In this document: piece after piece, positions 1 to 64,000 of the stretch
Position numbering within the stretch: position 1 is the first letter of the stretch
Layout of the letters: each line of letters opens with the position of its first letter
Assembly (NCBI GenBank): GCA_008632985.1
Contig: QPGO01000002.1
Span: 372,001 to 436,000, forward strand
Reading direction: 5' to 3'
From: Psammoneis japonica
Lineage: Eukaryota
DNA: 64,000 bases
Program-made: the position numbers and the translations under genes
Notes under the pieces: model-generated
The model's database searches: none
What the model saw: only the letters and a program-made list of their open reading frames with translations
What the model was told of the DNA's origin: nothing

Positions 1-633
1 ATAGGAAGAAATAGACATCCACAAACACCGACAAGTACCAGGGAGAGCTCACAAACAAGATGACTCAACAATAAAGCGATACGGAGCCACGCAATCTCGC
101 CAACAACAAACGAAACGAAAACGAGACCATGACAAGCACTGAAAACAAAAGAATCATCATCAACAACAATGACGAAGACCGCAAAAACTTACATGCAAAA
201 GACGAAGCATTTCATACATACAATCAAGAGCCGAAAAGCAGCGTTAAAAATCGAAGAATTGACACTCGCAAGCACACAAACGAAACAACGAAAGCCCCAC
301 AAACAGTAAAGAGAACGCAACGATTTGCCGACAAAATACCTATATCCCCACCAACACATAGTCTTATCAGAAAAGAACATAGTAAGGCAAACACAGGAAA
401 TGCACAGGTACAAACGAGAATACAAAAGTATACTCAACGGGCCAGCCTATAGCGGATCGGCGAAGCACTTTGCCACTCTCAGAACAGAGGCAAACGCTGC
501 CTACGGGCATTCCCAAGACGGGCAGAACGTCGTAGTACTCGTCGCTCAGCATTGGAGACTTGATTATTTGGGTCATGAGGCAGATTCGGCTTGTGCTGGA
601 AGGCTATCCACGTCTTCAAGGGGAGGGACTGGC
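1..633 (-). repeat. Inverted paralogous copy of the 3' end and downstream region of the 1121-aa ORF (about 24060-24820)
   Basis: The minus strand encodes ...VGSVCLCSESGKVLRRSA, matching ...VGSVCLYSESGNVLRRSARLAR at 24200-24267. Nucleotide similarity runs from the window start to gggactggc at about 633. Confidence 0.85.
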
Positions 634-1400
634 AATGATATTCCAAGACGACGATGAAGTGCCTTACCTGATGGATTCGGAAGAGCGACGGCGACGAAAG
701 GAAGATGCACCGACGGACGAGCTCAAGACCGCTGACAAACTCAAGGCAGAGCTAGAAAATGACTTGAAGGCAAAGGATCCAAACTATACCGTGCAAAAGG
801 GTACCACAAAGAAAGATTTGCAGGATGACTGCGAGAAAGCAAATATTCAAATCAAAAAGACAGTACGGAAGATTCTCTCGGGTTGGCGCTGCAAGCCGAA
901 AGGGTTGCTTCAAGCATTGATAGAAAGGGGGGTGATTGATGCTAACCTGAAGCGTGGGAAAGGAGGCATTAAAGATCAGTGTGAGAATTACATGGAAAAT
1001 ACAGAGCCAGCGGAAATAGTTGCCTCTTGTGAAGGTTTCTCCAAGGAAAGTACACTGCTTCAGCATCATGGGAGTGCGCGTGATGTTGACTCCGAAAATA
1101 CCTTTGGGCTTGCTCAAAAGGTGAGTATCAAAACCTTTTCCTGTCACAGAAAAGAGGGAAAGAAAATTTCAAGAAGTCGGTTCAGCATTGTTTGTCGGAA
1201 GAGGTGCTGACTACAGAACTCAACACGCAAGTTCGCGAAACGAGCACGACAGCACATTCAATCTTACCATGCAACTGACAATGGATATGTTGCAGACACG
1301 GAGAGGGTCAATGAATTTGGACCTTTCGACAAACTCATCAAAACGTTCAAGACGCACCGATGTGCTCTTGACTTTGCGTTCTAGTTCGTCAACAGCGTCG
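634..1400 (+). pseudogene. Transposase C-terminal fragment (Tc1/mariner-like DDE type), internally deleted and frameshifted
   Basis: Motifs GWRCKPKGLLQALIERGVID and SCEGFSKESTLLQHHG, then in shifted frames KFAKRARQHIQSY and KLIKTFKTHRCALDF. These resemble protist/fungal Tc1-like transposases as I recall them. The expected PK.HPEL..IE block is missing. Confidence 0.6.
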
Positions 1401-1840
1401 ACGATCGCCGCGGCCGAAGGCGATGCTCGATGCTCTCGAGCGTTGTGGTGGTTGGGTTGCGGCGTGAAATTTCGAAATCGTGTAGCCGCTGTAGAAATTG
1501 TACAGGGACAAAGATATAACGGCTTATCATAATCACTATCACGCATTTAGAGCTAATTACATTTTATACCACACTACGTACAGGACATTGTAGATTCATT
1601 CCAGTAGTACATAGCAAGCCAGCCCACTGTATGTAGAATTAACCTACTAGCTCTACCTAGCTAGAGAATCGGCGAGCCAGCCGTTTGGCTCTCGCTAACT
1701 TCCAATTGTAATATCATTTCTTTGGAATCGAATAATGAATAAAATGGAATGAGATGTTTGAATTTTGAAATTGAGAGAAAAAACGGCTGTTGTGCGTGCC
1801 GGTACAGTATGGCATTCGCCTCGTCCTCTCACATTCGACA

Positions 1841-3999
1841 ATGATCCGTCAACGGGGAGCTCGTCCAAGCAGAGATGCCGTGCCTAATGACGATCGCCCC
1901 AAGGCTCGTCCGTCCCGTCGTTTTGCGTGGCACACCGTTGCTGCCGTCGTCATGTGCACTGCGTGGTTGCTGAAAGTGTCTGAGTTTCTTCATCAGATTC
2001 TTCAAGAATCGTCTTCTGCCGCCAGAGATGTTCATGCGCATTCAATCGAAAAGGACGAACAAGTGAATACACAGAACAGCAATAACACATGCGCCTGGTA
2101 CCTCGCTCCGTCATCCATTCCCGGGGCGGGAGGGTTGGGTGTCTTTACGGCCCGGCGCATCGCCAAGGGATCGCGCTTGTTTGAAAACGTGGACGGTCCC
2201 ACGGTCGTGATTCAGGATCCGGACCTTCACCAGGGCGATCTCGAGTGGGTGCAAAATCCCTTCATGTGGCGCATACGGCGACACTATTACAAAGAGTCCG
2301 ACTCTTGCTGGGAGACGAGTCCCAACCTTGGAGTCATGGTCAATCACCACGACGTGTTGGAAAATACGAGGGTCGATCGGGTCGACGAGCAGTACGACGA
2401 CTCGATTTTGAATCGCTTTACGGATCCCGGTGCTGGTGCCATTAGTTACCACACGGGACGGTACTTTACGGCAACGAGGAATATCGCGCCGTTGGAAGAA
2501 CTGTTTACGTTCGATGGAGAAAGTTACATTAGACATCATATTAGAAAGGCCGGTGGTGACGTGTCGTCCATCCCGTCTGGTAGAGATTACCATTTTGTGG
2601 GGGATGCTCTAATGTCTCTTGTGGAAAAGGCGAAGAAGGACGGAAACAAAGTAGATGGTACGACGAGAGAGGCGTCCTTGGTGAGGTTGCATTATAGGTG
2701 CACAAATGTTCTGACGGAAATTTGTTGTTTTTATTCGCTTTCTCCTTCCGAATAGATGCTCTCTTGTCAAAGCTCCATTCGCATGTTTCTTCTAACAGCA
2801 GCCGTGCCGCGTCGTTGCTACCAAGATCCGCACAGGATCTGTCCAATATTTTGAAAATTTGGAATGGCGAGGATTATTTGAACAATGGACAGATTGTTGC
2901 TCGACATAATCTAATGGATCGTTCTCTCGAATGGATGGAACAACACGGCAGGTGTCTTGACAACGTGGTACCCGGACGGAGCAACATCCCCCAAGCGGGA
3001 CAGGGGGCAATTGCCACGAGATTTCTCACCAAGGGTAGCGTGGTGGTACCCGTTCCCTTGCTGGTTCAGGTTGTGGATAAAAAGACGTTGGAAATGTACA
3101 AGCTCCTTGACGCCGGAAATGGCACAAAGAAAAAGACTGGTACTGTGATTGGGCATCAAATACTCATGAATTACTGCTACGGCCACGAGCGGAGTAGTCT
3201 GCTGCTTTGCGCGGGGAGCAATGCAAATTTGATCAATCACTGCAAGGCGGACAACGGTCCCTGCAAAAAGGGCGGCCCGAATGCCAAATTGAGGTGGGCG
3301 CGTGATTTTGACCCCAACACGTCCAATTGGCTGACGAAATCGCTCGAGGAGATTCGAGAGCTCGTCTTGAAAGGACAACGGGGCCTGACGCTCGAAGTTG
3401 TGGCCACACGCGATATACAACCTGGCGAAGAGGTGCGCGATTCGGAGCCCTTTTTCGTCTTTACCTTCTTCATCAACTGATGCATCTCACAAATGATTCC
3501 ATTGTCGTTACCCTTGCCATCATTCCAGGTATTCCTCGACTACGGCACAGCGTGGGAAGAAGCTTGGACAAGGCACGTGGAACGCTGGAAGCCGCCCACA
3601 ACAGGGAGCGGATTCGAAAGCTTTGCTTCGGTTGTGAAGATGAATCGAAACGGCAAAGCTCCCGTGAAAACAGAAAATGAGCTAAAGACCGAACCGTATC
3701 CGGCAAATATCGAGACGCTGTGTAAACACTGGGATGGCAAATACTATCCCTGCGTTGTAGTCGAGCGGAATGATTCTTCTTCCACCCCAGACTCCATTTA
3801 TACTGCTCGCATCACCCATCTCGACAGACAGGGAAACGAGGATAAACAAGAGGACATCAAGACAAATCTGCAAAGAAGCGATATCATGTTTTCCATGAAG
3901 AAATATTCGAGCGACGAACATCTGCCGGGTGCCTTTCGTCATTTCATAGGAGTTCCTGATGACATGTGGCCAGAGCAGTGGAAGGACCTTGGACCTTAA
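1841..3999 (+). CDS. Membrane-anchored SET-domain-like protein, 3 exons (introns 2658-2755 and 3433-3528)
   Basis: Both GT..AG introns join three ORFs in frame. N-terminal TM segment, then two SET-like units (YLAPSSIPGAGGLGVF..VNHH..ATRNIAPLEELF and SNIPQAGQGAIA..NLINH..ATRDIQPGEEVFLDYG). C-terminus AFRHFIGVPDDMWPEQW is shared with the paralogue at 57220-58967. Confidence 0.8.
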
Positions 4000-4199
4000 A
4001 ACAACAGTTACTTGTAGGGAAATAGCAAAAGCAAAATATCGTCGCTACTGGCAGCAGTCGTCATTGATTCCTTGCCAAAATCTATTTGTAGTGGGGGATT
4101 GGACAACGTTCTAATTCAACATGTTCTTTTCATCTTTTGGAATCGAGGTACAGTCGCATGTACATTTCGTTGTTTTAATGCCTCTGCTTGAATCGCGCG

Positions 4200-5460
4200 C
4201 CTTTGGCCCGAGCACTGCACATTGACACGATAGAATCTGTTGGTTGCGCCCGGAAAAGGTTGCAGAACACTCCAGATCTGGTGTGCACTTGTGAGATCAC
4301 CACACCTCCAGGTCATCCAAATGCACGTTCACCAGCCATCACTTTTTTAACAATGCCAAGGCCAAAACAATGCACACTCTCTTTTTCTGTTGCCTTGAGC
4401 AGGCAGGGCGTCAATGGTGCATTCCACAGGACAGGCCATTTCCTCTCCTTGCACTGATGTCCACATCAGTCAAGAGCACATGCTGTTGAGTGCCAGCTGC
4501 AAGCTTTTGCATCCAGTTTTCACTCCTGTTTTTCACAAGATGTTGTGTCAGACTTTTTTGAGACAAAACAGTCATTTCACTTGGCACAGCTCACACTGGT
4601 GTGAACCTGCTGTGCGCTGGCATCAACTGTCTTTCCTTTGCACTTCCACAGCCTTCCTTTCCAACTGGTGCAGCTGTGCATTGGTGTTGCCATGTGGCAA
4701 GAACTCCCCACCTGGTGCTCACATGCCTGGACATGAATCACACTTCTGCTTTGGATTTGATGCAATCCCTTTTTTGTTGGTGAGCTCCACAACACAAATC
4801 GCGTGGGTTTGCCAGCACCCCATTTTTGTCCCTGACAGGGTGCACACACAGGCTCTCACAACTGTCCATGGCTCTGACACCATGCTGGACTTTGCAATGG
4901 TGCACCTTGTGCCAACCTCTGCTGGATCTTCAGTGCAACAGCTCTGCAAGATGGGCCCAGTGCCAATGCCGGCGAGGCGACCCATGCCTCTTGTTCTTGT
5001 GGGGGAGGAAAGCCCTTTTCCAACAAGGCATTCTCTCCCAGCATGGCAGTGATGACCCCACCCTCAATGTCCGAAGAAAAGAGCCAATGGCATGCTGGAT
5101 GCTGAGCCAGTGTGGGCTGCGGCATTGTGTCAAATGCTCAACTCACCCCAGCTGGTCACATTGCCTGTGCCACCGGAGCAGACATGGAGAGACAAAGGCA
5201 CAGTTGGCAACAAAGGGTTTGGCACCCAAAAATGTCACAAGTGGATGGCAGCATCAAGAGCAAATCTGGAAAAAAGTGAGCAAGCCAGTCAGCATGAGCC
5301 CTGTGGTGGAAGCAGAGTGTGGTGCAAAGGAAGTTCTTGCCTCCACACTGGCACCTGCCAGCTTGAAAAGGACGGCACCTTCTGTTTCTTGCAACCACCC
5401 CAGCCACACCAGCTTTGACAGCCTTGGAAATGCCTGGAGAGGCCACTCCAATGTTGTTTT
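4200..5460. mobile_element. Degenerate TpA/CpG-depleted repeat island (unclassified)
   Basis: Near absence of TA, few CG, excess TG/CA, and overlapping Cys/His-rich spurious ORFs. Same signature as the proven transposons further along. Confidence 0.55.
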
Positions 5461-5867
5461 AGAAAAAGCAACAGCGTCAATCCGACTCTCGCCTCCCCAG
5501 CAACAACGTCAAGCGCAACGCCCGCTGGATCTCAGGAGCAGGTGGGTAAGAGAGAGTCGAGTGAGCCGTCGACAGGGAACCTCACATGCCGGTGCCGGTA
5601 TGAAAAGCGAAAAGACTGCACTGTACGATTACTTTCGGAAGAGGGTAGGACCTAGACTGTTCAGCATCAGCATTTCAAAGGTGCAGACAATGGCAGGTTC
5701 TTCTTGACTCATTCGGAGCATGTCAACAATGAGAGCGAGAATGGCAAAAAAGCCAGTCTCATTGACCGCATTGCCCCCAGAGTTGGGTAATGCCAAAAAA
5801 CGATCTTTGCCCTTGTCTCGATGACAAGGTCGACAAACGCCTATCCACACTTGGCTCAAGTTTAACA

Positions 5868-7349
5868 TTACATATTATCTCTAAAGTCCGAGTCCGTGTG
5901 TCGATGACCTTCTGGAAGAGGCGGAACAGACACTCGAGGAATACCGAAATCCTCGTCTTCCTTTAGTCCTTCGATTTTCTTGATTGCCGCCTTCAAATAA
6001 TCCGAGATGTCTGTTGCTGCCGGCCGCTCTAGTCCATTGAGCGTCCAGCACATGCGAACTGCTTGGTACAAGGCTTGTGTGGCGGCATTTGTGCTATTTG
6101 CAATTTCGAGCGAAAATGGACTCAATTCTCCGTTCATGCTTTTCTCATTGGCACTAGCACTGGACCGGCCTTCAAACAACCACTTGTTGGTCAATATATA
6201 GTATAAAACATTTCCCGCAAACCAAACGTCCACCTTATCCCGACGAACCTGGCTTCTCTTATTGTCCGGTCCATGAAAGTGGTAATACAGCTCCTCGGGT
6301 GCCCGAAGCTTCATCATGCTCCTGTACATGCGCAGCCTGGGATTTTTCTCGCAAACCTCACCGGTATTTTTATCCTTAGTGAGAAAGGAAGCTTGGAAGA
6401 AATCATTGAGCTTGTAGACCCCGTCCGCCAGAATAAATTGGTGACAACACACGTCGTTGTGCGTCATGGAAGGCATGCCATCTCGTTCCAACGAATGCAT
6501 ATGGGCTACGGCAGTCATTATTTGATAACCAATCTTGAGTCTTGTCAATGGCGAGGCATATTCTCCATCGCGTTGCTTTCGTGATATTTTGATGAAATCG
6601 TGGAGATTGCCACCCGATGCAAATTCCACGATTTGAGAAGTAGCACACGAGCCGTAAATATCGGAGACATAGGGGCTGGAAGTTAACCTTTCCAGGGCAA
6701 CACTGTCCGTATTGGCATGTTCATAAGTGTTAGGACTGAGGCTTTCCATGTAGTGGAACCTCCTTGCCTTGATCACCACGGAAAATTTGCTGTCATCACC
6801 AATCCGAAAGGCACATCGCTCGCTACCGCAATTGACAAAGGTGACACGGTCATTATCAGAAGAAGGCAACATGTCAATTTCGTGAACATTGTTGCAAGTC
6901 ACTAAGTTGGCTCTCTGCCAGTCATTCATTGGAACACAGACGTCGTCGTCGTCGACGACGTCGTCGCCTTTGCCAGCGTTAAGTTTCCATGACATGGTTT
7001 CTGCATCTCTCGAATGTAAATCAGTTGCTGCATTGCTTTTCGCATAGGAGATTCGTTCATCGATAATACGTGTGACATATCGTTTGGTAGCGGGATCCAA
7101 GTAGAACAGTACTTGAACAGGAGGAGGTGAACGATGAATTGGCAAGTCGTAGTCATAACGGAATCGTAGGAACGGAAGTTGGTAAAGTATGACAATGCAT
7201 AGAAAAGAGATGAGGCCCTTTTGGCGGACCAAAAGGCGTCGTTTCCTGAGGGCGCTCGTGGTCGGAGCCAATGCTGCCAGAGGAGAAGGAGCCTCGTCCA
7301 GAGCATTGCGGCCGTCTCCTCTCTGTCGTAGTGCCATTAGAGAGCTCAT
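5868..7349 (-). CDS. Type II membrane protein kinase-like protein (493 aa)
   Basis: N-terminal TM. VVIK, YGSC, HND catalytic loop, KLNDF, RAPEE, DVWFAG and CW...ERP kinase subdomains. Confidence 0.85.
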   Translation of the reverse strand: MSSLMALRQRGDGRNALDEAPSPLAALAPTTSALRKRRLLVRQKGLISFLCIVILYQLPFLRFRYDYDLPIHRSPPPVQVLFYLDPATKRYVTRIIDERISYAKSNAATDLHSRDAETMSWKLNAGKGDDVVDDDDVCVPMNDWQRANLVTCNNVHEIDMLPSSDNDRVTFVNCGSERCAFRIGDDSKFSVVIKARRFHYMESLSPNTYEHANTDSVALERLTSSPYVSDIYGSCATSQIVEFASGGNLHDFIKISRKQRDGEYASPLTRLKIGYQIMTAVAHMHSLERDGMPSMTHNDVCCHQFILADGVYKLNDFFQASFLTKDKNTGEVCEKNPRLRMYRSMMKLRAPEELYYHFHGPDNKRSQVRRDKVDVWFAGNVLYYILTNKWLFEGRSSASANEKSMNGELSPFSLEIANSTNAATQALYQAVRMCWTLNGLERPAATDISDYLKAAIKKIEGLKEDEDFGIPRVSVPPLPEGHRHTDSDFRDNM

Positions 7350-9364
7350 AGCGGTGCTATCTGGCTTGGATCAAACTGGGCACGGACCTTATGGTAGACG
7401 GAAGCAACCAAGAACAACCTAGATGACCTGGTAGTCCTAGACGGAGCGTGTGAAAAGCGAGTGATCAGTCGTGGTGGCACATCAAAAAAAGGAAAAAAGA
7501 AAAAAGTGGAACAAGAGAAGCGAAACACACCGTTGGCCGTTATTGCGACGATTGATGCAACTAACGGTCAACGGTCGCTAACGGTCATGCAAAGATCCTC
7601 CCAATCTCCCAATCAAATCGGCCGGGACGTAAAGACAGACCGACACACAGGATGTCAGTTTGTCCTCTTCCAACCGGTCTGTCCTCTTGCAAGAGCAAAC
7701 ATTGCAAAGCGACTCTAAGAGTGGCTTCCCATTGTTTGACACATGAACCCAATCTGCTGGCATCAGTTGTAGTCAGGAGGTGTCAATGCATGGAGATCTT
7801 GGCAAAAACAGCGGGACAAATGAGAGTGCTGCATCACACCGCACAAAGGCGCAGCAAGCAGGGGCCAAAAGCACGTTGCCGTTTTCTAAGAACAATCCAC
7901 TGTTCGAGAATTTGCAGAGATTTTTCATCATCAACCAAACCCATTGATGAATGTTTTTTACAATGTCCATTCCAAAGTGGGACAAACATCTGCTGCGCAC
8001 AAAATGCAAGTCGTGACAAGAAGGCAAAACACAGCAACGATGAATGATTGAAAGCTCAGCATGGGCCCACATGTTGTTCGATGCACTGGTGTGCTCCTGG
8101 CTGCTGCATTGTTGTGGAGTTGTCATGCTGCCATTGCATGAGACAATGGCCAAATGATTGACTTGCTGCACAACAAATTGGATGCCCAAAACACTCAGCT
8201 GCAAAATTTTTTGGTGCATTGGTGCCATGCAGAACTCTGCTGACGACCGGTCTGCCCTCTTGGAGCAAAAAAGGGCCCTTCTTGCAACAGCAGCAATGGC
8301 ATTCAAAGCTGTGAAAATGGCAAATGCAGGCACAAGATCACATCAACTGACAATGTCAGAAGACACAAGAATCACAGCACAATGAACAACCTGTCAAGCA
8401 ATTTTGGAGACAAAATTGACTCACACAAAGATGCCAAAAGGCAGTGAACAGACCGGCTTTTTGCTTGTTGCAATGGCAGCCGAGTGGTCATTCCTGTGCA
8501 TGACACCAGTGAATCTCTCTCAGGTTCTGAGCTGCACTTTGCTGCAAGCAGCAGGCAGGGTCCCTCCACTGCACAATTGCAAAACAACAAAACTCTCTCA
8601 TTTGCACGACCTTGTTGATGTGGGCAGACATTGTCATTTTGAATGACAACACTGCCGCTCTGTTGACATTGATGGGATCAACAATGCCTTTGCATTCATC
8701 ACTCTCATTGGCAACATCAATGTGTTGCATGTGTTGTGACACATTTTCCTCTTGCTCAAGACTTGCATGAGTTGTGCCGTCTGAAAAACCAGCAAGCCAG
8801 TGCTAACTGCCCCGTGCATGATTGCAATTTTCAGAATGCAACAAACACCTCACAATGCCCCCCACAAATGGCATCCAATCTGCTGGGATGACATTGTCAT
8901 GGCTGGGGTGGTCATTCCCACACCAACGGTGTGTTGGGAAAAATGAAGAGTTGACAATGAAGAAACTGGGGTTGTCCACTTTGGACAAGGGCTGCTGCTT
9001 TGGTGGTCACAGTGTCCAAGTGGTGCAGCTGATGTCATGGACATTGTGAAAATGTCAGTGCACAGCACAAAGTTGTGGCTGGCAATGAGGAATGCTTTGA
9101 TGCACTGACAATCACAGAAAGCTGGCCTGTCTTTTGGGAGCTCTGCTGTGTTTGAACCAATGGAGTTGTGACAGCAAGAGTGTCAGCAGGATGACCGATG
9201 ATTCAATTGTTGCATGCATGCTCTTCATGCATGAGAGGAGCAGAAACTCTTGCTTTGACAGCCATGCCATGGTGAATGCCAGCATTGAATTTGGCACCCA
9301 CATGATGTGAGTGTGCAACACTGGACAGATTGGTGCTCTTGGGAGATCATTGTGGCAGCATCCA

Positions 9365-9779
9365 ATGTGCAGCACTCCAGCCACAGCAGGTGGATGGTGC
9401 TCCTTGTGACATGGGCCAGAAGAGTTCTGTCTGCAGGCTCCACTGCAGAATGACTGAGCAATTGGTGCATTGATGATCACCAACAGAAAAAGAGGCAATT
9501 TTGCCAACACATGTCCTCCTCCACACTTGGAGGGCATCATTTCCAGTTTGCTTTGGCACATTCTTCAGACATCCAAGAATGCACCCAGCCTGTTTTTGCT
9601 TGCACAAATGAAGAAAATGGAAAGCCTTTGGCTTCACAAAACAGGGGGCATGAAACAATTTCACAGAAGATTGCACGCAGAAATGCATGTGCACAAGCAG
9701 CATGTGGGCTGGTGCAATCCAAGAAACTCTCATGTCACAATGCAGTGGTGCAAGGTTCCACCTGGAGCTGGAGCACATC
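9365..9779 (-). mobile_element. Non-autonomous (MITE-like) relative of the Sola-type element, heavily mutated
   Basis: Ends in ...ccacctggagctggagcacatc, a mutated reverse complement of the TIR gacgcgttccaggtctaggtgg. The interior aligns with 62150-62508 and 63550-63928. The left boundary is approximate. Confidence 0.7.
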
Positions 9780-10769
9780 ATCTGCCCAAAACAGTTGAAG
9801 TTTCATGGGGCAAAGTCAAATGCCAGGCTAGGAAGGAAATCATTGGCATGATGGATGTGAGTCTGTCAGTGCAAAAACACAAGCAATTGTTTGTTGCAAG
9901 CATGTTTGCATTCAATTGAGGGGTGGCTTGATGAGATGGAAGTCATCATGAAGGACAAATTGGCTGTTGGCTTTGTGGCACTCTCCTTCCAAAATCATTG
10001 ATTGGGGACATTGAACTTTGCATCTTGTGGGATGTCTTGTGAGAATGTCTGCTCAAATTTTGCCATCAAACAGTGAGTCTAGATGCTCACATGTGGCAAA
10101 ATCAAGGTTGCCTTGAGCCAGATTTCATTCAGTCCAAGTGGTGCCAGGGATTCAATGTGCAACAATGAAGAACAACTTGTGCTTGCTCTTCTTGATGATT
10201 GCAGTCATGAGCTTGTTCAGATTTGGGGCTGATGATGACAAGAGTGATTTGTGGCTGTGCTGTGCAGAGGGTGCTCCTGCACAAGGCTGATGGCCAGTTT
10301 TGAGTCCTGAGCCTCAATTGCACTCAGCATTGAGCCCCCAAGTGCCCCAATGAATTGCAGAGACGGGGCTTGATGATCAAAGCCATCTGGCAAGAAACCC
10401 TCTTTGGTGTGCACCCCACTGAGTTTGTCACTGAGCTCAGCTGACATTGGAAAGTGCACAGCAGAATTGACATGTGCCAAGTGTGAAAACAAGGGTTGCA
10501 ACACATTTGTTTCATCATTGTCTGATGTTTTTCAGGATTGAAGAGGCCAATGGGAGCCAGCGCCTCTTGCAAAAAATGGGCGCTTCTTGATCATCACCAG
10601 ATTGATTTGCGCACATGTGGGATGGGTTTGTTTCAGCAACATGTGGGCAAAATGCTCAAAAACATGCAAGCATGCACCAGCCAGCTGCAATGGATGTGAG
10701 CAAACACGACCTTCTCAAGTGACATTTGATGGTCATGACTGAGAGTTTCAGGCTCAGCTTTTGCCAGTG

Positions 10770-11280
10770 GTGAAAGTTTGAGCAATGGCTGAAACTTGCA
10801 TTCCTGTTTGCTCAAACTTGGCAAGTTTGAGCAATTGGTCAAACTTGCAACATTTCTGACACTTCTGCAAGTTTGAGCAATTGCTCAAATGTGTGTCTGC
10901 AAAAACAACCACCATTGCAAGGAGTTGCAACGTGACACAACAACATGTTTTTGAGAATGAAGTGAAAACAATGTGATGCATTGTTTGAGAAATGAGTGTC
11001 GCCATTGTCTAGAATGGCCTCAAACACTGTGTTTCTGTTGCTCCAATTTAGTGCAGAAACCTGCGCAGCACTGTGCTGCAGCATCAGGGCAAATCCCACC
11101 TGAGTGACACATGTGCCTGCAGTTGTGCCTCATTGTGAGGCAGGGGAGTGCAGTGCTGACAAGTTCAGTTGGCAGGCTGACACTGTGTGGCAGTTTTGCA
11201 TCAGCACCCAACACTTTGGACTCGCAATGCATGTTTGAGCAATTGCTCAAAGATCCTGCATGTTTGAGCAATTGGAAGAC
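10770..11280. repeat. Cluster of palindromic tttgagcaattgctcaaa motifs, probably subterminal repeats of a small element
   Basis: Perfect 18-bp palindromes at 10872-10889 and 11234-11251, with variants near 10777, 10826 and 11263. Confidence 0.7.
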
Positions 11281-12418
11281 CCGATCTATTTGGAGGTGCT
11301 TGACAGCTGGACTGCACATCCACCACAATGCACAATCCACAGTGTGGGCCAATGCAGTCTCCTGGCTGTGTTGGCGAGGGCTGTCCATGAACAACATGGC
11401 CTGTTTTCATGGATTGTGCCTGCCACAAAGGAGCAACTTCTCTGCCAGTGACATGGGAGCAGAAGAACTGTTTGACACTTTGACACAGACATGACCCAAA
11501 AATGCACATGGAAAAAGGTCCAATCCCAACAGTTTGATGTCAAACTCACATGGACCACTGCTTGTTCCACAGTGGCAAAAGACTTTTCGTTGTTGTCTGG
11601 CGAAAGTCAGTGAGTGCACAGAAGTTGAGAAATGCACAGAAATGAGGATGGAAACAAACAGCAGTCAATGTGTGTGCCAGCGCCAGTGCCATGCTGCACT
11701 TGTGCATGAAGGATCATGGCCAAACATCATGGCAAACAGTGCAAAGTTTTGTCCGTTCTGCAGTGGAGTCATTGCATGAGATCTCACCCCCCTCAGAACT
11801 CACAAACATGTCGATGCTAAAACCAGCCACTGCACATTGTCACACATGTGAACTCTGATCACAACCCAGATTTTGCACAATCAACTCTTGCACCTCTGCA
11901 ACTTGTGAGACCTCCTCAACACCCACTCAGGAACACAGAGCTGCCATCTTTGTCACAGCCATGGTTGAGAAGCCAGCTTGTTTGCAGCAAGGATGCAGCC
12001 TGTTCTCAGCAAAATAGAAGCAAGAGCATGAGCTGCTTTGTCATGCATTGTGGTCGTGCAGCAGCACTTGTTGTGTTGTGTCAAATGCAGCTCAGCGAGA
12101 AAGCAGCATTTTGCGCATCTCCCACAACATGCACATGGCATCATCCAAGTGATTGATGTTGTGCGCACACCTGATTTGCGATTCATTTTCGTGAATCGCA
12201 AATGAGAGGGTTGTCAGCGCAAAAAAAAAGTTTGCAATCCACTGAAAAAATGTTTTTTTTTTTTTTTGAGTCTCATTCGCATCTTGGAGGACGCACAGAC
12301 ATGAGTTTTTGATGCATAGAAGGTCGGTGGATGCTGTACTCAGTACGAGTGTGACTACTAAAAATAAAAGTATCGCAACCATGAACTCGACCACGTTCAT
12401 TCTACAAACATTGTTTTT

Positions 12419-14049
12419 TTAAAACCCAAACATTGCCCAGGCATCCGGGTTCGAAAACGCCGCATAGTTGACTAGCAGCTCTTCTCCCTCTTGGATTTCT
12501 CGGAGCGCAAAGTAGTGTCCTGTACAGCCACCCGGCAAATCCTCCGCGGCTTCTGGAATACAACCAACATTGGCAACATCCCAACCTTGCTCTTGTGCCT
12601 CCTCTAGAGAATCGAAATCCTCCTCTGGATCACCGTGGTTCATGAGTGCTCCCTCGTCCAAATCCGTCGAAATGACCCACACATCCTTATTGTCATCGTC
12701 CTTGTCTTTGCCTGTTTTCTGTACATACGACCACGAAATCGTATCGCAAATGAGTTCGTTGGGAATGGCCATGAGAAACTTTTTATACAAGTCCACATTT
12801 GGGAATCGTGCCGTTTGGCTGTCTTTCCAGACCAAGGATCCTTTCGGAATGACTTGGGTGGAAAAGACGCCTCGTCCCTTCCCTTCACTTTGCAAAACAC
12901 GGACACCCACGGCATATCCACTCGCTTGCGACAAGGGTGAAGTCATAATGGAGGATTGGTCCGGTCCGACCGTCTCCACAAATGCCTTGCGCAAACTCAT
13001 CCAATCGTCCGTGTTCAGAATGGGCCGTTCCGTGGACAAGACCGTTTCGCAGTCATATTCACTTTTAAAGTCAGCCATGGTATAGTCCGCCCATTCCGGT
13101 TTACACGTTTCATCATTGTTACAAACGTCCGTAATGGGTTCCACAAATACCTTGGGAAGTTTCGCGGATCCATCCTTCTTCCAATGTCGTCCAGCACGCG
13201 ATAGCAAGTACTCCTCGTCGGCAGGAGGAAAGGGATCCGTATAGTCTCCAATAATAGCATTGACATTGTCCTTGTTGGTATCGGAAAGATAAATGGACAT
13301 GCCCATGCGCATCTTTCCCGGTTCATTGCGATAGTCGCATTCTCCCGTCCCGTGCATGGTACCGTCTCCCACCACGAGCGCCACGTCATACTCGTAATGA
13401 ACCTTGATTCCATCTCATCCTCCGTCACGACACCAAATTCCGGTACGGATCCTTCCACAAGTTCCAACGGAATCAATATATTAAAAGCCTTCCCATCCAC
13501 ATCCGTAAAGTCATTATGCATGAAGCCCTGTTCACAGTGTGTCACACCAATAAATCCGAGTGAATACACATCGAGTCCATCCAAATCAAAGAACCGTCCC
13601 AGGGCATCCAATACGACATCAAATCCACCCTGTCCTAAAAGAGATGCATACTTTTCATGTGATCGTTCATCATTGCACGAAAGCCAATGCATGTTGGATT
13701 TCCATTGAGTTCGGGACGTTGCAAATACCACGTAAAGCCGTCATTGAGTTGAATCTCCTTGCCTGTGCCCGGTTCGAGTTTGTTTGTGAAAGAGAGTCGT
13801 CCTATAGAGGTCTGTAATGCCCACTTCATCACAGTATTGTTGAATAGTGGTCGATAGAGACGGGGGGACACCAATCTGTACCGCATATGGATCAATGACG
13901 GTGCCGTTCTTAAAACGAATATGAGCAATCTCGCCGGGCTTGCGGGGGGCAGGCATAAAGTCTGCGTTTCGAACTTGTTCTTCTTTTGCCAGAACAGCAA
14001 CGTCTACGACGAGGAGTAAAGAGATGACATTCAAGAACAACATCATCAT
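12419..14049 (-). CDS. Signal-peptide protein with a putative oxygenase-like N-terminal domain and a C-terminal SET domain; three apparent frameshifts
   Basis: Hydrophobic N-terminus. The reading continues across frames near 13790, 13705 and 13405. Central H-x-D (MHNDF)...H (TMHGT). SET motifs SEGKGRGVF, LMNH and ALREIQEGEELLVNY. Confidence 0.65.
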
Positions 14050-14399
14050 GGTCGATATAGTTGAGTTATGGACTACTTTGATGATATTACTGACACCAAT
14101 GCGAACATACAGTACACTCTATCGCGGTGGGATAGATCTGCTGTTTTTGATTTGATTGAGAGGGTCACTTGTCTTTTCGCACGCAAGGATCGATAGATTG
14201 GTTGCCCGCCTTGGGGGATGTTCTCATTACTGTTTATATTATAGTTAAGAAAAGTAGCAAATGAAGATATAACCCACTGAAAGTTATGATGATTTATACA
14301 GTATATGAGTCTGTAGATCTAAATAAATGTGGATATGGATACACCACACCACATCACCACCGGCCCAATGCCGCCCCAAACAACCCACAACAACAAACA

Positions 14400-15884
14400 A
14401 TGAAGCGAAGGAGTGGTGCTACTCCCACAGCCATCTTGTTGGGCAATCATGAGAATGTGTCACCCAACAAGCAGTTACGTAAAAGTATAAAGTCATGGTT
14501 GAGAAGGAAAATCAGAGGAGGTCCATTCGTGATGATGATTTCGTTCTTGTTGCTCTTGATGATTTCCATACATATCCTCGGCAATCATGTTGTAGAGCCA
14601 CCAACCTTACAACAACAAGAAGAATCATCACCATTATTGCCCAGACGACTAGTACCCCGTGTCGTTGCCATCCAGGATGAGTATTATGGTAATGTCATTG
14701 CTTTGCCTCATCACGTGACAGCGGAGGACTTACTGAACGACGACTCCAACAACACTACAACGCACGAAACGCCTCCAGACGTTCCTCTTGATGATGAAGA
14801 AGAAGCAGATGATTGTGTCCCGATGCATGCGTGGCAAACATCGCAATTCCCATCGTGCAATATGATTCATGAAATGATATCATCACCACAGGAACTCCGA
14901 TATGTCAATCGAGGTTCACAAAGTATTGTATTCCAAGTCCCATCATCCTTAGAAGAAGACGGTTTAATTTTGAAATCTCAACGATACGACAAGGCCAATT
15001 ACACTCCCAAGGGGTATCGACAACGTCGACAGGATGCCGTCATTCAGGAACGTCTCACGGCATCACCCTATGTGGCGTCTATTTATGGATATTGTGCCAT
15101 GAGCGTGTTGAGTCCCTTGGCACCCGGTGGACTTAGTTTGTTTGATTTTATTGATTCAGTCCGCGGTGGAGGCCAACAAGTGTCATCGTTGGACAAGCTA
15201 CGGATTGGTGTGCAACTTTCCGAGGGTCTTGCGGCATTGCACGATATTGATCATGATGGCATACCGAGCTTTTCACACAATGATTTAGACATTTCGCAGC
15301 ATGTCTATTTGGATGGCATATTCCAACTCAATGACTTTAATTATGGTAGAATGTTGATGCACAATTCAACAACAACGGACAACAAGAATGAAACCTGTAA
15401 GGACAAGTCACGCATGAGTGGATGGAAATACAGAGCACCCGAAGACTTGGCATACATTTATCATACCCCCCAGGGAGGACCGTTTCTAATGGATAGGGCC
15501 GACGTGTTTAGTTTGGGTACCGAGTTGTACATGCTCCTTACCAACTTGTGGATATGGGAAGAGGAGACGAGAGAAAAAGCTGCCCACCGAATCATTGACG
15601 GAGAACGACCGCCACTACCCGAACATGTTGTTGAGAAGAGTCGTCACGATGAGGCAATTCATGCGTTGATTACAGCCATCAACATGTGTTGGATACAGGA
15701 TCCGGAAAAAAGGGCAACGGCCCGGGAGGTAGCAACGTTTTTAATGAAAGAGTTGCGCAGGTTGGAAAATGGGAAAACCGGTGATGGTGGTGATGATTCA
15801 AACAAGAAAGAAGGTGATGGAATAGTAAGGGTAAAAATGCCTCCTTTGGTTCCCGGACCCGATGATTACGATAAACTCATGTGA
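14400..15884 (+). CDS. Type II membrane protein kinase-like protein, paralogue of 5868-7349
   Basis: TM segment, CVPMHAWQ..CNMIHE, ERLTASPYV..IYGYC, HNDLD, LNDFN, YRAPED, DVFSLG. An upstream in-frame ATG at 14286 is an alternative start. Confidence 0.85.
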   Translation: MKRRSGATPTAILLGNHENVSPNKQLRKSIKSWLRRKIRGGPFVMMISFLLLLMISIHILGNHVVEPPTLQQQEESSPLLPRRLVPRVVAIQDEYYGNVIALPHHVTAEDLLNDDSNNTTTHETPPDVPLDDEEEADDCVPMHAWQTSQFPSCNMIHEMISSPQELRYVNRGSQSIVFQVPSSLEEDGLILKSQRYDKANYTPKGYRQRRQDAVIQERLTASPYVASIYGYCAMSVLSPLAPGGLSLFDFIDSVRGGGQQVSSLDKLRIGVQLSEGLAALHDIDHDGIPSFSHNDLDISQHVYLDGIFQLNDFNYGRMLMHNSTTTDNKNETCKDKSRMSGWKYRAPEDLAYIYHTPQGGPFLMDRADVFSLGTELYMLLTNLWIWEEETREKAAHRIIDGERPPLPEHVVEKSRHDEAIHALITAINMCWIQDPEKRATAREVATFLMKELRRLENGKTGDGGDDSNKKEGDGIVRVKMPPLVPGPDDYDKLM

Positions 15885-15904
15885 ATAGAATCACATTATT
15901 GTTT

Positions 15905-16867
15905 CTCTCTCTCTAGATTACTTTGGTGAGGTAATAGCGCATCACAAGTACTGTAGGGGAAGAAGAGCTTGGATGGACTCGCTCATGGAATATAAAAGCT
16001 AATTCGTATATGATGTTGGCGCGTTGCGCATATTGTTGCAGCTACTGTTTTTTGTTCAATTACTGTACAACGAAGTGTCGGTCGAGGACGCTCAAACCTC
16101 AAACTCCAATTCATCTAGGAGCTAGATTGAGCTCCTCCAAACCATGAGGCTAAGCCATATTCCTCTATCTAGACTACTTTGGTGAGGTAATAGCGCATCA
16201 AGTAGGGGATAGAAGAGCTTGGGTGGACTCGCTCATTGAATATATAAGCTAATTCGTGTATGATATTGGCATTGCACATATTGCTCACAAGTACTGTAGA
16301 GGGGAAGAAGAGCTTGGGTGGACTCGCTATAAAAGCGTAGGTCAAGGACGCTCAAAACTCCAATTCGTCTAAGAGCTAGAAAACCAAGAGGCGAAGCCAC
16401 ATTCCTCTCTATAGACTTCTTTGGTGAGGTAATGGCGCATCACAAGTACTGTAGGGGAGAAGAGTTTGGGTGGACTCGCTCATTGAATAGAAAAGCTAGC
16501 TACTGTTTTTTGTTCAATTACTGTATACAACGAAGCGTCGGTCAAGGACGCTCAAACCTCAAACTCCAATTCGTCTAAGAGCTAGATTGAGCACCTCCAA
16601 ACCAAGAGGCTAAGCCATATTATACCTCTCTCTAGATTACTTTGTGAGGTAACGGTGCATCACAAGTAGGGGAAGAAGAGCTTGGATGGACTCGCTCATT
16701 GAATATAAAAGCTAATTGGTGTACAGTATGATATTGGCATTGCGCATCTTGTTGCAGCTACTGTTTTTCGTTCAATTACTGTACAACGAAGTGTCGGTCA
16801 AGGACGTTCAAAACTCCAATTCATCTAAGAGCTAGATTGAGCACCTCCAAACCAAGAGGCTAAGCCA
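15905..16867. repeat. Four imperfect tandem copies of a unit of about 240 bp
   Basis: ctttggtgaggtaa..gaagagcttgg.tggactcgctc..aaactccaattc.tcta.gagctaga recurs four times. The last copy overlaps the stop of CDS 16825-17583. Confidence 0.9.
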
Positions 16868-17583
16868 CCGATTGAGTACTCAAACAGCTCATGCTGGCAT
16901 TTGATTAATGCCGAGCCTACATTACTCAACTCGGTTTTTGTTTTGGCCAGCTCTTCTTTGGTTTCAAACAAGTCTTTTTCGTACGTTTGACATTCGTAGT
17001 ACTTCTCAGCCAGTTCTTCCTCTTTCTCTTGTAATGCGTCTTTCAACTCATCAAGGACCACTTGCATCTTGTCGATCTGTTGCTGCTTCTCGTTTAGCTG
17101 TCGCATGTGATTGAGCTCGTTCGCCATGAGTTCCTCTTTGGTAAAGAGGAAGCTAGATATTTTCTCAACCTTGGGAGACTTGAAGGGAGAAGAAGAGGTG
17201 GGACACACCGACGACTCTTCCGACGCCATCTTTGGAGTTGAAACCGTGGGCTCGCCGCAGATATCGTCTTCCGAGTCGTCTTGAATTAACGGTTCGACTT
17301 GTACAGCGTTTGTGTCCTCATGAACGTGGCTTCCGTTCTCGCCTGCAGCAGTCAGGGTCGGGGAGTTTGAGGCAGTAGTCCTTTTGGGAGAGTCTCCGGA
17401 AAAGGAAGGCGATGATTCTAACTCGCTATCTTGACTCAATGTCATGGTCAAGGCAGGCTCGATGGAAGGCACATCTGTTTTGTTTTTGCCACGAAAGACG
17501 GATCCCTTGCTCCTTCTCTTCTTTGATTTGGATCCGCCTTCTCTCTTGGAGCGCCTCAAACGGAGGTTTACAAGCAAAGCCAT
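16825..17583 (-). CDS. Hypothetical protein with C-terminal coiled coil (252 aa)
   Basis: Clean ORF. Basic N-terminus, Ser-rich linker, E/K/Q heptad region. Confidence 0.75.
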   Translation of the reverse strand: MALLVNLRLRRSKREGGSKSKKRRSKGSVFRGKNKTDVPSIEPALTMTLSQDSELESSPSFSGDSPKRTTASNSPTLTAAGENGSHVHEDTNAVQVEPLIQDDSEDDICGEPTVSTPKMASEESSVCPTSSSPFKSPKVEKISSFLFTKEELMANELNHMRQLNEKQQQIDKMQVVLDELKDALQEKEEELAEKYYECQTYEKDLFETKEELAKTKTELSNVGSALIKCQHELFEYSIGGLASWFGGAQSSS

Positions 17584-17996
17584 GATGATCGGAGGTACCG
17601 TATGATTTTATGAGAGTCGCAGAAGTGTTGAGAGAGTGAGGAGTCGCGTTTGACTTTTTTTTTTTTTACCGAGCATCGCAGAAAATGTGAGCGGACGCCA
17701 TCTCGCCATCACACATACAAACGGCAGCTCTCATTTTATGCATGTTTTAATATCATATATATTACTGTTTTAGCTTCAGTTTCGTGACTAGATATCAATC
17801 ATAAAAATTTGATTTTCAACGGAAAGTGTCAGTTCGTGCATCATCACAAATCATTAGATTCATCAAACTGCATGCGGCGCCTCGCGTGCTGTCGGCAAAA
17901 GATCAGCAATCATAAGGACTTGGAAAGAGCGCAACTTACGAACATATTCATAGGCATCGTTGCAAGCTTTACCACTAGGCATACAAATCACTCTCC

Positions 17997-18989
17997 ATGT
18001 CCATCCCCGCGATTGATTTGAGTCCCTTTTTTCGGGATGAAGGCATCGTTCTTGGCGATGTGTCTCCTCCACAAAAGATCAGCTGGAAGTTGCCTCAAAG
18101 ATAAATCAAGCTTGTCGAGATCATGGGTTTGTCCGAGTAGAAAACTATGGAATGACTCCTGAATTACGCGCCAAGCTCTTTCAGGCATCCTCTGAACTCT
18201 TTGCACTGGAGAAGAACACAAAAAAAGCAAGCTCCGTCGCATTGAACCTGCTACAAATATGGGATACTCTCCGTATCAATCCGAAAGCCTTAACCCGTCA
18301 CGCCCTGCTGAGCTTAAAGAGGCGTTCAATTTGAGGTTTCCTCCCAATCACCAGAATGATTTCTCGAATTGTCCACAAGGCTTTGCGGAAGTCTCCAACC
18401 AGATTCAAGAAGTGCTCAAAGTCGCAGCTCGTCGATACGCCTTGGCTTGTGCGCTTGCCTTGGGCTTGCCTCGTGATATCTTTGTCAAGACGCTTGATAA
18501 AATGGACTTGTGTACATTCGACTTCTACATTACCCACCGTGTGAATTTGACGAGTCTTGTGAGGCGATTCGTATCGGAGAACATACCGACTTTGGCGCTT
18601 ACACTTTTCTGTTAGTGGGAGACTCTGGCGCCGACGGCTTGCAGCTCAATCTGTAGAAGGAGGTGAAGTCACTGGAACCAGCTCTGCTGGTTGGCTGGAC
18701 GTGGAGTACCACCGCACTCTACTCTGTCAATACGGGCGCTTTAATGGCTCGATGGACCAATGATGAGTGGAATGCAACCGCTCATCGTGTGATTGTATCA
18801 AGCGAGGAAATGGCGAGCCGCGACCGGTATTCGATTGCTTTTTTTGTCGATCCAGACCATGATGCGATTGTGGAAGTTCACGATAACTTTCTTGCCAATG
18901 GCAAAGAGAAAAAGTACGAGCCAACCACCGGAGCTGCGTACTTGAAAATGAAGCTGGAAGCCATGATGAAGCGAAGAAACGAGTCGTGA
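17997..18989 (+). pseudogene. 2OG-Fe(II) oxygenase (isopenicillin N synthase-like), multiple frameshifts (pseudogene or assembly errors)
   Basis: Pieces in different frames: MSIPAIDLSPF, ACRDHGF, GYSPYQSESLN..LKEAFN, LLHYPP, IGEHTDFGAYTFL, VNTGALMARWTND..ATAHRV, RYSIAFFVDPD. Confidence 0.8.
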
Positions 18990-19410
18990 TGGCGGAGGAA
19001 AGACAAATTGTCTGTTTCTGTGTGTTTGTTTATTACCTCTGTGTTAATGGTTCTCGATGTTTGTTCCTCACGGTTTCATATTTCAATTTCATGATGCAAA
19101 ATTGGTTTACATTGTGTGACAAAATAGTAGTACTATGATACAAGATTTCATTTTGCTTTAGGAGGTAGATTATTCCAGCGACGCTAGACCAGAACGTTAC
19201 GGATCAGGCTAGAAAGGTTTCTACAGTAGCTTTCGTGCTCTATAGAGAAAGAAGCGTGAGCGTGATGCAGCATCCCATGCAAGTATGGCCTCTCAAGAGC
19301 CATTCGGATAAGCTGAAAAGCGAAAACACGGTAAGTCCCAAGAAGCTAAATGTCATTATGTATGAACCGGTGGCACACCAATGGTAACCGAAAATGAATA
19401 AGACAACAAT

Positions 19411-20055
19411 TTAATCCTCTGGTTTCCTCGACGCCTCAAATGATGCTATTCGTTGTGCTTGTTTCCTTACTTGGAGCTGTTGTAATTTGAACTCTGTACA
19501 CGACATCCCATCAAAAGCAATCGTTGCATCGTTCTTCTCTGGCTCGACCTTGGTAAGCTCCTCTTCAGCAAAATAATGGACAAATGAATCTTTATTATCG
19601 CCAGCAAACGATACATGTACCGCCATGCCGGGATCCACCTGCTCGGCACAACAACAGGTTGGATCCACGTCACATTTCTCCCATGTTTCCACGACTGTGC
19701 CTTTACGTCCTTTGAGATTTGTTCCAGCCTTTTGTACATTTTCAATCACTTGTACAGTGTCTCCCACCTGAAACCAATATGCCTCTGATCGATCTCGCAT
19801 CGTCACAAGCCTCGATGCGGACGGAACTCTCTTCTTATTATTTTGAGTAGCAACTTTATAATTTCTGCAAGGTACTAGTGGCCCTTGAAGCTTCTGCTGA
19901 GCTCTTGTTCTTGCAACAAAAGAGAATCCCTCACTTGTCACTGCAAAATGCAGGACGAAAGATACGAGCGCCCAACAGCGATACACTTTCGTTGAAGACA
20001 AGTCACCTTTCATTTTATTTCGTGGAAGATTGATTGATTTAGCGGTGAATGGCAT
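19411..20055 (-). CDS. Probable plastid-targeted small protein with a CDVDPTCCC motif (weak resemblance to the ferredoxin-thioredoxin reductase variable chain)
   Basis: Signal peptide ending ..SEG|F followed by a basic transit-like stretch. Core FQVGDTVQV..LKGRKGTVV..HYFAEEEL. Confidence 0.6.
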   Translation of the reverse strand: MPFTAKSINLPRNKMKGDLSSTKVYRCWALVSFVLHFAVTSEGFSFVARTRAQQKLQGPLVPCRNYKVATQNNKKRVPSASRLVTMRDRSEAYWFQVGDTVQVIENVQKAGTNLKGRKGTVVETWEKCDVDPTCCCAEQVDPGMAVHVSFAGDNKDSFVHYFAEEELTKVEPEKNDATIAFDGMSCTEFKLQQLQVRKQAQRIASFEASRKPED

Positions 20056-20901
20056 ATAGCATGCAGCTAATCTCTCCAGAGAGAATTTGTGATTGTACTA
20101 CTTCCTGTCTACATCAAACCAAAACGATAGCGTGATGCGTGATGCCTGCGATGCCTGATGATGCCGCGAGGAGTGCGTGAGCAGGCGTTCACTACTCGGC
20201 GCTCATGCTTTTTAATTAAAGTGGCTCGAAATTTATGAACATTATACCTAAATGAATTCTGCTATTATTCTTCAACGGAAATAGAGAGTTAAACTCCCTA
20301 AGTAGTTGCTGTGTTGCACGACTCAATATGTCTAGTGCACACGTTTCTACATGACTGTGTACTAGCCATTGCATGCTGAAAGTTTTTCGAGAAAATGACA
20401 AACGTTGCGTTGATTGTTGAACCTATCCGATTCTTCTTTCGTGTGTGTTGCGTGAGTCTCGCCGAATATCTCTCACTTTCTATGATTCGTAGTGAACGAT
20501 ACCTTGAAAGTTTTTTTACGATGACCATGACAAGCATGGTAGCGCTCTTTATGAGAAACAAACACGTACAGGACCGGGGAGTCGCCCAACCCCATGTCCT
20601 CCTTGCCGATGGGCAAGGCTTTGTCTCGAATCAACGAGACGGAAAGGAGGTGAGTCGATCGTTCGACGTATTGAGTTTGAGTCGTGTGGTTTTGACGTAG
20701 TCTTGCTCGTGGCTCGGTTGTCGTTCGTTTGCTACGTCGTCTCGTGTCTTTGTGTCTTGTCACAGCGTTATTATATTTGTTTGTGCTATCCTTATCTCAC
20801 CGAATTGAATTGTTCTCATAACACATCATGACCAGGCTTTTGAAAGCTTCCGGGCAAAACTCACCACGCAGCACCTGCTGCGACATGTTGAGATTGATGG
20901 A

Positions 20902-23900
20902 TTGGATGGTGATATGGTGGAGCAACGAGTCCTTGACGAGATCCATGAACGTCAGCGAGAAGAAGAAGAGTCGGATCTCGAAGAACGATTTGATGGTCTC
21001 CGTGGATTGCAGATTCTCGAACCTGAGGATGAAGATGAAGAGGGAGCAGTCCACACTCGGACTCTTGGCGACGACGAAGAGGCTGGACCAAAAGTGTGGC
21101 TTGAGCAAGATAGAAACGACAAAGCACCCGTGAATGGACGATTTCTGCTTTCGGTATTTTGTGGTTTCATTCTATTCGGTCTGCTGGGCTTTTGCAGCCA
21201 GTGCTCTTCCTTTTCTTCTTCCGGTTTGACGGGTGTTTTTACTGGCTCCTTGATTCCTGTTTCCGGCTCCACGGCTGTTGCGGTGCGACCTATTGGTGAA
21301 TTGGCGGTTGTACCATCAACACCTTTGGCTGTTGTGCCATCCGAGTCCATCATGACTGCTCCATCCAAGGCTTTGGTGATCATCCATTCAAAGGCACTAG
21401 CTCTAACCATTCCTGATTTTTGCAAGGCCTTGGCGATTCGCGTTTCTCTTTGGAAGTATTCGAAATCGAAAGCCCTGGCGATCATTTCAAGTATGGATCT
21501 TTCAACCTTGGAGGACGCCGTTACTCGTGTTCCAATTTGGACGAGAGTTGCATCTGATGCTGTGGCAATTCTCACTCCTACCCGAGAGACTGCAATATCG
21601 ATAGCCTCTTCATTCATTTGTGTGACTCTGGCATGGATGCTTGCTGCAGTTGGGCTTGCCTTGATTCAAGCGATGATCGATGAGTACAGAGACAGCAAGG
21701 ACGAACCTGAACCGATTACGAAGTGGCAGTTAGTCTTGTCTTTTCTTGTTCTCTTTGCAATCTGCGTCTTGATGTTGGGCTTTTGGAACATGTACCGTTT
21801 GCCTCAAACGATGAACGAGTCTTCCTTCCAACTGCCTTCATATTCCGGATCGACGGCTTTGGCGATTCGCCCTCTTGGTGCATTGATGGTTGCCCCATCC
21901 AAGGCCTTGGCGATCATTCCTTCCAAGGCGTTGGCGTTGGTTATTCCGGACTCTGGCAAGGCAATGGTGACTCAAGTTTCAATTTGGAGTCATAAGGCGG
22001 CTGCGTCTGTGTCGGATGTCGTAGTATCTCATGTTGCGAGTCGGGAACTCGTACTATCTGCGGCATCTTCATTCGAGGTGCTTCCTCTGACATGGGCATT
22101 TGCGATTGCTCTTGCCTTGATAATTGTTGGAGTTGTTTGGAGTCGAAGCATTCCGTGCGATACTGACGGAGTTGCTCGACGTGCTCTTCACGACGGGGAT
22201 GAGGAGGCGAGGATCAAAGATGCAACTAAAGACAACGAAATCCAAGTCAAAGCGCAACTTTTGCTTCGGTTGACTTCCTTGTTCTTTGTTTTTGGTTTGT
22301 TGGCATTTTCTATGTGGTGCTATGCATCTTCTACCGCACCGCTGAGATACTTTACTGGATCCTTGATCCCAACGTTCGGCTCGACGGCTGTTGTGGTACG
22401 ACCTATTGGTGAATTGGCGCTTGTACCATGTGAAGTCACGATGATGGTTCCTTCCAAGGCTTTGGCGGTCATTCTTTCAAAGGCGATCGCTCCCCTCACC
22501 CCGGATTCTCGTAAGACCTCGGTAATTCACGTCCCGCTTTGCAAGTATTCGGCATCGAAATCCCTGACGATCATTTCAAGTACGGAAATTTCAACATTGG
22601 ACGCATTTACGACTCGCGTTCCAATTTGGACGAGAGTTGCATCTGATGCCGTGGCGATTCATGTTCCAAGTCGAGAGACTGCAATATCGACGACTTCTTC
22701 ATTCATCTTTTTGCCTCTGGTATGGATGCTTGCTGCAGTTGGGCTTGCCTTATTTCAAGTGATGATCGAAGAGTACAGAGACAGCAAGGGCGAACCTGAA
22801 CCGATAACGAAGTGGCGACCCCTCTTTTCCTTTCTTGTTCTCTTTGCAATCTGCGTCTTGATGTTGGGCTTTTGGCTCATGCACCATTTGCCTCAAACGA
22901 TGAACGAGTCCTCCTTCCAACTGCCTTCATATTCCGGATCGACGGCTTTGGCGATTCGCCCTCTTGGTGCATTGATGGTTGCCCCATCCAAGGCCTTGGC
23001 GATCATTCCTTCCAAGGCGTTGGCGTTGGTTATTCCGGACTCTGGCAAGGCAATGGTGACTCAAGTTTCAATTTGGAGTCATAAGGCGGCTGCGTCTGTG
23101 TCGGATGTCGTAATAACTCATGTTGCAAGTCGGGAACTCGTACTATCCGCGGAATCTTCATTCGAGGTGCTTCCTCTGACATGGGCACTTGTGATTACTC
23201 TTGCGTTGACTGTTGTCGGATTTGTTTGGAATCGAACTATGCCCAGCGACACCGAAGCAGTGGTTCAACTTGGTCTTCACGACGGGGACGGGGACGCGCA
23301 GGTCTGGATCAATAATGCAAACAAAGACAAAGGAATCCCACTCCAAGCACGACTTTTGCTCTTGCTGCTTTGTCTTTTTTGTTTTGTTGCTTCGTCGGGC
23401 CTCCTCATCTGGTACCATTCCTCTTCTCCCGTACTGATGAGTGCTTCGGGCGGCTTGCTACCATCTTATTCTGGATCGACGTCATTGACGATTCGTCCCA
23501 TTGGGGAATTGATGATTGCGCCATCAAAATCTTTGGTGATTGTACCATCCAAAGCCGTAGTGGTTGCGCCTTCCGAAGCATTAGTGCCGGCCATTCGGGA
23601 TGGTTGTATGGCCTTGGCAATACGTGCCCCGCTTTGGAAGCCAGCGTTGTCGAAGGCCTTGGTGATCATGCCAAGTCAGGACCTTTCAGTGTTGGAGGCT
23701 GTCATGAGTCGTGTTCCAATTCGGAAGTCCATTGCATCGAATGATGCCGTGCTTCAGAATCTGAGTCGGTGTCTTGTGTTGTCGATGATCATTCCATTTA
23801 ATCTGATGGGCTCGATTTGGCTGCTTTTGATGGGGCTTCTTTGGATTATAGTTCAGAACTGCATCTCTCCTTACGATGATGACGATGAACCTTTTCCAAA

Positions 23901-24267
23901 TCCTCGCTTTCGCAGCCATGAAGCTTTTCATCAGCCTGGCCTGATTCCACCACCTCCTATACCTCCGAATCCTCCAATTCAGCCTGAAGTTCCGGTCCCT
24001 GCCGTGCTTCAAGATGTTGATATCCCTCCACCGCAAGAGGCTCAGATTCCTCCTCAACAGCCAGTCCCACCCCTTGATGACATGGAGAACCTTCCAGTAC
24101 AAGACGAACCAGTCCCTCCGATTCCACCTCATGATCCATGTCAAGCCCCCAAAGCTGAACGACGAGTACTACGACGTTCTGCACGTCTTGGGAATGCTGT
24201 AGGTAGCGTTTGCCTCTATTCCGAGAGTGGCAACGTGCTTCGCCGATCCGCGAGACTGGCCCGCTGA
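20902..24267 (+). CDS. Uncharacterised 1121-aa multi-pass membrane protein built from internal repeats
   Basis: Uninterrupted 3.4-kb ORF. Internal duplication with a 1089-bp period (ccaatttggacgagagttgcatctgatgc at 21532 and 22621). Five GSTA..RP.G.L...PSKAL modules separated by hydrophobic segments, and a Pro-rich tail. Confidence 0.6.
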   Translation: MDGDMVEQRVLDEIHERQREEEESDLEERFDGLRGLQILEPEDEDEEGAVHTRTLGDDEEAGPKVWLEQDRNDKAPVNGRFLLSVFCGFILFGLLGFCSQCSSFSSSGLTGVFTGSLIPVSGSTAVAVRPIGELAVVPSTPLAVVPSESIMTAPSKALVIIHSKALALTIPDFCKALAIRVSLWKYSKSKALAIISSMDLSTLEDAVTRVPIWTRVASDAVAILTPTRETAISIASSFICVTLAWMLAAVGLALIQAMIDEYRDSKDEPEPITKWQLVLSFLVLFAICVLMLGFWNMYRLPQTMNESSFQLPSYSGSTALAIRPLGALMVAPSKALAIIPSKALALVIPDSGKAMVTQVSIWSHKAAASVSDVVVSHVASRELVLSAASSFEVLPLTWAFAIALALIIVGVVWSRSIPCDTDGVARRALHDGDEEARIKDATKDNEIQVKAQLLLRLTSLFFVFGLLAFSMWCYASSTAPLRYFTGSLIPTFGSTAVVVRPIGELALVPCEVTMMVPSKALAVILSKAIAPLTPDSRKTSVIHVPLCKYSASKSLTIISSTEISTLDAFTTRVPIWTRVASDAVAIHVPSRETAISTTSSFIFLPLVWMLAAVGLALFQVMIEEYRDSKGEPEPITKWRPLFSFLVLFAICVLMLGFWLMHHLPQTMNESSFQLPSYSGSTALAIRPLGALMVAPSKALAIIPSKALALVIPDSGKAMVTQVSIWSHKAAASVSDVVITHVASRELVLSAESSFEVLPLTWALVITLALTVVGFVWNRTMPSDTEAVVQLGLHDGDGDAQVWINNANKDKGIPLQARLLLLLLCLFCFVASSGLLIWYHSSSPVLMSASGGLLPSYSGSTSLTIRPIGELMIAPSKSLVIVPSKAVVVAPSEALVPAIRDGCMALAIRAPLWKPALSKALVIMPSQDLSVLEAVMSRVPIRKSIASNDAVLQNLSRCLVLSMIIPFNLMGSIWLLLMGLLWIIVQNCISPYDDDDEPFPNPRFRSHEAFHQPGLIPPPPIPPNPPIQPEVPVPAVLQDVDIPPPQEAQIPPQQPVPPLDDMENLPVQDEPVPPIPPHDPCQAPKAERRVLRRSARLGNAVGSVCLYSESGNVLRRSARLAR

Positions 24268-24372
24268 GTATACTTCTGTATTCTCGTTCGTACTTGTGCA
24301 TTTCCTGTGTTTGCCTTACTTCGTTCTTTTCTGATAGAACTTGTGCCTGTGGGGATGTAGTGTACTGTGTCG

Positions 24373-24570
24373 CTGAATCGTTGCGTTCTCTCTACTGTTT
24401 GTGGGGCTTTCGTTGCTTCGTTTGTGTGCTTGCGAGTGTCAATTCTTCGATTTGTAACACTGCTTTTTGACTGAATCGTTGCGTTCTCTCTATACTGTTT
24501 GTGGGGCTTTCGTTGCTTCGTTTGTGTGCTTGCGAGTGTCAATTCTTCGATTTGTAACACTGCTTTTCGA
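24373..24570. repeat. Two-copy tandem repeat of about 98 bp
   Basis: ctgaatcgttgcgttctctcta...gtaacactgctttt starts at 24373 and again at 24471. Confidence 0.9.
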
Positions 24571-26642
24571 CTCTCGATGGTTTGTTTGTTTGCTTCGTCT
24601 TTCGCGTGTACGTTTTCGCGGTCTTCGTCGTTGCTGTTGCTTGATTGCTGTTGATGATTCTTTTGTTTTTAGTGCTTGCTGCCATTGTCTTGTCTCTTTT
24701 TCGTTTCTGTTGCTGTTGGCAAGATTGCGTGGCTTCGTTTCGCTTTATTGTTGAGTTATCTTGTTTGTGAGCTCTCCCTGCTGCTTGTCTGTGTTTGTGG
24801 GTGTCAATTGCTTCCTTTTTCATTCTTGTGCTGGTCTTGTTGCTTGATTCTATTTGCGCGGTTGCAATTTTTCGTCTTACGCACCTTTGTTTGCGTGGTT
24901 GCTTTGTGTTTTGCCTCGCTGTTTGATGCCGTAGTTTTCTTTTTTTTGTCGTCGTTAGCTTCGTTTGTGAATTTCTATCCTTGACTTGCTGTACATCGTC
25001 CTTTGCTACTCACCTTTTTCCTGTTATATTTGGCGGGATCCCGTCTCATTCCGGTTCTTTCTCAGGAGAACCAACAATGCCGTAAGTGTTTGTATTCACA
25101 TTTTTGTATGCCTGTTTGCGCCCTTACTACTAGTTTGCTCTTGTATTCACAGGAATCTACCTTATTTGCTATTACAAGGTCCCATTCTCGGGCCCCCAAT
25201 ACCTCTCCTTTCGGTTTCTCCATCCTCCATCATCGTGCCCCAATGTCTTTCGTCACAATTCCTTCGGTCTCTCTCTCTCGACGCCATACTCCCACCACAT
25301 TGTCTGATCATTGCCACAACACCTACAATCTCCACAGTCCTTTCGTTTCTCAGATTTCGTTCTTATAACTTGTGATCCACTTGTCCGTCTTGTCCTGTGT
25401 TCCGTCTTCCTCCAAATCAGTGGTCGCCGTGATCCACCTCCAGTTTCTTCAGATTGTCTTGTCCCTCCTATCTCCAAATCGTTCGTATGCCACGTAATCC
25501 ACCCCGTCGACTCTATATCGTCTTGTCCACCCTGTACTGTGTCCCATGTTCCTTCATATCTATCTCCACCGCCTCCAATACCTTCAGTCCGTCTTGTCTC
25601 TCCTGTATTGCATTCCACACCGCTGATTCTATGTATCTACTCGCGAGTAGGGTTTTTCGCAGTGCATGCAAGGTGAGTAGTGTGCTTTGGTATTGTCGTT
25701 GCCGCACTGTTTCTTTTACTCGTTTATACTAATCACTTGCTGATTCACAGGTTTGGAGTGTGATCCTTCTTGGATTGGATTGCACTTCAAACCAACCTTA
25801 CCCCCCCCCCCCCCAAAAAAAAAGGTCTCCCTGCCTTGATCCTTCAAAGATTCGAATTGGGCCGTAGTCAATCATGTCGACGCACAAGGTTTAAGTAACA
25901 GCGGGTCCCGCCTCGCACCTTATGTTCTTTCGAACAAAATACGGACCAGGAGTGCCCCGACATTAGACTACGCGACTTTAGTTACCCTTGAAAACCCGTG
26001 CCTTACCTTTTACAGTAGCACATCAATAAGCTTTTTAGAAAATAAATCGGGCATCTCACTAAACGGAGGAAGCCTGGCTACGGCGAAAGGCGCGCCTACC
26101 TTTGATCTCTAGCTAGTATCGTAGTGTTGCGATTGAGTCGTCCCAATGCTGGAGAATATGGAACGTATTTTCTTTGTGAGCCACTACTGGCGATGCTTTG
26201 TACTGTCTCTTTGCTTGACGAAAATCTCCTATTCCTTGTTAAGGTCCTAGAAGGCGGATGTTTTACCCATAAGGTCACGTAAGCGAGCCGTCCAATCAAT
26301 TCATGACGAGCAAGAAGAAGCACTGTAGTATCACTAGATATTTGAGATTACATCACAGCGTGAATTTCAACTGGGTCCAGCACACGACTACATCAAGGAC
26401 TCGGCTGCTGGAAACCCAATCATCAAAGCGAGGCGGATCACATAGGCAGCCTATGAACTCGTTGTGGGGACACGGATGGCAAGTGGTGGCACACCCGAAG
26501 CTCTATAAGACAAATAATCCCCTCGGACAGTGTCATAGTCGTACACTCGATAGCAGCGCCCCGGACACCTTCAATACTCGACATACCGGTACCAACTTTC
26601 ATCCAAAGATAAACAACACTCAGACTTTGTGATCTTTCTCTT

Positions 26643-27329
26643 CTAGCCCTCGTCCTCGCTACTTTCATCAGACGATGAATCATCCTGCAGCGTCATGTTT
26701 TTGATGCGGTTTGTATTCAAAAAGTAGTCATCATCTTCAATCACATTGTAAACAATTCCATCGTTATCCGATCTATCGTCTTGCGCCTCTTTATCGTCTT
26801 CTTCCTCCGAGTCAGAATCAGTATCTCCACTTTCGTTTTGCGTCTTTAACAAGTCGCGGACTCGATCCATGTCTGCTCTATCTGTGTCAGTGTCTTGGGA
26901 AGTGGAGAACTCGTCATCGTACGAGGGCCACAAGTTTTGTTTCTTCAAGTGATTCACCTGGTCCTTGTACAGTATATGGGTAATCTCTAGTCGGACCCCA
27001 CCACCAGCTTCATTATTGTTGCCCGGTGAAGTTTTCTTGTTATCAGCAGACGGTTCATCCGTACCGGTACGACAAATCACAAAGTCGTTTCGTTTTACCC
27101 ATACAAGTTTGTGAAATTTTGTGGGTAATATCGCAATCTGAGACTGACGATTCTTCAGCGAGTCGTCCTTGTTGGAATAAGCGACAAGCACATCAAACAA
27201 GTTGCCTCCTCGCGTCGCAACCACCTTGGCAATGCGATCTCCCTTGGAAGCGTCCGGTTCTGGAAATTCATGTAGCACAGAATCGGTCAGATGTTTTCGA
27301 TAATGAGAACGACGACCCAATCCAGCCAT
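26643..27329 (-). CDS. EIF1AD: eIF1A-domain RNA-binding protein
   Basis: IAKVVATRGGNLFDV, ILPTKFHKLVWVKRNDFVI, ITHILYKDQVNHLKKQNLWP, acidic tail with NTNR. Confidence 0.85.
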   Translation of the reverse strand: MAGLGRRSHYRKHLTDSVLHEFPEPDASKGDRIAKVVATRGGNLFDVLVAYSNKDDSLKNRQSQIAILPTKFHKLVWVKRNDFVICRTGTDEPSADNKKTSPGNNNEAGGGVRLEITHILYKDQVNHLKKQNLWPSYDDEFSTSQDTDTDRADMDRVRDLLKTQNESGDTDSDSEEEDDKEAQDDRSDNDGIVYNVIEDDDYFLNTNRIKNMTLQDDSSSDESSEDEG

Positions 27330-27804
27330 TTTAATGATAGTTGCTAAAGATAAAGGACAATGAAAGTGCGGTTGAGGTTGCAACGCAAAACACAACAGCT
27401 CTTTCACGTTTTTTGGAATATTTTGGATGGATCGGAAATGGCGGGAAAACGGATGCAGGCCAGACGCAAAATGAACATTCATTTAACGGATGACGTCATA
27501 AGGCAGAATCTGACTTTTATATTCAGATAACTAAGTACCATAAAAAAGTTGATGGAAGCGGATTGTCACAAGCAACTTTTGCGAAACAGTGAGGGAACAA
27601 GACACAAAACGACAGGAGATGACGTCGAATTGTAGTAGGACAAACTGATACACAATGATTTGTTTGGATAGATAGCAGGGGGTAGAGACTAATCACCCAC
27701 AATTTGTACATTCGCTCCCCCAGAGACTGTACCGATTGTCTCACAAAATCGCAATCCGGACAATTGCTTCTATTAACTCACTCTTTCTTTGCAGAAACTA
27801 CTAC

Positions 27805-29028
27805 ATGATGGCCCCGCAGTCGAACCAAAACTCTATCGAATACACCATGCCCGAGTACAACAACAACGACCGCCCTACTTCTCCCGTCAAGGCTGCCGTC
27901 ATTGGCACCGGCTATGTCGGTCTTCCGCTTTGTGTCCTTATGAAGGATTGCGGTCACCACGTTACCGGGTTTGATCTCAACATGAAGCGTACCGTCAGTC
28001 ATTCCATGGGAGTATCCACCATTGACGACGTGCAGGATCATGAACTCGAGGGCATTACCTTTACTTCGGAAGCTACCGCGATTGAGGATCACGATGTCTA
28101 CGTCATTTGTGTTCCGACTCCCGTCACGGAAAGCAAGATGCCGGACCTCAAGTACGTTCGATCCGTCAAGAGTACACTCATGGAGCACGCCAAGCCCGGT
28201 GCACTCATTATCCTGGAGAGCACGGTTGGTGTGGGAGACACCCGTCGTGTATTCAAGGACATGTGTGCTGAGGGATTTCGCGTTGCCAACAGTCCCGAGC
28301 GTATCGACCCGTCGCGCAAGTTTCCTACTCTCCAAGACATTCCCAAGGTTGTCGGTGGTGTCAACGCCGAATCTACCATGGCGGCCTTTTCCTTTTACAG
28401 CACGGTGTTCACTTCGGTGGTGCCGGTACGCAACTCGGATCACTCGGAGGCGGTCAAGCTTTTGGAAAACTCGTACCGAGCCGTCAACATTTCATTCATC
28501 AATGAGTTTGCCGACTTTTGCGACACGTCCGATTTGGATGTCAATGACGTTGTGGATGCCGCTAGCACCAAGCCGTACGGCTTCTCTCCCTTTCGTAGCT
28601 GGATTGGTGTCGGTGGACACTGCATTCCCGTGGATCCACACTACCTAATCGGATCGGATGCCAACCTCAGCTGGCCTATCCTATCAAGCTCCATGGCGTC
28701 CATGCATGCTCGCCCGAGCAAGCTTGCCAACGACCGCGTTCAGGCGGGTGGCCTTGAAAAGGTGTTGGTGTGTGGCGTGAGCTACAAGCCTAACGTGTCC
28801 GATACGCGTGATGCGCCTCAGTCGGACTTTGTGCGCACCATGAAGAAACAGGGAGTCAAGGTTGACTTTTTTGACCCGCTCGTTGACTCGTTTGAAGGCC
28901 TTGATCGCAAGGATAATCTCGCTGATATTGAGGACTATGACAAGGTGTTTGTCATGCACAAGCACAAGGTGTGCGCCGAGGAGCTTGAGGAACTTCGTGG
29001 AATTCCCAACGTAGAGTTCTTTTGCTAG
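27805..29028 (+). CDS. UDP-glucose/GDP-mannose dehydrogenase family protein (WbpA/WecC-like), copy 1
   Basis: IGTGYVGLPL Rossmann motif, ICVPTP, ILEST, SPERIDP, KLLENSYRAVNISFINE, GVGGHCIPVDP, GVSYKPNVSDTR. Confidence 0.9.
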   Translation: MMAPQSNQNSIEYTMPEYNNNDRPTSPVKAAVIGTGYVGLPLCVLMKDCGHHVTGFDLNMKRTVSHSMGVSTIDDVQDHELEGITFTSEATAIEDHDVYVICVPTPVTESKMPDLKYVRSVKSTLMEHAKPGALIILESTVGVGDTRRVFKDMCAEGFRVANSPERIDPSRKFPTLQDIPKVVGGVNAESTMAAFSFYSTVFTSVVPVRNSDHSEAVKLLENSYRAVNISFINEFADFCDTSDLDVNDVVDAASTKPYGFSPFRSWIGVGGHCIPVDPHYLIGSDANLSWPILSSSMASMHARPSKLANDRVQAGGLEKVLVCGVSYKPNVSDTRDAPQSDFVRTMKKQGVKVDFFDPLVDSFEGLDRKDNLADIEDYDKVFVMHKHKVCAEELEELRGIPNVEFFC

Positions 29029-29166
29029 AGAGTGACTCAATAACTGATAACTTTAGAAACTGCCATTGAATAATGATACCAAGTCGTGTCCATAGTAATT
29101 TGCGCGAGTCTTGGAACTCCTCTACTGCATCTTTTCCTCTAGCCATCTGTATTCGCTTCACTAGAC

Positions 29167-29673
29167 CTACTTGTTCGAGAGCTTCCTGTGTCGATCACAG
29201 GACGAGACAAAGGCTCGTACAATAATGTTGAATTCATCCTGCGTCAACTTGTTGGCGAGGAAACCACTGTTGAGAAACTCCATCTTGGGTTGGTCCGGTA
29301 CAGTCATGGATGTCATGGCGTTGCTAATCCACATGGACATGAGATTTGCTCCACACAACAAATTCAATTTCCAGAGGATACCCGCAACACTACCGCTACT
29401 ACTACTGCCACCGTTTTCATTGACAATGGAGTACGACGGCAGTTCACCAACCAGCGATCCCACGAGTGCATTGACAAGATTCTGTCCTTGCTGCGTCAAG
29501 ACGCTTTCCATGGATGTCATGACGGCTTGGCCTTGAGCATTACTGTTTATGTTTAGCCCAGCAGTAATGGCGGCTTCTAAAAAGTGGAGCGTCCCCCGAT
29601 TGGCGTCACGGTGGGACAGTCGCATGCCGACAACGGCCAATTGAAACAAGCACGACAAGAGCGGCGTGTTGAC
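29167..29673 (-). pseudogene. Duplicated 3' fragment of the transportin-3 gene
   Basis: VNTPLLSCLFQ...CDRHRKLSNK is nearly identical to the C-terminus of 31564-34603, with no upstream part. Confidence 0.88.
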
Positions 29674-30209
29674 TGCTATTACGGTTTTCGAATGTACAAA
29701 TATCTCCAGCACTAACAAGACTCTATAAAAGTCTTGCCGAACCTACAAAGCTCGACGATGTAAGCTTTCGCTTTCGCTTCATCATTGTGGTTGGCATGTT
29801 TTTCTCGTGAGCTAAAAAAGTCGCGATCGGCCGTTTTTAACGGTCGTTGCCGTTACAGCTTGGATGTCGACCGTTGGAAATGCCGATGCGCCCGAAGCGC
29901 GCAATGATGTTTTGGCGCTTCCACTGGTGGATTGGGTTGACGCCCGAAGACACATCTAAAAAGAGCTAACTACGTGTAAAAAAAAAAGGTTTTAGGTTTA
30001 CACGTAACCCTAAAAAAACTAAAATGGGCGTAAGTAGGACAAACTGATACACAATGATTTGTTTGGATAGATAGCAGGGGGTACCGGTAGAGGCTAATCA
30101 CCCACAAGTTGTACATTCGCTCTCTCAGAGACTGTACCGATTGTCTCACAAAATCGCAATCCGGACAATTGCTTCTATTAACTCACTCTTTCTTTGCAGA
30201 AACTACTAC

Positions 30210-31433
30210 ATGATGGCCCCGCAGTCGAACCAAAACTCTATCGAATACACCATGCCCGAGTACAACAACACTGACCGCCCTACTTCTCCCGTCAAGGCTG
30301 CCGTCATTGGCACCGGCTATGTCGGTCTCCCACTTTGTGTCCTTATGAAGGATTGCGGTCACCTCGTTACCGGGTTTGATCTCAACATGAAGCGTACCGT
30401 CAGTCATTCCATGGGAGTGTCCACCATTGATGACGTGCAGGATCATGAACTCGAGGGTATTGCCTTTACTTCGGAAGCTACCGCGATTGAGGATCACGAT
30501 GTCTACGTCATTTGTGTTCCGACTCCCGTCACGGAAAGCAAGATGCCTGACCTCAAGTACGTTCGATCCGTCAAGAGTACGCTCATGGAGCACGCCAAGC
30601 CCGGTGCACTCATTATCCTGGAGAGCACGGTTGGTGTGGGAGACACCCGTCGTGTATTCAAGGACATGTGTGCCGAGGGATTTCGCGTTGCCAACAGTCC
30701 CGAGCGTATCGACCCGTCGCGCAAGTTTCCTACTCTCCAAGACATTCCCAAGGTTGTCGGTGGTGTCAATGCCGAGTCTACCATGGCGGCCTTTTCCTTT
30801 TACAGCACGGTATTCACTTCGGTGGTGCCGGTACGCAACTCGGATCACTCGGAGGCGGTCAAGCTTTTGGAAAACTCGTACCGAGCCGTCAACATTTCAT
30901 TCATCAACGAGTTCGCCGACTTTTGCGACACGTCCGATTTGGAAGTCAATGACGTTGTGGATGCCGCTAGTACCAAGCCGTACGGCTTCTCTCCTTTTCG
31001 TAGCTGGATTGGTGTCGGTGGACACTGCATTCCCGTGGATCCACACTACCTAATCGGATCGGATGCCAACCTCAGTTGGCCTATTCTATCAAGCTCCATG
31101 GCGTCCATGCATGCTCGCCCGAGCAAGCTTGCCAACGACCGCGTTCAGGCGGGTGACCTTGAAAAGGTGTTGGTGTGTGGCGTGAGCTACAAGCCTAACG
31201 TGTCCGATACGCGTGATGCGCCTCAGTCGGACTTTGTGCGCACCATGAAGAAACAGGGAGTCAAGGTTGACTTTTTTGACCCGCTCGTTGACTCGTTTGA
31301 AGATCTTGACCGCAAGGATAATCTCGCTGATATTGAGGACTATGACAAGGTGTTTGTCATGCACAAGCACAAGGTGTGCGCCGAGGAGCTTGAGGAACTT
31401 CGTGGAATTCCCAACGTAGAGTTCTTTTGCTAG
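30210..31433 (+). CDS. UDP-glucose/GDP-mannose dehydrogenase family protein, copy 2
   Basis: Differs from copy 1 at only a handful of residues. Confidence 0.9.
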   Translation: MMAPQSNQNSIEYTMPEYNNTDRPTSPVKAAVIGTGYVGLPLCVLMKDCGHLVTGFDLNMKRTVSHSMGVSTIDDVQDHELEGIAFTSEATAIEDHDVYVICVPTPVTESKMPDLKYVRSVKSTLMEHAKPGALIILESTVGVGDTRRVFKDMCAEGFRVANSPERIDPSRKFPTLQDIPKVVGGVNAESTMAAFSFYSTVFTSVVPVRNSDHSEAVKLLENSYRAVNISFINEFADFCDTSDLEVNDVVDAASTKPYGFSPFRSWIGVGGHCIPVDPHYLIGSDANLSWPILSSSMASMHARPSKLANDRVQAGDLEKVLVCGVSYKPNVSDTRDAPQSDFVRTMKKQGVKVDFFDPLVDSFEDLDRKDNLADIEDYDKVFVMHKHKVCAEELEELRGIPNVEFFC

Positions 31434-31563
31434 AGAGTGACTCAATAACTGATAACTTTAGAAACTGCCATTGAATAAAGATACCAAGTCGTGCCCATTG
31501 TAATTTGCGAATCTTGGAACTCCTCTACTGCAACTTTACCTCTATCCTTCTGTATTCGCTTCA

Positions 31564-34500
31564 CTACTTGTTGGAGAGCTTCCTGTGTCGATCACAGGAC
31601 GAGGCAAAGGCTCGTACAATGATGTTGAATTCATCCTGCGTCAACTTGTTGGCGAGGAAACCACTGTTAAGAAATTCCATCTTGGGTTGGTCCGGTACAG
31701 CCATGGATGTCATGGCGTTGCTAATCCACATAGTCATGAGATTTGCTCCACACAATAAATTCAATTTCCAGAGGATACCCGCAACACTACCGCTACTAGT
31801 ACTGCCACCGTTTTCATTGGCAATGGAGTACGACGGCAGTTCACCAACCAGCGATCCCACGAGTGCATTGACAAGATTCTGTCCTTGCTGCGTCAAGACG
31901 TTTTCCATGGACTTCATGACGGCTTGGCCTTGAGCATTACTGTTGATGTTGGAATCATTCTTCACGTTCAACCCTGCACTAATGGCGGCTTCTAAAAAGT
32001 GGAGCGTCCCCCGATTGGCGTCACGGTGGGATAGTCGCATGCCGACAACGGCCAATTGAAACAAGCACGACAAGAGCGGCGTGTTGACCAACAAATCATG
32101 ACCCGTCCCGCCACCGCTGCTGCTGCTGCGGCAATAGCCAATGACACGTCCCATGAGATAGAATAATTCTTCCACAACATCGGGATGAGCAATCATGGTG
32201 TCCAAATCGTTATTTTGAAGCGTATCGACGGCTAGCCTCGTCATGGATTCCACCGTCTCCATGAGCTTGGCGGTATACGCGACATCGTGTCCAAAGTCCG
32301 AGACACAAATGCTGGCACAATACAAGTACGGCGATTGACGCGTCAATTCAAACAGTGCAACGAGCTGTCTCAACAACGAATCCAACATGGGTGCAAAGCC
32401 GGTTGGTCCACAGGTTCGAATGGCGTGTTTGAACAAGCGACAATTTTTCTCCGCCAATTGTATGTTGGAGGGGTATCGTTGCGTCGCACCATCCAAGAGG
32501 GACCAACATGATTGAACAATTTCAATGGTGCCCTGGGTGGACGAATTTGGAATTTTCCAATACCGCACCACGACGGTGAGACGTTCCACTTCGGCAACAA
32601 TTTGACGAACATGCTGTGGAGAACTCCTCTCGGTTGGTACAGAAAGCAGCTGCGTAAAGCGTGTACCAATTGGTTGTACAATCTGCGACAAATAGGACGA
32701 AGCCGCACTTTCGGGACTAGCAGCTTCTTTTAACTGCTGAGTCAAGGCTTTGCAAACTCCCTCCAATATTTGCAATTCGTCTCGCAACTCCAAGGATGGT
32801 TGCGTTGCCGCTGTTACTTGCTGGTATAGCTGCAACACGGCATCTCCAAGCGCCACGTTGGGACACTCACAGAGTTGTTTAATAGCCACCGCCGCAGCCG
32901 TGGCACACTTGGGTATCGACAAGCCTTGTGCTAAAAAGGGCATGAGCGGTTGCATGTATTCCACGGCATGGTTGGCCAACCACGGTGCGTACTTGCCCAC
33001 CAAGAGACTTGCCGTAAACCGAAGTGGTTGAATTTGGGGTGGCAACTGCGGCAGCAATTGAAAGCAAAAAGGCAGACATTCATTTTCATCCAATGGAACA
33101 AACATGTGAATGGCTTGAATTGCAAACAAGCATGATTCAATGCCTTGCCATGATGACGACGACGACTCGTTTGGAGTAGCAGTATTGCATTGTTGTTGAA
33201 AACGTTGACACTGTTGTTGCAACAATTGCAAGAGACGTCGCAGTACGACATCACCACCAAGCAATCGACAACAATCTTCAACCGTTTCGGCGACATAATA
33301 TCGATCCCGATGAACTTCATCCAGGGCATCTTCAGGCAAGTCGTCCAAATCTTGTGGAAACACCAATAGGTGATTGACGCACGTGTTTAGCAATTCATGC
33401 AAGAGTGGTGTAAAGGCATCAATGACTGCTTGACGACGTTGAAATGGTTCCATGGCTTCTAAATCCATGACGAATCGGTACCAAAAGTGCAACGTCATGT
33501 GTGAAATTTCCGCATCCCCAGACAAGACATTGCAAGACCCACGTGACAATGGCAAACGCGTGCTGCTCTTGTGCCAGGATGTAACTCAAGTAAGATTCAC
33601 CCATTTCCGTGACGAACCGTGTATAGCCACGAAGCAAATCTTCGACACCATGTTGGTTGGCTTGTTGAAAGGATGGTTGCAGGGATAGCAAGAGCGGAAG
33701 GAACTTGTTTATCAATCCCTCATTGTGACGGACATGACTGGGATACATGCGCAACACTTCCACCACAACATCGACCGCCACTTCGGCAATCGTTTCGTGA
33801 TTATGAATTTGGTTTGTTTCAAAAGACAATTCGCCCACGACTTGTTGTAGCATGGGACTGTCGGCAATCACTTGGGGCGGAACGGGAACGTGGCGGATCC
33901 ATGCATGCATGGCACTGTAAACACGTTCTTTGTGAAGTTGTACTTGTGACATACCAAAGGCAAAGACGGCCCCACAATGAGCCACCAGCTGATCACGCAT
34001 TTGATAACGCACCAATTCGTCTATTAATACCAATCGATCCGATGCACACTCTTCGGGCAAGACGCGAAGAATTTCCAGCACGGGCAATACTTGCTGATCT
34101 TGTTGTTGTGATGAAGATAGTAAATCGGGAACCACCGTCATCCACGACATTTGTACCGACAATGCGGATATGGCCATGGCAAGTCTTGTCAGTAGCGCCG
34201 ACGATGCATTGGCTTCTTTCGCAAATTTAGACAAGTGTTGCAACAACGAATCACGTAAACTGGGTAATGATTCCGGTGGCAATTGATGAATGTCCGTACG
34301 ACACTTGGTATGGAGCGTTTGTGCTGCAAAAAAAGAAACTTGTGGTGCTGCTACGGCACTGTCTTGCAAGAGCAAATCACAAACCATCCAACTGACGGGT
34401 GTTGATTGAAAGCTCTGTAAATACAAATCGGCGAGTTGACGTCCTTGCAACCAGTTGTTGCTAGTGCTGTTATTGTCGGGTGTGGTGGGAGGCTGTTGAG

Positions 34501-34603
34501 AGTAGAGAGCCTCGAGTGCTAAGCGTACACGACCCAATTCTTCCTCTACATTGGTACTATGAGGAGGAAGAGCGTCAGACGACGGAGAGGGACTAGACGC
34601 CAT
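31564..34603 (-). CDS. TNPO3: Transportin-3/Mtr10-like importin-beta family protein (one apparent frameshift near 33525)
   Basis: ADLYLQSFQSTPVSWMVC, FFAAQTLHTK, LEILRVLPEE, TLHFWY, WQGIESCLF and HPDVVEELF motifs across two overlapping ORFs. Confidence 0.8.
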
Positions 34604-35058
34604 GGTGCGATTGCGGATTTCGCTGAAAGCTGAGAAGTGATGAGTGATGAGAGCGCTAACGCGTGCAAGACGGTCGCCGTGCAGACATTAAAGTAGAGGG
34701 GGGAAGAAATGGTAACTTGCACGTAGGAATACTATGGTGTTGACCCAAGCGGCGCCATTTTGGACTACCCCGCTTTCCAGCTGGCATCCACATTACCAAA
34801 ATGTCTAGTTTCTGATAATGACGCAAGATTTTGTCACACAAGACATTTTCCACCAATCAAAATCCTCCAAATTGTGAGCTGGTGAAAAGACATCGTTCGT
34901 CATTCCGCCGACTGCAACTTGCCACCGACACGACGACACGACTTTCGCGATCCACCGCTTTCTTTTATTTGCTGTACCTCTTATCCGAGAGCAACAAAGA
35001 ACGAAGGCATACCAAACGTCGTTATTGCTATTGCTGTTTGTAATCTGAGACTAATAAA

Positions 35059-37383
35059 ATGTCAACAGAACAGCATCAACGACAGCAAAAGGAACAACGC
35101 CCGAACAAACGAAAACGAGACGAGAGTAGTGCTGATGAAACTCTACCGCTCTTGTGTTTGAATTCCAGATGGGACTTGGCAAAACAGCGTGTTCAGACAC
35201 ATCCGTCGGAAGCTTCCGAAACATACGATTCAGGCCGTTTCCATAAGATTTCCAGCACGCCCCTGGCCTTGGCGTGTCGGTTGGGTGCGCACATGGACGT
35301 GATTGCCGAAATTCTAATGGCGTCTCCGATTCAATTGCGACGATTGATTCCGTCGTATGGGACTCCTCTTCATGAAGCGATTGTTTGTGAATCGATTGAT
35401 TCCAGAGTCATTTCGTTGTTGTTGGAAGCAGACCAACAGTTGGATCGGGAATACAATACTATTGCTGGAGGAGCATCACCATCCTTTTCACGCAGTAATC
35501 GCCGTGCAGCACTCATGCAAGACGTGGATGGTCATACACCGCTGCACTTGTTGATTCGACGACGATCCTCAGCGTTATCATCGCAACGACAACATGACGA
35601 TTGGATGTCCATGCTACAAGCACTCGTTAAATCCTGTCCACAAGCTGTGGAAATTCCTGATTGTGGTGAATACGAAGAACCACCCCTCGTCATGGCACTC
35701 AAGGCAAGCTTGTACAATTATGTGAGTAGTGCTGCTTCTGCTACCAACAACAACAACAATGATGATGATCAACAACACGTTCCCTGCGAATATCAAAACA
35801 TGGAACAACGTATTTTTGATATTTGTCAAATCATGTTGGAACACTATCCACAAGCAGCCTGCCGCATTTTAACGGGAGCACGGGGTCAATACACGGCGCT
35901 CCATTCGGCTGTCTTTCATGGACGGTGTTCCAAAACCATTCAACTCTTGCTACAAGCCGAACAACTTGTTGGAAAAGACAATACTTCCACTTCCATTGCA
36001 TCCCTCTTGGCCAATACGCAGGGCGAATTGCCTTTGCATTTTTGTGCCATGCGGGGTGAACCACCCAAAACGATTGGATTGCTGAGTGCGGCGGCACCAC
36101 AAGCGCTATTGACACGGGATTCGACGGGATTTACACCCATGCATTGGTTGTGGGTGCGGTTTGTTTCGGGTATATTGAGTTTACAAGAAAATAACAACAA
36201 CAACAACAACAACAACAATGAAGATGGTGAACAACCACAAGAAGGAGATGATAATGACGAAGTAGAAGAAGTAGGAGACGAAGCAATTGTTGCAACTACC
36301 GTGGTGGGCAGACCACAAGACAATGATTTGGATACCGCAGGTACTGCCGGCGGCGACAACGACGACGACGACATTGCTAGATATTCGTCATGGTCCGAGC
36401 TGGAGAGTGGAAATGACTATTATGCCGATTTGAGAATGATTCGGAGAATCGATCCACCCGTTGATTTCCTTCACATGAGACACATTCCAACACAGCTCTT
36501 GCGAGAAGGAAACAATGGGCATGCCGACTTCGAGTCGCAAACGCAACGCGTGCTACAACACATTTTCGGACGATACCAACAAGCGCAACAGCAAATACAA
36601 AATGACACTGGTGAGAATAATAATAATGATGATGATGAACAAGGGATGACGATTTCATGGACACGACGAGAGGCCTTGACTGCACTCTTTTGGACCAAGG
36701 TGGTGTCTTGCTTGCATTCTTCTGCAAGATCAACCAAAAAGTCTGGTTCTACTTCAGGAAGATTTCTGTTGACACACACGGCAGTGAGTACGCTCGCGTG
36801 TCCACCTGCCATTGCAAGAATCATCACGGCGTTGTATCCCAAGGAGTTGCTGGTGGCAGATGAGCAAGGGAAGTTACCGCTTCATCACGCTGCGACACGA
36901 CTCGTAGGGCATACGGAACCACCCGACCAATCGGTTGAGTTGTTGCAGCGTTTATTGACACAGTCGCCAACCGTGGGTGCCCGGGTGGCCGATAAGGAGA
37001 ATCGACTACCGCTACACCACGCCATTGATACAATATTCAGAGCGGCTTGTAATAGATGTGATGGGAACAACCAGAGGCGGACCTGTTATTGTTGGATTTC
37101 TTCTTCTACTCAGGCAAACACAGCATTACCATTGCCCACTTGTCCCGTGCAAGATATCCTAGATGTGATACGTGGTCTCGTCAAGAATTATCCCGACTCG
37201 TTGGAACGCCGAGATGGTAAAACAAAACTCTATCCCTTCCTCCAGGCGACGGCCGCCGAAGCGGAATACAAGACTCCCGAGTCCAATGACAGCGGACACG
37301 GCATGCCTGTCTCTGTCACCTTTATGCTCCTTCGAGCTAATCCGTCGCTGTTGAAGAATCTAAATCCCGGCGCTGGTAACTAA
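35059..37383 (+). CDS. Ankyrin-repeat-containing protein (774 aa) with poly-Asn tracts
   Basis: Repeated TPLALAC, GTPLHEA, GHTPLHL, GELPLHF, GKLPLHHA and NRLPLHHA motifs. (AAC)n tract at about 36190-36218. Confidence 0.85.
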   Translation: MSTEQHQRQQKEQRPNKRKRDESSADETLPLLCLNSRWDLAKQRVQTHPSEASETYDSGRFHKISSTPLALACRLGAHMDVIAEILMASPIQLRRLIPSYGTPLHEAIVCESIDSRVISLLLEADQQLDREYNTIAGGASPSFSRSNRRAALMQDVDGHTPLHLLIRRRSSALSSQRQHDDWMSMLQALVKSCPQAVEIPDCGEYEEPPLVMALKASLYNYVSSAASATNNNNNDDDQQHVPCEYQNMEQRIFDICQIMLEHYPQAACRILTGARGQYTALHSAVFHGRCSKTIQLLLQAEQLVGKDNTSTSIASLLANTQGELPLHFCAMRGEPPKTIGLLSAAAPQALLTRDSTGFTPMHWLWVRFVSGILSLQENNNNNNNNNNEDGEQPQEGDDNDEVEEVGDEAIVATTVVGRPQDNDLDTAGTAGGDNDDDDIARYSSWSELESGNDYYADLRMIRRIDPPVDFLHMRHIPTQLLREGNNGHADFESQTQRVLQHIFGRYQQAQQQIQNDTGENNNNDDDEQGMTISWTRREALTALFWTKVVSCLHSSARSTKKSGSTSGRFLLTHTAVSTLACPPAIARIITALYPKELLVADEQGKLPLHHAATRLVGHTEPPDQSVELLQRLLTQSPTVGARVADKENRLPLHHAIDTIFRAACNRCDGNNQRRTCYCWISSSTQANTALPLPTCPVQDILDVIRGLVKNYPDSLERRDGKTKLYPFLQATAAEAEYKTPESNDSGHGMPVSVTFMLLRANPSLLKNLNPGAGN

Positions 37384-37444
37384 TAACGGAAAGCAATATA
37401 TCGAGACACATGCAGTCGATTATGCATTATGTTGCCTATCACTA

Positions 37445-39730
37445 TTATGGTCCCATTGAAAACACATTGTCTGGTTTCTGGATAGGAGCAGTTGTCGCAG
37501 TATTCCGGTCAGTGTTATCATTGTCATCACTACTCCCCGTAAGAGCAAACACAAATCCAATACCCACGAGAGAAACAAGCATCGCCAAGACAATCAAACA
37601 AGCTCGTATTCTGCAGCGCTTTCTGGCTTGAATCCGAGAGGTTGGCGTAAATGTTGTCGTTAGACGCGATTGCTGTCTGTGCAAAAGATGCATCTCGCTC
37701 TCGTCACTAGCGGATTGACTCTCGACATCATCCGATGGGTATTGGTATTGATCGTCTTGAAAATCTTCAGGAAGTTGGCTTAGCTGTTTGTCGTCATCGT
37801 TTGCATCTCTAGGAAATACTGCGGACATTAATGATCGAGCCGAAGCCGCCAAACTATTGTCGTCCCTTGCAATCAGAACGAGAGGAGTGCTGTCACTAGA
37901 ACTGCTGCTGTACGATTCCAAATCGCAATGAACCAACCCCACATCGTCTAATGGCATCCTGAGTTGATTTTTCACCGGTTTTTCAAAAGTCGGAGAGAAC
38001 ATGTCATTCTCGGGACTGCGGACGACTGCCACATCGGAGGGAAATGAGTTGGGGGAGGAGGAAATGTCAGGTTGTGAGGGGACTTCGTCTTCACATGTCT
38101 TTTCCTCTTCTTGAATTGGTTCCGATAGCGATACGAAATCGCATGTCTTTTCCTCTAATATTCGAGCTGTTTTCTCGCTTAAACACTCTTCCAGTAAGAT
38201 GTCCGCCTCAAATGATCTATTTCTACTGTCCAAATTTGGGATAGTTTCATTTTCCTTCAGTTTCACTTCCATATGAAGGTCTGCTCTCGTTGGAACCGTT
38301 GTTGGCCTCATAGACAGAACTGACAAACAACTCTTCCAACGCTTGTCAGTCGACGCGTATCCCTCTTCTTTTGTCACGGTGTAGCTGTTCAGATGCTCGG
38401 TCAACTGTGCAGTGGCACAGGATAGCGATTTGGTACGACCAGAAACAGGTATGGGGGATACTTTAGCGCCATTGTCCTTTGTTTGAGATGCAGCAGTGAA
38501 GGCTTCGTCGGGGGCGTCTGCAACAAAGGATTCGCCGATCAAACGATCGTCGTCTTCCAGTGAATCAGATTCTTTGTCGTTCGAGTCCACCTTTTGCTCA
38601 GCTAGGTTCACTTGCATCGTATCATAGTCTATTCTTTTGGATGGCGATACTGATGCTAGTAATAGCGTCGCAGTAGACATTTGAGAAGGACCGCCGTCTT
38701 TCACTGAGCCTGATTCTTTGTCGTCCGTGTCCGTCTTTTGTTCACTTTGATTCTCTTGCACTGTATCATAGTCTATTCTTGTGGATGGCGATCCCGATGC
38801 CAATGAAAGCGTCGCACAGTGTGCCTTGTGCATTTCTACAGAGTCAGTGCTCATTGCTGTAGACATTTGATACTGGTCCAAGTGCCGTGCCAGATTTGCA
38901 GTTGCTTGAAACAAAGGTTGTGTTCTCCCTTGCATGAGCGCTAGTTCTTCCATGGATGGTGCTGGCACTCGGTCTCTCCATGTTACTGTTTTCTTGGTAG
39001 ACACAAAGCCTTGCTTTCGTTTTAGTACTGACGGGGGCAATGCCGGTAGTGGGGTATCAACGGTTTCTCGTTTGCTATTCTTGGTCCTCTCAGTCAGCGA
39101 GACTGGCTTTGGACTCTCGTTTGACCGCGCATTTTTCCTCCGATTGACATAACCTTTACTTCGTTTCAGCAAAGCTCTTTCTTTCTTTGTTCTTGGAGGA
39201 GGCAGTGACGGCAGTGGAGCATCAACCTTTTCTTGTTCGCTAGGCTTGGTGCTGTCAGATGGGAAGCTTTTGCTATGAATTACTTTTGAGCGCTTGTGAA
39301 ACCCGATGCGTTGTGGAGGCAGAAGCGAACAAAGAGGTATGTCTGGATTAGACTTTGCCAATTCAATGGTTGCATCATTCGGATCTATGCGCTTTCCTTT
39401 ATCGTAGTATTGACTTGTAATCCACGCAATGTAACTTTTGCGTTGAGTCTCCCACGGCACTTTGTCATTGACAAGTAACTCATCTTGCGGTTCTTGTTCA
39501 GGCATTTGATTTTGTTCACGTTGCCGGCCGCGACGCCAAGCCCAAATGAATTCCTCACTTGAAAGCTTCTCTAATAACAGATGGCCGTCATCGAAGCTAC
39601 TGTTCTTTTCATGCAAAGTCGTCCCGAGATGAATGCTAGTAGCTGACATTGAGCCTGTCGAACTGACGTTGAAATGCTTTTGCGCCCTGCACTGGCGAGA
39701 GTTATTCACAGCAGCTGGTTTTTCAGACAC
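37445..39730 (-). CDS. Hypothetical low-complexity protein with a C-terminal TM segment
   Basis: 2.3-kb open frame (first ATG at 39649). Short internal duplications (ATL.LAS.SPS.RIDYDT.Q twice, VD.PLP.LPP twice). Hydrophobic CLIVLAMLVSLVGIGFVFAL segment. Confidence 0.7.
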   Translation of the reverse strand: MSEKPAAVNNSRQCRAQKHFNVSSTGSMSATSIHLGTTLHEKNSSFDDGHLLLEKLSSEEFIWAWRRGRQREQNQMPEQEPQDELLVNDKVPWETQRKSYIAWITSQYYDKGKRIDPNDATIELAKSNPDIPLCSLLPPQRIGFHKRSKVIHSKSFPSDSTKPSEQEKVDAPLPSLPPPRTKKERALLKRSKGYVNRRKNARSNESPKPVSLTERTKNSKRETVDTPLPALPPSVLKRKQGFVSTKKTVTWRDRVPAPSMEELALMQGRTQPLFQATANLARHLDQYQMSTAMSTDSVEMHKAHCATLSLASGSPSTRIDYDTVQENQSEQKTDTDDKESGSVKDGGPSQMSTATLLLASVSPSKRIDYDTMQVNLAEQKVDSNDKESDSLEDDDRLIGESFVADAPDEAFTAASQTKDNGAKVSPIPVSGRTKSLSCATAQLTEHLNSYTVTKEEGYASTDKRWKSCLSVLSMRPTTVPTRADLHMEVKLKENETIPNLDSRNRSFEADILLEECLSEKTARILEEKTCDFVSLSEPIQEEEKTCEDEVPSQPDISSSPNSFPSDVAVVRSPENDMFSPTFEKPVKNQLRMPLDDVGLVHCDLESYSSSSSDSTPLVLIARDDNSLAASARSLMSAVFPRDANDDDKQLSQLPEDFQDDQYQYPSDDVESQSASDESEMHLLHRQQSRLTTTFTPTSRIQARKRCRIRACLIVLAMLVSLVGIGFVFALTGSSDDNDNTDRNTATTAPIQKPDNVFSMGP

Positions 39731-40150
39731 TGTGATTGCTGGCTATAAATGAGTGAAGTACTGTACAGTAAGGTAAGTAGCAGACCTAGTGAACTGGTGA
39801 GGATTAGCTTCTTTTCGTTTCCCCTCGCGTTCGCGAAAAATGTGAGGGAGCAGTTTGACTTGTTGGAGGGGGAGGGGGCATTAAATGTTTCGTGATGTCC
39901 GAAGAGATGGTCGTTAACTATCTTCATTTAAGCGCTTTCTTTCCAAACGTCATGCTTTGACATTGACGGACGCAGTGCCAGTAAGACGAGCGCGCGAATT
40001 GCGCGCGATCGTGAACCTCTGCCTTCCTGGGTTCTGTTTTAGCAAAGGAAATTGCGATGATGGCATGGATAACAAATCGCTTGATGAAGAGGAGAGACAT
40101 ACTCAACACATAAAATACACAATACGAATCAGTCAATTATATTATCGACA

Positions 40151-41791
40151 ATGGAACTTAACTTGCAGAAACCGAACTGGATTTCAGTTGGAATCTTGAC
40201 AGCAACGACCGCGGTTGTCTATCATCTGTACACAAACCGCAAGAGAAGACAGAGAACAGTCAAACGCCGGACTTCTCTCGGTTCCGCCTTTCAATCCGAT
40301 CGTGCCTTTTTGGAAAAGAACTTTGCCATGAAACAAAACATGGTAAATGCAATCCTTTGGTTCAACGAAAACGATGTACCCAGCAGAGAAGAAATGGTGC
40401 AGGTCATGACCAAGCTGGCGTTAAAGTTTGAGCGAATGAGATCTCGTCCCGTATGGCCTACATCTGCGAGAACCTGTGTATGGGAACCGATTCAAGACTT
40501 GGAGGCTGCTGTTGATCGAGCCGTCATTCAGGATGATGCTGTAGCTTGTGAGGGGAGGCATCATGACTGTCTTGAGCGTGCTATACTTGAGCGAATCGAA
40601 ACTTACAAGACTCAAGTTTTATCGTCAGAGGATGAGAACGGTGCCCCCCTGCCCTACTGGAGAGTTATTATACTGAAACCATCTACATTACTTGTAAGAA
40701 TCGACCATTGTATTGGCGATGGTATCTCCTTGGTGACTCTTTTGCGAGAAGTCGGCACACGATTCACAGAGAACGAGAAGGAGTCTACAGCCTTGCAAGC
40801 GACCATTTCTCTCGGTGATTTGTCGCCATTGCTTAGGTACTATGAGTCCTTGGGCGATTGGAGGATTTCTCTACGTCCCCTAGTTTTCATGTGGCTGCCT
40901 AATTTGTGGAGGGCTGTATCCTTTGTTGCTGGCATGTTGAAGACACCCAAGGAGCCGCCAAACCCGCTCAAACCGATGCCAGTTGATTTCTGGAAAGTCA
41001 TTCCAGATGAAAACTGTGGCACGGTTTACTTTCCTACGGTGTCGCTTTCATTGTTCAAGAAGCTTGCAAAAGGAGTGGGTGCTGGCACTACCATCAATGA
41101 TGTCTTTATGTTTTGTCTCGCGCATGCCTTCCGGCGCTACTTTGAAAAGGTTGGAGTACACGAGATTGAGTGTGTTCGGCTCGTACTACCAATTGCCAAT
41201 CCGTTGCCACCATCCTTATACGGGGATGAATTTGAAGGTTTATGCAATCACATGACGCCGGTGCTTGTTCCTCTTGACGTTTCGAGCGAAATTGAAACAA
41301 ATCCTGCTCTGGTTCTGGATGGTATTCAAGCTTGGATCGCAAAAGTTAAATTGTCTCGTTCTCCCATTTTCTTCACAACCCTCAACACGATTTTAGACCG
41401 ATTCCTTACAAAGGAAACGGTGGCTTCAGGAGGGAGAGATATGTTTGAAAGAGCAAGCTGTGTTTATTCTAATGTGCCCGGTCCTACAATTCCGATTGCT
41501 ATTGCTGGCCATCCGCTGCAGAGGATCCAAACGATATTGCCTCATCCCATCAGCATATTCCAAGCTCTTAGTTACAATGGAAGCGTATTCTTCAACATTA
41601 CGCTAGACACTAGAGCTGCACCACGTCCGTGGCTCCTTCGTGATTGCTTCGTGGATGCCCTTCGTTTCTTTGCGCTCACTTGGAAGATTCAAGATGCAGA
41701 CGTTGTGAGCGAAATTGCTGCATGCGCTGCATCCAATGAATGGGGAGGCCAAAACACTGTCTTCAAGTGTCATAACGCCAGCCAAAGTTAA
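40151..41791 (+). CDS. Wax ester synthase/diacylglycerol acyltransferase (WS/DGAT) family protein
   Basis: RIDHCIGDGISL (variant of HHxxxDG), TINDV, SNVPGP and LSYNG motifs, with an N-terminal anchor. Confidence 0.85.
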   Translation: MELNLQKPNWISVGILTATTAVVYHLYTNRKRRQRTVKRRTSLGSAFQSDRAFLEKNFAMKQNMVNAILWFNENDVPSREEMVQVMTKLALKFERMRSRPVWPTSARTCVWEPIQDLEAAVDRAVIQDDAVACEGRHHDCLERAILERIETYKTQVLSSEDENGAPLPYWRVIILKPSTLLVRIDHCIGDGISLVTLLREVGTRFTENEKESTALQATISLGDLSPLLRYYESLGDWRISLRPLVFMWLPNLWRAVSFVAGMLKTPKEPPNPLKPMPVDFWKVIPDENCGTVYFPTVSLSLFKKLAKGVGAGTTINDVFMFCLAHAFRRYFEKVGVHEIECVRLVLPIANPLPPSLYGDEFEGLCNHMTPVLVPLDVSSEIETNPALVLDGIQAWIAKVKLSRSPIFFTTLNTILDRFLTKETVASGGRDMFERASCVYSNVPGPTIPIAIAGHPLQRIQTILPHPISIFQALSYNGSVFFNITLDTRAAPRPWLLRDCFVDALRFFALTWKIQDADVVSEIAACAASNEWGGQNTVFKCHNASQS

Positions 41792-42779
41792 AGCTAGGGC
41801 CAGTCTTTCTATCATGGCCAGCCAATGAAGCGACCTTTCTCTAGTAGAGACCCCCTGGAAGAAGACGAGGAATTACTCCGTGGGTGCGTTTGAGGCAGAC
41901 GGTTCAATTCGTACGCCCAACTTGAGTTGCGTTCCCATGAAGTTTTCATTGAACACATCATCAGGCACGTCGCATAAAGAAATGTTTAGAAAGAAGCACG
42001 ACAAGTCTTTCCCAGGGCACACAGGGCGGCTGCCAACCTTTTTGTTTGCAGCATAATGCCAGTGATTTACGGCATGCAGCTCCACTGGTTGCTTCGTCTC
42101 GAGGGCAAAGAGAAGTTCATCATTCACGTTTTAAGAAGTCAGCCCCCCATCCCGATGACAGCATTTCTTTGATTACAAGTCAAGAGCAGTTCCCATTGTA
42201 CGGAACGTCATACAGTCTTCGAAAGAACTTAGCTTTGGCTTCGTCTTCCATCGGAGAAAAGCAGTAGTGTGTGTCATTCTCAGATGACAGACTCAAGTCG
42301 GGATGTCTTTTCCACCAATCATCCATATTCTTGTCCCAAGATACGCACAATGCAAGTTTCTCCTGAGCACTCGTCAACTCGATAACTGGTTGATAGAGAT
42401 CAATTACAAGCATTTCTTGACACTTTTCTGACGTGGGATGAAGCCACATGAATCTCATCAACGGGACGAAATTCAACGTGATGAGTGTGGCATGGCGAAA
42501 CGAATATTTCACAGTAATCTTTCTCTAGAGAGAGAATCATTTGTGATCGATAGTGTCAGGTAACGTTGAGGTGAAGCTGCGCATACCATATGGCGCTTTC
42601 GTTTGCAGGGTTGCGATTTTGTGAGGGTTTACCAGTGTCGTCGTTTGATCGAATGGAACGAATCCTCGCAAATCGAACATCAGAGTGCTGTGCACTTTTG
42701 TCGAATAAAATAATGACTCTATGATTGAACTTTTACGTGCATTATACGGGAAGCTGCTCCTCTACAAATGGAACAGGAA

Positions 42780-45700
42780 GCATCAAAGAAGCAACACGCA
42801 ACAAATGCCAGACCCTATACATGAATTGTTTCATGCAAATGTTTTTGACCCATCTTGCTGCCTGCTTTGTGAGAAGGGAGCGAGTCTTGCTTTTTGACAG
42901 CCAAAGAGAAGCTGGAGGGCGTCTGTGGGATGCGGCTCTCCTCTGCACAGTTTGAAGCTTTCCCCTTTTTAAGCTGGTCATGGCATCCACATTGCATGTG
43001 ATCTCCTGCCTGAGGGCTGTTGTGCCCCCATGTTGCAGTGCCAAACCATGTGATTGCCACAAGAAAGCAAAGCTTGCACCACAGCACCCATTGGCTGCGG
43101 GCACGACAGCTTCTTTGGAATTGTGTGCACACTGTGCATGTCAGAATTCCCATCACCGGCACACTGACTTTTGCAGAGTTGCTCTTGCAGCACCAGAAAC
43201 AGTCAGCAAAGTTGCTGGCAGAGCAAGTGAATTTGTTGCATTGCTGAGCCAGATGAAAAATGGACAAAACACAATGATCCCTCAACAACAGGGTGAAATT
43301 TGATGTCATCAGTGCTGTGTGGTGAAATGAGGACTTTTCACATTGGTCAGTTTCTGGAGAATCACTTGGCAGATTGATCAATCATGCCAGTTGCTCTCTG
43401 CACTGAGAGGAAAGAAGGCAAATCTGCAGCTCTCATTTGCAGAGATGTGATTTTGTGAGAGCATTGCAGCACCTTTTTGCAGCATGGCAGCACGCACATG
43501 AGCACAGATTTGGAGCACCTGGCAGTGTCAATTGGAGCACAAAGAGCATGTGCGCCTCTCTCCAAAAGCTGTGAAAACTGCAACAGCAGCAGGTGGTCGT
43601 GGTGGATCCTGTCAGGAGTCTGCAGTCCAGGAAGCTGGTGAGACAGATTGATGTGGAAACGGCGCTAAAGATGTTGCTGTGAACAGAGCTGTGGCCATGA
43701 GTGACAAGAAGAGCTCTTGATGCAATGCAAAACAGCACCTGCTGGAGCATGCTGCACATTCTTTTGGGAGATTTGTGACTTCACAAATCCAACCTCCAGA
43801 GGCACTGGAATGAGTTGTTCCAACATGGTTGTTTTGGAAACAACACTGCAGCTGTGGAAGAGAGTGGCACAGTGGTGGGCAGAGTTGCCTGGCCCAATGA
43901 CAATGGCCAGGTGGTGCAAACACCAGCTCAACAAAGACCTTCAAGAGCAAGAGCCAAGCAGGCTCAAGACAGGAGCACAAAAGAGTGGAACCAAGTTCCA
44001 GGGCTGTGCATCATGGAGGAACTGTGCAAGTTTTTCTGAACAACAAGGCTGGCGGCAAAGAGCAGCAGCAAGCTGCTGAGGCACTCATGAAAACAACCAA
44101 AGACGAGATCACCAACTGTGCAGGACAACATTTCAACTCAGGTGTCTGTGTGAAAGCTGTGGTTGGGCAACTTGAACAAGCAGGCTTCAACAAAGAAAAG
44201 CCTGCTTTGCCAGCTCCATCTTTTCCCATTGTCTGCATGCACTGTTTTCTGCCATGTCCAAACACACACAACCTCATTTTGCACTCACACAATTGAGCTT
44301 TGACAACAAATGTGTCCATTGGAGTGATGCACTTGTTTGCTGCAAAATGCCATGTGTTGTGGGTGCTGCACACCCTGCAGCTGGGTGTTTTGAGAAACTT
44401 GCTGCTGGGTTGCCAACATCTCCCAAGGGGCACACAAAATCATGTCATTTGTCAAAACCCATCCCAGTTGGATGTGTCAAGACTCAAGCATTGCTGCTCC
44501 ACTGCCAAACTGAGAATCCAGGTGATGCTCCTCTCACAGCTTTTGTCCAACAGAGAACATGCATTCCTCTGGAGCTTGGCTTGGCTTCACCAAGCAAGGC
44601 ATCAATCAGTGGCCAAACTGTGCACTGCTTTCATGATGCCATTCAACAAAGCAGCTCTCTCTTTCTCTCTCCTGCCAAAAAGCACCAGCTGAAAAACAGA
44701 AGCACTGGAACACCAAGGAGTGGAGGTGCTCTGCTCTGATGCCAACAATGATGCCAGCTGTGACAAACATCCATTTTTAGTCTCCTTGGCTGGCGGTGCA
44801 CATCAATTTTGATGAGCCCACAAGCACCATGAAATCTGTCACAGCAACAACTTGGTGGACAATGCATCCAGCAACATCTTGACAGATGTTGCTGGCTTTG
44901 ATCTTTCTCAATTGTGCCTGCCCCCCAGGGGTGTGGCACTGACTCTCTTTGCATTTTTGCTCGTGTGCCCTTCCTGCTGGCAGAGCATCTTTGAAAATGT
45001 GGGCGTCAACTTTTCATGACCCACAATGGCCTTTTTTGTGATTGCAGAGTTTCCCCCAAAAATCAGAAAAGTGCTGATTTGAGCAATTTTGCCAACTCAT
45101 CCCTTCCTCTGCCATGTTGAGCATGTAAAAGCCAGAGCCATTGTGCACTTGCCCAGTCAGAGGTTGCTCATGTGTTTTCTGAGCCTGCTGAACAGGGGAA
45201 TGTGGCCAGACAGCTGTGACAGAATGCTCTGTTGGAGATGCTCCAAGAAGTTCACAGCTGCAGAGTGCTGCACAGCTTGGTCTGCTGTGCCTGAGCTTTC
45301 AGCCAACAAAAAGCCCAGAAAAGCCTTGCTGTTGCCACACCATCTTTTGCTTGAGCTGGGCTGATGATGTTGAAGAACAATCAAGAGTTTTTTGCTCTAA
45401 GACAGTTGCATCAGGCTGTGAGTGCTGCACAGTGTTCTCCCAGTGAGCACCCTGACAACTCTGTTCTTTGAGTGGTGGGCATCTTGAAATGCACCGTTCT
45501 CCATGCTGGCACTGGTTTGGGGCACCCATGTTCTTTGCTGCAGAAACACAGAGAATGCTGGCTACAAATTGGTGCTGCAAGCAAAGATGGTCTCATGTAG
45601 AAAGCAGTTTGCTGCATGACAACAAATCACAGTTCATTCTCTTGAGCATGCTGCTTTGATGTGCTGGCAGAGATTTGTCTGATTGCCTGCCATCAGAACA

Positions 45701-48700
45701 ACAGCCTTGCTGGGGCTTCACTCATGACTGACCTGTTGAGTTGGCATTTGTGCAACATTGGCTCAAAGCCAATGTTGGGGATGCAAAAGTGCAGGATTGG
45801 GTCCAAAAATGGTTGTGGCAGCAGGAACCCCAGAGGGGAAGTCTGTCAGATTTGCTTGCACAAAACACGCATCATGGCAGTGCCTCTGTCTGGTGTGCCC
45901 AGCCTCAAAGCATCATCTGATGTGGCTCACAAGTTGGTGTGGTCACAGCTTTTGGACAACATGGATGCAGCCATGATCTTGGCAGCCTGCAATTTTTGGA
46001 ATGTGCTTGCAGTGTGCCGTGGCAACAACTTCGTTCTTGCACCACATCTGTGCAAAATCTGACTGTCTTTTGGTGTTCCAAAGAAGTCCAAAGCAAAGTC
46101 TGGGGCAGACATGATCCAACTCTGAGTGGGACCTTGCAGTGCTGTTGGCTGTGACAGAACATTTGTTGATCATGCACCACACAAACGTCAAGCACATTTC
46201 AGTGCACTTTCTTTTGCAAAAAACATTTCAAATGCTGCACGCCAGAAATGATGCACTTCAGGAATGGGCACTTGAAGTCAATCAAAAATTTTTTTTTTGT
46301 TGTTGGCAATCATTGACTTGTCAATTGCCTTCTGGTTGTGATGCAGAGCTTGCGTGCAGAATTCCACATGCCCAGCAGTCTCACATGGTGCCCCCCCATC
46401 CAGGGCCAGAGGAGTGCACATGGGAAAAAACCCACTGAACACCAGATTTGAAAGGGCTGTGCAAGTGATGGAAACTGCACTCACTCTCACATCATGTCAT
46501 GTCAGACCTGCAATTTTCTGCACTTTCTAGAGAGCATCTGGTGCCCTCAATGACCAGAGCAGTGCCTGCACTGCTGGCAAATGAATTGTTGTGATGTGCC
46601 CCAGTCTGCTTCATTCCATCTTGCAGTCTCCTTGTTGCTTGTGGCATGACACGCAACAGCCAAGCAGAGCATCAAAGAAAGTGCAACATGGGTGCCACCA
46701 CCAACAAGTGCAACAACCAACAGCTTGTTTGCAGTGTCATGCGTGTGGTCTGCATCAAACTTGTTGTTTGAAACAAAAAGTGAGCAATGCTTTTTTTTGC
46801 AGATTTTCACAAAGGCATCAATCAGTGTCCATGGTCAAATGTTTTGCTTGCCACAAAAGAGCCCAACTGTGTGCCACACCCTCCATGCATGCTCTTGGAT
46901 CACAGCCAAATTGCTGGCCATCTGGCCCCACATTTTCCAATCTAAAGAGTGCACTTTCAATGGGGCAGGTGCCGATTGTCTTGTTGGGATCTTGATGTGA
47001 GGTTGCACAAGAGACAGACAAACACCTCTCTGAGCAAGCTCTGGCAGCAGCTTGTCTGTGGTGTGCTTGCCTCCTGTGGTGTGGTGTGCCACACATGTCT
47101 CCTGTGTTGCAAAGCAAAGCATCACCTTGTTTTGCTTTGGCAAACACCTCACAGGGCATGACACAACAGGAGCAGTTGTCAAAGTTGTCTTCGTGCATCT
47201 CAGCTGACATTTTGCATCTGCTGTGAAACTCCTCTTCCTTGGCATCACAATCAAAATCAGGTTTTTTGCACACATGAGTTCCAGGACAAAGCCCCGCTGC
47301 TCCCATGGCTTGAGTTGTGTCTTGTGTGGCAATTGTGCCAGCATGCACTCTGGAACAATCAAGTCCAGACACTTGGCAGAAGATGAAGCTGAATGTCTGG
47401 ATGACATCCCTGCACCCTTTTTGCCAGTGACGACAGAGAAGGCAATGAGCAAGGCCTCAGGCCCTGCAAGTGAGTCAATCAAAGGCCACAAAGTCTCATG
47501 CTAAAAAATCTCCTTGAAAACTTGTCAAACAATCAGTTCTGTGTGTGGCAGCATGGCAATGTGGTGACAATTCTTCTCCAGAAGAATGCAGGCAGAACAT
47601 GCTCTTGAACTCATGGTCTTGTTGGAGAGAGGATGGATGGAGCAACTGCAGAGCCATGCACTCAAGCCAACTTGTGAGCTTCTTGTTGCAACATGTTTCC
47701 ATCTGCAATTTGGTTCTCTAACAGTTCGGTCATTGGCCTGCACAGTTGAAGACCGTTTTCACCTTGTTTCAAGTCATGAAGCTCCAAGGATGGCCCACAC
47801 ATGTGGCTGATGCAATGGACACTTCCACAGAGGAAAGGTGCAAAGACAAAAAGAAGACATGCAATGAGCAAGAAAAGAACCCCAACAAGAATTCTTCTTG
47901 TCATGCTGCAAGCAATGCTCGTGACAGCAGAAAAGCTTGCCAAAGTCAGCACTTGAGGAGTTTTGGCTTTCAACAGTTGCTGTGACAGTGCACGGTTTGC
48001 AGCTTGCACTTGCTGGTGCAGACCTTCCCATCAGTTGAGAGTCTCTGCATTCCATGGAAAACAAGAATCCCACAATGTTGTCACACCTGTGGGGACCCCA
48101 GCAAGTCTGTGCATTGCCCACAACTGATTTGGCTCTGTGACAGACATGCGGCAGTTTTTCCATCACAAAAACAGCAAATTGACCATGCAGATTGCTGACA
48201 CTGCAATGCTTTTTGTCACCACCTTTCCAGCTGCTTTTCAATGTGAATGGATGGACAGTGGTCTCATGATGAAGGCCCTGCAATGTGGCATCTTTTCGGA
48301 TGTTGTTCAGTCCAACATCTTGTTTGCCTTCTGTGATGTGTGCCTCAAATTTGGTTGCCCTTTGCACAGACAACAACTGTGCCAAGGGTTGCACTGCTGC
48401 ACTGTCACTTGGTTGTTGGACAAAGAACTCCAGCACAGCTGCTGTGAAGCACATGAGCCAAAAGAGTTTTGCTTCTGAGGATTGGGTGCTGAGCAAAATG
48501 AGAGAAGACAAGGAGGAAGACATGGCCATCATGGATTCCACACAGACACAGTCTCTGAAGCAGGCTGCAAGGACAAACTGCTGCTCCCAACACTTTTGGC
48601 ATTTTAGAAGTGCCATCTCAAAGCAACTGGAAATTTACAACTGGTGTTGATCATGGCAGAACTGTGGGCTCCAGTTGGAAATTTGGTCGACACTGATGTC

Positions 48701-49675
48701 TGTTGGATGATTTTGCAAATGAGCTCCAGCAGTCAAGCAGCAATGCCGTCACAGAGCAAATCAGGCAATCCTTGAAAACACAACCACAACATGACTGGCA
48801 TGTTGGGTTTTAGAAGAGTTTCTTGGGCAGCAATGACTGTCAATGCAAGATTCTAAGACACCAATTTTCAATGCTTTGTGGAGCATGATTGGAGTTGGAG
48901 AATCCGCAAAAACGCAACTCAACTGGCATGTTGGGTGGCCCTGTTTTACTGTGTGGGAGTTGCTCAAGCTGCAGCTGCTGTTTCAAGAAATCAAAGCAAT
49001 GTTTTGCTGAGCATTTCCATCAGAAAATGCCTGGAGCAAATTAAGAGTCACAGAAACAAAACCTGGAATCTAGAGTTGTGGCAAGAGTGCACTGTGTGCA
49101 CTGACAAATGGGGCTGCACACATCTCAGACAACAACATTTCAGACCCTCTCGCTTGTGGTTCTCTGATGGGTGGGCATTGTGGACATCTGAAAGGGGAGA
49201 TGGCTTGGCACTCTTTTTTTGTTCCTGGCACCTCTCACTGAACACATGTTTGCTTGACTCCACCAACCTGCAACACATCATTTGTGGTTGTTTTTCACAA
49301 TCAAAGCTTCCCTGTCAACAAAAAAATCACTGAGAAGACATGCCAGTTGCTCTGCTTTTTTGCCAGTTTTTTCTTCCACATTTGGATGCCATGATTGGAG
49401 GCATTTGGGGGGTGTCGCTGCTTGGCAGCAGCGATGCAAGGGCACAATTGCTGCGGCAATTTCTTCCACTGAACCTCGCCAACAGGAGCAGAACAAATGA
49501 CTCATTGAAAACAATCACCAGCAGAACAGCCAGAAAAATGTTGGCACACAACAAACTGAAAAATGGAAATTGTCGTGGTGACCAACACAGGATGTCACTC
49601 GAAAAAGTTGCTCCGTCAGATGGACGTGCAGAGGGGGGATCCCCCCCTTCGCTCGTCAACTTGTGAACACTGCAC
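42780..49675. mobile_element. Long degenerate TpA/CpG-depleted element (unclassified), host of nested insertions
   Basis: About 7 kb nearly free of TA and poor in CG. Continues after the insert at 55339. Confidence 0.6.
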
Positions 49676-50718
49676 TGTCAGCCCATCTGTCTGCATGTTG
49701 CATGATGGACAGACTGGATGCAGATGATGGCTGGACCATTTGGACAGACGAGCAGATCTCTCTGAGATCTGCTTCTCACTTTCTCATCTGCTGGTGCTCG
49801 TGTCATCACAGTCCTGGCACTTTGGGGAGTCTTTCACACCTCTGTCCTCCATTGCCTTCCGCATTCTGTCAGGTTGTGGCCTTGCGCTGTGCCACAGACC
49901 TCTGCGCCAAGCTTTCATTTCGATTCATTTGTTTTGTGAGCCGATCGAGCCAGCCTCATCGTCTGATCCGACAACTTTTTGTCTCGCTTTCCCGGCATTT
50001 TTCACGACCGTCCAGATTTCTACGCGTGTATGACCAAAAATGGCTCCACCGACGCGTTCCAGGTCTAGGTGGGACCTCGCACTGCTGAACTGTGACATCG
50101 ATAGTTTTTTGAATCTCGTCGTATGTCGCGCACGTAGAATTCTACGTGATTTTTTGAAATTTTGTGTCATTTTACGGTACACTTATCGAGCGATCCGTCC
50201 AAAAACTTTTGACATTTTTTGTTACAGCGCGATTCTATAATGTCTTAAGAATCGCGTAGGGCAGGTGCATTTGCAAAAACGTCGTGTGGTAAGAGGCATG
50301 CCGGCAATTGTACCACAAACTTGGCCGTTTATTTAATGTTGAAGATAAACATGTCCATTTTAATTAAATAAGACTGACTAAATAGAAAGGTCACCATTTG
50401 CCAATTTTGGGCCAAAAATTGAGTTTTTTGCTTTTGGCATTAGTGAAAACTAGAGCAAAAATGCTTTCAAACGATGTGTCGGTCATTTTGTGGGTCCGAT
50501 TTCTTGAAAAATGGCACCAATCTTGGGGTTTCCATGGGATCGCATGCCGGACGCGCGCACTCTTCAAAATGCGCGTAAATTGCACACCACGCACTTTGTC
50601 AGCCACGTAAGAAGCTGCTGTTGTTGCCGCTGGTACACTTTTGGCAGCCATTTTTATTTTTTTCAGAAAATAGAACAGCACACCATTTTCCCGCAGCAGC
50701 AACTGTCTTTCGTCCACA

Positions 50719-53019
50719 ATGGCAATGGACGACGACGATGCCGGCAACAACCGGTCTGACTCAGTTGGCAGCCTGTATGCAAAGCTCAGAGTCAAGCCTC
50801 ACCCTTCACGTGAGGATGCTCTTGAGATGTGCAAGGAATTTCTTCAAAATGCATTTGACAGCCCGAAGTGTGTGGATGTTCGGGGGCGGCCAACGAGGTG
50901 CGAATGTTTGCATGCTTTTCGGACGCGGACAGAGTGGCTTCCCTGCATTGCAAAGTTCATGTTGGATGAGGTGGCATGCAAGAGCAGAGACGACAGGGAG
51001 AGCCACATCCTGCAACAATGTCGGTCATGCCAGTCCACGAAATTTCTTCCCGTTCCAGCTGCGGGCAAGCCACCGGGCTCCGACGTGTTGACATGCAAAA
51101 ATGCTTTCAAGCACATTGTGAATGTACGTCAAAAAGCTGACAGAAGGGTGAAAGAGGCGATTCAATCAAACATGGCAACGTCGCATGGCAACAAGGGCAA
51201 ACCATCAAATGCAAGAATGAAGGCAGACGTGGAAACGTCGTTGCACGTTTTTTTCAAAGACATGATGGAACTTGCTTCTCCTCGAGCCACAAGGTTTGTT
51301 CGACTAGAAGTCGGGGTGGGGACCAGGGATGATGATGAGGAGCTGCTGGAGCTCCCAACCCATTGGACGGCTCGCCGACTGTGCGGCAAATGGGTTGGCG
51401 AACGAGGATGGAAAGCCAAGCTCAAGAATGACAAAGGGGCGATTGAATTGACACAAGCAGCAGAAGACGTGGAGCTGCAAAAGACAGTTGTTTTTGAAAC
51501 TTTCCGTTCTTTCTGGAAGAGAAGCTGCCCAAAGCCAGTTCTTCCTAAAGCTGGGGAGGACATTTGTTCTGACTGCTTTGTGCTGTCGCATGCTTTTCGT
51601 TGCTTCTCGTCGCCTCGTCCTTTGAACAGCAGTGACACTCCAGTGAATGGACATCCAAGGAGAGAGGAGGCAGTGGCAAAAGCTCAAATCCACATCCAAC
51701 AGGCTGTTGCTCAGAGAGAACTGTTCAATTCTCTCACTGCCGAATGCCTTGAACAGGAACTCATTGACGTGCTTGTTGGCGACTGTTCCGAAAACATGGA
51801 CCTTCCACACCTTGGCAATGAGCAATCAGGTGACACTTGCTGCTTTTCTCCATTGAATGTAAATTGTTTTGGACTTGTCAACATGAAAGACAACTTGCTC
51901 CAAGCATGCGTGTGCCACGAGGGCCAAGGTAAAAAAGGAGGCAACAACGTCGCATCACTCATTGTGAAGCATCTAAAGGACAAAGGGTGTTTGGAGGTTG
52001 ATGATGATGGAACAGCAAAGCAAATTCGAGCAAAGCTTGCTGTTGTCATGGACAACTGCTCGGGTCAGAACAAGAACAGGATGGTTCTTCGGCTGGCCCT
52101 CTACTTGGTTGAGCGGGGATTCTGTCAAACCGTGCAGTTTGTGTTTCTTGCAGTCGGGCACACAAAGAACCCTTGCGACCGGATGTGTGACATCTTGTAA
52201 AAGCCACACAGAGACTCCAATGTCTATGCCTTCAAGCAAATGATGGAATTGTTGAATGAAAACGAGAATGCTGCCGCCACCGCTGTGGACGAGGAAGACT
52301 TCCAAGACTGGGATAAGAAACTCGATTCATTGCATCGACGCTTCGCCCCCAGCACCGTCCACAAGAGCCACATCTTTTCTGCAACAAAAGCCTCGCCAAC
52401 TGACATGAAAATTCAGGTGTCTTGCCGGGAGGAGGATCAAGGTGAGACTGCCACAAGAGAATTCAAAAAGCCTGGGACCAACAGCAACAGAATGGAGCTC
52501 TTGCAGGCGGCACCCCAGGTCATTCCATTTCCTGGAATTCCCGACATTAAACAAATAGAGCTTGGGACAAAATGGAGGAAGCATGTTCCAGTGGAGCATC
52601 AGGATGAGATTTGCCCCATGCCACCACAAGCAATGATCGACAGACACAACAAGTCAAAAGCAGACAAGGCCAAAAGGAGCAAAAAGACTGTTTCCAATTC
52701 GAGATCAAGACAATCTCCCACTGCCGCTGCTGCTGCTGCATCCACTCAACCCCCAGCTGTTCCTGCCACTCAACCACATTTTACAGCCCAGCAACCTGCA
52801 GCACCAGCTGCTGCTGCCGCCCCGCCGCCGCCGCATTTCGTCAACCCGAATTTCGTCAACCCGCATGGTCTACAACAACAAATGCTTCCGATTGCGGCAT
52901 TGCATCCAACTGCAGCTGCTGAAGTGCAACAGCACATGCAAACCCTTCACTCCACTCTTAACTGTTCTACTATTGAGGAAATTTTGGCGCGTCCACATGG
53001 TCCCTGCTGGCACGGTTGA
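50719..53019 (+). pseudogene. Sola-type transposase, one in-frame stop (52198-52200), Tyr-depleted
   Basis: EDICSDC, LPHLGNEQSGDT..FSPL, HEGQGKKGGNNVASL, DNCSGQNKN and GHTKNPCDR. The ORF at 52240-53019 is in the same frame. Confidence 0.85.
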
Positions 53020-53047
53020 TTGGTTGGAGCGATCACGTCGGCGGCAC

Positions 53048-53550
53048 TGTCCATCTGAACAGAGTGTATGACAACAAAAATTTTAGACGATACCAAAAAG
53101 AAACACAACCATCATACTCGATACATTCATATTACCTTATATCCATGATGTTAATCATGTGACATTGACCCAGTGATGGTCGCTTTGTTAATACGGAGCA
53201 TGGCCGAGTCGCGTGGAAACCACACAAAATCATCCAAACAGAGTGTGGCAACAAGAATTTTAGACGACATCAAAAAACAAACACAACCATCATACTCGTC
53301 ACATTCATATTGAGTTATGTCCAAGCTCTGTATCATGTGATATTGTTCCAGTGAGGGTCGATTCATGAATGTGGCCGAGTCGCAGAGAAACCACAAACAT
53401 GCTGTCCATCTAAACAGAGTGTTGCAACAAGAATTTTAGATGACACCAAAAAACAAACACCACCAGCATACTCGACAGATTCGTATTACCTTATGTCAAT
53501 GCTTTTAACCGTGTGATATTGTCCCAGTGACGGTCGCTTTTTATGAACAC
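53048..53550. repeat. Three tandem units of about 170-180 bp in the right arm of the transposon
   Basis: aacagagtgt..caacaa.aattttaga.ga..caaaaa..aacac..c..catactcg occurs three times. Confidence 0.85.
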
Positions 53551-56079
53551 AGCGGCGTCTCCATGGTGCTGCTGCGGTTTGCGGTGCGCGTGATGGTTTT
53601 TTGCTTTTTTCTCAAAAGTAACCATCACGTCTGTCTGTTTTCCATGGTTTCCTTTTTATTTAGTCAGTCTTAAATTCTCGTACTACGGAGCTCGCACGTA
53701 GAATTCTACGGGCCCAATGTCACACGGAGTCCCACCCAGGGCTGGAACGCGTCCACCAACTAAAACCATGGCGTCTTCCGACCCCACAAAGCCCGCTCTT
53801 CCGTCCATCACAGAGATCCACTGTGAATTCGAGGCACACACAACGATGCCACATCTGCATGACTGCCTGAATGCAATTCATGCAGACTCCACAACTGATC
53901 TTGACCCGTTCTTTGACGATCCAGAGCATGCGCAACCCAAGAAAGATTTCGTGGACATGCTTCGTGATTGCTTCATCAACGAAGCGTTTCCACCCCACAC
54001 AGCTGATCCTGCGGATGTACAGTCAATCAAGACAATTGTGGATCAAGCCCCGTTCTGACTCATTGACTCTCAAAGACCTCGTCCAGTCCGTTTGACGACT
54101 CCGATCTTGTCAAAGATGATCAAGACGAATCTCCAGAACAATGAGCAATCTCTGTTCATTCTCATCTCCACCCAACGTGTGTGTGTTGATCCGGACATGA
54201 CATGGAACTGTTGCAGTTGGAACAAATTCTCTCTTGCACCCTGACAGCAGAAACAGCAGCCTCCGTCTCCTTCTCAGAAAGCTGCAGGACCTGCTGCATT
54301 GACTGTGAATGACTCAGTCAATGTGCTCAATGCACACGCGTCGAGTCACGCTCCGCCTTCTACAGCTTCTGCCAAGCCATCTGGAAGTGCTGCATCTTCT
54401 GTGACATCAAAACACCTCTTCAATCCGAACACACTGCCCAAAGATGTTCGTGCACGCTGCGACCGCAAAGAAGACGGAAAAGCCACTCTTCGGAGCTCTC
54501 TCGTCCCTTGTGACCATGGATTCCGTCACTGTGTTGATGCATCCGATCGCATCATCCTTGACGATGGCACCCTTTTCATCATGAGCTCGACTCCTGACCA
54601 GAAAATGTTGTTCAGGGAACCTCCTGCATGTCATGACGACTCTCCCCCTGGGGTGCGAGCATGGCACCAAAATTTCCAATGTCATGCCTTTGATTCAGGA
54701 TGCCACATGCATCCATTGTGGTGTTTTGCTGAGGACCACGGTGGTGAGAAGGGTTTCGAGATCAGAAACGGCAAGGATGATGACTTGCCTCAACGCATGT
54801 GCATCCACTGCAAGGAAGCTCAGAGCTCTCTCCACAAAATCCCATCCAAGTCGGACATGTTCCCCAAGAACAGCAAACATCATCGGATTGTTGCATCATG
54901 CTGCGGCAATGGATGCAAGGCTCTCAAGCAGATTGTCTGCGAGAATCATCCTGCTTTCGACCACGATGCTGCTGGGCTGGTTGACTCCCATCCTGTCCAA
55001 GGCAATCGATCATTGACGGACTGCCACATGATCTTCAATGATTTCCTGCAGCTGCGCGCCTGCATTTTTGATGCGGACTCTACATTGAATGATCCACGAG
55101 AGATGACCATCTTTGTCAAGAACACCAAGTGCTCCAAGTTCTCATCTCATGCCACCAGAGATGAACGGAAGTCTCCAGCTGTGCAGAAGAAGTGCGCGGA
55201 TGCACAGATTGTCGAGACTCTCTCTGATTTCCTCCGCCAACCGGGTGGCCCATCCCTTGCCACTCGTGCGATGCAATCCAATCCCCGCCATAAATGGAGT
55301 CGAGCAGCTGAGGATGCGCGACCTTTGGAATTCTGTCATGCACTGCAAAATTGAAATCAGCACAATCCATGACCGCCCTTGGAATTTTTTCTTTGCAGTG
55401 TCGTCTTTTCATTGTCAAGGCATCAGATCAACAACAACAATTTACAGCACTGGCCAAGTTTGAGTGCACCTCATGTCATGTGTTGAATTTTTGGAGCTGT
55501 GTTTGACCCAATTCATGCATGCTTGAAAAATCGATGGAAGATAAAAGTTGTCAAGCATCAATCACCAACACATCACAACATTGTTGCGAACTTGCGCACA
55601 AGATTGATTTTCTGTTGTGCCCATTGAGACAACCAAACATGATGATGACTTTGGTTCATGACATGCACGAACTAAAATTTTAGTTCAATTTTTGAAAAAT
55701 TGGAAAAAAATTCACAGGAATGTTGTGAGATGTGTTGTTGGTTTAGCACTGAAGCATGGAAATGCACAACAGGAAGCAACAGCAGTTGCTTTCCTTCCCA
55801 TTTGCTTTTTTTCATTTGAGTCACTCACAACTTCGTTGACTCTCCTGTCTCGACATCATCTCTGAAGCATGAAGCTCTCATCTCTTTGCATGGGACAAAC
55901 CGCGCGGCAGTTGTGTGATGTTTCATTTGCCGCCTCGACAAGAGGTGGCAGTCCCATGAGGATTGGGAAGGCCAGAGGCAATTTTGTAACAAGGTTGCGG
56001 GTGACCATGGCACAAGAAAGGGAAGGATGAAGTCTTTTTTGGTGTTCACTGTGCACAGCTGCATGCTGTGGACTGACAA

Positions 56080-56805
56080 ACAGTGCTGCATGCATCCAGC
56101 TGCAGTTGCCCCAGCTCAGACAACATTTCAGACCCTCTCGCTTGTTGTTCTCTGATGGGTGGGCATTGCGGACATCAGAAAGGGGAGACAGCTTGGCACT
56201 CTTTTTTTTTTGTTTCTCCGGCACCTCACACTGAACACATGTTTGCTTGACTCCGCCAACCTGCAAGACATCGTTTGTGGTTGTTTTTTACAATAAAAAC
56301 TTCCCTGTCAACAAAAAATCACTGAAGATGTGCCAGTTGCTCTGCTTCTTTTTGCCAGTTTTTTCTTCCATTTGGGTGCTGTGATTGGAAGCATTTGGGT
56401 GTTGTCGCTGCTTGGCAGCAGTGATGTTGAGGCACAATTGCCATGGTCGAAAAACACTTTCTGCCGGCCGGCAATTTTTTCCCACCAAACCTCACCAACA
56501 GGAGCAGAACAACGATTCATTGAAAACAATCACCAGCAGAACAGCCAGAACAAGGTTGGCATGCAACAAACTGAAATGGAATTTATCGTGGTGACCAACA
56601 TGAGATCTCACTCGAAAAAGTTGCTCCATCAGATGGACGTGCAGGGGGGATCCCCCTTCGCTCGTTAACTTGTGAACACTGCACTGTAAAATTGAAATCA
56701 ACACAATCCATGACCGCCCTTAGAATTTTCTTTTTAGTGCCTTCTTAATTAAGGAGTCAGATCAACAAAAACAATTTTTTATTGTCAAGTTTGAGTACAC
56801 CTTAC
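56080..56805 (+). repeat. Second, uninterrupted copy of 49090-49675 plus 55339-55470
   Basis: Shared ctcagacaac..catttcagaccctctcgcttgt...gaaaaagttgctcc.tcagatggacgtgca...gtgaacactgcactg and aaattgaaatca.cacaatccatgaccgccctt. Confidence 0.88.
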
Positions 56806-56940
56806 ATCGACTACTACCCTAGTCGTAGTAAAGGCAAGGGAGGCTCGAAGAGCAGCAAGAGCACGAAGAGCACCAAGAGCGGCTCAAAAGGCAAAGGTGG
56901 CGATGGCCCTAGCAATGGCAATGGCAATGGCCACCTTTAA
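56803..56940 (+). pseudogene. C-terminal fragment of a Lys/Ser/Gly-rich (silaffin/cingulin-like) protein
   Basis: Translates as YIDYYPSRSKGKGGSKSSKSTKSTKSGSKGKGGDGPSNGNGNGHL*, directly abutting the island edge, with no start seen. Confidence 0.55.
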
Positions 56941-57219
56941 GAGCCACTCGTGCCTGCATGTGTAGCGCACCGCGGATTTCTCACACTAAAGGTTTGTGAA
57001 GCATGCGCCGATGATGCGGAAGAAGAGAAAAGGACGAAGTCTCTGTCATCTGTGGCGTAACATGCACAATGCATACATTAGTAGGACAGTTCTTTCCATT
57101 CTTACGTTCACTATACCCCACATCCTTCTCTGACGCTACGGTGTACAAAAACAGCGACTGTCCGTCTGCAAGAGCACGGCCGTCTCACTTAAGAAACTGC
57201 CAAGTTACATCTATTCGTT

Positions 57220-58967
57220 TCAATTCAAATTCTTCCACGCCGTCGGCATCATGTCATCTGGGATCATCATTGTATGTCGAAACGCCGAATGCACTTCATG
57301 ATCCCGGGTGTAGAGTTCGTCTTCAAATAATATGGCATCACGAGGCACGCCAAACACCACGTGTTTGAAAATTTCTCTTGTTTCGTGTGTCTCGTTGTCC
57401 AAGATCCTCTCAATGACTTCCACATTGTACAAGACTTGTCCGCGAACAAAATAATGTCCAACGATTCGTACCATGCAATAGTCAACTTGTTGTTTAGACG
57501 CCTTTGTTCCGCTGTTGTATTCTAGATAGATACCATGCATCCAAACTGTGAGATTCGGCGAGTAGTATGGAAATTGGTCGTATGGCCAAAATATACTGTC
57601 AAGATCCTCATTCAATTCAAATCCAGCCTGGTATCGAATAGAATCCCTGGCGGGAACAAACGTCTTGATATGATTACTCCATGCCTCTTCCCAGTCAGAT
57701 CCATAGTCGATGAGTATTTCTTCATTCCTGTCGATATCCCGCAACGCCAAAAATCAAAAGCCAATCCGGTATGATAGTAGTCGTTCAAGGATGTGACGGA
57801 CATGTTCATCCATTCAGCATGGGTCTGGCTGTCAGACCATTGGATCTTTGCATTTGGCCTTTGAGACGAGTGATTAATGAGACTTGTAAATATCCCATAG
57901 GGAACGAGCAACAGCGATGAGTTGGCGTGTCCAAAGCAGTAGTTTAGCAATAGTTGCTGATGAACCACTTTCTTGTGCTTCTCATTGTCTTCATAAATGT
58001 CCAAAATGGACCGATTGGGAATCTGAATCAAGGGAGCTGGAGCCACCAAGCCACCCTTTGGTATAAAGTGTGCGGCAAAGGCACCACGGCCCGCTTGTGG
58101 AATGGTGGATGGTCCGGGTCGAATGTTATCGGCGCACTTGCCATGCTCGTCGAGCCATTCCAGGGAACGAATGGATCTATTGTAGTACGTTAGAGCCGTG
58201 CCAATCTCGGCAATGTGTTCCACAGAAGAATACGAATCCGGCAATGCGTGAAGGAGTCTTGATTCTGATCCAACTCCGTGTTTCATACCAGCAATGATGT
58301 TCCAGAGGGCACTGAAACGTCGTGTCGACTCGGCCTTTTCCTCAGTAGCAGTCCACAAGATTGCATTCTTGGTTAAATTGACAAATTTTTGAATGACGGC
58401 ATCGGCTTGCACAAAATGTCGTTCAAAGGGAATGTTGTGACCAAACTCGTCGGCACGTTCTATAACGTATTGCTCACCCCCATTCGTAAACAGTTCCATA
58501 CCAGGGGGGATATCTGTATCGGCGTAAACTTTGCGATCATGATAGGGGGTAAAGGCTCCCACTCCTGGATCCTTGGAGCGATGCAATCCGGCATTATCCG
58601 ACGCGGCCACAGTGCCTTTGACATTGTGTAATCCAAACATGCAATTTATCGCGGCACCCACGCCAAATGTTACCGCATACCTGACTTCGTCTTCTTCTTC
58701 TAGAAGGTGTGGTAAGACTTCAGTTGCTGCCCACGTGTAAGTGTCCTGTAGCAGAAACGGATAAGCGTCTTGGTGGGGCATGTCGTAGAGCGGCACTGCC
58801 AAGTCGCCGTCGACAACCAGATCATGGCGTTTAAAAGATCTGTGGCCTGCAAAAATACCGAGACCCGCGTTGGGAAGGGACGAAGGAGCCAAATATAATC
58901 CACATTGCTCTGAAGCAGTCGCATGTGTATTTTGAGACAAGAACGAGAATAACACCGCCAGAATCAT
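57220..58967 (-). CDS. Signal-peptide SET-domain-like protein, paralogue of 1841-3999 (one apparent frameshift near 57750)
   Basis: CGLYLAPSSLPNAGLGIFAG, STIPQAGRGAFA, LLLNYCFGH, SLINHS, then ALRDIDRNEEILIDYG and AFRHTMMIPDDMMPTAW in the next frame. The shift falls in a short T run. Confidence 0.8.
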
Positions 58968-59347
58968 AACTCATAACGCATTGATGGTTTGCACAGCTGG
59001 TCTCGTTTGCGGAGTTTGAAGTTGGAGAGTGGAGCGGTGAGCGCAATGCTAACGGAGCTCGAAATAGCTCGTATGGTCGATTTTGAGGTACTACCGTATG
59101 AATACGGATCGAAAGCTCTTGATCTCAGCTTTTCAGCGATGTATGTATCAATAGCTGGCAATGCTTCCATGACATTTTTTTAGCCTTAAACTAAATTAAC
59201 GGCTTTAACAGTTTACTATGAGTTTTTTGACCGTTGAGATAATGCGCGAAATAACATGCCAAGACAGTCACGTGACTGTCAAGCATGTACAAAATTACAC
59301 AAACTATTTTAAGCGCTCAAACAGGGTTCGAATTTGAAAAACTCTTG

Positions 59348-61688
59348 ATGGTGGCAACAAGAGCAAAGCAAAGCAGAGTCACAAAAAAATGGCGCGGCCG
59401 AAACCAACCAAAGACGTCAAGGGCGATGAGGCCGCAGAAAAGTTCTGCGATTGGCTTTCCAACCCTGCAGAGTCTCCCATTTTCCACGAGTGCTGCACCC
59501 AAGCAACTGCAAAGAACCTGCGAAATGTCAGTGTCTGCAGAAGCCAAGAGCAGTGTTGGAGAACAACGACAGCTCCTTCGTGAAAATGCTGAGCAACTGC
59601 CTCGTGCACTTTGAAAGACTGGGGTGCACAGAAACACATGCCACTTTTGCATCCTAGATTGAACATTCTGCTTTTGTTCAGAAGCATGCGTGCAAGGGTG
59701 GTTGTCGCTGCTTTGTTTTGCCGCTGTTGAAAGCTGACGCTGACGACGACGAGGAGGAGGAGGGGACACCACCAGATGATCATCTGGTCTGCTGCAGTGC
59801 CCTCCTTGCATTGCTGGGCAAAGGGAGAAAGTTCTGGAGAACTGCCAAGTTGAGTGCAAAGAGCAACGTCTTTCCGAAACACGATCTCAAAGGGAAGACT
59901 GGGCAGAACGCGAACAAGACGCTTGCACCCGAAATGCACACAGTGCTTCGCGCATGTTTTGATGACACAAAGGAACTTTCTGAACCACGCACAACGAGAC
60001 TGGTCAGAGAAGAGACAGGTGTTGGCTTGAGAGATGAAGACACGCACGCACATGACTCACCTCCCACCATGAAAAAGCATGGATCATGCAAACGACACGG
60101 ACAAGAAAATGGCTGGACCCTCAAATCGAACCACAAAGGAAAGTTTCTCAAGGCGGAACCAATTGAAGGAGAAGAGCAGCAACCAATGTGCTCCTGGGCA
60201 CAATTTTGCAAGTTCTGGAAAAAGAGCTGTCCTGAAATTGTCGTGAGAAGGCCCACTCGTGACATCTGCAACGAATGCTGCAAGTTCGCAAATGGCTTCA
60301 GGATGAAAGTGATGAAAGAAAAGACGGGGGGTGAGAGCAATGACGATGACAACAAGGAGGAAAGCAATGATGATGAAGAAGATGGAGCAGATGCAGAGGT
60401 GAGAATGAAAGAGATCGAAGAACAGGAAAATGAAATGTTGCACGCTGCAAAGCACGTCGAGTGGGCTCGAAAGCAATGGACACTTGTGCAACAGTGTGTT
60501 TCGGAAGCAACAGAACACGTGAAAGCCAACAAGGCACACGGCAAGCGAACTCATGCAAGGATTGGTTGCTGTTGTCAAAATGGCGGGCTTCCACATTTTG
60601 GGGCGGATCAGCCAGGGGAGATGCGCTGCTTCTCTCCTTTGACGATCAACATGTTTGGGGTTGCCGATCCTTCGGGGAAAAAAGTTGTGACAGTGACGGA
60701 AGATGAGTTCAAGGATTTTTTGCATGCGTGCATCTGCCATGAGGGCACTGGACAAAAGGGAGGTGACAATGTTGCTTCCCTTGTGATGAAGCACTCACAT
60801 GATGGTGGATTGTTGGATGTCAGGAAGGGTCCAGGCGGAAAGCTTGCATTGATTTTTGACAACTGCATCAGGCAAAACAAAAACAACACGGCATTGAGAC
60901 TTGCTTCACACCTGGTGGAACAAGGACATTTTAAAGAAGTGAGCATTGTTTTTTTGACAAAAGGGCACACCAAGAATGCCTGTGACAGGCTCTTCAAAAG
61001 CCTCAAGCAAACTCACCATGACAAGAACATCGGCATGTTCCGCAAACTCTTGACAGATTTGGACACCTCCGAATGTGTTCAGGTCGTTGAAGTGAAGGAG
61101 GAGGATTTTGTGGGGTGTGGAGCGCACTTTGACCAACATTGCAAGAAGCACAGCACAGCTGCAAAGTGCCACTGCTTTGAAGTGACAGATTCTTCGGAAC
61201 CTGCGGCAGCAACAATGAAAGCAGCAGATGGCGAGCCTGAAGTTAGCAAGGATCTCAAGAAGTGGAAGACAGAATCAATCGAGCAACGAAAACAGAAGTT
61301 GCAAATGTCACAACCACATGCCTTGACACCTCCAGGTGTCAAGGACACAAAGAAGGTCAAGCTTTGTGCCAAGTGTTGGCCGCTTCTTGATGAGGCAGAC
61401 CAAGACGAGATGTGCCCTCATCCTGGAGACGACATCCTCAATTGCATTGCAAAAAGCAAGAGAGAGAAGCAGAAGAACAAGCAGGTGGAGAGCACTGAGC
61501 AGATGGTGCGAAATGAGAAAAAGAAAACTGCCAAAGCCAGCGCAATTCTTTTGGAGAGGGGCACAAATAAAAATCAACAGCAGTCCTTGTGCACACACAA
61601 ACTTTGTGCAATGTTTTGTGTTTGCACTTGCATCACATCACATCACTCAAAAATCTTGCAAGTGCCATTTTCTCAAAACAAATTTTGA
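59348..61688 (+). pseudogene. Second, divergent Sola-type transposase (decayed; no Tyr in the 656-aa frame)
   Basis: RDICNEC, LPHFGADQPGE..FSPL, HEGTGQKGGDNVASL, DNCIRQNKN and GHTKNACDRLF. The N-terminus is frameshifted and TIRs were not identified. Confidence 0.85.
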
Positions 61689-62149
61689 GAGCTTGAGAGC
61701 ACGCGTCAGCACCTTTTCATGTGGCCAGTCTCATGTGAACATGTCTCAACGCATCATTGTGATGATGTTCAATGTCATCAAACACCACAACCACCTGCAT
61801 CCCACAGTGGCACCATTGCCTGCAGTGCTGCACCAATGGCTGCTCTGATGCAGCCACTCTAGCCACTCTAGAGAACTCAGGGGTGTGTCAGTCCTGGCAA
61901 AAGTGGTGCCAGAGGGCAGCATGCGAGCATGTTGTCAAAGCCAAAAAAAACAGCAACATTTGGCAAACTCATTTTTGAGTGGTCAGGAAAATGGAGGACA
62001 AGGAGCGAGGGAAGTTTGCGAAGCCAAGAACTCCTCCAGTGCAAGCACGAGAAGTTTGCAGTGCATCAGGGACCCCGCACAAGAAAGTTTGGGCTCCCCA
62101 AGGTGTGAAAAAGCAAGAAGTTTGCAAAGAACGTGTTTGTGCCCCCCTG

Positions 62150-62508
62150 GGGCGCCAGTGTGACCTCAGGCAGGACTCTGTGCAGCATGTGCGGGCCCGC
62201 AGAATTTTGTGTGCCAGCTCTGCAACAAAGTTGTTGAGCAACAAACATGTGAGATGATTGACAACAGAAAAAGCAAGGCACAACTTTGCAGGCACATCTC
62301 CTCCTGTGCCTGTGTGTGTTCTTTTGCACACCCAACCCACTTTTTTTTGTGCAGATGAAGAAAATGGAGAGCCTTTGGCTTCACAAGACAGGGTGCATGA
62401 AACAATTGGGTGCACAAAAAATGTGTGTGTGCAGCATGTGGCACGATCCAAAAAATCTCATGCCACACTCCAGCACCAGCGCTGGGCCTCACCTGGAGCT
62501 GGGGTGGG
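62150..62508 (-). mobile_element. MITE-like relative of the Sola-type element
   Basis: gggcccgcagaattttgtgtgccagctc and cacctggagctgg match the two element ends in reverse. The interior aligns with 9480-9770. Boundaries are approximate. Confidence 0.7.
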
Positions 62509-63549
62509 AGAAAGGCCCCGGCATGTGAGAATGGTGCCATGTGGAGCCAAATGTTGTGCCACAGAATCAGCAGCAATGACATGCATGTGCTCTTAAAATT
62601 GTGTCAAAGCAAGAGTGACTTGTGCCACTCACTTGTTGTCTGCACAGCTTGACATGCCAAAAAAACAATGACATGGATTGACTCATCTTGTTGACTTTGC
62701 ATTGCATTTTGCACAATCTGGGTCATCCACCACAATCTTGGTGCTCAAATTGAAGGTGTGAAACTTTTGCTGGTGCTGTGTGTGCTTTGTTTTCACCTCA
62801 GTTGTGTGTGTCAAACAATTGTGCCCCTTTGTGCATGACACATGTCACAGGCTGCTGTGAGCAAGTCAAATTTGCAGACAGACATGCAGAGACTGTGGAG
62901 CAACATGCAAGCCAAGAAGCAGCAGCCAACATGGCTCTGTTTGACAAAAACAGATGACCCCCAATGCAGAGGGGTGTGAAAAGCACAAGTGCAAGCATCT
63001 GGGTTGTGAGCTGCTCTCATGTGGTGGCGTGAGCTGAAAAGGTGGTGAGGAAAGAGGAAAAACTTTGGCCCCTGTTGACTCATGTGGCAGCTGTTGACAG
63101 TTTTTTGGAGCTTGGCAGCCATTGCTGGTGCAAGCCTGTGTGTGGAAGTGAGACAGTGTGGTGCTGCAGCAAGAGCCAGCTGGCACATTTAAACAGCCAG
63201 CTCAAAGATGATTGTTCCATGTCATGCCGGCACAGATGCAGAGCTGCACAACATTGTTGAAGAACAGAACAGAGCCCAAATTCAAGCTTGTCTTGCATCT
63301 TCTTGTTCAAGATTCAACGACTGGCAAAAAAATTCTTTTTCAATGAACTGATGTTCAAACGTTGTTTTGATTTTTTGTCAGTGAGGCACGTGCTTGTGTC
63401 ATGCAGGGTCCCCATCTTTTTGGCAAAAAAAAGTGTGTGGAATTTGATGAGGAGCAATTCTGGCAAAAATGCATGCCATCAATTGTCGTTGTCGTTTGTG
63501 TGGTGTGGCACTTTTGTTGGTGTGGTTGTGTCCTCCCTTGTCTGACACA

Positions 63550-63928
63550 GATGCACTCCAGCTCCAGCAGGTGGGACCTTGCACCACTGAACTGTGACAT
63601 CAAGAGGTTTTTGAATTGCGCTGCATGTTGTTTTTGAATTGCGCTGCATGTTGCACATGCAGATGGCTGCATGTGACATTCTACAAAATTGTTTCATGCT
63701 CCCTGTTTTGCAAAACCAAAGGCTTTCTGTCAAGAATGAAAGTGCACTGGGGGCACACTCTTTGATGTCTGCTTGAGTGTGAAGGAGGAGATGCATTTGC
63801 AAAATTGCTTCTTTTTCTGTTGGCGATCATTCACATTTTCATTGCTTGACAAATTCAGCGTGGAGCTTGCACACAGAATTCTGCGGGCCCAATGTCACAC
63901 GGAGCCCTGCTTGGGGCTGGAACCCATC
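63550..63928 (+). mobile_element. MITE-like relative of the Sola-type element with 4-bp TSD (CACA)
   Basis: Starts gatgcactccag and ends ctggaacccatc. caca at 63546-63549 and 63929-63932. Confidence 0.8.
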
Positions 63929-64000
63929 CACACCTCACAATGTGCTGGCCAGGTGTGTGCAGAATTGCCGGCTGCCATTTGTGCTGGCTGTTGCCAATGT

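Follow-up and report, generated by a model that had tools for sequence, protein, structure and literature searches.

The window analyzed here, a stretch of 64,000 nucleotides (64 kb) from Psammoneis japonica, carries six islands in which the dinucleotide TpA is nearly absent, together with two DUF7869 transposase-like genes (Table 1). Island borders, which were set by the gaps between TAs, are sharp; the TAs at 42816 and 42818 are located at the left edge of I3 but outside it. The six islands add up to 22,189 bp and hold 59 TA, compared to about 880 expected, with a TpA o/e of 0.03–0.04 and a CpA/TpG o/e of 1.8–1.9. In I3, TA o/e ranges from 0.016 to 0.07 and CG o/e from 0.05 to 0.39.

Table 1. 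Islands, genes and sites discussed in the text, by position in the 64-kb window.
Feature	Position	Strand	Description
Island I1	4349..5459		1.1 kb, 0 TA; CG partly depleted
Island I2	7960..12316		deeply degraded; 8 TA, 6 of 8 in YTAR
Island I3	42819..50020		degenerate repeat, the interval of the sequence-only reading; 18 TA in 7.2 kb
Residual TA (GTAA)	45126..45127		TG in run X1
Residual TA (GTAG)	45598		TG in run X1
Refractory hexamer TCTAGA (TYTARA)	46526..46531		further examples with TA at 10080, 11010, 49071 and 61869
Shared segment, I3 end	49132..49678	+	85% identity to 56120-56687
Block between I3 and I4	50021..50776		TA and CG content normal; member of a very high-copy repeat
DUF7869 transposase-like gene P0002	50719..52710	+	Pfam PF25273 E = 2.9e-13, tblastn; P0002 spans 50674-52200
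Island I4	50777..52782		shallower decay; 12 TA; CG o/e ~0.6; almost co-extensive with DUF7869 gene
Island I5	53762..56584		TA o/e 0.03-0.1, CG o/e ~0.6; end homologous to I3 end
Paralogous segment, I5 end	56120..56687	+	partner of 49132-49678
Island I6	59311..64000		reaches window end; 9 TA, 7 of 9 in YTAR
DUF7869 transposase-like gene P0001	59658..61688	+	open 676-codon frame; Pfam PF25273 E = 1.6e-17

The two DUF7869 ORFs scored 64.2 and 50.3 bits against PF25273, for which the gathering cutoff is 26. Homologs were found in 1,614 library proteins at E ≤ 1e-3, the best spanning residues 17–626, and the named relatives belong to Nitzschia inconspicua and Pseudo-nitzschia. At the P0001 locus homology extends from 59448 to 61586, and I6 continues for at least 2.4 kb past its ORF. 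Copy number and conserved D..D.. motifs suggest that both genes encode transposases. The best named matches of the kinase and the transposase came from the diatoms Mayamaea, Thalassiosira, Ditylum, Nitzschia and Pseudo-nitzschia (24–31% identity), and that of the sugar dehydrogenase from a labyrinthulomycete (62–63%). Taken alone, these matches point to a stramenopile and probably to a diatom. As to the identity of I2, I3 and I5, the 137 island ORFs of at least 70 aa gave no credible Pfam match at E ≤ 0.05; the matches obtained were Cys-rich artifacts and a weak THAP9_C (45160–45396), and a weak DUF3474 match in I1 looks spurious from its translation. Two ORFs of 369 aa and 286 aa gave no lead in Atlas, where the best score was 0.79, self-BLAST revealed no LTR or TIR pair, and Rfam gave 0 matches.

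The composition of the islands indicates what became of the missing TA. Per kb, the loss of 37 TA and 38 CG equals a gain of 73 TG plus CA, and G+C is unchanged. TA is the sole NA step depleted, AA, CA and GA being spared (AA frequency is 0.084 in islands vs. 0.080 outside), so that the loss is strictly TpA-specific. TG and CA are about equal in 7 of 7 segments tested, both ORFs included. TA loss is true mutation in place, from TA to TG or CA, as the transposase-like ORFs, the paralogous copies and a second read set show (see below). The GC dinucleotide gained 21.6 per kb, near the loss of TAC/GTA. The balance of tetramers is not exact, since more TGC/GCA is estimated to have been gained than there was TAC/GTA to lose, and it is used qualitatively only. 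ADAR hyper-editing and polymerase eta "WA" mutagenesis produce A-to-G changes with T or A at −1. Polymerase eta was rejected because it also mutates AA, which is not depleted here.

Methylcytosine deamination affects the same islands and yields the same TG and CA products. CG o/e in the islands is 0.04–0.6, and differences of CG vs. TG/CA are seen between copies and in comparison with run X1. However, CpG decay cannot remove TA, and it accounts for no more than the CG part of the pattern. The TA process has a flank rule of its own (described below), whereas residual CG sites show no effect of the +2 base (p = 0.76), and TA o/e falls to 0.03–0.15 while CG o/e stays at 0.6–0.8 in blocks of the window and in metagenome locus L051. 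It is a separate process that saturates faster than CpG decay, though both act on the same islands. L051, where TA loss is strong and CpG nearly normal, probably belongs to another organism; it has 0 RTAY among 16 residual TA, but no effect of A at +2.

The transposase-like ORFs reflect the same changes at the protein level. The 676 aa of P0001 include no Tyr, with Cys at 5.3% and His at 5.0%, and P0002 has 0.4% Tyr and 5.3% Cys; the median contents of 150 homologs are Tyr 3.8, Cys 2.4 and His 2.7. An alignment of 51 sequences has 13 columns in which Tyr is conserved; there, P0001 carries six Cys, one His and one Arg but no Tyr, and P0002 carries Cys at six of nine covered columns and again no Tyr. 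The joint count of 12 Cys vs. 1 His gives independent backing for a TAY to TGY direction. Conserved Cys and His columns are retained in both ORFs. Sense-strand T-to-C changes, such as Leu to Ser and Val to Ala, are also present.

Given their sharp borders, the islands might be explained by no mutation process at all, but by an assembly or base-calling artifact, by foreign DNA composition or by selection on transposons against TA, a frequent transposon target site. This is scarcely credible. A 16.4-kb contig from run X1 (word depth ~60) reproduces I3, joining host flank and island over 42000–48459 with 9 letters differing, although X1 is possibly the source sample and not a fully independent read set. 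In addition, conserved Tyr are replaced in the dead ORFs, copies differ by CA/TG double changes, and 78 of the 80 loci related to the transposon are not TA-poor. The paralogous ends of I3 and I5 differ over 539 aligned columns by seven such double changes, eight differences of CG vs. TG/CA and three of TA vs. TG/CA, showing that the process acts on individual copies after duplication. Over 42819–48459, all seven letters at which the window and X1 disagree fall on CG, TA or CA/TG steps. This comparison hints at differences in about 2 of the 11 TAs and 3 of the 35 CGs that remain, compared to 0 of ~5,500 other island positions. In the high-copy repeat, CA is seen in 59% of the depth at the TA of 50238 (ATAA) and in 34% at that of 50257 (GTAG). 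X2 and X3 had almost no coverage of the window, and no RNA data set was listed for it.

The TAs that survive in the islands are not a random sample. YTAR accounts for 33 of the 59 (56%), followed by 13 RTAR, 11 YTAY and 2 RTAY, whereas the 1,651 TAs outside islands comprise 276 YTAR (16.7%) and 525 RTAY (31.8%); YTAR is enriched (Fisher, p = 2.9e-11) and RTAY depleted (p = 1.6e-7). A second baseline, made up of 300 kb from 78 non-depleted loci in which relatives of this transposon reside (17,959 TA), has 19.2% YTAR and 28.9% RTAY. In I3 alone the contexts are YTAR 13, YTAY 3, RTAR 2 and RTAY 0, and YTAR at 13 of 18 TA has a binomial p of 2.9e-7. The sequence-only reading had counted about 35 residual sites in the most degraded stretches, three quarters of them YTAR and none RTAY, which is what the three deepest islands contain: 35 TA, 26 YTAR (74%) and 0 RTAY (p = 2.2e-13). 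The sites it named are also correct, those at 10080, 11010, 46528, 49071, 59655, 61860 and 61869 being CTAG and that at 49042 TTAA. It had further proposed that a background-like distribution over the NTAN contexts would speak against the pattern, and the residual TAs are not background-like. The YTAR bias is thus confirmed. Both surviving RTAY sites are GTAC (51125 and 54018) and are located in less degraded islands. If the residual TAs had arisen by random back-mutation of TG and CA in the islands, 21% YTAR would be expected, and this null was rejected (p = 3.6e-10).

A strand-additive Poisson model of TA exposure by context fitted acceptably (deviance 19.1 on 14 df) and assigned an exposure of 2.28 to TAY vs. 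0.73 to TAR, a ratio of 3.1 (bootstrap 2.3–4.3; LRT p = 1.6e-14). The TAY target motif proposed from the letters alone therefore holds as far as TAY is lost about three times faster than TAR; it is a preference only, and the +2 base is the stronger determinant. YTAR sites themselves are ~77% depleted relative to background density. A at +2 is found in 64% of residual half-sites vs. 28% outside (p = 2.8e-16). Expected counts presume that the elements once had the composition of the background or of their relatives, and on this footing sites with two TARA halves (TYTARA) are barely depleted (11 observed, 16.5 expected), those with one half are strongly reduced (39 vs. 217), and those with none are 98.6% lost (9 vs. 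644). TYTARA density is 0.67–0.83 of the undepleted level. In model comparison, the best three-class model (AIC 110.5) describes the data better than TARA against the rest (127.7), Y against R (162.4) or a context-free model (219.2), and the second baseline gives an agreeing context result. TAGA is among the most protected contexts, and CTAG among the best survivors, above all as TCTAGA. The best description of the surviving context is TYTARA, of which the YTAR enrichment is a coarse view. The data consist of 59 sites in one window and 18 elsewhere.

The same pattern could be produced by a back-reaction rather than by a target motif, if residual TAs were mostly re-created by context-specific G-to-A (C-to-T) mutation at TGRA/TYCA. 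Deep islands have retained no smaller share of their YTAR sites than shallow ones (0.24 vs. 0.18), so that some of the residual TAs may belong to an equilibrium or regenerated class. The two TA/TG polymorphisms against X1 are also both found in TARA halves that have R at −1. Nevertheless, we regard re-creation as the main source of the pattern as improbable. Uniform back-mutation is rejected over the TARA classes (p = 4.7e-41), and the near-normal TYTARA density is natural under protection but a coincidence under regeneration. Moreover, the graded loss (survival lowest for RTAY, then one-sided sites, then YTAR) is visible already in shallow islands, and the replacement of Tyr by Cys over His, together with the GC gain, gives an independent forward TAY preference. 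Regarding the X1 polymorphisms themselves, GTAA to GTGA and GTAG to GTGG run in the direction disfavored by the rule and could equally be G to A in TGRA. TTAC/TCAC between the paralogs and TTAT/TCAT in the repeat family, one case each, likewise differ in the disfavored way.

Taken as protection, the residual TAs are probably the footprint of a TpA-specific, strand-symmetric A:T to G:C transition process that acts in situ on silenced transposon copies. Its direction, dinucleotide specificity, strand symmetry, per-copy action and context rule can be read directly from the comparisons above. Such a process would convert TA to TG or CA in silenced transposon copies where they are located, at a rate set by the two bases 3' of the adenine or, equivalently, by the dinucleotide that lies 5' of the opposite-strand thymine. 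TAY followed by a non-A base is lost fastest, a purine at +1 or an A at +2 gives an intermediate rate, and TARA is hardly lost. Since TARA is refractory, TA survives where both strands read TARA, as in TCTAGA and TTTAGA.

A-to-G change at UA is a typical product of RNA adenosine deaminases, and I4 nearly matches the extent of its ORF. It could be thought that transposon transcripts underwent A-to-I editing by an ADAR- or ADAT-like enzyme and were then copied into DNA. We consider this very improbable, because sense-strand TG equals CA in both ORFs and sense T-to-C changes are present, I6 is much longer than its ORF, and the elements resemble DNA transposons, with no reverse transcriptase found in the ORF Pfam scans. 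ADAR prefers UAG, whereas TAG followed by A is protected here. ADAR-type hyper-editing was rejected for similar reasons: ADAR acts on RNA, and strand asymmetry and G at +1 would be expected.

Among the known systems that come close is repeat-induced point mutation (RIP) of ascomycete fungi, which is also a transition hypermutation limited to transposon and repeat DNA, with sharp borders, a dinucleotide preference, action on each copy in the genome and destruction of coding capacity. RIP is described as C:G to T:A mutation, chiefly at CpA, that makes TpA and AT-rich DNA. Here the change is A:T to G:C at TpA, so that TpA is removed, CpA and TpG are made and G+C stays constant. In place of a CpA to TpA shift with TpA excess, the islands have a TpA o/e of 0.03–0.04, and the replacement of Tyr by Cys or His corresponds to TA to TG/CA. 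RIP is triggered by sequence duplication and depends on a RID/DNMT4-type protein; the very high-copy repeat at 50021–50776 is TA-normal in this copy. Diatom DNMT4 is described as related to RID and without assigned function (PMC9998398).

As for the agent of the TpA-directed process, our best guess, which we hold tentatively, is enzymatic attack on the TpA adenine in DNA. The adenine would be deaminated to hypoxanthine, which pairs with C, and the mark that distinguishes silent elements, whatever it is, would guide the enzyme to them. The resistance of TARA would follow if purines stacked 3' of the adenine make it harder to flip out. A TadA-like DNA adenine deaminase is one candidate, beside thymine modification and biased T:G repair. 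TadA/ADAT enzymes and TadA-derived editors share the A-to-G change, T (U) at −1 and a favored pyrimidine at +1. A UACGA motif is reported for ecTadA/ABEmax, and the engineered editor ABE8e-YA follows the order YAY>YAR (PMC8052359, PMC12528748). These enzymes differ from the process inferred here in accepting C at −1 (YA), whereas the −1 base is strictly T in the islands and CA is spared. Their substrates are single-stranded loops or the DNA of R-loops, and natural TadA is not known to edit DNA. Nor do the counts point to a special role for G at +2, TACG (1 observed, 108 expected) being no more depleted than TACC (1 vs. 121), TACT (2 vs. 142) or TATC; TARA resistance dominates instead. The sequence-only reading had stated that the window encodes no such enzyme, in agreement with the finding of no deaminase Pfam family among 145 ORFs of at least 110 aa and 137 island ORFs of at least 70 aa.

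An attack on the adenine at TAY and an attack on the thymine at RTA are indistinguishable in these data because they are the same double-stranded event. A TET/JBP-like oxygenase acting in silent chromatin could thus make 5hmU, 5fU or a further modified base that mispairs with G and leads to T-to-C change. There are precedents: in the telomere repeats of trypanosomes, base J takes the place of the T that precedes A, the 5hmU of dinoflagellates favors TpA, and 5-formyluracil is mutagenic towards T to C. On the other hand, we know of no such oxygenase or base in diatoms, the window yields a single 2OG-oxygenase signal, a generic match below threshold (18657–18986), and a pyrimidine run 5' of the thymine would be a harder stacking explanation than a purine run beside the adenine. 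Overall, we judge thymine modification distinctly unlikely.

Biased T:G mismatch repair in methylated DNA is also unlikely, if less so. A glycosylase or endonuclease (TDG, MBD4 or Vsr-like), which normally restores C at deaminated 5mC, would also cut T from replication-error T:G mispairs at TpA, and TA to CA/TG would become fixed only in methylated DNA. The islands are indeed CpG-decayed and presumably methylated, the outcome is strand-symmetric, and TA loss outpaces CpG loss, as expected if most deaminated CpGs are repaired. The second-best context of TDG is a T:G mispair followed by A. In Escherichia coli, very-short-patch repair, a T:G-directed repair thought to turn TA words into CA and TG words, is held responsible for the scarcity of CTAG. 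However, that system is bacterial, genome-wide and tied to Dcm, and it depletes CTAG, whereas CTAG and TCTAGA survive best here. In addition, a near-total and strict loss of TA, with TT/AA untouched, would need a huge context preference for a side reaction, and L051 combines strong TA loss with almost normal CpG.

The full text of freely accessible papers, taken as main articles, contained no report of TA-depleted transposons in diatoms or algae, and only papers on fungal RIP, ADAR and base editors were retrieved. No published description of an A:T to G:C process at TpA was found, and it appears to be so far undescribed. Transposon-directed hypermutation has until now been known as cytosine chemistry, namely RIP, APOBEC editing and 5mC decay. 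If a counterpart changes A:T to G:C specifically at TpA in genomic DNA, eukaryote genomes would be subject to a mutational force of a new kind, and possibly to a new genome-defense enzyme. To our knowledge, all current adenine editors derive from one evolved tRNA enzyme; a natural DNA A-to-G enzyme with a defined flank rule would be of interest to base editing. The context rule can be used as a signature to find the same process in other genomes, supplies a substrate/non-substrate pair for biochemical assays, and allows otherwise unrecognizable transposons to be "de-mutated" and classified.

It is possible, although doubtful, that the genome defense of this lineage includes a naturally occurring DNA adenine deaminase targeted to chromatin, or a mutator of equivalent effect directed at TpA. 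If so, nearly all TpA of a silenced transposon would be turned into TpG or CpA, and quickly on an evolutionary scale. This would destroy Tyr codons and signals that contain TA without ever creating an in-frame stop, and G+C would remain constant. Two metagenome contigs suggest that such a defense is present in at least one further organism. In chemical terms it would mirror fungal RIP, with TYTARA as its non-substrate.

Dinucleotide observed/expected ratios (o/e), computed in 1-kb bins, separate ordinary window DNA (TA o/e 0.4-0.87, CG o/e about 0.8-1.2) from interspersed TA-poor blocks, in which TA o/e is 0.013-0.07, CG o/e 0.04 to 0.66, and both TG and CA reach roughly 1.8-2.2 times their expected level, with G+C remaining at 0.45-0.51. 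Consecutive TA lie up to 1,277 bp apart, and borders set from TA gaps define six islands totalling 22,189 bp (I1 to I6, see table). Per kb, islands differ from the DNA outside by -37 TA, -38 CG and +73 TG+CA; this gain matches both losses, and lost TA and CG are therefore accounted for as TG and CA. Since AA is not depleted (0.084 in islands, 0.080 outside), a T before the A is strictly required. TG equals CA in each island and also on the sense strand of both transposase-like genes, which rules out editing of sense RNA.

Coordinates of islands, genes and repeats in the window
Feature	Coordinates	Remark
Island I1	4349-5459	
Island I2	7960-12316	
Island I3	42819-50020	Interval of the sequence-only reading
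Island I4	50777-52782	
Island I5	53762-56584	
Island I6	59311-64000	
DUF7869 transposase-like homology, I6	59448-61586	tblastn
DUF7869 transposase-like homology, I4	50719-52710	tblastn
Paralogous ends	49132-49678 / 56120-56687	
SET-domain ORFs	1775-2752; 2698-3477; 12422-13414 (-); 57615-58970 (-)	
Tandem duplication	27634-29673 / 30033-32088	95.6% identity
UDP-glucose/GDP-mannose dehydrogenase-family genes in the tandem duplication	ORFs 27676-29025, 30075-31430	
1,152-codon open frame	20809-24264 (+)	Strong T-over-A skew
Internal repeats of this frame	21238-22653 vs 22351-23751	78% identity
Inverted repeat pair	3-633 / 24060-24816	About 83% identity, 24 kb apart

The sequence-only reading had held that surviving TA sites are mostly YTAR, and this context bias is confirmed. 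Fifty-nine TA remain in the islands (YTAR 33, YTAY 11, RTAR 13, RTAY 2) and 1,651 lie outside (YTAR 276, YTAY 445, RTAR 405, RTAY 525). When NTAN contexts are compared, island sites are not background-like: YTAR makes up 56% versus 16.7% outside (Fisher p = 2.9e-11) and RTAY 3.4% versus 31.8% (Fisher p = 1.6e-7). The same reading had counted by eye some 35 sites, three quarters of them CTAG, CTAA, TTAG or TTAA and none RTAY; all eight coordinates it named are correct, and the three deepest islands hold 35 TA, 26 of them YTAR and none RTAY (p = 2.2e-13). YTAR also accounts for 13 of the 18 TA in the island part of that reading's interval (p = 2.9e-7). As a second baseline, 78 metagenome loci with non-depleted relatives of the resident transposon have 19.2% YTAR among 17,959 TA. 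If residual TA came from random back-mutation of TG/CA in the islands, 21% would be YTAR; this null is rejected (p = 3.6e-10).

A strand-additive model, in which each strand acts independently by the base following its A, describes the tetramer counts, 16 in all, adequately (deviance 19.1 on 14 df) and gives 0.73 for TAR and 2.28 for TAY, a ratio of 3.1 (2.3-4.3; LRT p = 1.6e-14), with no difference between C and T at +1 (p = 0.21). The TAY target motif proposed earlier is thus real as a preference, but it is just threefold, and YTAR density in islands is also down to 0.23 of background. The +2 base outweighs the +1 base: A stands there in 64% of residual half-sites versus 28% outside (p = 2.8e-16). 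Sites with two TARA halves number 11 where 16.5 are expected (ratio 0.67, or 0.83 in deep islands), those with one 39 where 217 are expected (0.18), and those with none 9 where 644 are expected (0.014). The rule is accordingly refined from YTAR to TYTARA; TCTAGA occurs five times in islands. On hexamer counts, a model without context had an AIC of 219.2, one separating Y from R 162.4 and one setting TARA against all other contexts 127.7; the lowest value, 110.5, belonged to a three-class model (TARA 0.04, a single one of the two features 1.47, neither feature 2.75). Under uniform back-mutation, the classes by number of TARA halves would hold 43.9, 14.2 and 0.9 sites, which the data reject (p = 4.7e-41). 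By survival data alone, protection by the 3' R-A of a strand's A is indistinguishable from protection by its 5' T-Y; it is the products of the change that tell the two apart.

The direction of change can be read from the two DUF7869 transposase-like genes (Pfam E = 1.6e-17 and 2.9e-13), whose named relatives come from Nitzschia inconspicua and Pseudo-nitzschia. P0001, the 676-codon open frame in I6, has no Tyr, 5.3% Cys and 5.0% His (medians across 150 homologues: 3.8%, 2.4% and 2.7%). That this frame is open is no sign of selection, because TA to TG/CA changes cannot make an in-frame stop. P0001 was aligned with P0002 from I4, P0102 (a Tyr-poor metagenome homologue) and 48 homologues at least 600 aa long from P0028-P0099. 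At the 13 Tyr-majority columns P0001 has six Cys, one His, one Arg and no Tyr, and P0002 six Cys and no Tyr, with TGY, CAY and CGC as codons. Conserved Cys columns are retained in 8 of 9 cases, conserved His columns in 4 of 4 in P0001 and in 3 of 3 of those covered in P0002. At a Tyr column 94% conserved, the P0001 codon is CGC, and some CG may hence derive from TA. Across both genes Tyr codons became Cys 12 times and His once (p = 0.0017 versus 1:1). Deep islands gained 21.6 GC dinucleotides per kb and lost a similar amount of TAC/GTA, 22.9 per kb. In a high-copy repeat, window TA at ATAA and GTAG reads CA in 59% and 34%, respectively, of the depth of contigs assembled from read set X1. The Tyr-to-Cys bias, the GC rise and these CA variants all agree with TAY becoming TGY, in other words RTA becoming RCA on the opposite strand.

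Aligned over 539 columns, the paralogous ends show 58 differences, including seven adjacent CA<->TG double changes, eight CG<->TG/CA and three TA<->TG/CA; such a double change is the expected outcome when one ancestral TA or CG decays independently in two copies. A 16.4-kb X1 contig (word depth about 60) spans the host-island border (42000-48459) and differs from the window at nine letters, seven of them in the island: three CG->TG, two TA->TG (45127, 45599) and one CA->TG pair. This contig rules out an accident of assembly, but as X1 may be the source sample it does not answer every objection. TA loss is DNA-level mutation in place, which affects individual copies and stays within transposon islands; the process is a TpA-specific, strand-symmetric A:T to G:C change governed by a rule on two flanking bases.

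It is also separate from CpG decay. TA and CG o/e are 0.03 and 0.63 in block 54001-55000, 0.015 and 0.57 in block 60001-61000, and 0.04-0.15 and about 0.8 in the islands (418-2551, 4934-6024) of L051, a metagenome locus with relatives of the resident transposase. At residual CG sites the +2 base has no effect (p = 0.76), and C is slightly over-represented at +1. In another such locus, L068 (1.5 kb, whole contig TA-poor), CG o/e is 0.27. Residual CG in the deep islands (7960-12316, 42819-49600, 61700-64000) has a relative excess of CGCA and CGTG and none in CGTA context; this absence is what conversion of neighbouring TA would produce by altering CG flanks.

Several results sit uneasily with the simple rule. 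YTAR survival does not drop with depth (0.24 in deep, 0.18 in shallow islands). Both TA/TG differences from X1, GTAA->GTGA and GTAG->GTGG, run in the disfavoured direction, unless they reflect G->A mutation in the lineage of the window, which is possible; the disfavoured side also includes one TTAC/TCAC variant (paralogous ends) and one TTAT/TCAT (repeat family). The 16 residual TA of L051 comprise YR 6, YY 7, RR 3 and no RTAY, and among them +2 A enrichment is absent. Both TA of L068 lie in GCTAGC. Given these misfits, some of the residual TA may form an equilibrium class, and the fine rule may differ between organisms.

Host genes of the window include kinases, four SET-domain ORFs, two tandem sugar-nucleotide dehydrogenases, a transportin, an ankyrin-repeat protein and a WS/DGAT-type protein, with diatoms as best named relatives and a labyrinthulomycete for the dehydrogenase; the host is probably a diatom. 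Two SET-domain ORFs adjoin islands, one about 100 bp from I2 and the other between I5 and I6. The 1,152-codon frame has no Pfam match. Summed X1 contig depth rises from about 60 to 10,000-160,000 at 49668-50500 (about 1,800 contigs overall), which indicates a diverse repeat family of very high copy number. On the left, up to 50020, the repeat lacks TA yet is rich in CG, as judged from the copies that could be aligned; on the right, from 50021 to 50776, both dinucleotides are at normal levels. Where the window has TG at 49795-49796, 68% of X1 contig depth has CA.

As to the agent, we tentatively put first an attack on the adenine of TpA, which would be deaminated to hypoxanthine; a purine stack 3' of the A could hinder base flipping and so confer TARA resistance. 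A TadA/ADAT-like enzyme had been suggested, and the likeness is fair but partial. Published work reports a UACGA motif for RNA editing by ecTadA/ABEmax (PMC8052359), a YAC preference for ABE3.1 and the order YAY>YAR for ABE8e-YA (PMC12528748), whereas in the islands -1 is strictly T, G at +2 has no special role and TARA resistance is the most striking feature. In keeping with the sequence-only reading, Pfam found no deaminase family among window ORFs. Biased T:G mismatch repair in methylated DNA is an unlikely source, and attack on thymine, with oxidised T mispairing with G, somewhat less likely still. A generic 2OG-Fe(II) oxygenase match at 18657-18986 (+) deserves mention only in view of thymine oxidation; it is sub-threshold (22.0 bits, cutoff 23) and is not a TET/JBP match. 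The remaining probability falls to agents outside these three. DNMT4, kin of the fungal RIP protein RID, is reported to occur in many diatoms, with unknown function (PMC9998398); this family would not explain TA loss, because it does cytosine chemistry.

A full-text search of the main texts of open-access papers turned up no account of transposons depleted in TA and enriched in TG/CA, whether in algae or in other organisms; its matches concerned fungal RIP, which runs opposite to island TA loss, ADAR editing and base-editor engineering. Among 80 related metagenome loci only L051 and L068 are TA-poor and the other 78 are not, and Tyr is below 1.5% in only 6 of 270 homologous proteins, from three clusters. 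This rarity among relatives marks the process as lineage-specific rather than inherent to the transposon family. We regard it as transposon-directed hypermutation with a so far undescribed chemistry.

Follow-up and report, generated by a model that had tools for sequence, protein, structure and literature searches.

RIP, as known from Neurospora and other ascomycetes, converts CpA to TpA and so raises TA, while ADAR-type A-to-I hyperediting produces A to G changes with a 5' U/T preference that are inherited through retroelement RNA, and methylated transposons lose CpG by 5-methylcytosine deamination. In the diatom P. tricornutum, the CpG methylation of transposons was reported to be lost without DNMT5a (Hoguin et al. 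2023, PMC9998398). For hypermutation of invading DNA that is specific to TA there is a single report, from a chlorarachniophyte (preprint, bioRxiv 10.64898/2026.01.13.699255). This organism, Bigelowiella natans, is the closest published case to the one described here, its integrated giant-virus and virophage DNA being subject to regional TpA to TpG/CpA hypermutation (Mettrop et al., bioRxiv 10.64898/2026.01.13.699255). According to the same preprint, mutation-accumulation lines show hypermutation at TpA only, with A to G or T to C accounting for 230 of 231 changes, the de novo rate in these lines was about 1000-fold above background, and TA-poor coding sequences were enriched for DDE and reverse-transcriptase domains. 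No description of TA-specific hypermutation in diatoms, nor of its relation to CpG decay, turned up in literature searches.

The window, that is the whole stretch of 64,000 nucleotides of Psammoneis japonica analysed here, is compact eukaryotic DNA (G+C 47-50%) whose long ORFs encode SET-domain proteins, kinases, two tandem nucleotide-sugar dehydrogenases, an importin and a WS/DGAT enzyme. It is interrupted by blocks which are nearly without TA and whose edges are sharp within 200 bp. Observed/expected (O/E) dinucleotide counts, with the expectation taken from base composition, distinguish the following classes:

Unmutated host DNA, 39,153 bases: O/E TA 0.57, CG 1.00, TG 1.19, CA 1.20
Four old islands (4349-5459, 7960-12016, 42971-49400, 61601-64000): O/E TA 0.00-0.04, CG 0.10-0.21, TG 1.88-2.04, CA 1.86-1.95
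Coding interior of a Sola-like element: O/E TA 0.11, CG 0.63, TG 1.55, CA 1.41
Element Z, computed on 49679-50007 plus 53763-55338: O/E TA 0.04, CG 0.69, TG 1.68, CA 1.47
Second transposase element: O/E TA 0.03, CG 0.58, TG 1.72, CA 1.46

The loss of TA is confined to the blocks (TA O/E 0.00-0.11 vs 0.57 in host DNA) and the neighbouring genes are spared. An earlier note on this DNA had described the islands at 8-12 kb and 43-49 kb as lacking both dinucleotides, which is indeed the case (TA O/E 0.03 and 0.04, CG O/E 0.14 and 0.10 respectively). Its proposal that both losses end in TG/CA is reproduced by simulation, in that host sequence in which every TA and 90% of CG are converted at random to TG/CA has TG/CA values of about 1.9, as observed. 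Simulated conversion of TA alone in host sequence lowers the CG O/E to 0.85 by way of base composition, and the CG deficit of the Sola-like interior, of Z and of the second element is therefore partly arithmetical.

When the window is divided into 250-bp bins (n = 256; TA-poor being O/E below 0.2 and CG-poor O/E below 0.3), 88 bins are TA-poor, comprising 52 that are CG-poor, 21 that are CG-intermediate and 15 that are CG-normal, so that 36 are TA-poor without being CG-poor. None of the 136 TA-normal bins is CG-poor and two are CG-intermediate, while one CG-poor bin occurs among the 32 that are TA-intermediate; 52 of the 53 CG-poor bins are thus also TA-poor.

The element to which the earlier note refers is a transposon, with the following features:

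50051-53753, + strand: cut-and-paste DNA transposon with a DUF7869 transposase (the "Sola" element of the earlier note), recognised from its terminal inverted repeats, direct repeats and Pfam match
50051-50500: left end of the element, unmutated, with 25 TA and 25 CG
50719-53019, + strand: transposase frame ORF1, 493 aa, then an in-frame TAA (52198-52200) followed by 272 codons in the same frame
53020-53753: right end of the element, unmutated, with 35 TA and 36 CG

Its terminal inverted repeats, at 50051-50075 and 53729-53753, are 25 nt long and 88% complementary, a 4-bp direct repeat CACC flanks it at 50047-50050 and 53754-53757, and contigs have loose ends at 50051 and 53753, which are both ends of the element. 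Sola elements are DNA transposons with a DDE-type transposase, terminal inverted repeats and short target duplications, of 4 bp. For the present element Sola is a provisional label: the 25-nt inverted repeats and the 4-bp CACC repeat are seen, and Pfam gives the protein only as DUF7869 (PF25273, E 2.9e-13). The element had been described as structurally intact; its frame is broken once by the TAA at 52198-52200, a position which is Lys in the second copy of the family.

As had been remarked, the ORF at 50719-52200 encodes 493 aa with only two Tyr, from TAT at 50776 and TAC at 52102; read through its stop, ORF1 gives 766 residues with three Tyr. The CG-rich string at 50881 is as previously quoted, and the region 50760-52900 keeps 85 CG where 135.7 are expected, with 15 TA where 130.0 are expected (for 50777-52900, 14 TA vs 129 and 85 CG vs 134). 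The TA-poor span is not the whole element, however, but its coding interior: the tract, at approximately 50680-52958, coincides with the transposase frame to within ~60 bp at both ends, while the ends at 50051-50500 and 53020-53753 are normal in TA (O/E TA 0.62, CG 1.16), the right one also carrying three tandem repeats of ~177 bp (53053-53539).

The ends are shared with a short element (MITE), whose left half corresponds to 50051-50359 and whose right half to 53670-53753. The contig joint from 50359 to 53670, which is the MITE form, has a depth of 779, and the summed contig depth over the MITE ends is 89,102 (bin 49671-50337) and ~44,000, compared with ~60 for single-copy DNA. This MITE, with ~1,500 copies, is unmutated, which does not fit targeting by repetition alone as in RIP. 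With 83% of the Tyr TA of the interior gone and the ~60 TAs of the ends all spared, uniform exposure of the element is not credible. The limitation of mutation to the coding interior of the Sola-like element, with the ends that it shares with the abundant MITE left untouched, is new here. Either the tract is set, by the transcript or by chromatin, or else the interior was acquired already mutated.

A further copy of the transposase is present in the window:

59311-61600, + strand: second DUF7869 element, with O/E TA 0.03 and CG 0.58
59658-61688, + strand: ORF2, an uninterrupted frame of 676 codons without any Tyr

A profile of the transposase family, run against the six-frame translation of the window, found no copies beyond ORF1 and ORF2. 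Both frames were aligned with 136 relatives of 640-860 residues, serving as outgroup. Diatom source names occur among the transposase relatives, namely Nitzschia inconspicua, a Psemu1 label and Amphora coffeaeformis.

Columns with at least 70% Tyr in the relatives are now Cys or His in seven out of seven cases in ORF1 and six out of seven in ORF2, with the relatives themselves having a mean of 0.7% Cys/His at conserved Tyr columns. Columns with at least 70% Arg are still Arg in 9/9 cases in ORF1 and 6/9 in ORF2, the other three being His or Trp. The motifs GDCSEN, GDTCCFSPL and QACVCHEG, which the earlier note had read as Tyr loss, agree with this reading, as the consensus of the relatives is DYCQN, ETYY.SPL and A..Y.EG where ORF1 has DCSEN, DTCCFSPL and ACVCHEG. 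Replacement of strongly conserved Tyr (7/7 in ORF1) implies that the ORF1 frame is not under selection.

At the codon level, counts were made over columns with at least 40% conservation, using informative conserved codons only, and compared with Fisher tests. In ORF1, TA has been lost from 10 of 12 Tyr codons (now TGY or CAY) as against none of six CGN Arg codons (p=0.0015), and in ORF2 from all 12 Tyr codons as against five of nine CGN Arg codons (p=0.021), the latter now being His (CAT, twice), Trp (TGG, twice) and Gln (CAG). A relative from the database, P0043, has 11 of 16 Tyr changed and 2 of 19 Arg. The claim that TA loss runs ahead of CG loss is thereby upheld for both transposase copies.

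What had been described as A to G at TA is a change of TA to TG/CA, and the process acts on both strands, perhaps unequally, Tyr to Cys and Tyr to His changes standing at 16:6 (p=0.052). A pattern of strand runs was also considered, eight Cys being followed by two His in ORF1, but was found unconvincing with five runs among the 12 sites of ORF2.

For a family background, 80 metagenome loci encoding transposase relatives were gathered by a search seeded with intact motifs. These have a TA O/E of 0.60 +/- 0.09 (minimum 0.28) and a CG O/E of 0.12-1.17 with a mean of 0.66. There were no TA-poor loci among the 80 and no 500-bp windows with TA O/E below 0.2 among 940, although a search seeded in this way makes the absence of TA-erased copies weak evidence. 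Against this background ORF1 and ORF2 are 5.4 and 6.3 SD low in TA and at the mean for CG (z -0.2 and -0.4; O/E 0.63 and 0.58). As judged from these alignments and counts, the TA deficit is real mutation and not an effect of base composition. In 11 of the 80 loci a CG O/E below 0.4 is combined with a TA O/E of 0.4 or more. At sequence level, each loss is shown to occur without the other, so that the two come apart in both directions; the separability put forward earlier finds support both in these CG-poor relatives with normal TA and in the TA-only hypermutation of B. natans.

The Sola-like element is itself part of a nest, which includes:

49132-49678, + strand: repeat A, interrupted by Z and continuing as B at 55339-55471
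49679-55338: element Z, into which the Sola-like element is inserted and whose own DNA is 49679-50050 plus 53754-55338
56120-56802: second copy A'B', with B' at 56680-56802, a BLAST match of 84.7% over 580 columns

An 8-bp repeat lies on both sides of Z (TGCACTGT at 49671-49678, TGCACTGC at 55339-55346), and the right part of Z occurs repeatedly in the genome, with a contig depth of 1556-3466 in two bins. The Sola-like element lies within Z, Z within repeat A/B, and A/B adjoins an old island. Proceeding outward, O/E values for TA and CG are 0.62 and 1.16 for the Sola ends, 0.11 and 0.63 for the Sola ORF, 0.04 and 0.69 for Z, 0.08 and 0.40 for repeat A/B (block 55339-56583), and 0.04 and 0.10 for the old island. 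TA is therefore already at its floor from Z outward, with CG falling from 1.16/0.63 to 0.69, then to ~0.40 and finally to 0.10. B' keeps TA at places where B has TG/CA, and the single CG is common to both. In both copies of repeat A the 5' half is CG-free and the 3' half CG-rich; being common to the two, this pattern is older than their duplication.

The old islands are as follows:

4349-5459: small isolated island between genes, 0 TA, CG O/E 0.15
7960-12016: O/E TA 0.03, CG 0.14, TG 2.04, CA 1.95, with a mutated MITE-like copy at ~9380-9800
12016-12316: edge strip of the preceding island, 0 TA (P=6e-6 at the host rate), 10 CG vs 13.9 expected
42971-49400: O/E TA 0.04, CG 0.10, TG 1.92, CA 1.88, without a recognisable coding remnant
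61601-64000: island adjoining the second element, O/E TA 0.03, CG 0.21, with mutated MITE-like copies at ~62140-62430 and ~63540-63945

The chance of finding no TA in the 1111 bases of 4349-5459 at the host TA frequency is 6e-20, which excludes chance as the cause. At the edge strip 12016-12316 the TA-free zone extends 300 bp past the CG-poor zone. Self-comparison of the window by blastn and tblastx found no unmutated parent of the old islands in it, and among 111 frames of at least 75 aa, taken from the old blocks and from Z, a Pfam scan found nothing credible; Methuselah_N (28.3 bits), the sole match over the cut-off, is to a Cys-rich frame and was taken as compositional. The MITE-like copies do align to unmutated MITE ends, over ~60 bp per end only, and relative to these have lost ~11 of 14 CG and 5 of 5 TA, a rough count from an alignment read by eye.

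Contigs of the same organism were also compared with the window. These derive from one sample, probably that of the assembly itself, and so do not constitute independent support; the differences listed are 40 of 603 differing places and the spectra are partial. Among the listed events in the transposase elements, nine have TA in other copies where the window has TG/CA (including TAC at 51383 and TAT at 60552), three have TA kept in the window, and three have CG in other copies where the window has TG/CA, including CGG in place of the window's TGG at 60477, which is an Arg column conserved at 100%. Five listed events are CA/TG doubles, which indicate independent mutations at one ancestral site. 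That copies arrived at TG or CA independently speaks against a mutated interior having simply been inherited. In the old island, seven of the eight listed events, one double included, are at TA or CG, and in all six single differences at such sites (including that at 49651) the window has TA or CG and the contig TG/CA. Single-copy contigs differ there at 2 of 17 TA sites and 3 of 41 CG sites; if these tiny counts are real and representative, both kinds of site are still mutable in the old island at a similar frequency and a higher rate at TA is not evident in it, the numbers being too small to weigh. Separately assembled contigs otherwise match the TA-free sequence, with 8 differing letters in 5459 bases.

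That TA saturation precedes CG saturation is supported by the codons, the bins, the nesting and P0043, which agree with one another, and the same comparisons show which way both changes run and at which sites. Within the 64 kb, the evidence comes from one nest and from two copies of a single family. Taken together, it is probable that two mutational processes, differing in chemistry and speed, act on the silenced mobile DNA of this genome. The first would consist of TpA-specific A:T to G:C transitions, turning TA into TG/CA on either strand within tracts that have sharp borders. It would be fast enough to strip 80-100% of TA from elements which are otherwise almost intact, in the sense of an open frame, inverted repeats, a target duplication and CGN Arg codons that are kept. 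It may be carried out by a DNA adenine deaminase, or by a route that modifies thymine. The second would be CpG to TpG/CpA decay, several-fold slower per site and near-complete only in unrecognisable relics, for which deamination of 5-methylcytosine in methylated transposons is the presumed cause. CG content would then track age.

The description of CpG decay as "later" needs qualification. CG loss does lag TA loss, but a later start and a slower pace are different things: the per-site TA:CG rate ratio is at least ~3.6 from ORF1 and ~3.5 from the ORF2 codons (higher when the CG O/E of ORF2 is used), and "later" may mean only slower, as two steady rates, with TA at least ~3.5-fold faster per site, fit the data. 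Nor is CG content a clean clock, with intact-looking relatives ranging in CG O/E from 0.12 to 1.17 and both ORFs lying at the family mean; the CG poverty of the old islands could be in part inherited.

If this variation is taken further, there may be no order in time at all, the blocks that keep CG and those without it differing by the CG that each family inherited, or by selective methylation, and not by age. Family members elsewhere with a CG O/E of 0.12-1.17 and normal TA are compatible with this, as are the CG-free and CG-rich halves of repeat A, which predate its duplication, and the lack of a family assignment for the old islands, whose frames (111 with the Z blocks) gave no credible Pfam match. 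On the other hand, CG loss within the family is seen directly, at five of nine CGN Arg codons of ORF2 and at 60477, where another copy keeps CGG; CG O/E steps down with nesting depth; and the MITE-like ends in the old islands have lost ~11/14 CG together with 5/5 TA. Absence of a time order is accordingly considered unlikely.

Also unlikely is that a single machinery accounts for both losses, namely a deaminase complex directed to particular regions and active on both adenine and cytosine, which prefers TpA and acts more weakly on CpG, making one process with two site preferences. Such a complex would place both losses in the same blocks, as is seen in 52 of the 53 CG-poor bins, a single constant rate ratio of ~4-6 fits ORF1 and ORF2, and ADAT2-type enzymes are reported to be active on both A and C in DNA (cited in bioRxiv 10.64898/2026.01.13.699255). 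The contexts of the two changes are nevertheless different, the target A having a 5' T and the target C a 3' G, and an enzyme reading a 5' T should deplete TpC, whereas TC/GA O/E is lowered only to 0.78-0.94 in the old islands (host 1.11/1.15). Moreover, the TpA process of B. natans spares G:C, which accounts for 1 of the 211 changes that the preprint gives for the NCLDV region (bioRxiv 10.64898/2026.01.13.699255), and 11 of the 80 relatives elsewhere have lost CG but not TA. That the pattern should have arisen without mutation, from base-calling errors where bases are modified or from avoidance of TA at the codon level, is highly improbable. The old-island differences between window and contigs do fall nearly all at TA or CG, as such miscalls could also produce, but the TA-free sequence is confirmed by contigs that were assembled separately, conserved Tyr is replaced at all seven ORF1 columns, and non-coding DNA and MITE-like copies are affected too.

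The reading with two processes of different speed has a number of consequences. TA erasure that saturates in an otherwise intact element, with CG decay lagging behind, argues for active targeted editing and not for general decay. It also gives a two-stage scale for ordering insertions, from TA kept, through TA lost with CG kept, to both lost, limited by the variation of CG between families. The restriction of the tract to the coding interior and the immunity of the abundant MITE bear on how targets are chosen. It is conceivable, though doubtful, that the target of TA erasure is the interior of the element, as transcribed or coding DNA, and not the element as a repeat; the ~1.2 kb of terminal DNA left untouched would agree with this. 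Diatoms would then have a defence in which editing of DNA adenine (or thymine) is guided by transcripts or by transcription, and to which the decay of methylated CpG adds a second, slower layer.

Compared with the systems described to date, the locus resembles RIP in showing transition hypermutation of mobile or repeated DNA, with sharp tract edges and destruction of coding capacity, but the direction is opposite, TA falling to 0.00-0.04 and TG/CA rising to 1.9-2.0. With ADAR hyperediting it has in common the A to G change and its 5' U/T preference; however, the DNA affected here consists of cut-and-paste transposons, MITE-like copies and non-coding flanks, none of which passes through an RNA copy. 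The second change is like CpG decay driven by 5-methylcytosine in that CG goes to TG/CA, in mobile DNA only, accumulates with apparent age, and is found without TA loss in 11/80 relatives. Unlike plain CpG decay, CG loss in the window is absent outside TA-erased DNA, with none of 136 TA-normal bins being CG-poor.

The likeness is greatest to B. natans, where, by the account of the preprint, TA is also turned into TG/CA on either strand and the process is limited to foreign or mobile DNA with regional limits. The loss of 10/12 Tyr TA and 0/6 CGN in ORF1 would fit the sparing of G:C in B. natans; the older blocks are CG-depleted too, a feature tentatively assigned here to the second process. The case described here differs in belonging to another lineage, in having transposons and their relics as targets, and in an erasure that is near-complete (O/E 0.00-0.04, compared with the Rho of 0.45 that the preprint gives for the B. 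natans NCLDV region). It differs also in that older tracts are CG-depleted as well and that, within one element, the coding interior is the only part affected.

The Sola-like transposon (50051-53753, plus strand) has a mutated interior between intact ends. In this single copy, the boundaries of the transposase coding frame and of the TA-erased tract (50680-52958) agree to approximately 60 bp, whereas about 1.2 kb of terminal DNA of the same copy (50051-50500 and 53020-53753) shows no TA erasure. In addition, these ends occur by themselves as a short element of very high abundance: contig depths there are about 89,000 and 44,000 compared to 60 for single-copy DNA, and one contig joint connects 50359 to 53670.

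The transposon lies within element Z (49679-55338), which is TA-free with its CG kept. One contig of the same organism skips the transposon, joining 50007 to 53763 at a single-copy depth of 62.9; the joint is imprecise. This contig may represent an empty allele or a paralogue of Z lacking the transposon insertion. Element Z also contains an open frame:

54245-55354, open frame of 369 codons in element Z

This frame has no match in Pfam. Judging by contig depth, the genome contains about 25-58 copies of the part of Z that carries it.

The process of TA to TG/CA mutation does not extend to a tandemly duplicated gene in the window:

27634-29673, nucleotide-sugar dehydrogenase gene, first copy
30033-32088, nucleotide-sugar dehydrogenase gene, second copy (95.6% identity over 2064 columns)

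Both copies have normal TA and CG, indicating that a young gene duplicate escapes the process.

In the old islands, which are blocks without TA and CG (e.g., 7960-12016 and 42971-49400), GpC O/E (observed/expected) is 1.38-1.43 and TpC/GpA O/E 0.78-0.94, where the values predicted by simply converting TA and CG in host DNA are 1.08 and 1.06-1.09, respectively. Either TA-richer ancestors (TATA to TGCA creates GC) or a further context effect would account for this deviation. Among the differences listed between the window and single-copy contigs, six at 43001-49670 are single-site TA/CG differences, all with TA/CG in the window and TG/CA in the contig (6:0); the contigs could derive from the same strain at a later stage, or the asymmetry could be due to chance. 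Within the CG-poor and TA-free island 61601-64000, a patch at 62000-62200 contains eight CG. A weak tblastx chain links this patch to the second transposase element (59311-61600), suggesting that it may be a younger fragment.

Judged from its residues, a transposase relative from the database (P0043) shows the same TA-loss signature as the transposase of the window. Conserved Tyr is replaced by Cys or His at 11 of 16 positions, conserved Arg is changed at only 2 of 19, and the Tyr content of the protein is 1.2%.

Follow-up and report, generated by a model that had tools for sequence, protein, structure and literature searches.

Why do two copies of one 43-bp sequence, both within the 64-kb window (the whole stretch of DNA analysed here), differ only where the first copy has TA or CG? 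An earlier note had quoted the pair, counted four differences, all of them TA or CG losses in the second copy, and proposed that the first copy is ancestral. The letters were as quoted and the count was confirmed. The four differences are transitions only (53693 C/T, 53698 G/A, 53699 T/C and 53708 A/G), and the dinucleotides at these sites read CG, CG, TA and TA in copy 1 and TG, CA, CA and TG in copy 2. Copy 2 lies inside an island that is almost devoid of TA and CG and enriched in CA and TG; the composition around copy 1 is normal. As set out below, four independent lines (conserved tyrosine columns in outgroup proteins, composition, other copies of the family and the lack of a RIP signature) agree at the sequence level and support the proposal that copy 1 is ancestral-like and that copy 2 was derived from it by loss of TA and CG. 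The coordinates of all features are collected in the table.

Table. Features of the 64-kb window
Feature	Position	Strand	Remarks
43-mer copy 1	53687..53729	+	Subterminal part of the right end of element A; unmutated state, 4 CG, 2 TA
43-mer copy 2	63862..63904	+	Same part of MITE-like copy Y; mutated state, 2 CG, 0 TA
Palindrome CGTAGAATTCTACG, right-side copy in A	53697..53710	.	Contains three of the four differing sites
Palindrome CGTAGAATTCTACG, left-side copy in A	50133..50146	.	
Element A, autonomous-type DNA transposon	50051..53753	+	12-bp TIR, 4-bp TSD, DUF7869 ORF
Reading frame A, DUF7869 (DDE-transposase-like)	50674..53019	+	One in-frame TAA at 52198-52200
Tandem repeat, 176 bp, 2.8 copies, inside A	53045..53536	+	TA/CG normal although contiguous with the TA-poor ORF
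Reading frame B, second DUF7869 protein	59658..61688	+	34% identical to A; open but mutated
Copy Y, 379-bp MITE-like derivative of the A family	63550..63928	+	TSD CACA at 63546-63549 and 63929-63932
Copy X, MITE-like, in another island	9399..9779	-	TA o/e 0.0, CG o/e 0.04
Copy Z, partial, MITE-like, inverted relative to Y	62164..62407	-	Inside island
Second-pair repeat copy	56120..56805	+	Spans island edge: TA-free to 56583, TA kept from 56584
Partner of 56120-56687	49132..49678	+	Fully TA-free; differs by 6 adjacent CA/TG doublets
Partner of 56680-56802	55339..55471	+	CA/TG at 4 sites where the 566xx copy has TA
Small island	4349..5459	.	TA 0-1 per 500 bp
Island holding X	7960..12316	.	TA o/e 0.03, CG 0.13
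TA/CG-depleted island, left part (A inserted in it)	43001..50020	.	
Island, continuation right of A	53762..56583	.	TA nearly absent, CG about half retained
Island holding B, Z and Y	59311..64000	.	Continues past the window end

The 43-mer as part of a transposon family

Judged by its sequence surroundings, the 43-mer is the right-end subterminal segment of a high-copy DNA-transposon/MITE family with cut-and-paste features. The element that carries copy 1, here called A, is bounded by a perfect TIR of 12 bp (GACGCGTTCCAG at 50051-50062 and the complement at 53742-53753), has the 4-bp TSD CACC (50047-50050 and 53754-53757), and was inserted into a TA/CG-depleted island, parts of which lie on both sides of it. 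Contigs from other copies diverged exactly at the termini (22 contigs at 50051 and 29 at 53753), and the flank agreement at these loose ends was 0.36, which indicates many copies with unrelated flanks. Read-derived contigs also revealed a short, internally deleted form with a joint from 50359 to 53670 (depth 779). The summed word depth at the A termini was 33,000-115,000 versus ≈ 60 in single-copy bins, a measure that is not a copy number; 5,451 contigs of read run X1 matched to the whole 15-kb stretch. Exact-pattern scans, with two patterns in metagenome_contigs and one in viral_contigs, detected no outside copies. Element A is young, that is, recently inserted. Copy Y, in which both CG are decayed in each TIR, is an old MITE-like copy.

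The palindrome within the 43-mer does have a second copy, as the note had stated; it comprises 14 nt, and the interval given previously (50131-50148) adds two flanking bases per side. Taken as a 17-mer, the palindrome occurs exactly twice in the window, compared with 0.05 matches expected (≤ 3 mismatches).

Comparison of the A ends with Y over 143 clearly homologous positions revealed a strong asymmetry. Of 17 sites with TA or CG, 3 were retained, compared with 90 of 123 sites with other dinucleotides (Fisher p = 1.5e-5), and 12 TA or CG of A were CA or TG in Y, with no site in the reverse state (binomial p = 5e-4). Eight CG of A read TG or CA in Y, the change expected of 5-methylcytosine (5mC) decay. 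Y differs from A at ≈ 13% of other positions, yet 14 of the 17 TA/CG are gone, and we estimate that TA/CG was lost at least ≈ 10-fold more readily than other sites. When five alignments of the A ends with three island copies were considered, TA was kept at 0/19 and CG at 6/38 sites (the five share A and are not independent), and none of the island copies had a TA or CG that was absent from A.

A second repeat pair that had been brought forward as agreeing with the first is also real (56652-56805 versus 49643-49678 and 55339-55471): TA of the 566xx copy is replaced by CA or TG in the partner at four sites, and the reverse occurs at none. Parallel decay was visible as adjacent CA/TG doublets, with 6 in the 49132/56120 pair and 7 in Y/X versus 0-4 in controls; in the read contigs, other copies differ from the window's A at seven doublets of this kind (ORF and 3' region). 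In control repeats outside the islands, TA and CG were retained at about the rate of other dinucleotides, and TA/CG versus CA/TG differences were symmetric (8 vs 11, 6 vs 13, 27 vs 27, 3 vs 2 and 6 vs 5).

The states of the four 43-mer sites in other copies were taken from two loose-end consensuses and from joints, the four sites being absent among the 40 listed of 917 differing places in the read comparison. At site 1 (53693), CG is kept in other family copies (the two read-derived loose-end consensuses). At site 2 (53698), read-derived contigs of other copies have CG in one group and TG in another, and Y has CA; since TG and CA are each one step from CG, this fits CG as the ancestor. Every other lineage seen has CA at site 53699 (four in all: X, Y, Z and a consensus derived from reads). 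Independent decay at 53699 should yield a mixture of CA and TG, and the uniform CA counts against the main explanation.

At the TA sites 53699 and 53708, polarity is drawn from the general process and from the state of the two A ends, so a subfamily difference is possible there. In that case, a functional palindrome would exist in two paired forms, CGTAG...CTACG for the A subfamily and CGCAG...CTGCG for the Y/Z subfamily, which separated before any purge, and decay would account only for the two CG differences. Consistent with this, both arms changed symmetrically in Y and Z, where the palindrome is kept, the consensus with CA at 53699 represents 12 contigs, and the presence of the motif at both A ends suggests a putative binding site. 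However, all other TAs of the A ends were also lost in Y, X and Z, so the palindrome TAs need no special cause, and two independent losses have an about even chance of a symmetric outcome. We consider a subfamily difference unlikely.

Direction of change and composition of the islands

Independently of the 43-mer pair, the direction of change is fixed by conserved tyrosine columns in the predicted DUF7869 proteins. Reading frame A encodes 782 residues (Tyr 0.4%, TA o/e 0.13) and reading frame B encodes 676 residues (no Tyr, TA o/e 0.02), whereas Tyr makes up 3.8% of the residues of homologues (minimum 1.2%). At seven conserved Tyr columns, 120 outside homologues had 732 Tyr, 3 Cys and 4 His in 829 residues. 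The same columns contain 5 Cys and 2 His in A and 4 Cys, 2 His and 1 other residue in B; thus, A and B together have no Tyr and 13/14 Cys or His (TGY/CAY). Since Tyr is conserved in the homologues and replaced by Cys or His in A and B, TA to TG/CA is the real direction in this genome. Neither protein is likely to be a transposase with an intact catalytic core: both match DUF7869 but lack the conserved Tyr, and A has an in-frame stop. A literature search for DUF7869 returned no papers, and an Atlas search gave a weak link between the family and DDE_Tnp_ISAZ013, which was present in one cluster in 11% of its members.

The opposite polarity, with CA/TG as the ancestral state and TA and CG gained in the A lineage, for instance by RIP-type C-to-T change at CpA, would agree with the sharing of CA/TG states by three in-window copies (X, Y and Z) versus one element. 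It conflicts with the Tyr columns. Moreover, the A lineage would have needed opposite base changes to acquire CG (from TG/CA) and TA (from CA/TG), the CA/TG doublets between copies require a TA or CG ancestor, and CG is present at sites 1 and 2 in other read-derived groups. The note itself had named RIP-type gain of TA as the outcome that would speak against it; the A ends have neither a TA excess (o/e ≈ 0.6, the genome's normal value) nor a loss, let alone a collapse, of GC. We regard the opposite polarity as close to refuted.

We then compared composition across the window. Normal (host-gene) regions (39.7 kb) have TA o/e 0.57, CG 0.99, CA/TG 1.20 and GC 0.473. The corresponding values are 0.07, 0.53, 1.60 and 0.495 in partial islands (8 kb) and 0.03, 0.14, 1.93 and 0.477 in full islands (13 kb). 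By simple arithmetic on these values, the frequency of CA+TG increases by ≈ 0.091, which matches the ≈ 0.085 lost from TA+CG. GC rises in the partial islands and then returns in the full islands, which fits a loss of TA before CG. AT, AA/TT and GA/TC are little changed in the islands, as expected if A-to-G and T-to-C changes occur at TpA only. Within the islands, TG and CA counts are even in windows of 250 and 500 bp (sd of z = 0.9), as expected of a process that affects both strands; the presence of both Cys and His in place of Tyr fits this as well. The islands coincide with DUF7869 elements, MITE copies and other repeats, and all Pfam-annotated host genes lie in normal regions. A Pfam search of 16 island frames gave no domain at E ≤ 0.001; one weak DUF3474 match was below its cut-off. 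Island edges are sharp, both at the 500-bp scale and at single TA positions. At the level of sequence, these comparisons show what the signature is and which way it runs, and that it is restricted to islands, affects the two strands equally and removes TA before CG.

A coding-strand bias at the Tyr columns (14 Cys versus 6 His) had brought up transcription-coupled deamination, an idea that was abandoned because neither the two ORFs nor any of the islands has an imbalance of TG and CA.

Could the islands instead be very old junk, shaped by a genome-wide neutral bias against TA and CG, with selection maintaining these dinucleotides elsewhere? TA is low even in normal regions, and the islands contain degraded repeats without recognisable domains, both of which would agree with such a bias. 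However, non-coding repeats in normal regions that are 10-30% diverged retain TA and CG like other dinucleotides and differ symmetrically, whereas Y has lost most of its TA/CG at a modest divergence of other positions. In addition, one of the sharp edges falls within a single repeat copy (at ≈ 56584), and the A ORF is TA-poor while its equally old flanks are not. Neutral bias without targeting is therefore very unlikely.

Modified bases can mislead long-read base callers, and base modifications of heterochromatin might thus have produced systematic TA/CG miscalls in sequencing or assembly. Against this, k-mer contigs of run X1 (depth ≈ 60) reproduce the island: one contig covers 61531-63518 with one other letter and one gap in 1987 nt, and a second has no differences in 531 nt, with the qualification that X1 may be the assembly's own source data and hence not an independent confirmation. 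Strand-wise miscalls would produce a mixed consensus that included new CG rather than a clean conversion, and the same site is CA or TG in different copies. We give an artefact hardly any credence.

A proposed region-targeted purge

Together, these results make it quite probable that copy 1 is the intact end of a recent autonomous element and that copy 2 is the same end after a region-targeted purge by two processes acting on transposon islands. The basis throughout is the standing sequence of one 64-kb window, in which no mutation was seen happening. The first process would be fast and specific for TpA, converting TA into TG or CA by A-to-G change on either strand; its most likely chemistry would be enzymatic deamination of an adenine preceded by T, as proposed for Bigelowiella natans. 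The second would be a slower decay of CpG into TpG or CpA, as expected from deamination of 5-methylcytosine in methylated transposons. Both would act on transposon islands and not on host-gene regions, and together they would turn essentially all TA and CG into CA and TG, leaving GC unchanged and inactivating transposase genes. Replacement of Tyr by Cys or His creates no new stop codons, so the dead genes stay open. From this pattern we infer the enzymes, the choice of target and a role as defence. No deaminase or methyltransferase is encoded within the 64-kb window. Diatom transposons are described as CpG-methylated by DNMT5a (PMC9998398).

Element A itself sets a constraint on the trigger. 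Its TA and CG contents are normal at the ends, and the ends and the 176-bp repeats, of about the same depth, are untouched; only the interior (≈ 50452 to 52958) is mutated and TA-poor. This is predicted by neither a simple repeat-triggered nor a simple regional model. Because the unmutated termini are the most highly repeated part, copy number alone is not the trigger.

More tentatively, we suggest that diatoms too may possess a dedicated TpA-erasing defence, a DNA adenine-deaminase-type system that recognises mobile DNA, has a chemistry opposite to that of RIP and works with, or is the same machinery as, CpG erasure; it would kill transposases by Tyr-to-Cys/His changes while frames remain open. 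If true, this would be a second, distant lineage with TpA-erasing hypermutation, so far described once, in a 2026 preprint, and would point to a general defence of marine algae against mobile DNA, here directed at ordinary DNA transposons, and not to a trait of a single species. Were it common to Stramenopiles and Rhizaria, the system would be ancient and SAR-wide. Diatoms are transformable, so candidate deaminases and RID-like DNMT4 genes would be directly testable. There are also consequences for annotation: mutated transposons will be missed by similarity searches, and purged islands, being without TAA and TAG stops, are rich, on both strands, in long open frames that do not represent genes.

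Comparison with known systems

The pattern looks like a targeted mutation defence against mobile DNA, otherwise reported in one alga only. RIP of ascomycete fungi converts CpA into TpA, so that TA is gained, GC is lowered and stop codons are created. The islands share with RIP irreversible, context-dependent dinucleotide transitions in mobile DNA, compositional islands and the inactivation of transposases. Unlike in RIP, TA is destroyed here, stops are not created and GC is unchanged (0.477-0.495 in islands vs 0.473). RIP is triggered by sequence duplication; here the most repeated segment, the A termini, is free of mutation, and the ORF, of lower copy number, is mutated, a difference that might be reconciled with a duplication trigger by a length threshold.

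Decay of CpG through 5mC shares with our data the change of CG to TG or CA, its restriction to silenced repeats and a slower course than the loss of TA. It accounts for only half of the signature, however, and should lower GC, an effect for which the change of TA to TG/CA compensates here. The substrates of ADAR-type A-to-I hyperediting, which prefers a 5' U, and of APOBEC editing of retroelements are RNA or retroelement intermediates. The likeness lies in A-to-G change after a preceding T/U, with repeats as the target; unlike in these systems, the targets here are cut-and-paste DNA transposons, and non-coding MITEs are equally affected.

A literature search for TpA/CpG purging of transposons, in diatoms or elsewhere, found only the preprint on B. 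natans, which describes TpA-only hypermutation of integrated giant-virus and virophage DNA (Mettrop et al., bioRxiv 10.64898/2026.01.13.699255, 2026). According to that preprint, de novo mutations in the integrated viruses were almost all A-to-G or T-to-C and all at TpA, they arose in cell lines at a rate ≈ 1000-fold above background, and TpA-poor, CpA+TpG-rich clusters were enriched in transposon domains (10.64898/2026.01.13.699255). As far as the preprint describes it, the likeness is close: TA changes to TG or CA on both strands, the change is confined to foreign or mobile DNA, its long-term trace is poor in TpA and rich in CpA+TpG, and it looks episodic rather than constitutive. The B. natans process was measured directly in mutation-accumulation lines, whereas ours was deduced from sequence. 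Its host is a chlorarachniophyte (Rhizaria), whereas the window analysed here is diatom-like, with diatoms as the only named relatives of a host gene. CpG has no mention in the main text of the preprint, whereas CpG is purged here as well, more slowly than TpA. Finally, the targets are DNA transposons and MITEs here and integrated viruses in B. natans, and the depletion of TA is far more complete here (o/e 0.03, compared with the Rho of 0.45 given for the B. natans viral region).

The 43-bp pair and the purged islands

The two 43-bp repeats at 53687-53729 (copy 1) and 63862-63904 (copy 2) show one transposon end in two states, before and after a purge of TA and CG. The observation of the earlier note is confirmed: the 43-mers match the sequences quoted there and differ at four positions, all of them transitions. 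The perfect palindrome CGTAGAATTCTACG is present at 53697-53710 and a second time at 50133-50146, and self-comparison of the window with repeat-pair counts showed that the second repeat pair singled out in that note is also real.

The four differences are part of a regional pattern and no local curiosity. A 500-bp map and lists of TA and CG positions revealed sharply bounded islands, nearly devoid of TA, depleted in CG and enriched in CA/TG. By our arithmetic on the regional values, the dinucleotide share of CA + TG was up ≈ 0.091 and that of TA + CG down ≈ 0.085; the islands thus resemble normal sequence after conversion of its TA and CG to CA/TG. The balance of TG versus CA (sd of z = 0.9 in islands versus 1.45-1.67 in gene regions) indicates that both strands were equally affected. 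GC content rose in partly purged islands and returned in full ones, and no 500-bp bin of the window combined depleted CG with normal TA. This indicates that a rapid loss of TA came first and was followed by a slower loss of CG. The island edge at 56584 lies inside one repeat copy (56120-56805), TA-free on its left and with TA kept on its right; hence, the purge does not track repeat boundaries.

Features of the window and composition of its regions (o/e, observed/expected)
Feature	Position or extent	Particulars
43-mer difference	53693	C/T; CG in copy 1, TG in copy 2
43-mer difference	53698	G/A; CG in copy 1, CA in copy 2
43-mer difference	53699	T/C; TA in copy 1, CA in copy 2
43-mer difference	53708	A/G; TA in copy 1, TG in copy 2
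Island	~4349-5459	
Island	~7960-12316	
Island	~43001-56583	broken by element A
Island	~59311 to window end	
Normal regions	39.7 kb	TA o/e 0.57, CG 0.99, CA/TG 1.20, GC 0.473
Islands, TA gone, CG partly kept	8 kb	TA o/e 0.07, CG 0.53, CA/TG 1.60, GC 0.495
Fully purged islands	13 kb	TA o/e 0.03, CG 0.14, CA/TG 1.93, GC 0.477
Element A	50051-53753	perfect 12-bp terminal inverted repeat GACGCGTTCCAG and its complement; 4-bp target-site duplication CACC
Element A reading frame	782 codons	DUF7869 domain; one in-frame TAA
Copy Y	63550-63928	379-bp short form, two ends joined; flanks CACA
Copy X	9399-9779, minus strand	short copy of A family
Copy Z	62164-62407, minus strand	short copy of A family
Frame B	59658-61688	second DUF7869 frame, 34% identical to A
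Open frame	20809-24267	1152 codons, no Pfam match; ~1.1-kb internal repeats, 21238-22653 vs 22351-23751, 78-81% identical
Inverted repeat	3-633 / 24060-24816	21 kb apart, ~84% identical, normal-composition DNA
100-bp tandem repeat	24373-24572	97% identical; adjoins second arm of inverted repeat

In repeats lying wholly in normal regions, TA/CG-versus-CA/TG differences were symmetric (8 versus 11, 6 versus 13, 27 versus 27, 3 versus 2 and 6 versus 5), and retention of TA and CG was close to that of the other dinucleotides, also where divergence reached 10-30%. The purge thus belongs to the islands and is no genome-wide bias. Miscalled bases are an unlikely explanation: at a depth of ~60, k-mer contigs from public run X1, possibly the source of the assembly itself, matched the island with one other letter and one gap in 1987 nt, and with no differences over 531 nt of island sequence.

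Both strands of the islands carry long, overlapping open frames (e.g. 59379-60056, 59780-60550 and 60084-60794 (minus strand), within 59317-62457), and TAA and TAG are nearly absent from 59317-62457 and the other islands. It follows from the genetic code that no stop codon can arise through the TA process, which also eliminates TAA and TAG; this explains the long frames on both strands. These frames are thus a trap for gene prediction.

A transposon family and the direction of change

Window self-comparison and a five-way alignment placed the 43-mer in a DNA-transposon family, copy 1 lying in the right end of element A and copy 2 within copy Y. X1 contigs placed on 49001-64000 departed just before 50051 (n = 22) and just behind 53753 (n = 29), with a flank agreement of only 0.36, confirming the ends of A. 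A joint 50359 -> 53670 at depth 779 corresponds to the short form. Summed word depth was 33,000-115,000 at the termini versus ~60 in single-copy bins; this sum is not a copy number, but it shows that the family is very abundant.

The earlier note had taken copy 1 as the state before, and copy 2 as the state after, TA/CG loss. This polarity is supported by outside DUF7869 homologues and by one-way changes from A to Y. Among the best 120 of 252 homologues of frame B, the Tyr share was 3.8% (minimum 1.2%), compared with 0.4% in A and 0 of 676 residues in B, and Cys and His were about doubled in A and B. In the seven columns with Tyr in at least 60% of these 120 homologues, they carried 732 Tyr, 3 Cys and 4 His among 829 residues; A carried 5 Cys and 2 His, and B 4 Cys, 2 His and one other residue. 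Codons at these columns in the window frames were TGY and CAY; the codon reading was based on those 52 of the first 60 homologues that have 600 residues or more. TA thus became TG or CA rather than having been gained. Of the seven Cys/His carried by the homologues, five came from a single protein, P0043 (1.2% Tyr; it covers 6 conserved Tyr columns and has Cys/His at 5), possibly a purged copy that stems from a different genome, sample or source.

At the 143 positions where homology of the A ends with Y is secure, TA + CG was kept at 3/17 and other dinucleotides at 90/123 (Fisher p = 1.5e-5). Twelve sites had TA/CG in A but CA/TG in Y, and no site had the opposite pattern (binomial p = 5e-4). 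In five alignments of the A ends with Y, X and Z, which share A and are not independent, TA was kept at 0/19 and CG at 6/38, and the island copies had no TA or CG that A lacks.

X1 short-form copies read ...GAGCTCGCACG (10 contigs, agreement 0.74) and another X1 group ...GAGCTCGCATGCAGAA (12 contigs, agreement 0.87). CG was kept in both groups at 53693. At 53698 the state was CG, TG or CA depending on lineage, which fits a CG ancestor. The TA sites 53699 and 53708 may instead reflect a subfamily variant of the palindrome, as every non-A lineage seen has CA at 53699. Adjacent CA-versus-TG doublets require that the ancestor had TA or CG and that the copies decayed independently of each other; there were six in 49132/56120, seven in Y/X and 0-4 in controls, with seven more between A (ORF and 3' region) and other copies in X1 contigs.

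Uneven purge within element A

Element A was inserted in an island. TA and CG are at normal levels in its ends (50021-50451 and 52959-53761), whereas the interior (50452-52958, approximately the reading frame) has lost ~85% of TA, in one young copy. The 176-bp tandem repeats adjoining the ORF have similar read depth, yet show no purge. Models in which repeats trigger the targeting, or in which targeting is purely regional, do not predict such an interior-only purge. In X1 contigs, most TA losses in the ORF were common to other copies and few were private, which suggests that purging overlapped in time with the copying of the family. A copy damaged at its ends would be immobile, which could keep the ends of A intact. 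Alternatively, RNA-guided targeting of the transcribed part could be responsible.

Host and mechanism

The Pfam-annotated host genes (two kinases, ankyrin protein, transportin-3, WS/DGAT, SET protein and two sugar-nucleotide dehydrogenases) all lie within normal regions. Transportin-3 (minus strand, 31564-34687) comprises two overlapping frames, 31564-33585 and 33419-34687, perhaps because of a short intron or frameshift; every other host gene in the window is a single frame. A UDP-glucose/GDP-mannose dehydrogenase-family gene is tandemly duplicated (27634-29673 and 30033-32088, 97% identical over 2 kb), its close relatives being UDP-N-acetyl-D-glucosamine dehydrogenase according to JGI. In the SET-domain gene region (57126-58967), X2 contigs from the sample of X1 had 16 other letters in 1479 nt and others differed at 45-55 letters in ~330 nt, suggesting a second haplotype, strain or paralogue.

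Named best hits of transportin-3 were diatoms only (Bacillariaceae sp., Cylindrotheca, Seminavis, Nitzschia, Phaeodactylum, Pseudo-nitzschia and others; 42-49% identity), and an outside search with the sugar dehydrogenase gave no match above 83% identity. The host is thus diatom-like and not the published Bigelowiella natans strain.

CG loss in the islands fits deamination of 5-methylcytosine. Diatom transposons are reported to be CpG-methylated by DNMT5a, and RID-related DNMT4 genes, described there as of unknown function, to occur in many diatoms (PMC9998398). For TA purging, our literature search found no precedent beyond a 2026 B. natans preprint (bioRxiv 10.64898/2026.01.13.699255); the purge in this diatom-like genome is a kind of phenomenon reported once before. 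That preprint reports de novo mutations in integrated viral DNA that are almost all A-to-G or T-to-C, all at TpA, at ~6e-7 per site per generation and confined to some lines. It also reports TpA-poor, CpA + TpG-rich clusters enriched in transposon domains, and proposes an ADAT2-like adenine deaminase. Deamination of adenine after T is most likely the chemistry of TA loss here too, and the TA part of the purge in the window matches the TpA hypermutation reported for B. natans.

Follow-up and report, generated by a model that had tools for sequence, protein, structure and literature searches.

Which process could remove nearly every TA dinucleotide from one tract of nuclear DNA and spare the gene next to it? 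The last part of the window (the whole 64-kb stretch of DNA analysed here) raises this question: between 59330 and 64000 there are 9 TA, where ~309 are expected from the A and T content and ~173 at the TA observed/expected ratio (o/e) of host DNA, 0.56 (Poisson P ~4e-61), along with 105 CG, 524 TG and 493 CA. An initial annotation had read this as a transposon-restricted, RIP-like conversion of A to G at TpA; its counts of 0 TA and 22 CG in 60001-60600, and of 4 TA in 58171-58195 within the neighbouring host gene, were exact.

The same signature had been claimed for further parts of the window, and a calculation of windowed TA and CG o/e had been proposed. Run within the 64-kb window, this calculation bore the claim out, mapping seven islands of ~21.7 kb in total (Table 1). 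With the islands pooled as 250-bp bins (21,750 bp) and compared with the remaining 42,250 bp of the window, TA o/e was 0.04 (62 TA) against 0.56 (1659 TA) and CG o/e 0.30 against 0.99, and TG and CA were nearly doubled (1.85 and 1.76, against ~1.2). Individual islands had a TA o/e of 0.01-0.06, meaning that erasure is essentially complete, and a G+C content of 0.45-0.51, which is not lowered. The longest TA-free gap reached 1277 bp in islands and 219 bp in host DNA, where the mean is 25 bp. Island limits, set at single-TA resolution, are as sharp as one or two TA spacings: on the host side of the final island, the last TAs lie at 59288, 59296, 59305 and 59310, and the next TA is at 59655. Where such edges coincide with element ends, editing before integration would explain them just as well. 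The window is nuclear DNA of a diatom; its host genes (SET, kinases, two UDP-glucose dehydrogenases (UGDH), importin, ankyrin, WS/DGAT) have a TA o/e of ~0.5-0.8, and those adjacent to islands are spared.

Table 1. Features of the window, with positions counted from its first letter.
Feature	Position	Strand	Details
Small TA-erased island, a single 1112-bp TA-free gap, content unidentified	4348..5460	.	
Old island, TA and CG nearly gone, no recognisable content	7959..12317	.	
Two UDP-glucose dehydrogenase genes in tandem, a host duplicate at 95.6% identity (internal control)	27634..32088	+	copies 27634-29673 and 30033-32088
Old island, almost devoid of TA and CG (CG 0-12 per kb); coding content not recognisable	42818..48811	.	
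TA-erased island, ends exactly where the nested young element starts	49071..50021	.	TA gaps
Direct repeat of ~550 bp (LTR-like), left copy	49132..49678	+	
Younger TIR-bounded DUF7869 element, nested in older island	50021..53761	+	TIR ~27 nt, single ORF
Second DUF7869 ORF, 34% identity to the 656-aa ORF, in-frame TAA at 52198	50674..53016	+	
Partly mutated tract within the young element, one of the seven islands	50776..52782	+	13 TA in 2007 bp, CG 74
TA-erased island, begins exactly where the nested young element ends	53761..56584	.	TA gaps
Third dead ORF, 369 aa, unrelated to DUF7869, no Pfam	54245..55351	+	10 homologues
The same ~550-bp direct repeat, right copy; its end is the island edge	56120..56691	+	
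Neighbouring host SET-domain gene, normal TA density	57220..58967	-	best named relatives are diatom proteins
TA-erased island, continues past the window end	59310..64000+	.	9 TA in 59330-64000
Dead DUF7869 ORF (probable DDE transposase), 656 aa, without Tyr	59718..61688	+	PF25273, E 1.8e-17
Old mutated copy, both ends of the 50021-53761 TIR family	63545..63945	+	repeat alignment

Three reading frames within the islands record what was lost. The 656-aa frame had been noted to lack Tyr, and it indeed has none, with 5.0% Cys and 4.9% His, against means of 3.8% Tyr, 2.4% Cys and 2.7% His among the 120 homologues listed of 266 (Tyr range 1.2-5.9%). The three motifs in which Tyr had been expected (LHACICHEG, MRCFSPL and SHLVEQGHF) align to the family consensus LxAxxYxEG, TYYxSPL and AxYLVExGYF, so that the expectation was right in each. 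At its 13 conserved-Tyr columns the frame reads Cys in seven, His in four, and Met and Arg in one each; other conserved residues are mostly retained (His 6/6, Pro 12/13, Leu 22/28), and the remaining losses of conserved residues fit changes in TA-containing codons (Leu to Ser or Pro, Val to Ala, Ile to Met, Thr or Val). In the second DUF7869 ORF, with 13 of 15 columns aligned, the conserved Tyr are replaced by Cys (6), His (2) and Phe (4), one remaining Tyr. The 369-aa ORF, whose ten homologues contain 2.7-5.9% Tyr, has Cys in four, His in four and Phe in one of its nine conserved-Tyr columns. The three ORFs come from two unrelated families; of their 35 conserved-Tyr columns together, 17 have Cys, 10 His, one Tyr and 7 another residue.

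Two ORFs score 64 and 50.3 bits for DUF7869 (PF25273; gathering cut-off 26). The elements that carry this domain are probably DDE DNA transposons, a lead being that 11% of one Atlas cluster carry DDE_Tnp_ISAZ013; no PDB match was found.

A composition native to these families, which might themselves avoid TA (e.g. to evade a nuclease that reads TA, or to keep from inserting into themselves at TA targets), would explain why islands coincide with mobile-element DNA and why the 656-aa frame is open. This explanation we consider very improbable. The YY pair of the motif GETYY, conserved as Tyr in 95% of homologues, has become Arg-Cys and Cys-Cys here; the same change affects two unrelated protein families; non-coding parts are TA-free to the same degree; and one ORF has an in-frame stop. 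An open frame is itself uninformative on function, since TA to TG or CA can never make a stop codon: the ORFs remain open, yet Tyr is destroyed and the element is dead. The initial annotation had named equally TA-free family members as the finding that would speak against mutation, and 80 metagenome loci of the transposon family turned out to keep a TA o/e of 0.26-0.91, with a longest TA-free gap of 253 bp. Because conserved Tyr columns read Cys or His, related loci keep TA, and repeat copies differ by TG against CA, the sequences point firmly to mutation as the origin of the TA deficit.

The repeat copies indicate how the mutations were laid down. Of the aligned YpR sites, 25 of 228 in island repeats show a double difference of TG against CA, and 4 of 860 in host duplicates do (Fisher P ~3e-14); in the 2-kb UGDH duplicate there are none at 507 sites, and 70 TA are shared. 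Between the two copies of the direct repeat there are 41 transitions and 14 transversions, with 7 such double differences among them. The segment 9399-9779 is related, in inverted orientation, to 63550-63905, double differences being present at 14 of 63 aligned YpR sites, and TA and CG of the young TIR copy appear as TG or CA in the old copy of Table 1. As judged from these alignments, repeat copies were mutated independently. The two strands contribute TGY and RCA products in balance, intermingled with each other (runs-test z -1.7 to +1.6). By these comparisons, TpA in the islands has undergone near-saturating A:T to G:C transitions on both strands, TA becoming TG or CA, and occasionally both, which gives CG. 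The proposal of TpA to TpG or CpA change on both strands is supported by the Tyr replacements in three ORFs, the TA-normal relatives, the double differences and the strand balance.

Could the bases have been miscalled? Modified bases (5mC, 6mA) in transposon chromatin could be read by a long-read assembly as T for C and G for A, and both lost dinucleotides are palindromic and could bear symmetric methylation. The island bases were compared, as had been suggested, with contigs built from exact words of sequencing run X1, and the TA-free sequence was reproduced: a contig of 1987 nt at single-copy depth (~60) spans 61531-63518 with one differing letter, although X1 may be the assembly's source sample and its library type is unrecorded, so that base support is not fully independent. 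Tyr-poor relatives with the same Tyr to Cys or His pattern also occur in separate metagenome assemblies (P0163, P0298 and P0301; P0298 has four cluster members, from two archives), and miscalls on both strands of a palindrome would not yield a clean TG or CA consensus. We therefore regard an artefact as the least probable of the explanations considered. Among the 40 of 262 comparison entries listed, 27 of 31 difference events between the window and X1 contigs are YpR interconversions (9 TG/CA, 10 TA against TG or CA, 8 involving CG), and the ten TA differences are a slight hint of events arising de novo; all changes listed against X1 contigs comprise 203 transitions and 32 transversions.

A second layer of change affects CpG. 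In islands without TA, 0.3-0.6 of the CpG remains, and in the oldest islands both dinucleotides are gone; TA loss is complete where CpG persists, and therefore the two layers differ in rate, with conversion of CpG to TpG or CpA reading as the second and slower one. In Phaeodactylum, DNA methylation disappears when DNMT5a is lost, and young transposable elements are de-repressed (PMC9998398). Since diatom transposable elements are methylated by DNMT5, the CpG layer would be ordinary 5-methylcytosine deamination, which explains the CG o/e of islands and part of their TG and CA excess. This decay is restricted to CpG and cannot remove TA, and as sole cause it is rejected by the island TA o/e.

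What the islands contain bears on the target of TpA mutation. Identifiable content consists of DUF7869 transposon remnants and one orphan ORF family. The restriction to transposons claimed at the outset can be followed in three islands only, those with identifiable coding remnants; 4348-5460, 7959-12317 and 42818-48811 hold nothing recognisable. The ends of the young nested element keep TA at normal density (32 in 755 bp and 39 in 979 bp) around a mutated interior, and X1 contig depth at these ends is ~110,000 and 50,000, against 60-107 for single-copy sequence. Unmutated high-copy ends within old transposon-derived sequence fit neither simple repeat sensing nor simple spreading of a silent domain. 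The repeat-targeted, RIP-like trigger proposed initially finds no support in these ends or in the host duplicate.

Editing of RNA by an ADAR-like enzyme, followed by reverse transcription and integration, had been judged unlikely in the initial annotation, and this holds for the one copy with readable ends, the young element, in which TIRs surround a single DUF7869 ORF. RNA adenosine deaminases typically edit an A that follows U (5'-UAG for ADAR, PMC10661471; U at -1 for fungal editing, PMC11156358), and the direct-repeat pair could be the LTRs of a retroelement. However, the identifiable elements are TIR-bounded, no reverse transcriptase domain was found among 16 + 131 island ORFs, both strands are changed equally and interspersed, the preferred 3' neighbour is a pyrimidine and not G, and differences of TG against CA separate the paired direct repeats of a single element. 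Moreover, in the chlorarachniophyte Bigelowiella natans a corresponding change arises in integrated DNA (10.64898/2026.01.13.699255). RNA hyperediting is accordingly about as improbable to us as native composition.

The flanking bases carry information on the agent. For islands the ratio (RCAR+YTGY)/(RTGR+YCAY) comes to 1.63, with values of 1.29-1.82 in six islands taken singly; host DNA gives 1.12 (P 4e-12) and the 80 loci 1.15 (P 1e-15). TGC, TGT, TGA and TGG rise by 19.1, 10.6, 4.7 and 5.0 per kb. Among surviving TA, YTAR makes up 35 of 62 and RTAY 3 of 62 in islands, whereas host DNA has 278 and 526 among 1659. These values suggest that the edited A usually has a pyrimidine as its 3' neighbour, assuming an ancestral tetranucleotide content like that of the host or the relatives. 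Against this rule, 9 of the 13 survivors in the partly mutated tract have TAY on at least one strand. Tyr columns with a preceding pyrimidine read Cys in 8 and His in 5 cases, not all Cys, lending the rule weak support.

That the process acts on adenine was part of the original claim, of which the A:T to G:C change is sustained and adenine as the target is not, given that a T-directed change at RTA has the same outcome. Deamination of A in TAY and a change directed at T in RTA are the same base-pair change, which the sequence cannot separate, because TA is its own complement. Thymine in R-T-A might thus be modified or oxidised by a host enzyme (e.g. of TET/JBP type, giving 5-hydroxymethyl- or 5-formyl-uracil) and mispair with G, with A to G as the complement of T to C; all data fit this as well. 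In dinoflagellates, SAR relatives of diatoms, 5-hydroxymethyluracil takes the place of thymine, by preference at TpA and TpC, a parallel in its favour. We saw no sign of such modification in diatoms among the material examined, the preferred T-A-C agrees with the anticodon-loop site on which TadA/ADAT2-type enzymes act, and the only experimental precedent, B. natans, proposes adenine deamination; modified thymine is unlikely, though less so than the other rivals.

We consider it probable that a targeted, TpA-specific mutational process has acted on mobile-element DNA here. We infer that the host directs an enzyme system against foreign or mobile DNA; this would most likely be a DNA adenine deaminase recognising 5'-T-A-Y-3', which turns A into inosine, copied as G, in repeated rounds on integrated copies. 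The process and the TpA hypermutation of B. natans would then be one kind. We lean slightly towards adenine-deaminase chemistry, and action in situ seems somewhat likelier than action before integration. A bolder reading, to which we give rather less than even credence, is that diatoms possess a dedicated nuclear defence, an analogue of RIP with the opposite chemistry, in which a TAY-reading DNA adenine deaminase is guided to integrated transposons and viruses and works there in repeated rounds. If so, every TpA, every Tyr codon and most TATA-like or AT-rich signals would be erased without making a stop, and erasure would stop no more than tens of bases from host DNA. Such a defence in both a stramenopile and a rhizarian would imply an immune module of SAR algae that is ancient or has spread horizontally, and a natural source of context-specific deaminases for adenine in double-stranded genomic DNA.

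Among known systems, RIP of Neurospora and other fungi is likewise a transition hypermutation limited to mobile or repeated DNA, with loss of coding capacity and fairly sharp tract limits. Fungal RIP changes C to T mainly at CpA and creates TpA. It raises TpA and A+T (for its C to T chemistry, see PMC7296669), whereas here TpA is destroyed, CpA and TpG go up and G+C rises. RIP is also triggered by duplication above a few hundred bp, and here a 95.6% identical 2-kb host duplicate is untouched. Fungal RIP was rejected on the removal of TpA and on the unmutated host duplicate and high-copy element ends; that neither RIP nor 5mC decay accounts for the TA loss had been argued from the start, and TA is lost even where CpG persists.

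Deaminases acting as mutators offer further parallels. TadA and ADAT2-ADAT3 share with the proposed agent an A preceded by U or T, the natural A34 tRNA context; at the anticodon-loop site of such enzymes, U precedes ACG. To our knowledge, no TadA/ADAT2-type enzyme has been tied to TpA hypermutation in any organism. A table in PMC10661471 gives their motif as 5'-ACG and the substrate as 'RNA, DNA?', which fits T-A-C here. ADAR and APOBEC editing resembles the proposed system as deaminase-based antiviral defence in animals, but ADAR prefers a 3' G (PMC10661471) and dsRNA, and APOBEC acts on C.

The closest match is B. natans, and the statement that the signature lacked a description has been overtaken by a 2026 bioRxiv preprint (Mettrop et al., 10.64898/2026.01.13.699255). 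It reports that 230 of 231 mutations in integrated viral regions of mutation-accumulation lines were A to G or T to C changes, each of them at TpA, arising during vegetative growth in some lines only and at a rate that exceeds background by orders of magnitude, and its authors propose an ADAT2-like deaminase. Both organisms have strand-symmetric TpA to TpG or CpA change with TpA loss coupled to a gain of CpA and TpG in clusters, and the 324 TpA-poor CDS of B. natans, nearly TpA-free, are enriched in DDE endonuclease and reverse transcriptase, domains of transposable-element type. B. natans is a rhizarian, whereas the host here is a stramenopile; its targets are giant-virus and virophage inserts, here DNA transposon remnants; its NCLDV region has a rho of 0.45, against an o/e of 0.01-0.06 here; and its events were measured in real time, whereas the evidence here is comparative. 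The 3'-pyrimidine preference and the superimposed CpG decay are described here, the main text of the preprint being silent on flanking bases, which its Fig. 2B or supplementary tables may cover. The literature searched held no report of TpA hypermutation in diatoms. The present locus combines the A:T to G:C change at TpA on both strands, the TpG and CpA gain and the confinement to foreign or mobile DNA, with three islands lacking identifiable content; what is new is TpA hypermutation in a diatom, the signature itself being known from one preprint on an unrelated alga.

The initial annotation had described a transposon-restricted change of TpA to TpG/CpA at 59330-64000 and read it as a candidate RIP-like system acting on adenine. 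The observed loss of TA was confirmed, and the counts given with it are exact (0 TA and 22 CG in 60001-60600; 4 TA in 58171-58195). Region 59330-64000 contains 9 TA, versus ~309 predicted from base composition and ~173 predicted at the host's own TA deficit (P ~4e-61), together with 524 TG and 493 CA. A 1-kb profile identified further regions of the window that are alike, with observed/expected ratios (o/e) of 0.01-0.1 for TA and 1.6-2.2 for TG and CA. By mapping every TA position in the window, we delimited seven islands (see table). Pooled over islands, o/e is 0.04 for TA, 0.30 for CG, 1.85 for TG and 1.76 for CA, versus 0.56 for TA, 0.99 for CG and ~1.2 for TG and CA in the rest. TA-free gaps reach 1277 bp in islands, while in host DNA they average 25 bp, the longest being 219 bp. 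The sharp edges reported earlier were also seen: TA occurs at 59288, 59296, 59305 and 59310, and then not until 59655.

TA-erased islands and compared repeat copies (window positions; double differences are sites with TG in one copy and CA in the other, among aligned YpR dinucleotides)
Feature	Position	TA o/e	CG	TG/CA double differences
TA-erased island	4348-5460			
TA-erased island	7959-12317	~0.01-0.07	0-13 per kb (last 300 bp: 33)	
TA-erased island	42818-48811	~0.01-0.07	0-12 per kb (first 150 bp: 20)	
TA-erased island	49071-50021			
TA-erased island, partial	50776-52782	~0.1-0.2	o/e ~0.6	
TA-erased island	53761-56584			
Segment measured	53761-55500	0.03	o/e 0.63	
TA-erased island	59310 to window end			
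Segment measured	59310-61500	0.02	o/e 0.3-0.6	
Direct-repeat pair	49132-49678 / 56120-56687			7/113
Repeat pair	9399-9779 / 63550-63905			14/63
Left TIR-end comparison				1/29
Right TIR-end comparison				3/23
Host duplicate 1				0/507
Host duplicate 2				1/217
Host duplicate 3				3/136

Outside the islands, the ORFs represent ordinary genes, which encode SET-domain proteins and protein kinases as well as two UDP-glucose dehydrogenases, an importin, an ankyrin protein and a WS/DGAT acyltransferase. The SET protein adjoining the island at 59.3 kb has 615 relatives. Since all the named ones are from diatoms (Nitzschia, Cylindrotheca, Pseudo-nitzschia, Fragilaria, Cyclotella) and the best match is 48% identical, the window is nuclear diatom DNA, from a species whose own proteins are absent from the protein collection searched. 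The window has four SET-domain ORFs from this diatom-expanded family (1775-3477, 12422-13414, 57220-58967); each adjoins a TA-erased island, and at least one has a signal-peptide-like N-terminus. Rfam gave 0 matches over the whole window. A 1152-aa ORF at 20809-24264, with no Pfam match and with ~1089-bp internal repeats (65-87% identical), combines a strong strand skew of T over A with TA that is moderately low (o/e 0.34-0.42) and CpG that is normal; it does not belong with the TA-erased islands. Inverted repeats of ~630-750 bp (3-633 and 24060-24816; 83-84% identical, 23.4 kb apart), normal in TA content, bracket the window's first third.

The first island ORF (59718-61688, 656 aa) matches the Pfam family DUF7869, and has 266 homologues by word-indexed search and 1619 by exhaustive search, mainly from marine and freshwater metagenomes, but also from Nitzschia inconspicua and Pseudo-nitzschia. 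A second DUF7869 ORF (50674-53016) is 34% identical to the first and carries an in-frame TAA. It lies within an element at 50021-53761, which we assign on its sequence features to class II because it is bordered by an imperfect inverted repeat of ~27 nt and carries repeated subterminal motifs. That the DUF7869 protein is of DDE type is only a lead: querying PDB sequences with a profile of the family gave one chance match (E 0.82). Our full-text search found no mention of DUF7869 in the literature. The third ORF (54245-55351) is from an unrelated family, which has ten homologues and no Pfam match. Pfam searches of the island ORFs (16 long and 131 short) gave only the two DUF7869 ORFs as real matches, and no recognisable coding content in 4348-5460, 7959-12317 and 42818-48811; weak matches to Methuselah_N, L6_membrane and others were discarded as Cys-rich chance matches. 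No terminal repeats of the element at 59.3 kb were found by eye or by repeat detection.

A fragment of the same terminal inverted repeat (TIR) family at 63545-63945 shares sequence with 9399-9779 and 62164-62305; in this short copy, the left and right element ends lie close together. In the sequencing run X1, whose contigs match the window, summed contig depth is ~110,000 at 50002-50502, ~50,000 at 53509-54009 and ~32,000 at 63529-64000 (single-copy, 60-107), a sign of a very abundant MITE-like family derived from the outer ends of the TIR element. Three tandem copies of a 176-178 bp unit (78-84% identical) lie at 53047-53540, in the right subterminal part of the young element (50021-53761), where TA is normal.

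Is the lack of TA native to these elements? The first ORF has no Tyr, as previously noted, with 5.0% Cys and 4.9% His, versus means of 3.8% Tyr (lowest 1.2%), 2.4% Cys and 2.7% His among 120 listed of the 266 homologues. In an alignment with the 60 best homologues, its residues at 13 majority-Tyr columns are 7 Cys (TGY), 4 His (CAY), 1 Met, 1 Arg (CGC) and no Tyr. Other conserved residues are mostly retained (His 6/6, Pro 12/13, Cys 7/9, Leu 22/28), and further losses match codons that contain TA (Leu to Ser/Pro, Val to Ala, Ile to Met/Thr/Val). The second ORF has Cys 6, His 2, Phe 4 and Tyr 1 at the 13 aligned columns, and the third Cys 4, His 4 and Phe 1 at 9 Tyr columns, so that the three ORFs pooled give 17 Cys, 10 His, 1 Tyr and 7 other residues at 35 columns. 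As a control, and not as a second example, we used relatives of the transposase in metagenome contigs (521 candidates, 347 confirmed, best 80 kept, a choice that favours intact copies). TA o/e in these 80 loci is 0.26-0.91, with a middle value of ~0.64; no TA-erased relative was found among them, and the longest TA-free gap in any of them is 253 bp. Intact family members are thus not equally TA- and Tyr-free, the 120 homologues and 80 loci being normal. The Tyr to Cys/His columns, the TA-normal relatives and the comparisons of copies support the proposal that TA was lost by mutation. GC-biased gene conversion was ruled out, being specific neither to TpA nor to TEs. A change of TA to TG or CA never makes a new stop (TAA gives TGA or CAA; TAG gives TGG or CAG), and therefore a long open frame in an island is no sign of function. 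At 60624-60629 (codons 303-304 of the first ORF), the family's near-invariant Tyr-Tyr reads Arg-Cys (CGC TGC). CGC is expected from TAC when one TA is changed on both strands, and therefore the process may itself create new CpG.

When one TA (or CG) becomes TG in one copy and CA in the other, both bases differ. Such double differences make up 25/228 aligned YpR dinucleotides in island repeats versus 4/860 in host duplicates (Fisher P ~3e-14, calculated with 226 in place of 228); the island copies were mutated independently. Where the unmutated TIR copy (50021-53761) has TA or CG, the old copy (63545-63945) has TG or CA.

We found the window sequence in one sample (three runs of one study), in which X1 covers 0.71 of the sampled words. 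Exact-word X1 contigs support the island bases, although this sample may be the assembly's own source. The contigs have a single-copy depth of ~60-107, and one of 1987 nt spans 61531-63518 with one difference. Because contigs differ from the window even over a host gene (0.65%), X1 carries a haplotype or strain other than that of the assembly. In the contig that covers the host SET gene (57135-58508), 9 positions differ and there is 1 gap over 1375 nt. All listed differences comprise 203 transitions and 32 transversions. Among the 31 events in 40 of the 262 entries, 27 are YpR interconversions: TG versus CA in 9, TA versus TG/CA in 10 (TA in the window in 4, in the contig in 6), and 8 involving CG. 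Since some sites are TA in one copy or allele and TG/CA in another, this suggests that the process acted in several rounds and continued once the copies had separated, the contigs being alleles or paralogues.

The residual island TA are enriched in YTAR (35/62, versus 278/1659 in host DNA; P 6e-12) and poor in RTAY (3/62 versus 526/1659; P 4e-7). On both strands, TAC is depleted ~30-fold and TAT ~50-fold in islands, and TAA and TAG ~9-fold. The products gain, per kb, +19.1 TGC, +10.6 TGT, +4.7 TGA and +5.0 TGG, the last two being about what CpG decay alone would contribute. The ratio (RCAR+YTGY)/(RTGR+YCAY) is 1.63 in islands (1.29-1.82 in each of six), versus 1.12 for host DNA and 1.15 for the 80 unmutated relatives (P 4e-12 and 1e-15). 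The simplest reading is that a pyrimidine usually lies 3' of the changed A (5'-T-A-Y, equivalent to R-T-A for a changed T), a statistical result that assumes ancestors of host-like or relative-like composition. In a direct but weak test of context, lost Tyr codons with a preceding pyrimidine gave 8 Cys and 5 His. We take the preference to be real, though not absolute. TG and CA products are balanced between strands and interspersed, and a run test for processivity found no strand clustering of TGY versus RCA products in any island.

CpG is also depleted, to a varying degree. Because islands from which TA is gone differ in the CpG remaining, TA loss comes first and fast, and CpG loss later and slowly. 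The CpG layer is as 5-methylcytosine deamination predicts. In Phaeodactylum, loss of DNMT5a is reported to abolish DNA methylation and de-repress young TEs (PMC9998398).

What targets the process? A 2-kb tandem UDP-glucose dehydrogenase duplicate, 95.6% identical, is spared, with 70 shared TA; because of this, duplication alone is not the trigger. The young element is nested in an older island, whose TA-free sequence ends at 50021 and picks up again at 53761. It is mutated only in its middle, 50776-52782 (13 TA in 2007 bp), while its ends have normal TA density (32 TA in 755 bp and 39 TA in 979 bp). The tract limits fall inside the ORF, with no match to copy-number limits. The ends are embedded in old TE-derived sequence, and X1 depth over their outer parts is the ~110,000 and ~50,000 given above; neither repeat number nor a silent neighbourhood explains why they are unmutated. 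A tract restricted to some of the transcribed interior, or episodic action of the kind seen in Bigelowiella, would fit.

Three DUF7869 relatives from metagenome contigs, P0163, P0298 and P0301 (P0298 is a cluster of four, drawn from two archives), are rich in Cys and His, with 1.2%, 0.5% and 1.4% Tyr. Since they show the same Tyr to Cys/His change at the family's GETYY motif (GETHC, GETCC and GATCH, respectively), this hints that the process may be active in other environmental organisms too. Such Tyr-free, Cys/His-rich predicted proteins are already in public protein sets.

The TpA signature has been described in the chlorarachniophyte Bigelowiella natans (Mettrop et al., bioRxiv 10.64898/2026.01.13.699255). 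In mutation-accumulation lines, two integrated viral regions mutate ~1000x faster than the rest; A to G or T to C accounts for 230/231 changes, and all of them lie at TpA. Windows poor in TpA and rich in CpA and TpG form 124 clusters in that genome, which also contains 324 nearly TpA-free CDS in which DDE endonuclease and reverse transcriptase domains are enriched; an ADAT2-like adenine deaminase is proposed by its authors. Neither flanking bases nor diatoms are mentioned in the preprint's main text, and its figures and supplementary tables may give the flanking context. Our full-text search for the signature found this one description, and literature searches on diatoms, other stramenopiles and adenine-based genome defence found nothing beyond it. 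The phenomenon reported here is the diatom case of a process described once, in 2026.

The same footprint, at saturation, in a diatom means that the process is not peculiar to Bigelowiella, and places the question within a group that can be studied genetically and is of great ecological importance. To our knowledge, C to T changes (fungal RIP, animal APOBEC) are the only well-established form of targeted hypermutation in genome defence, and an A:T-to-G:C counterpart has only just been reported, in one alga. Because island ORFs are open but dead and Pfam-blind, islands defeat TE annotation; composition-based gene and HGT calls are also distorted. Handles for an enzyme hunt are the 3'-pyrimidine context, TA loss preceding CpG loss, tracts ending inside an element and spared host duplicates. 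The T-A-C context is closer to a TadA/ADAT2-type site than to an ADAR-type site, because of the motif of the former and because the U before A34 is invariant. In a review table, the motifs are 5'-ACG for TadA/ADAT2 and 5'-UAG for ADAR (PMC10661471).
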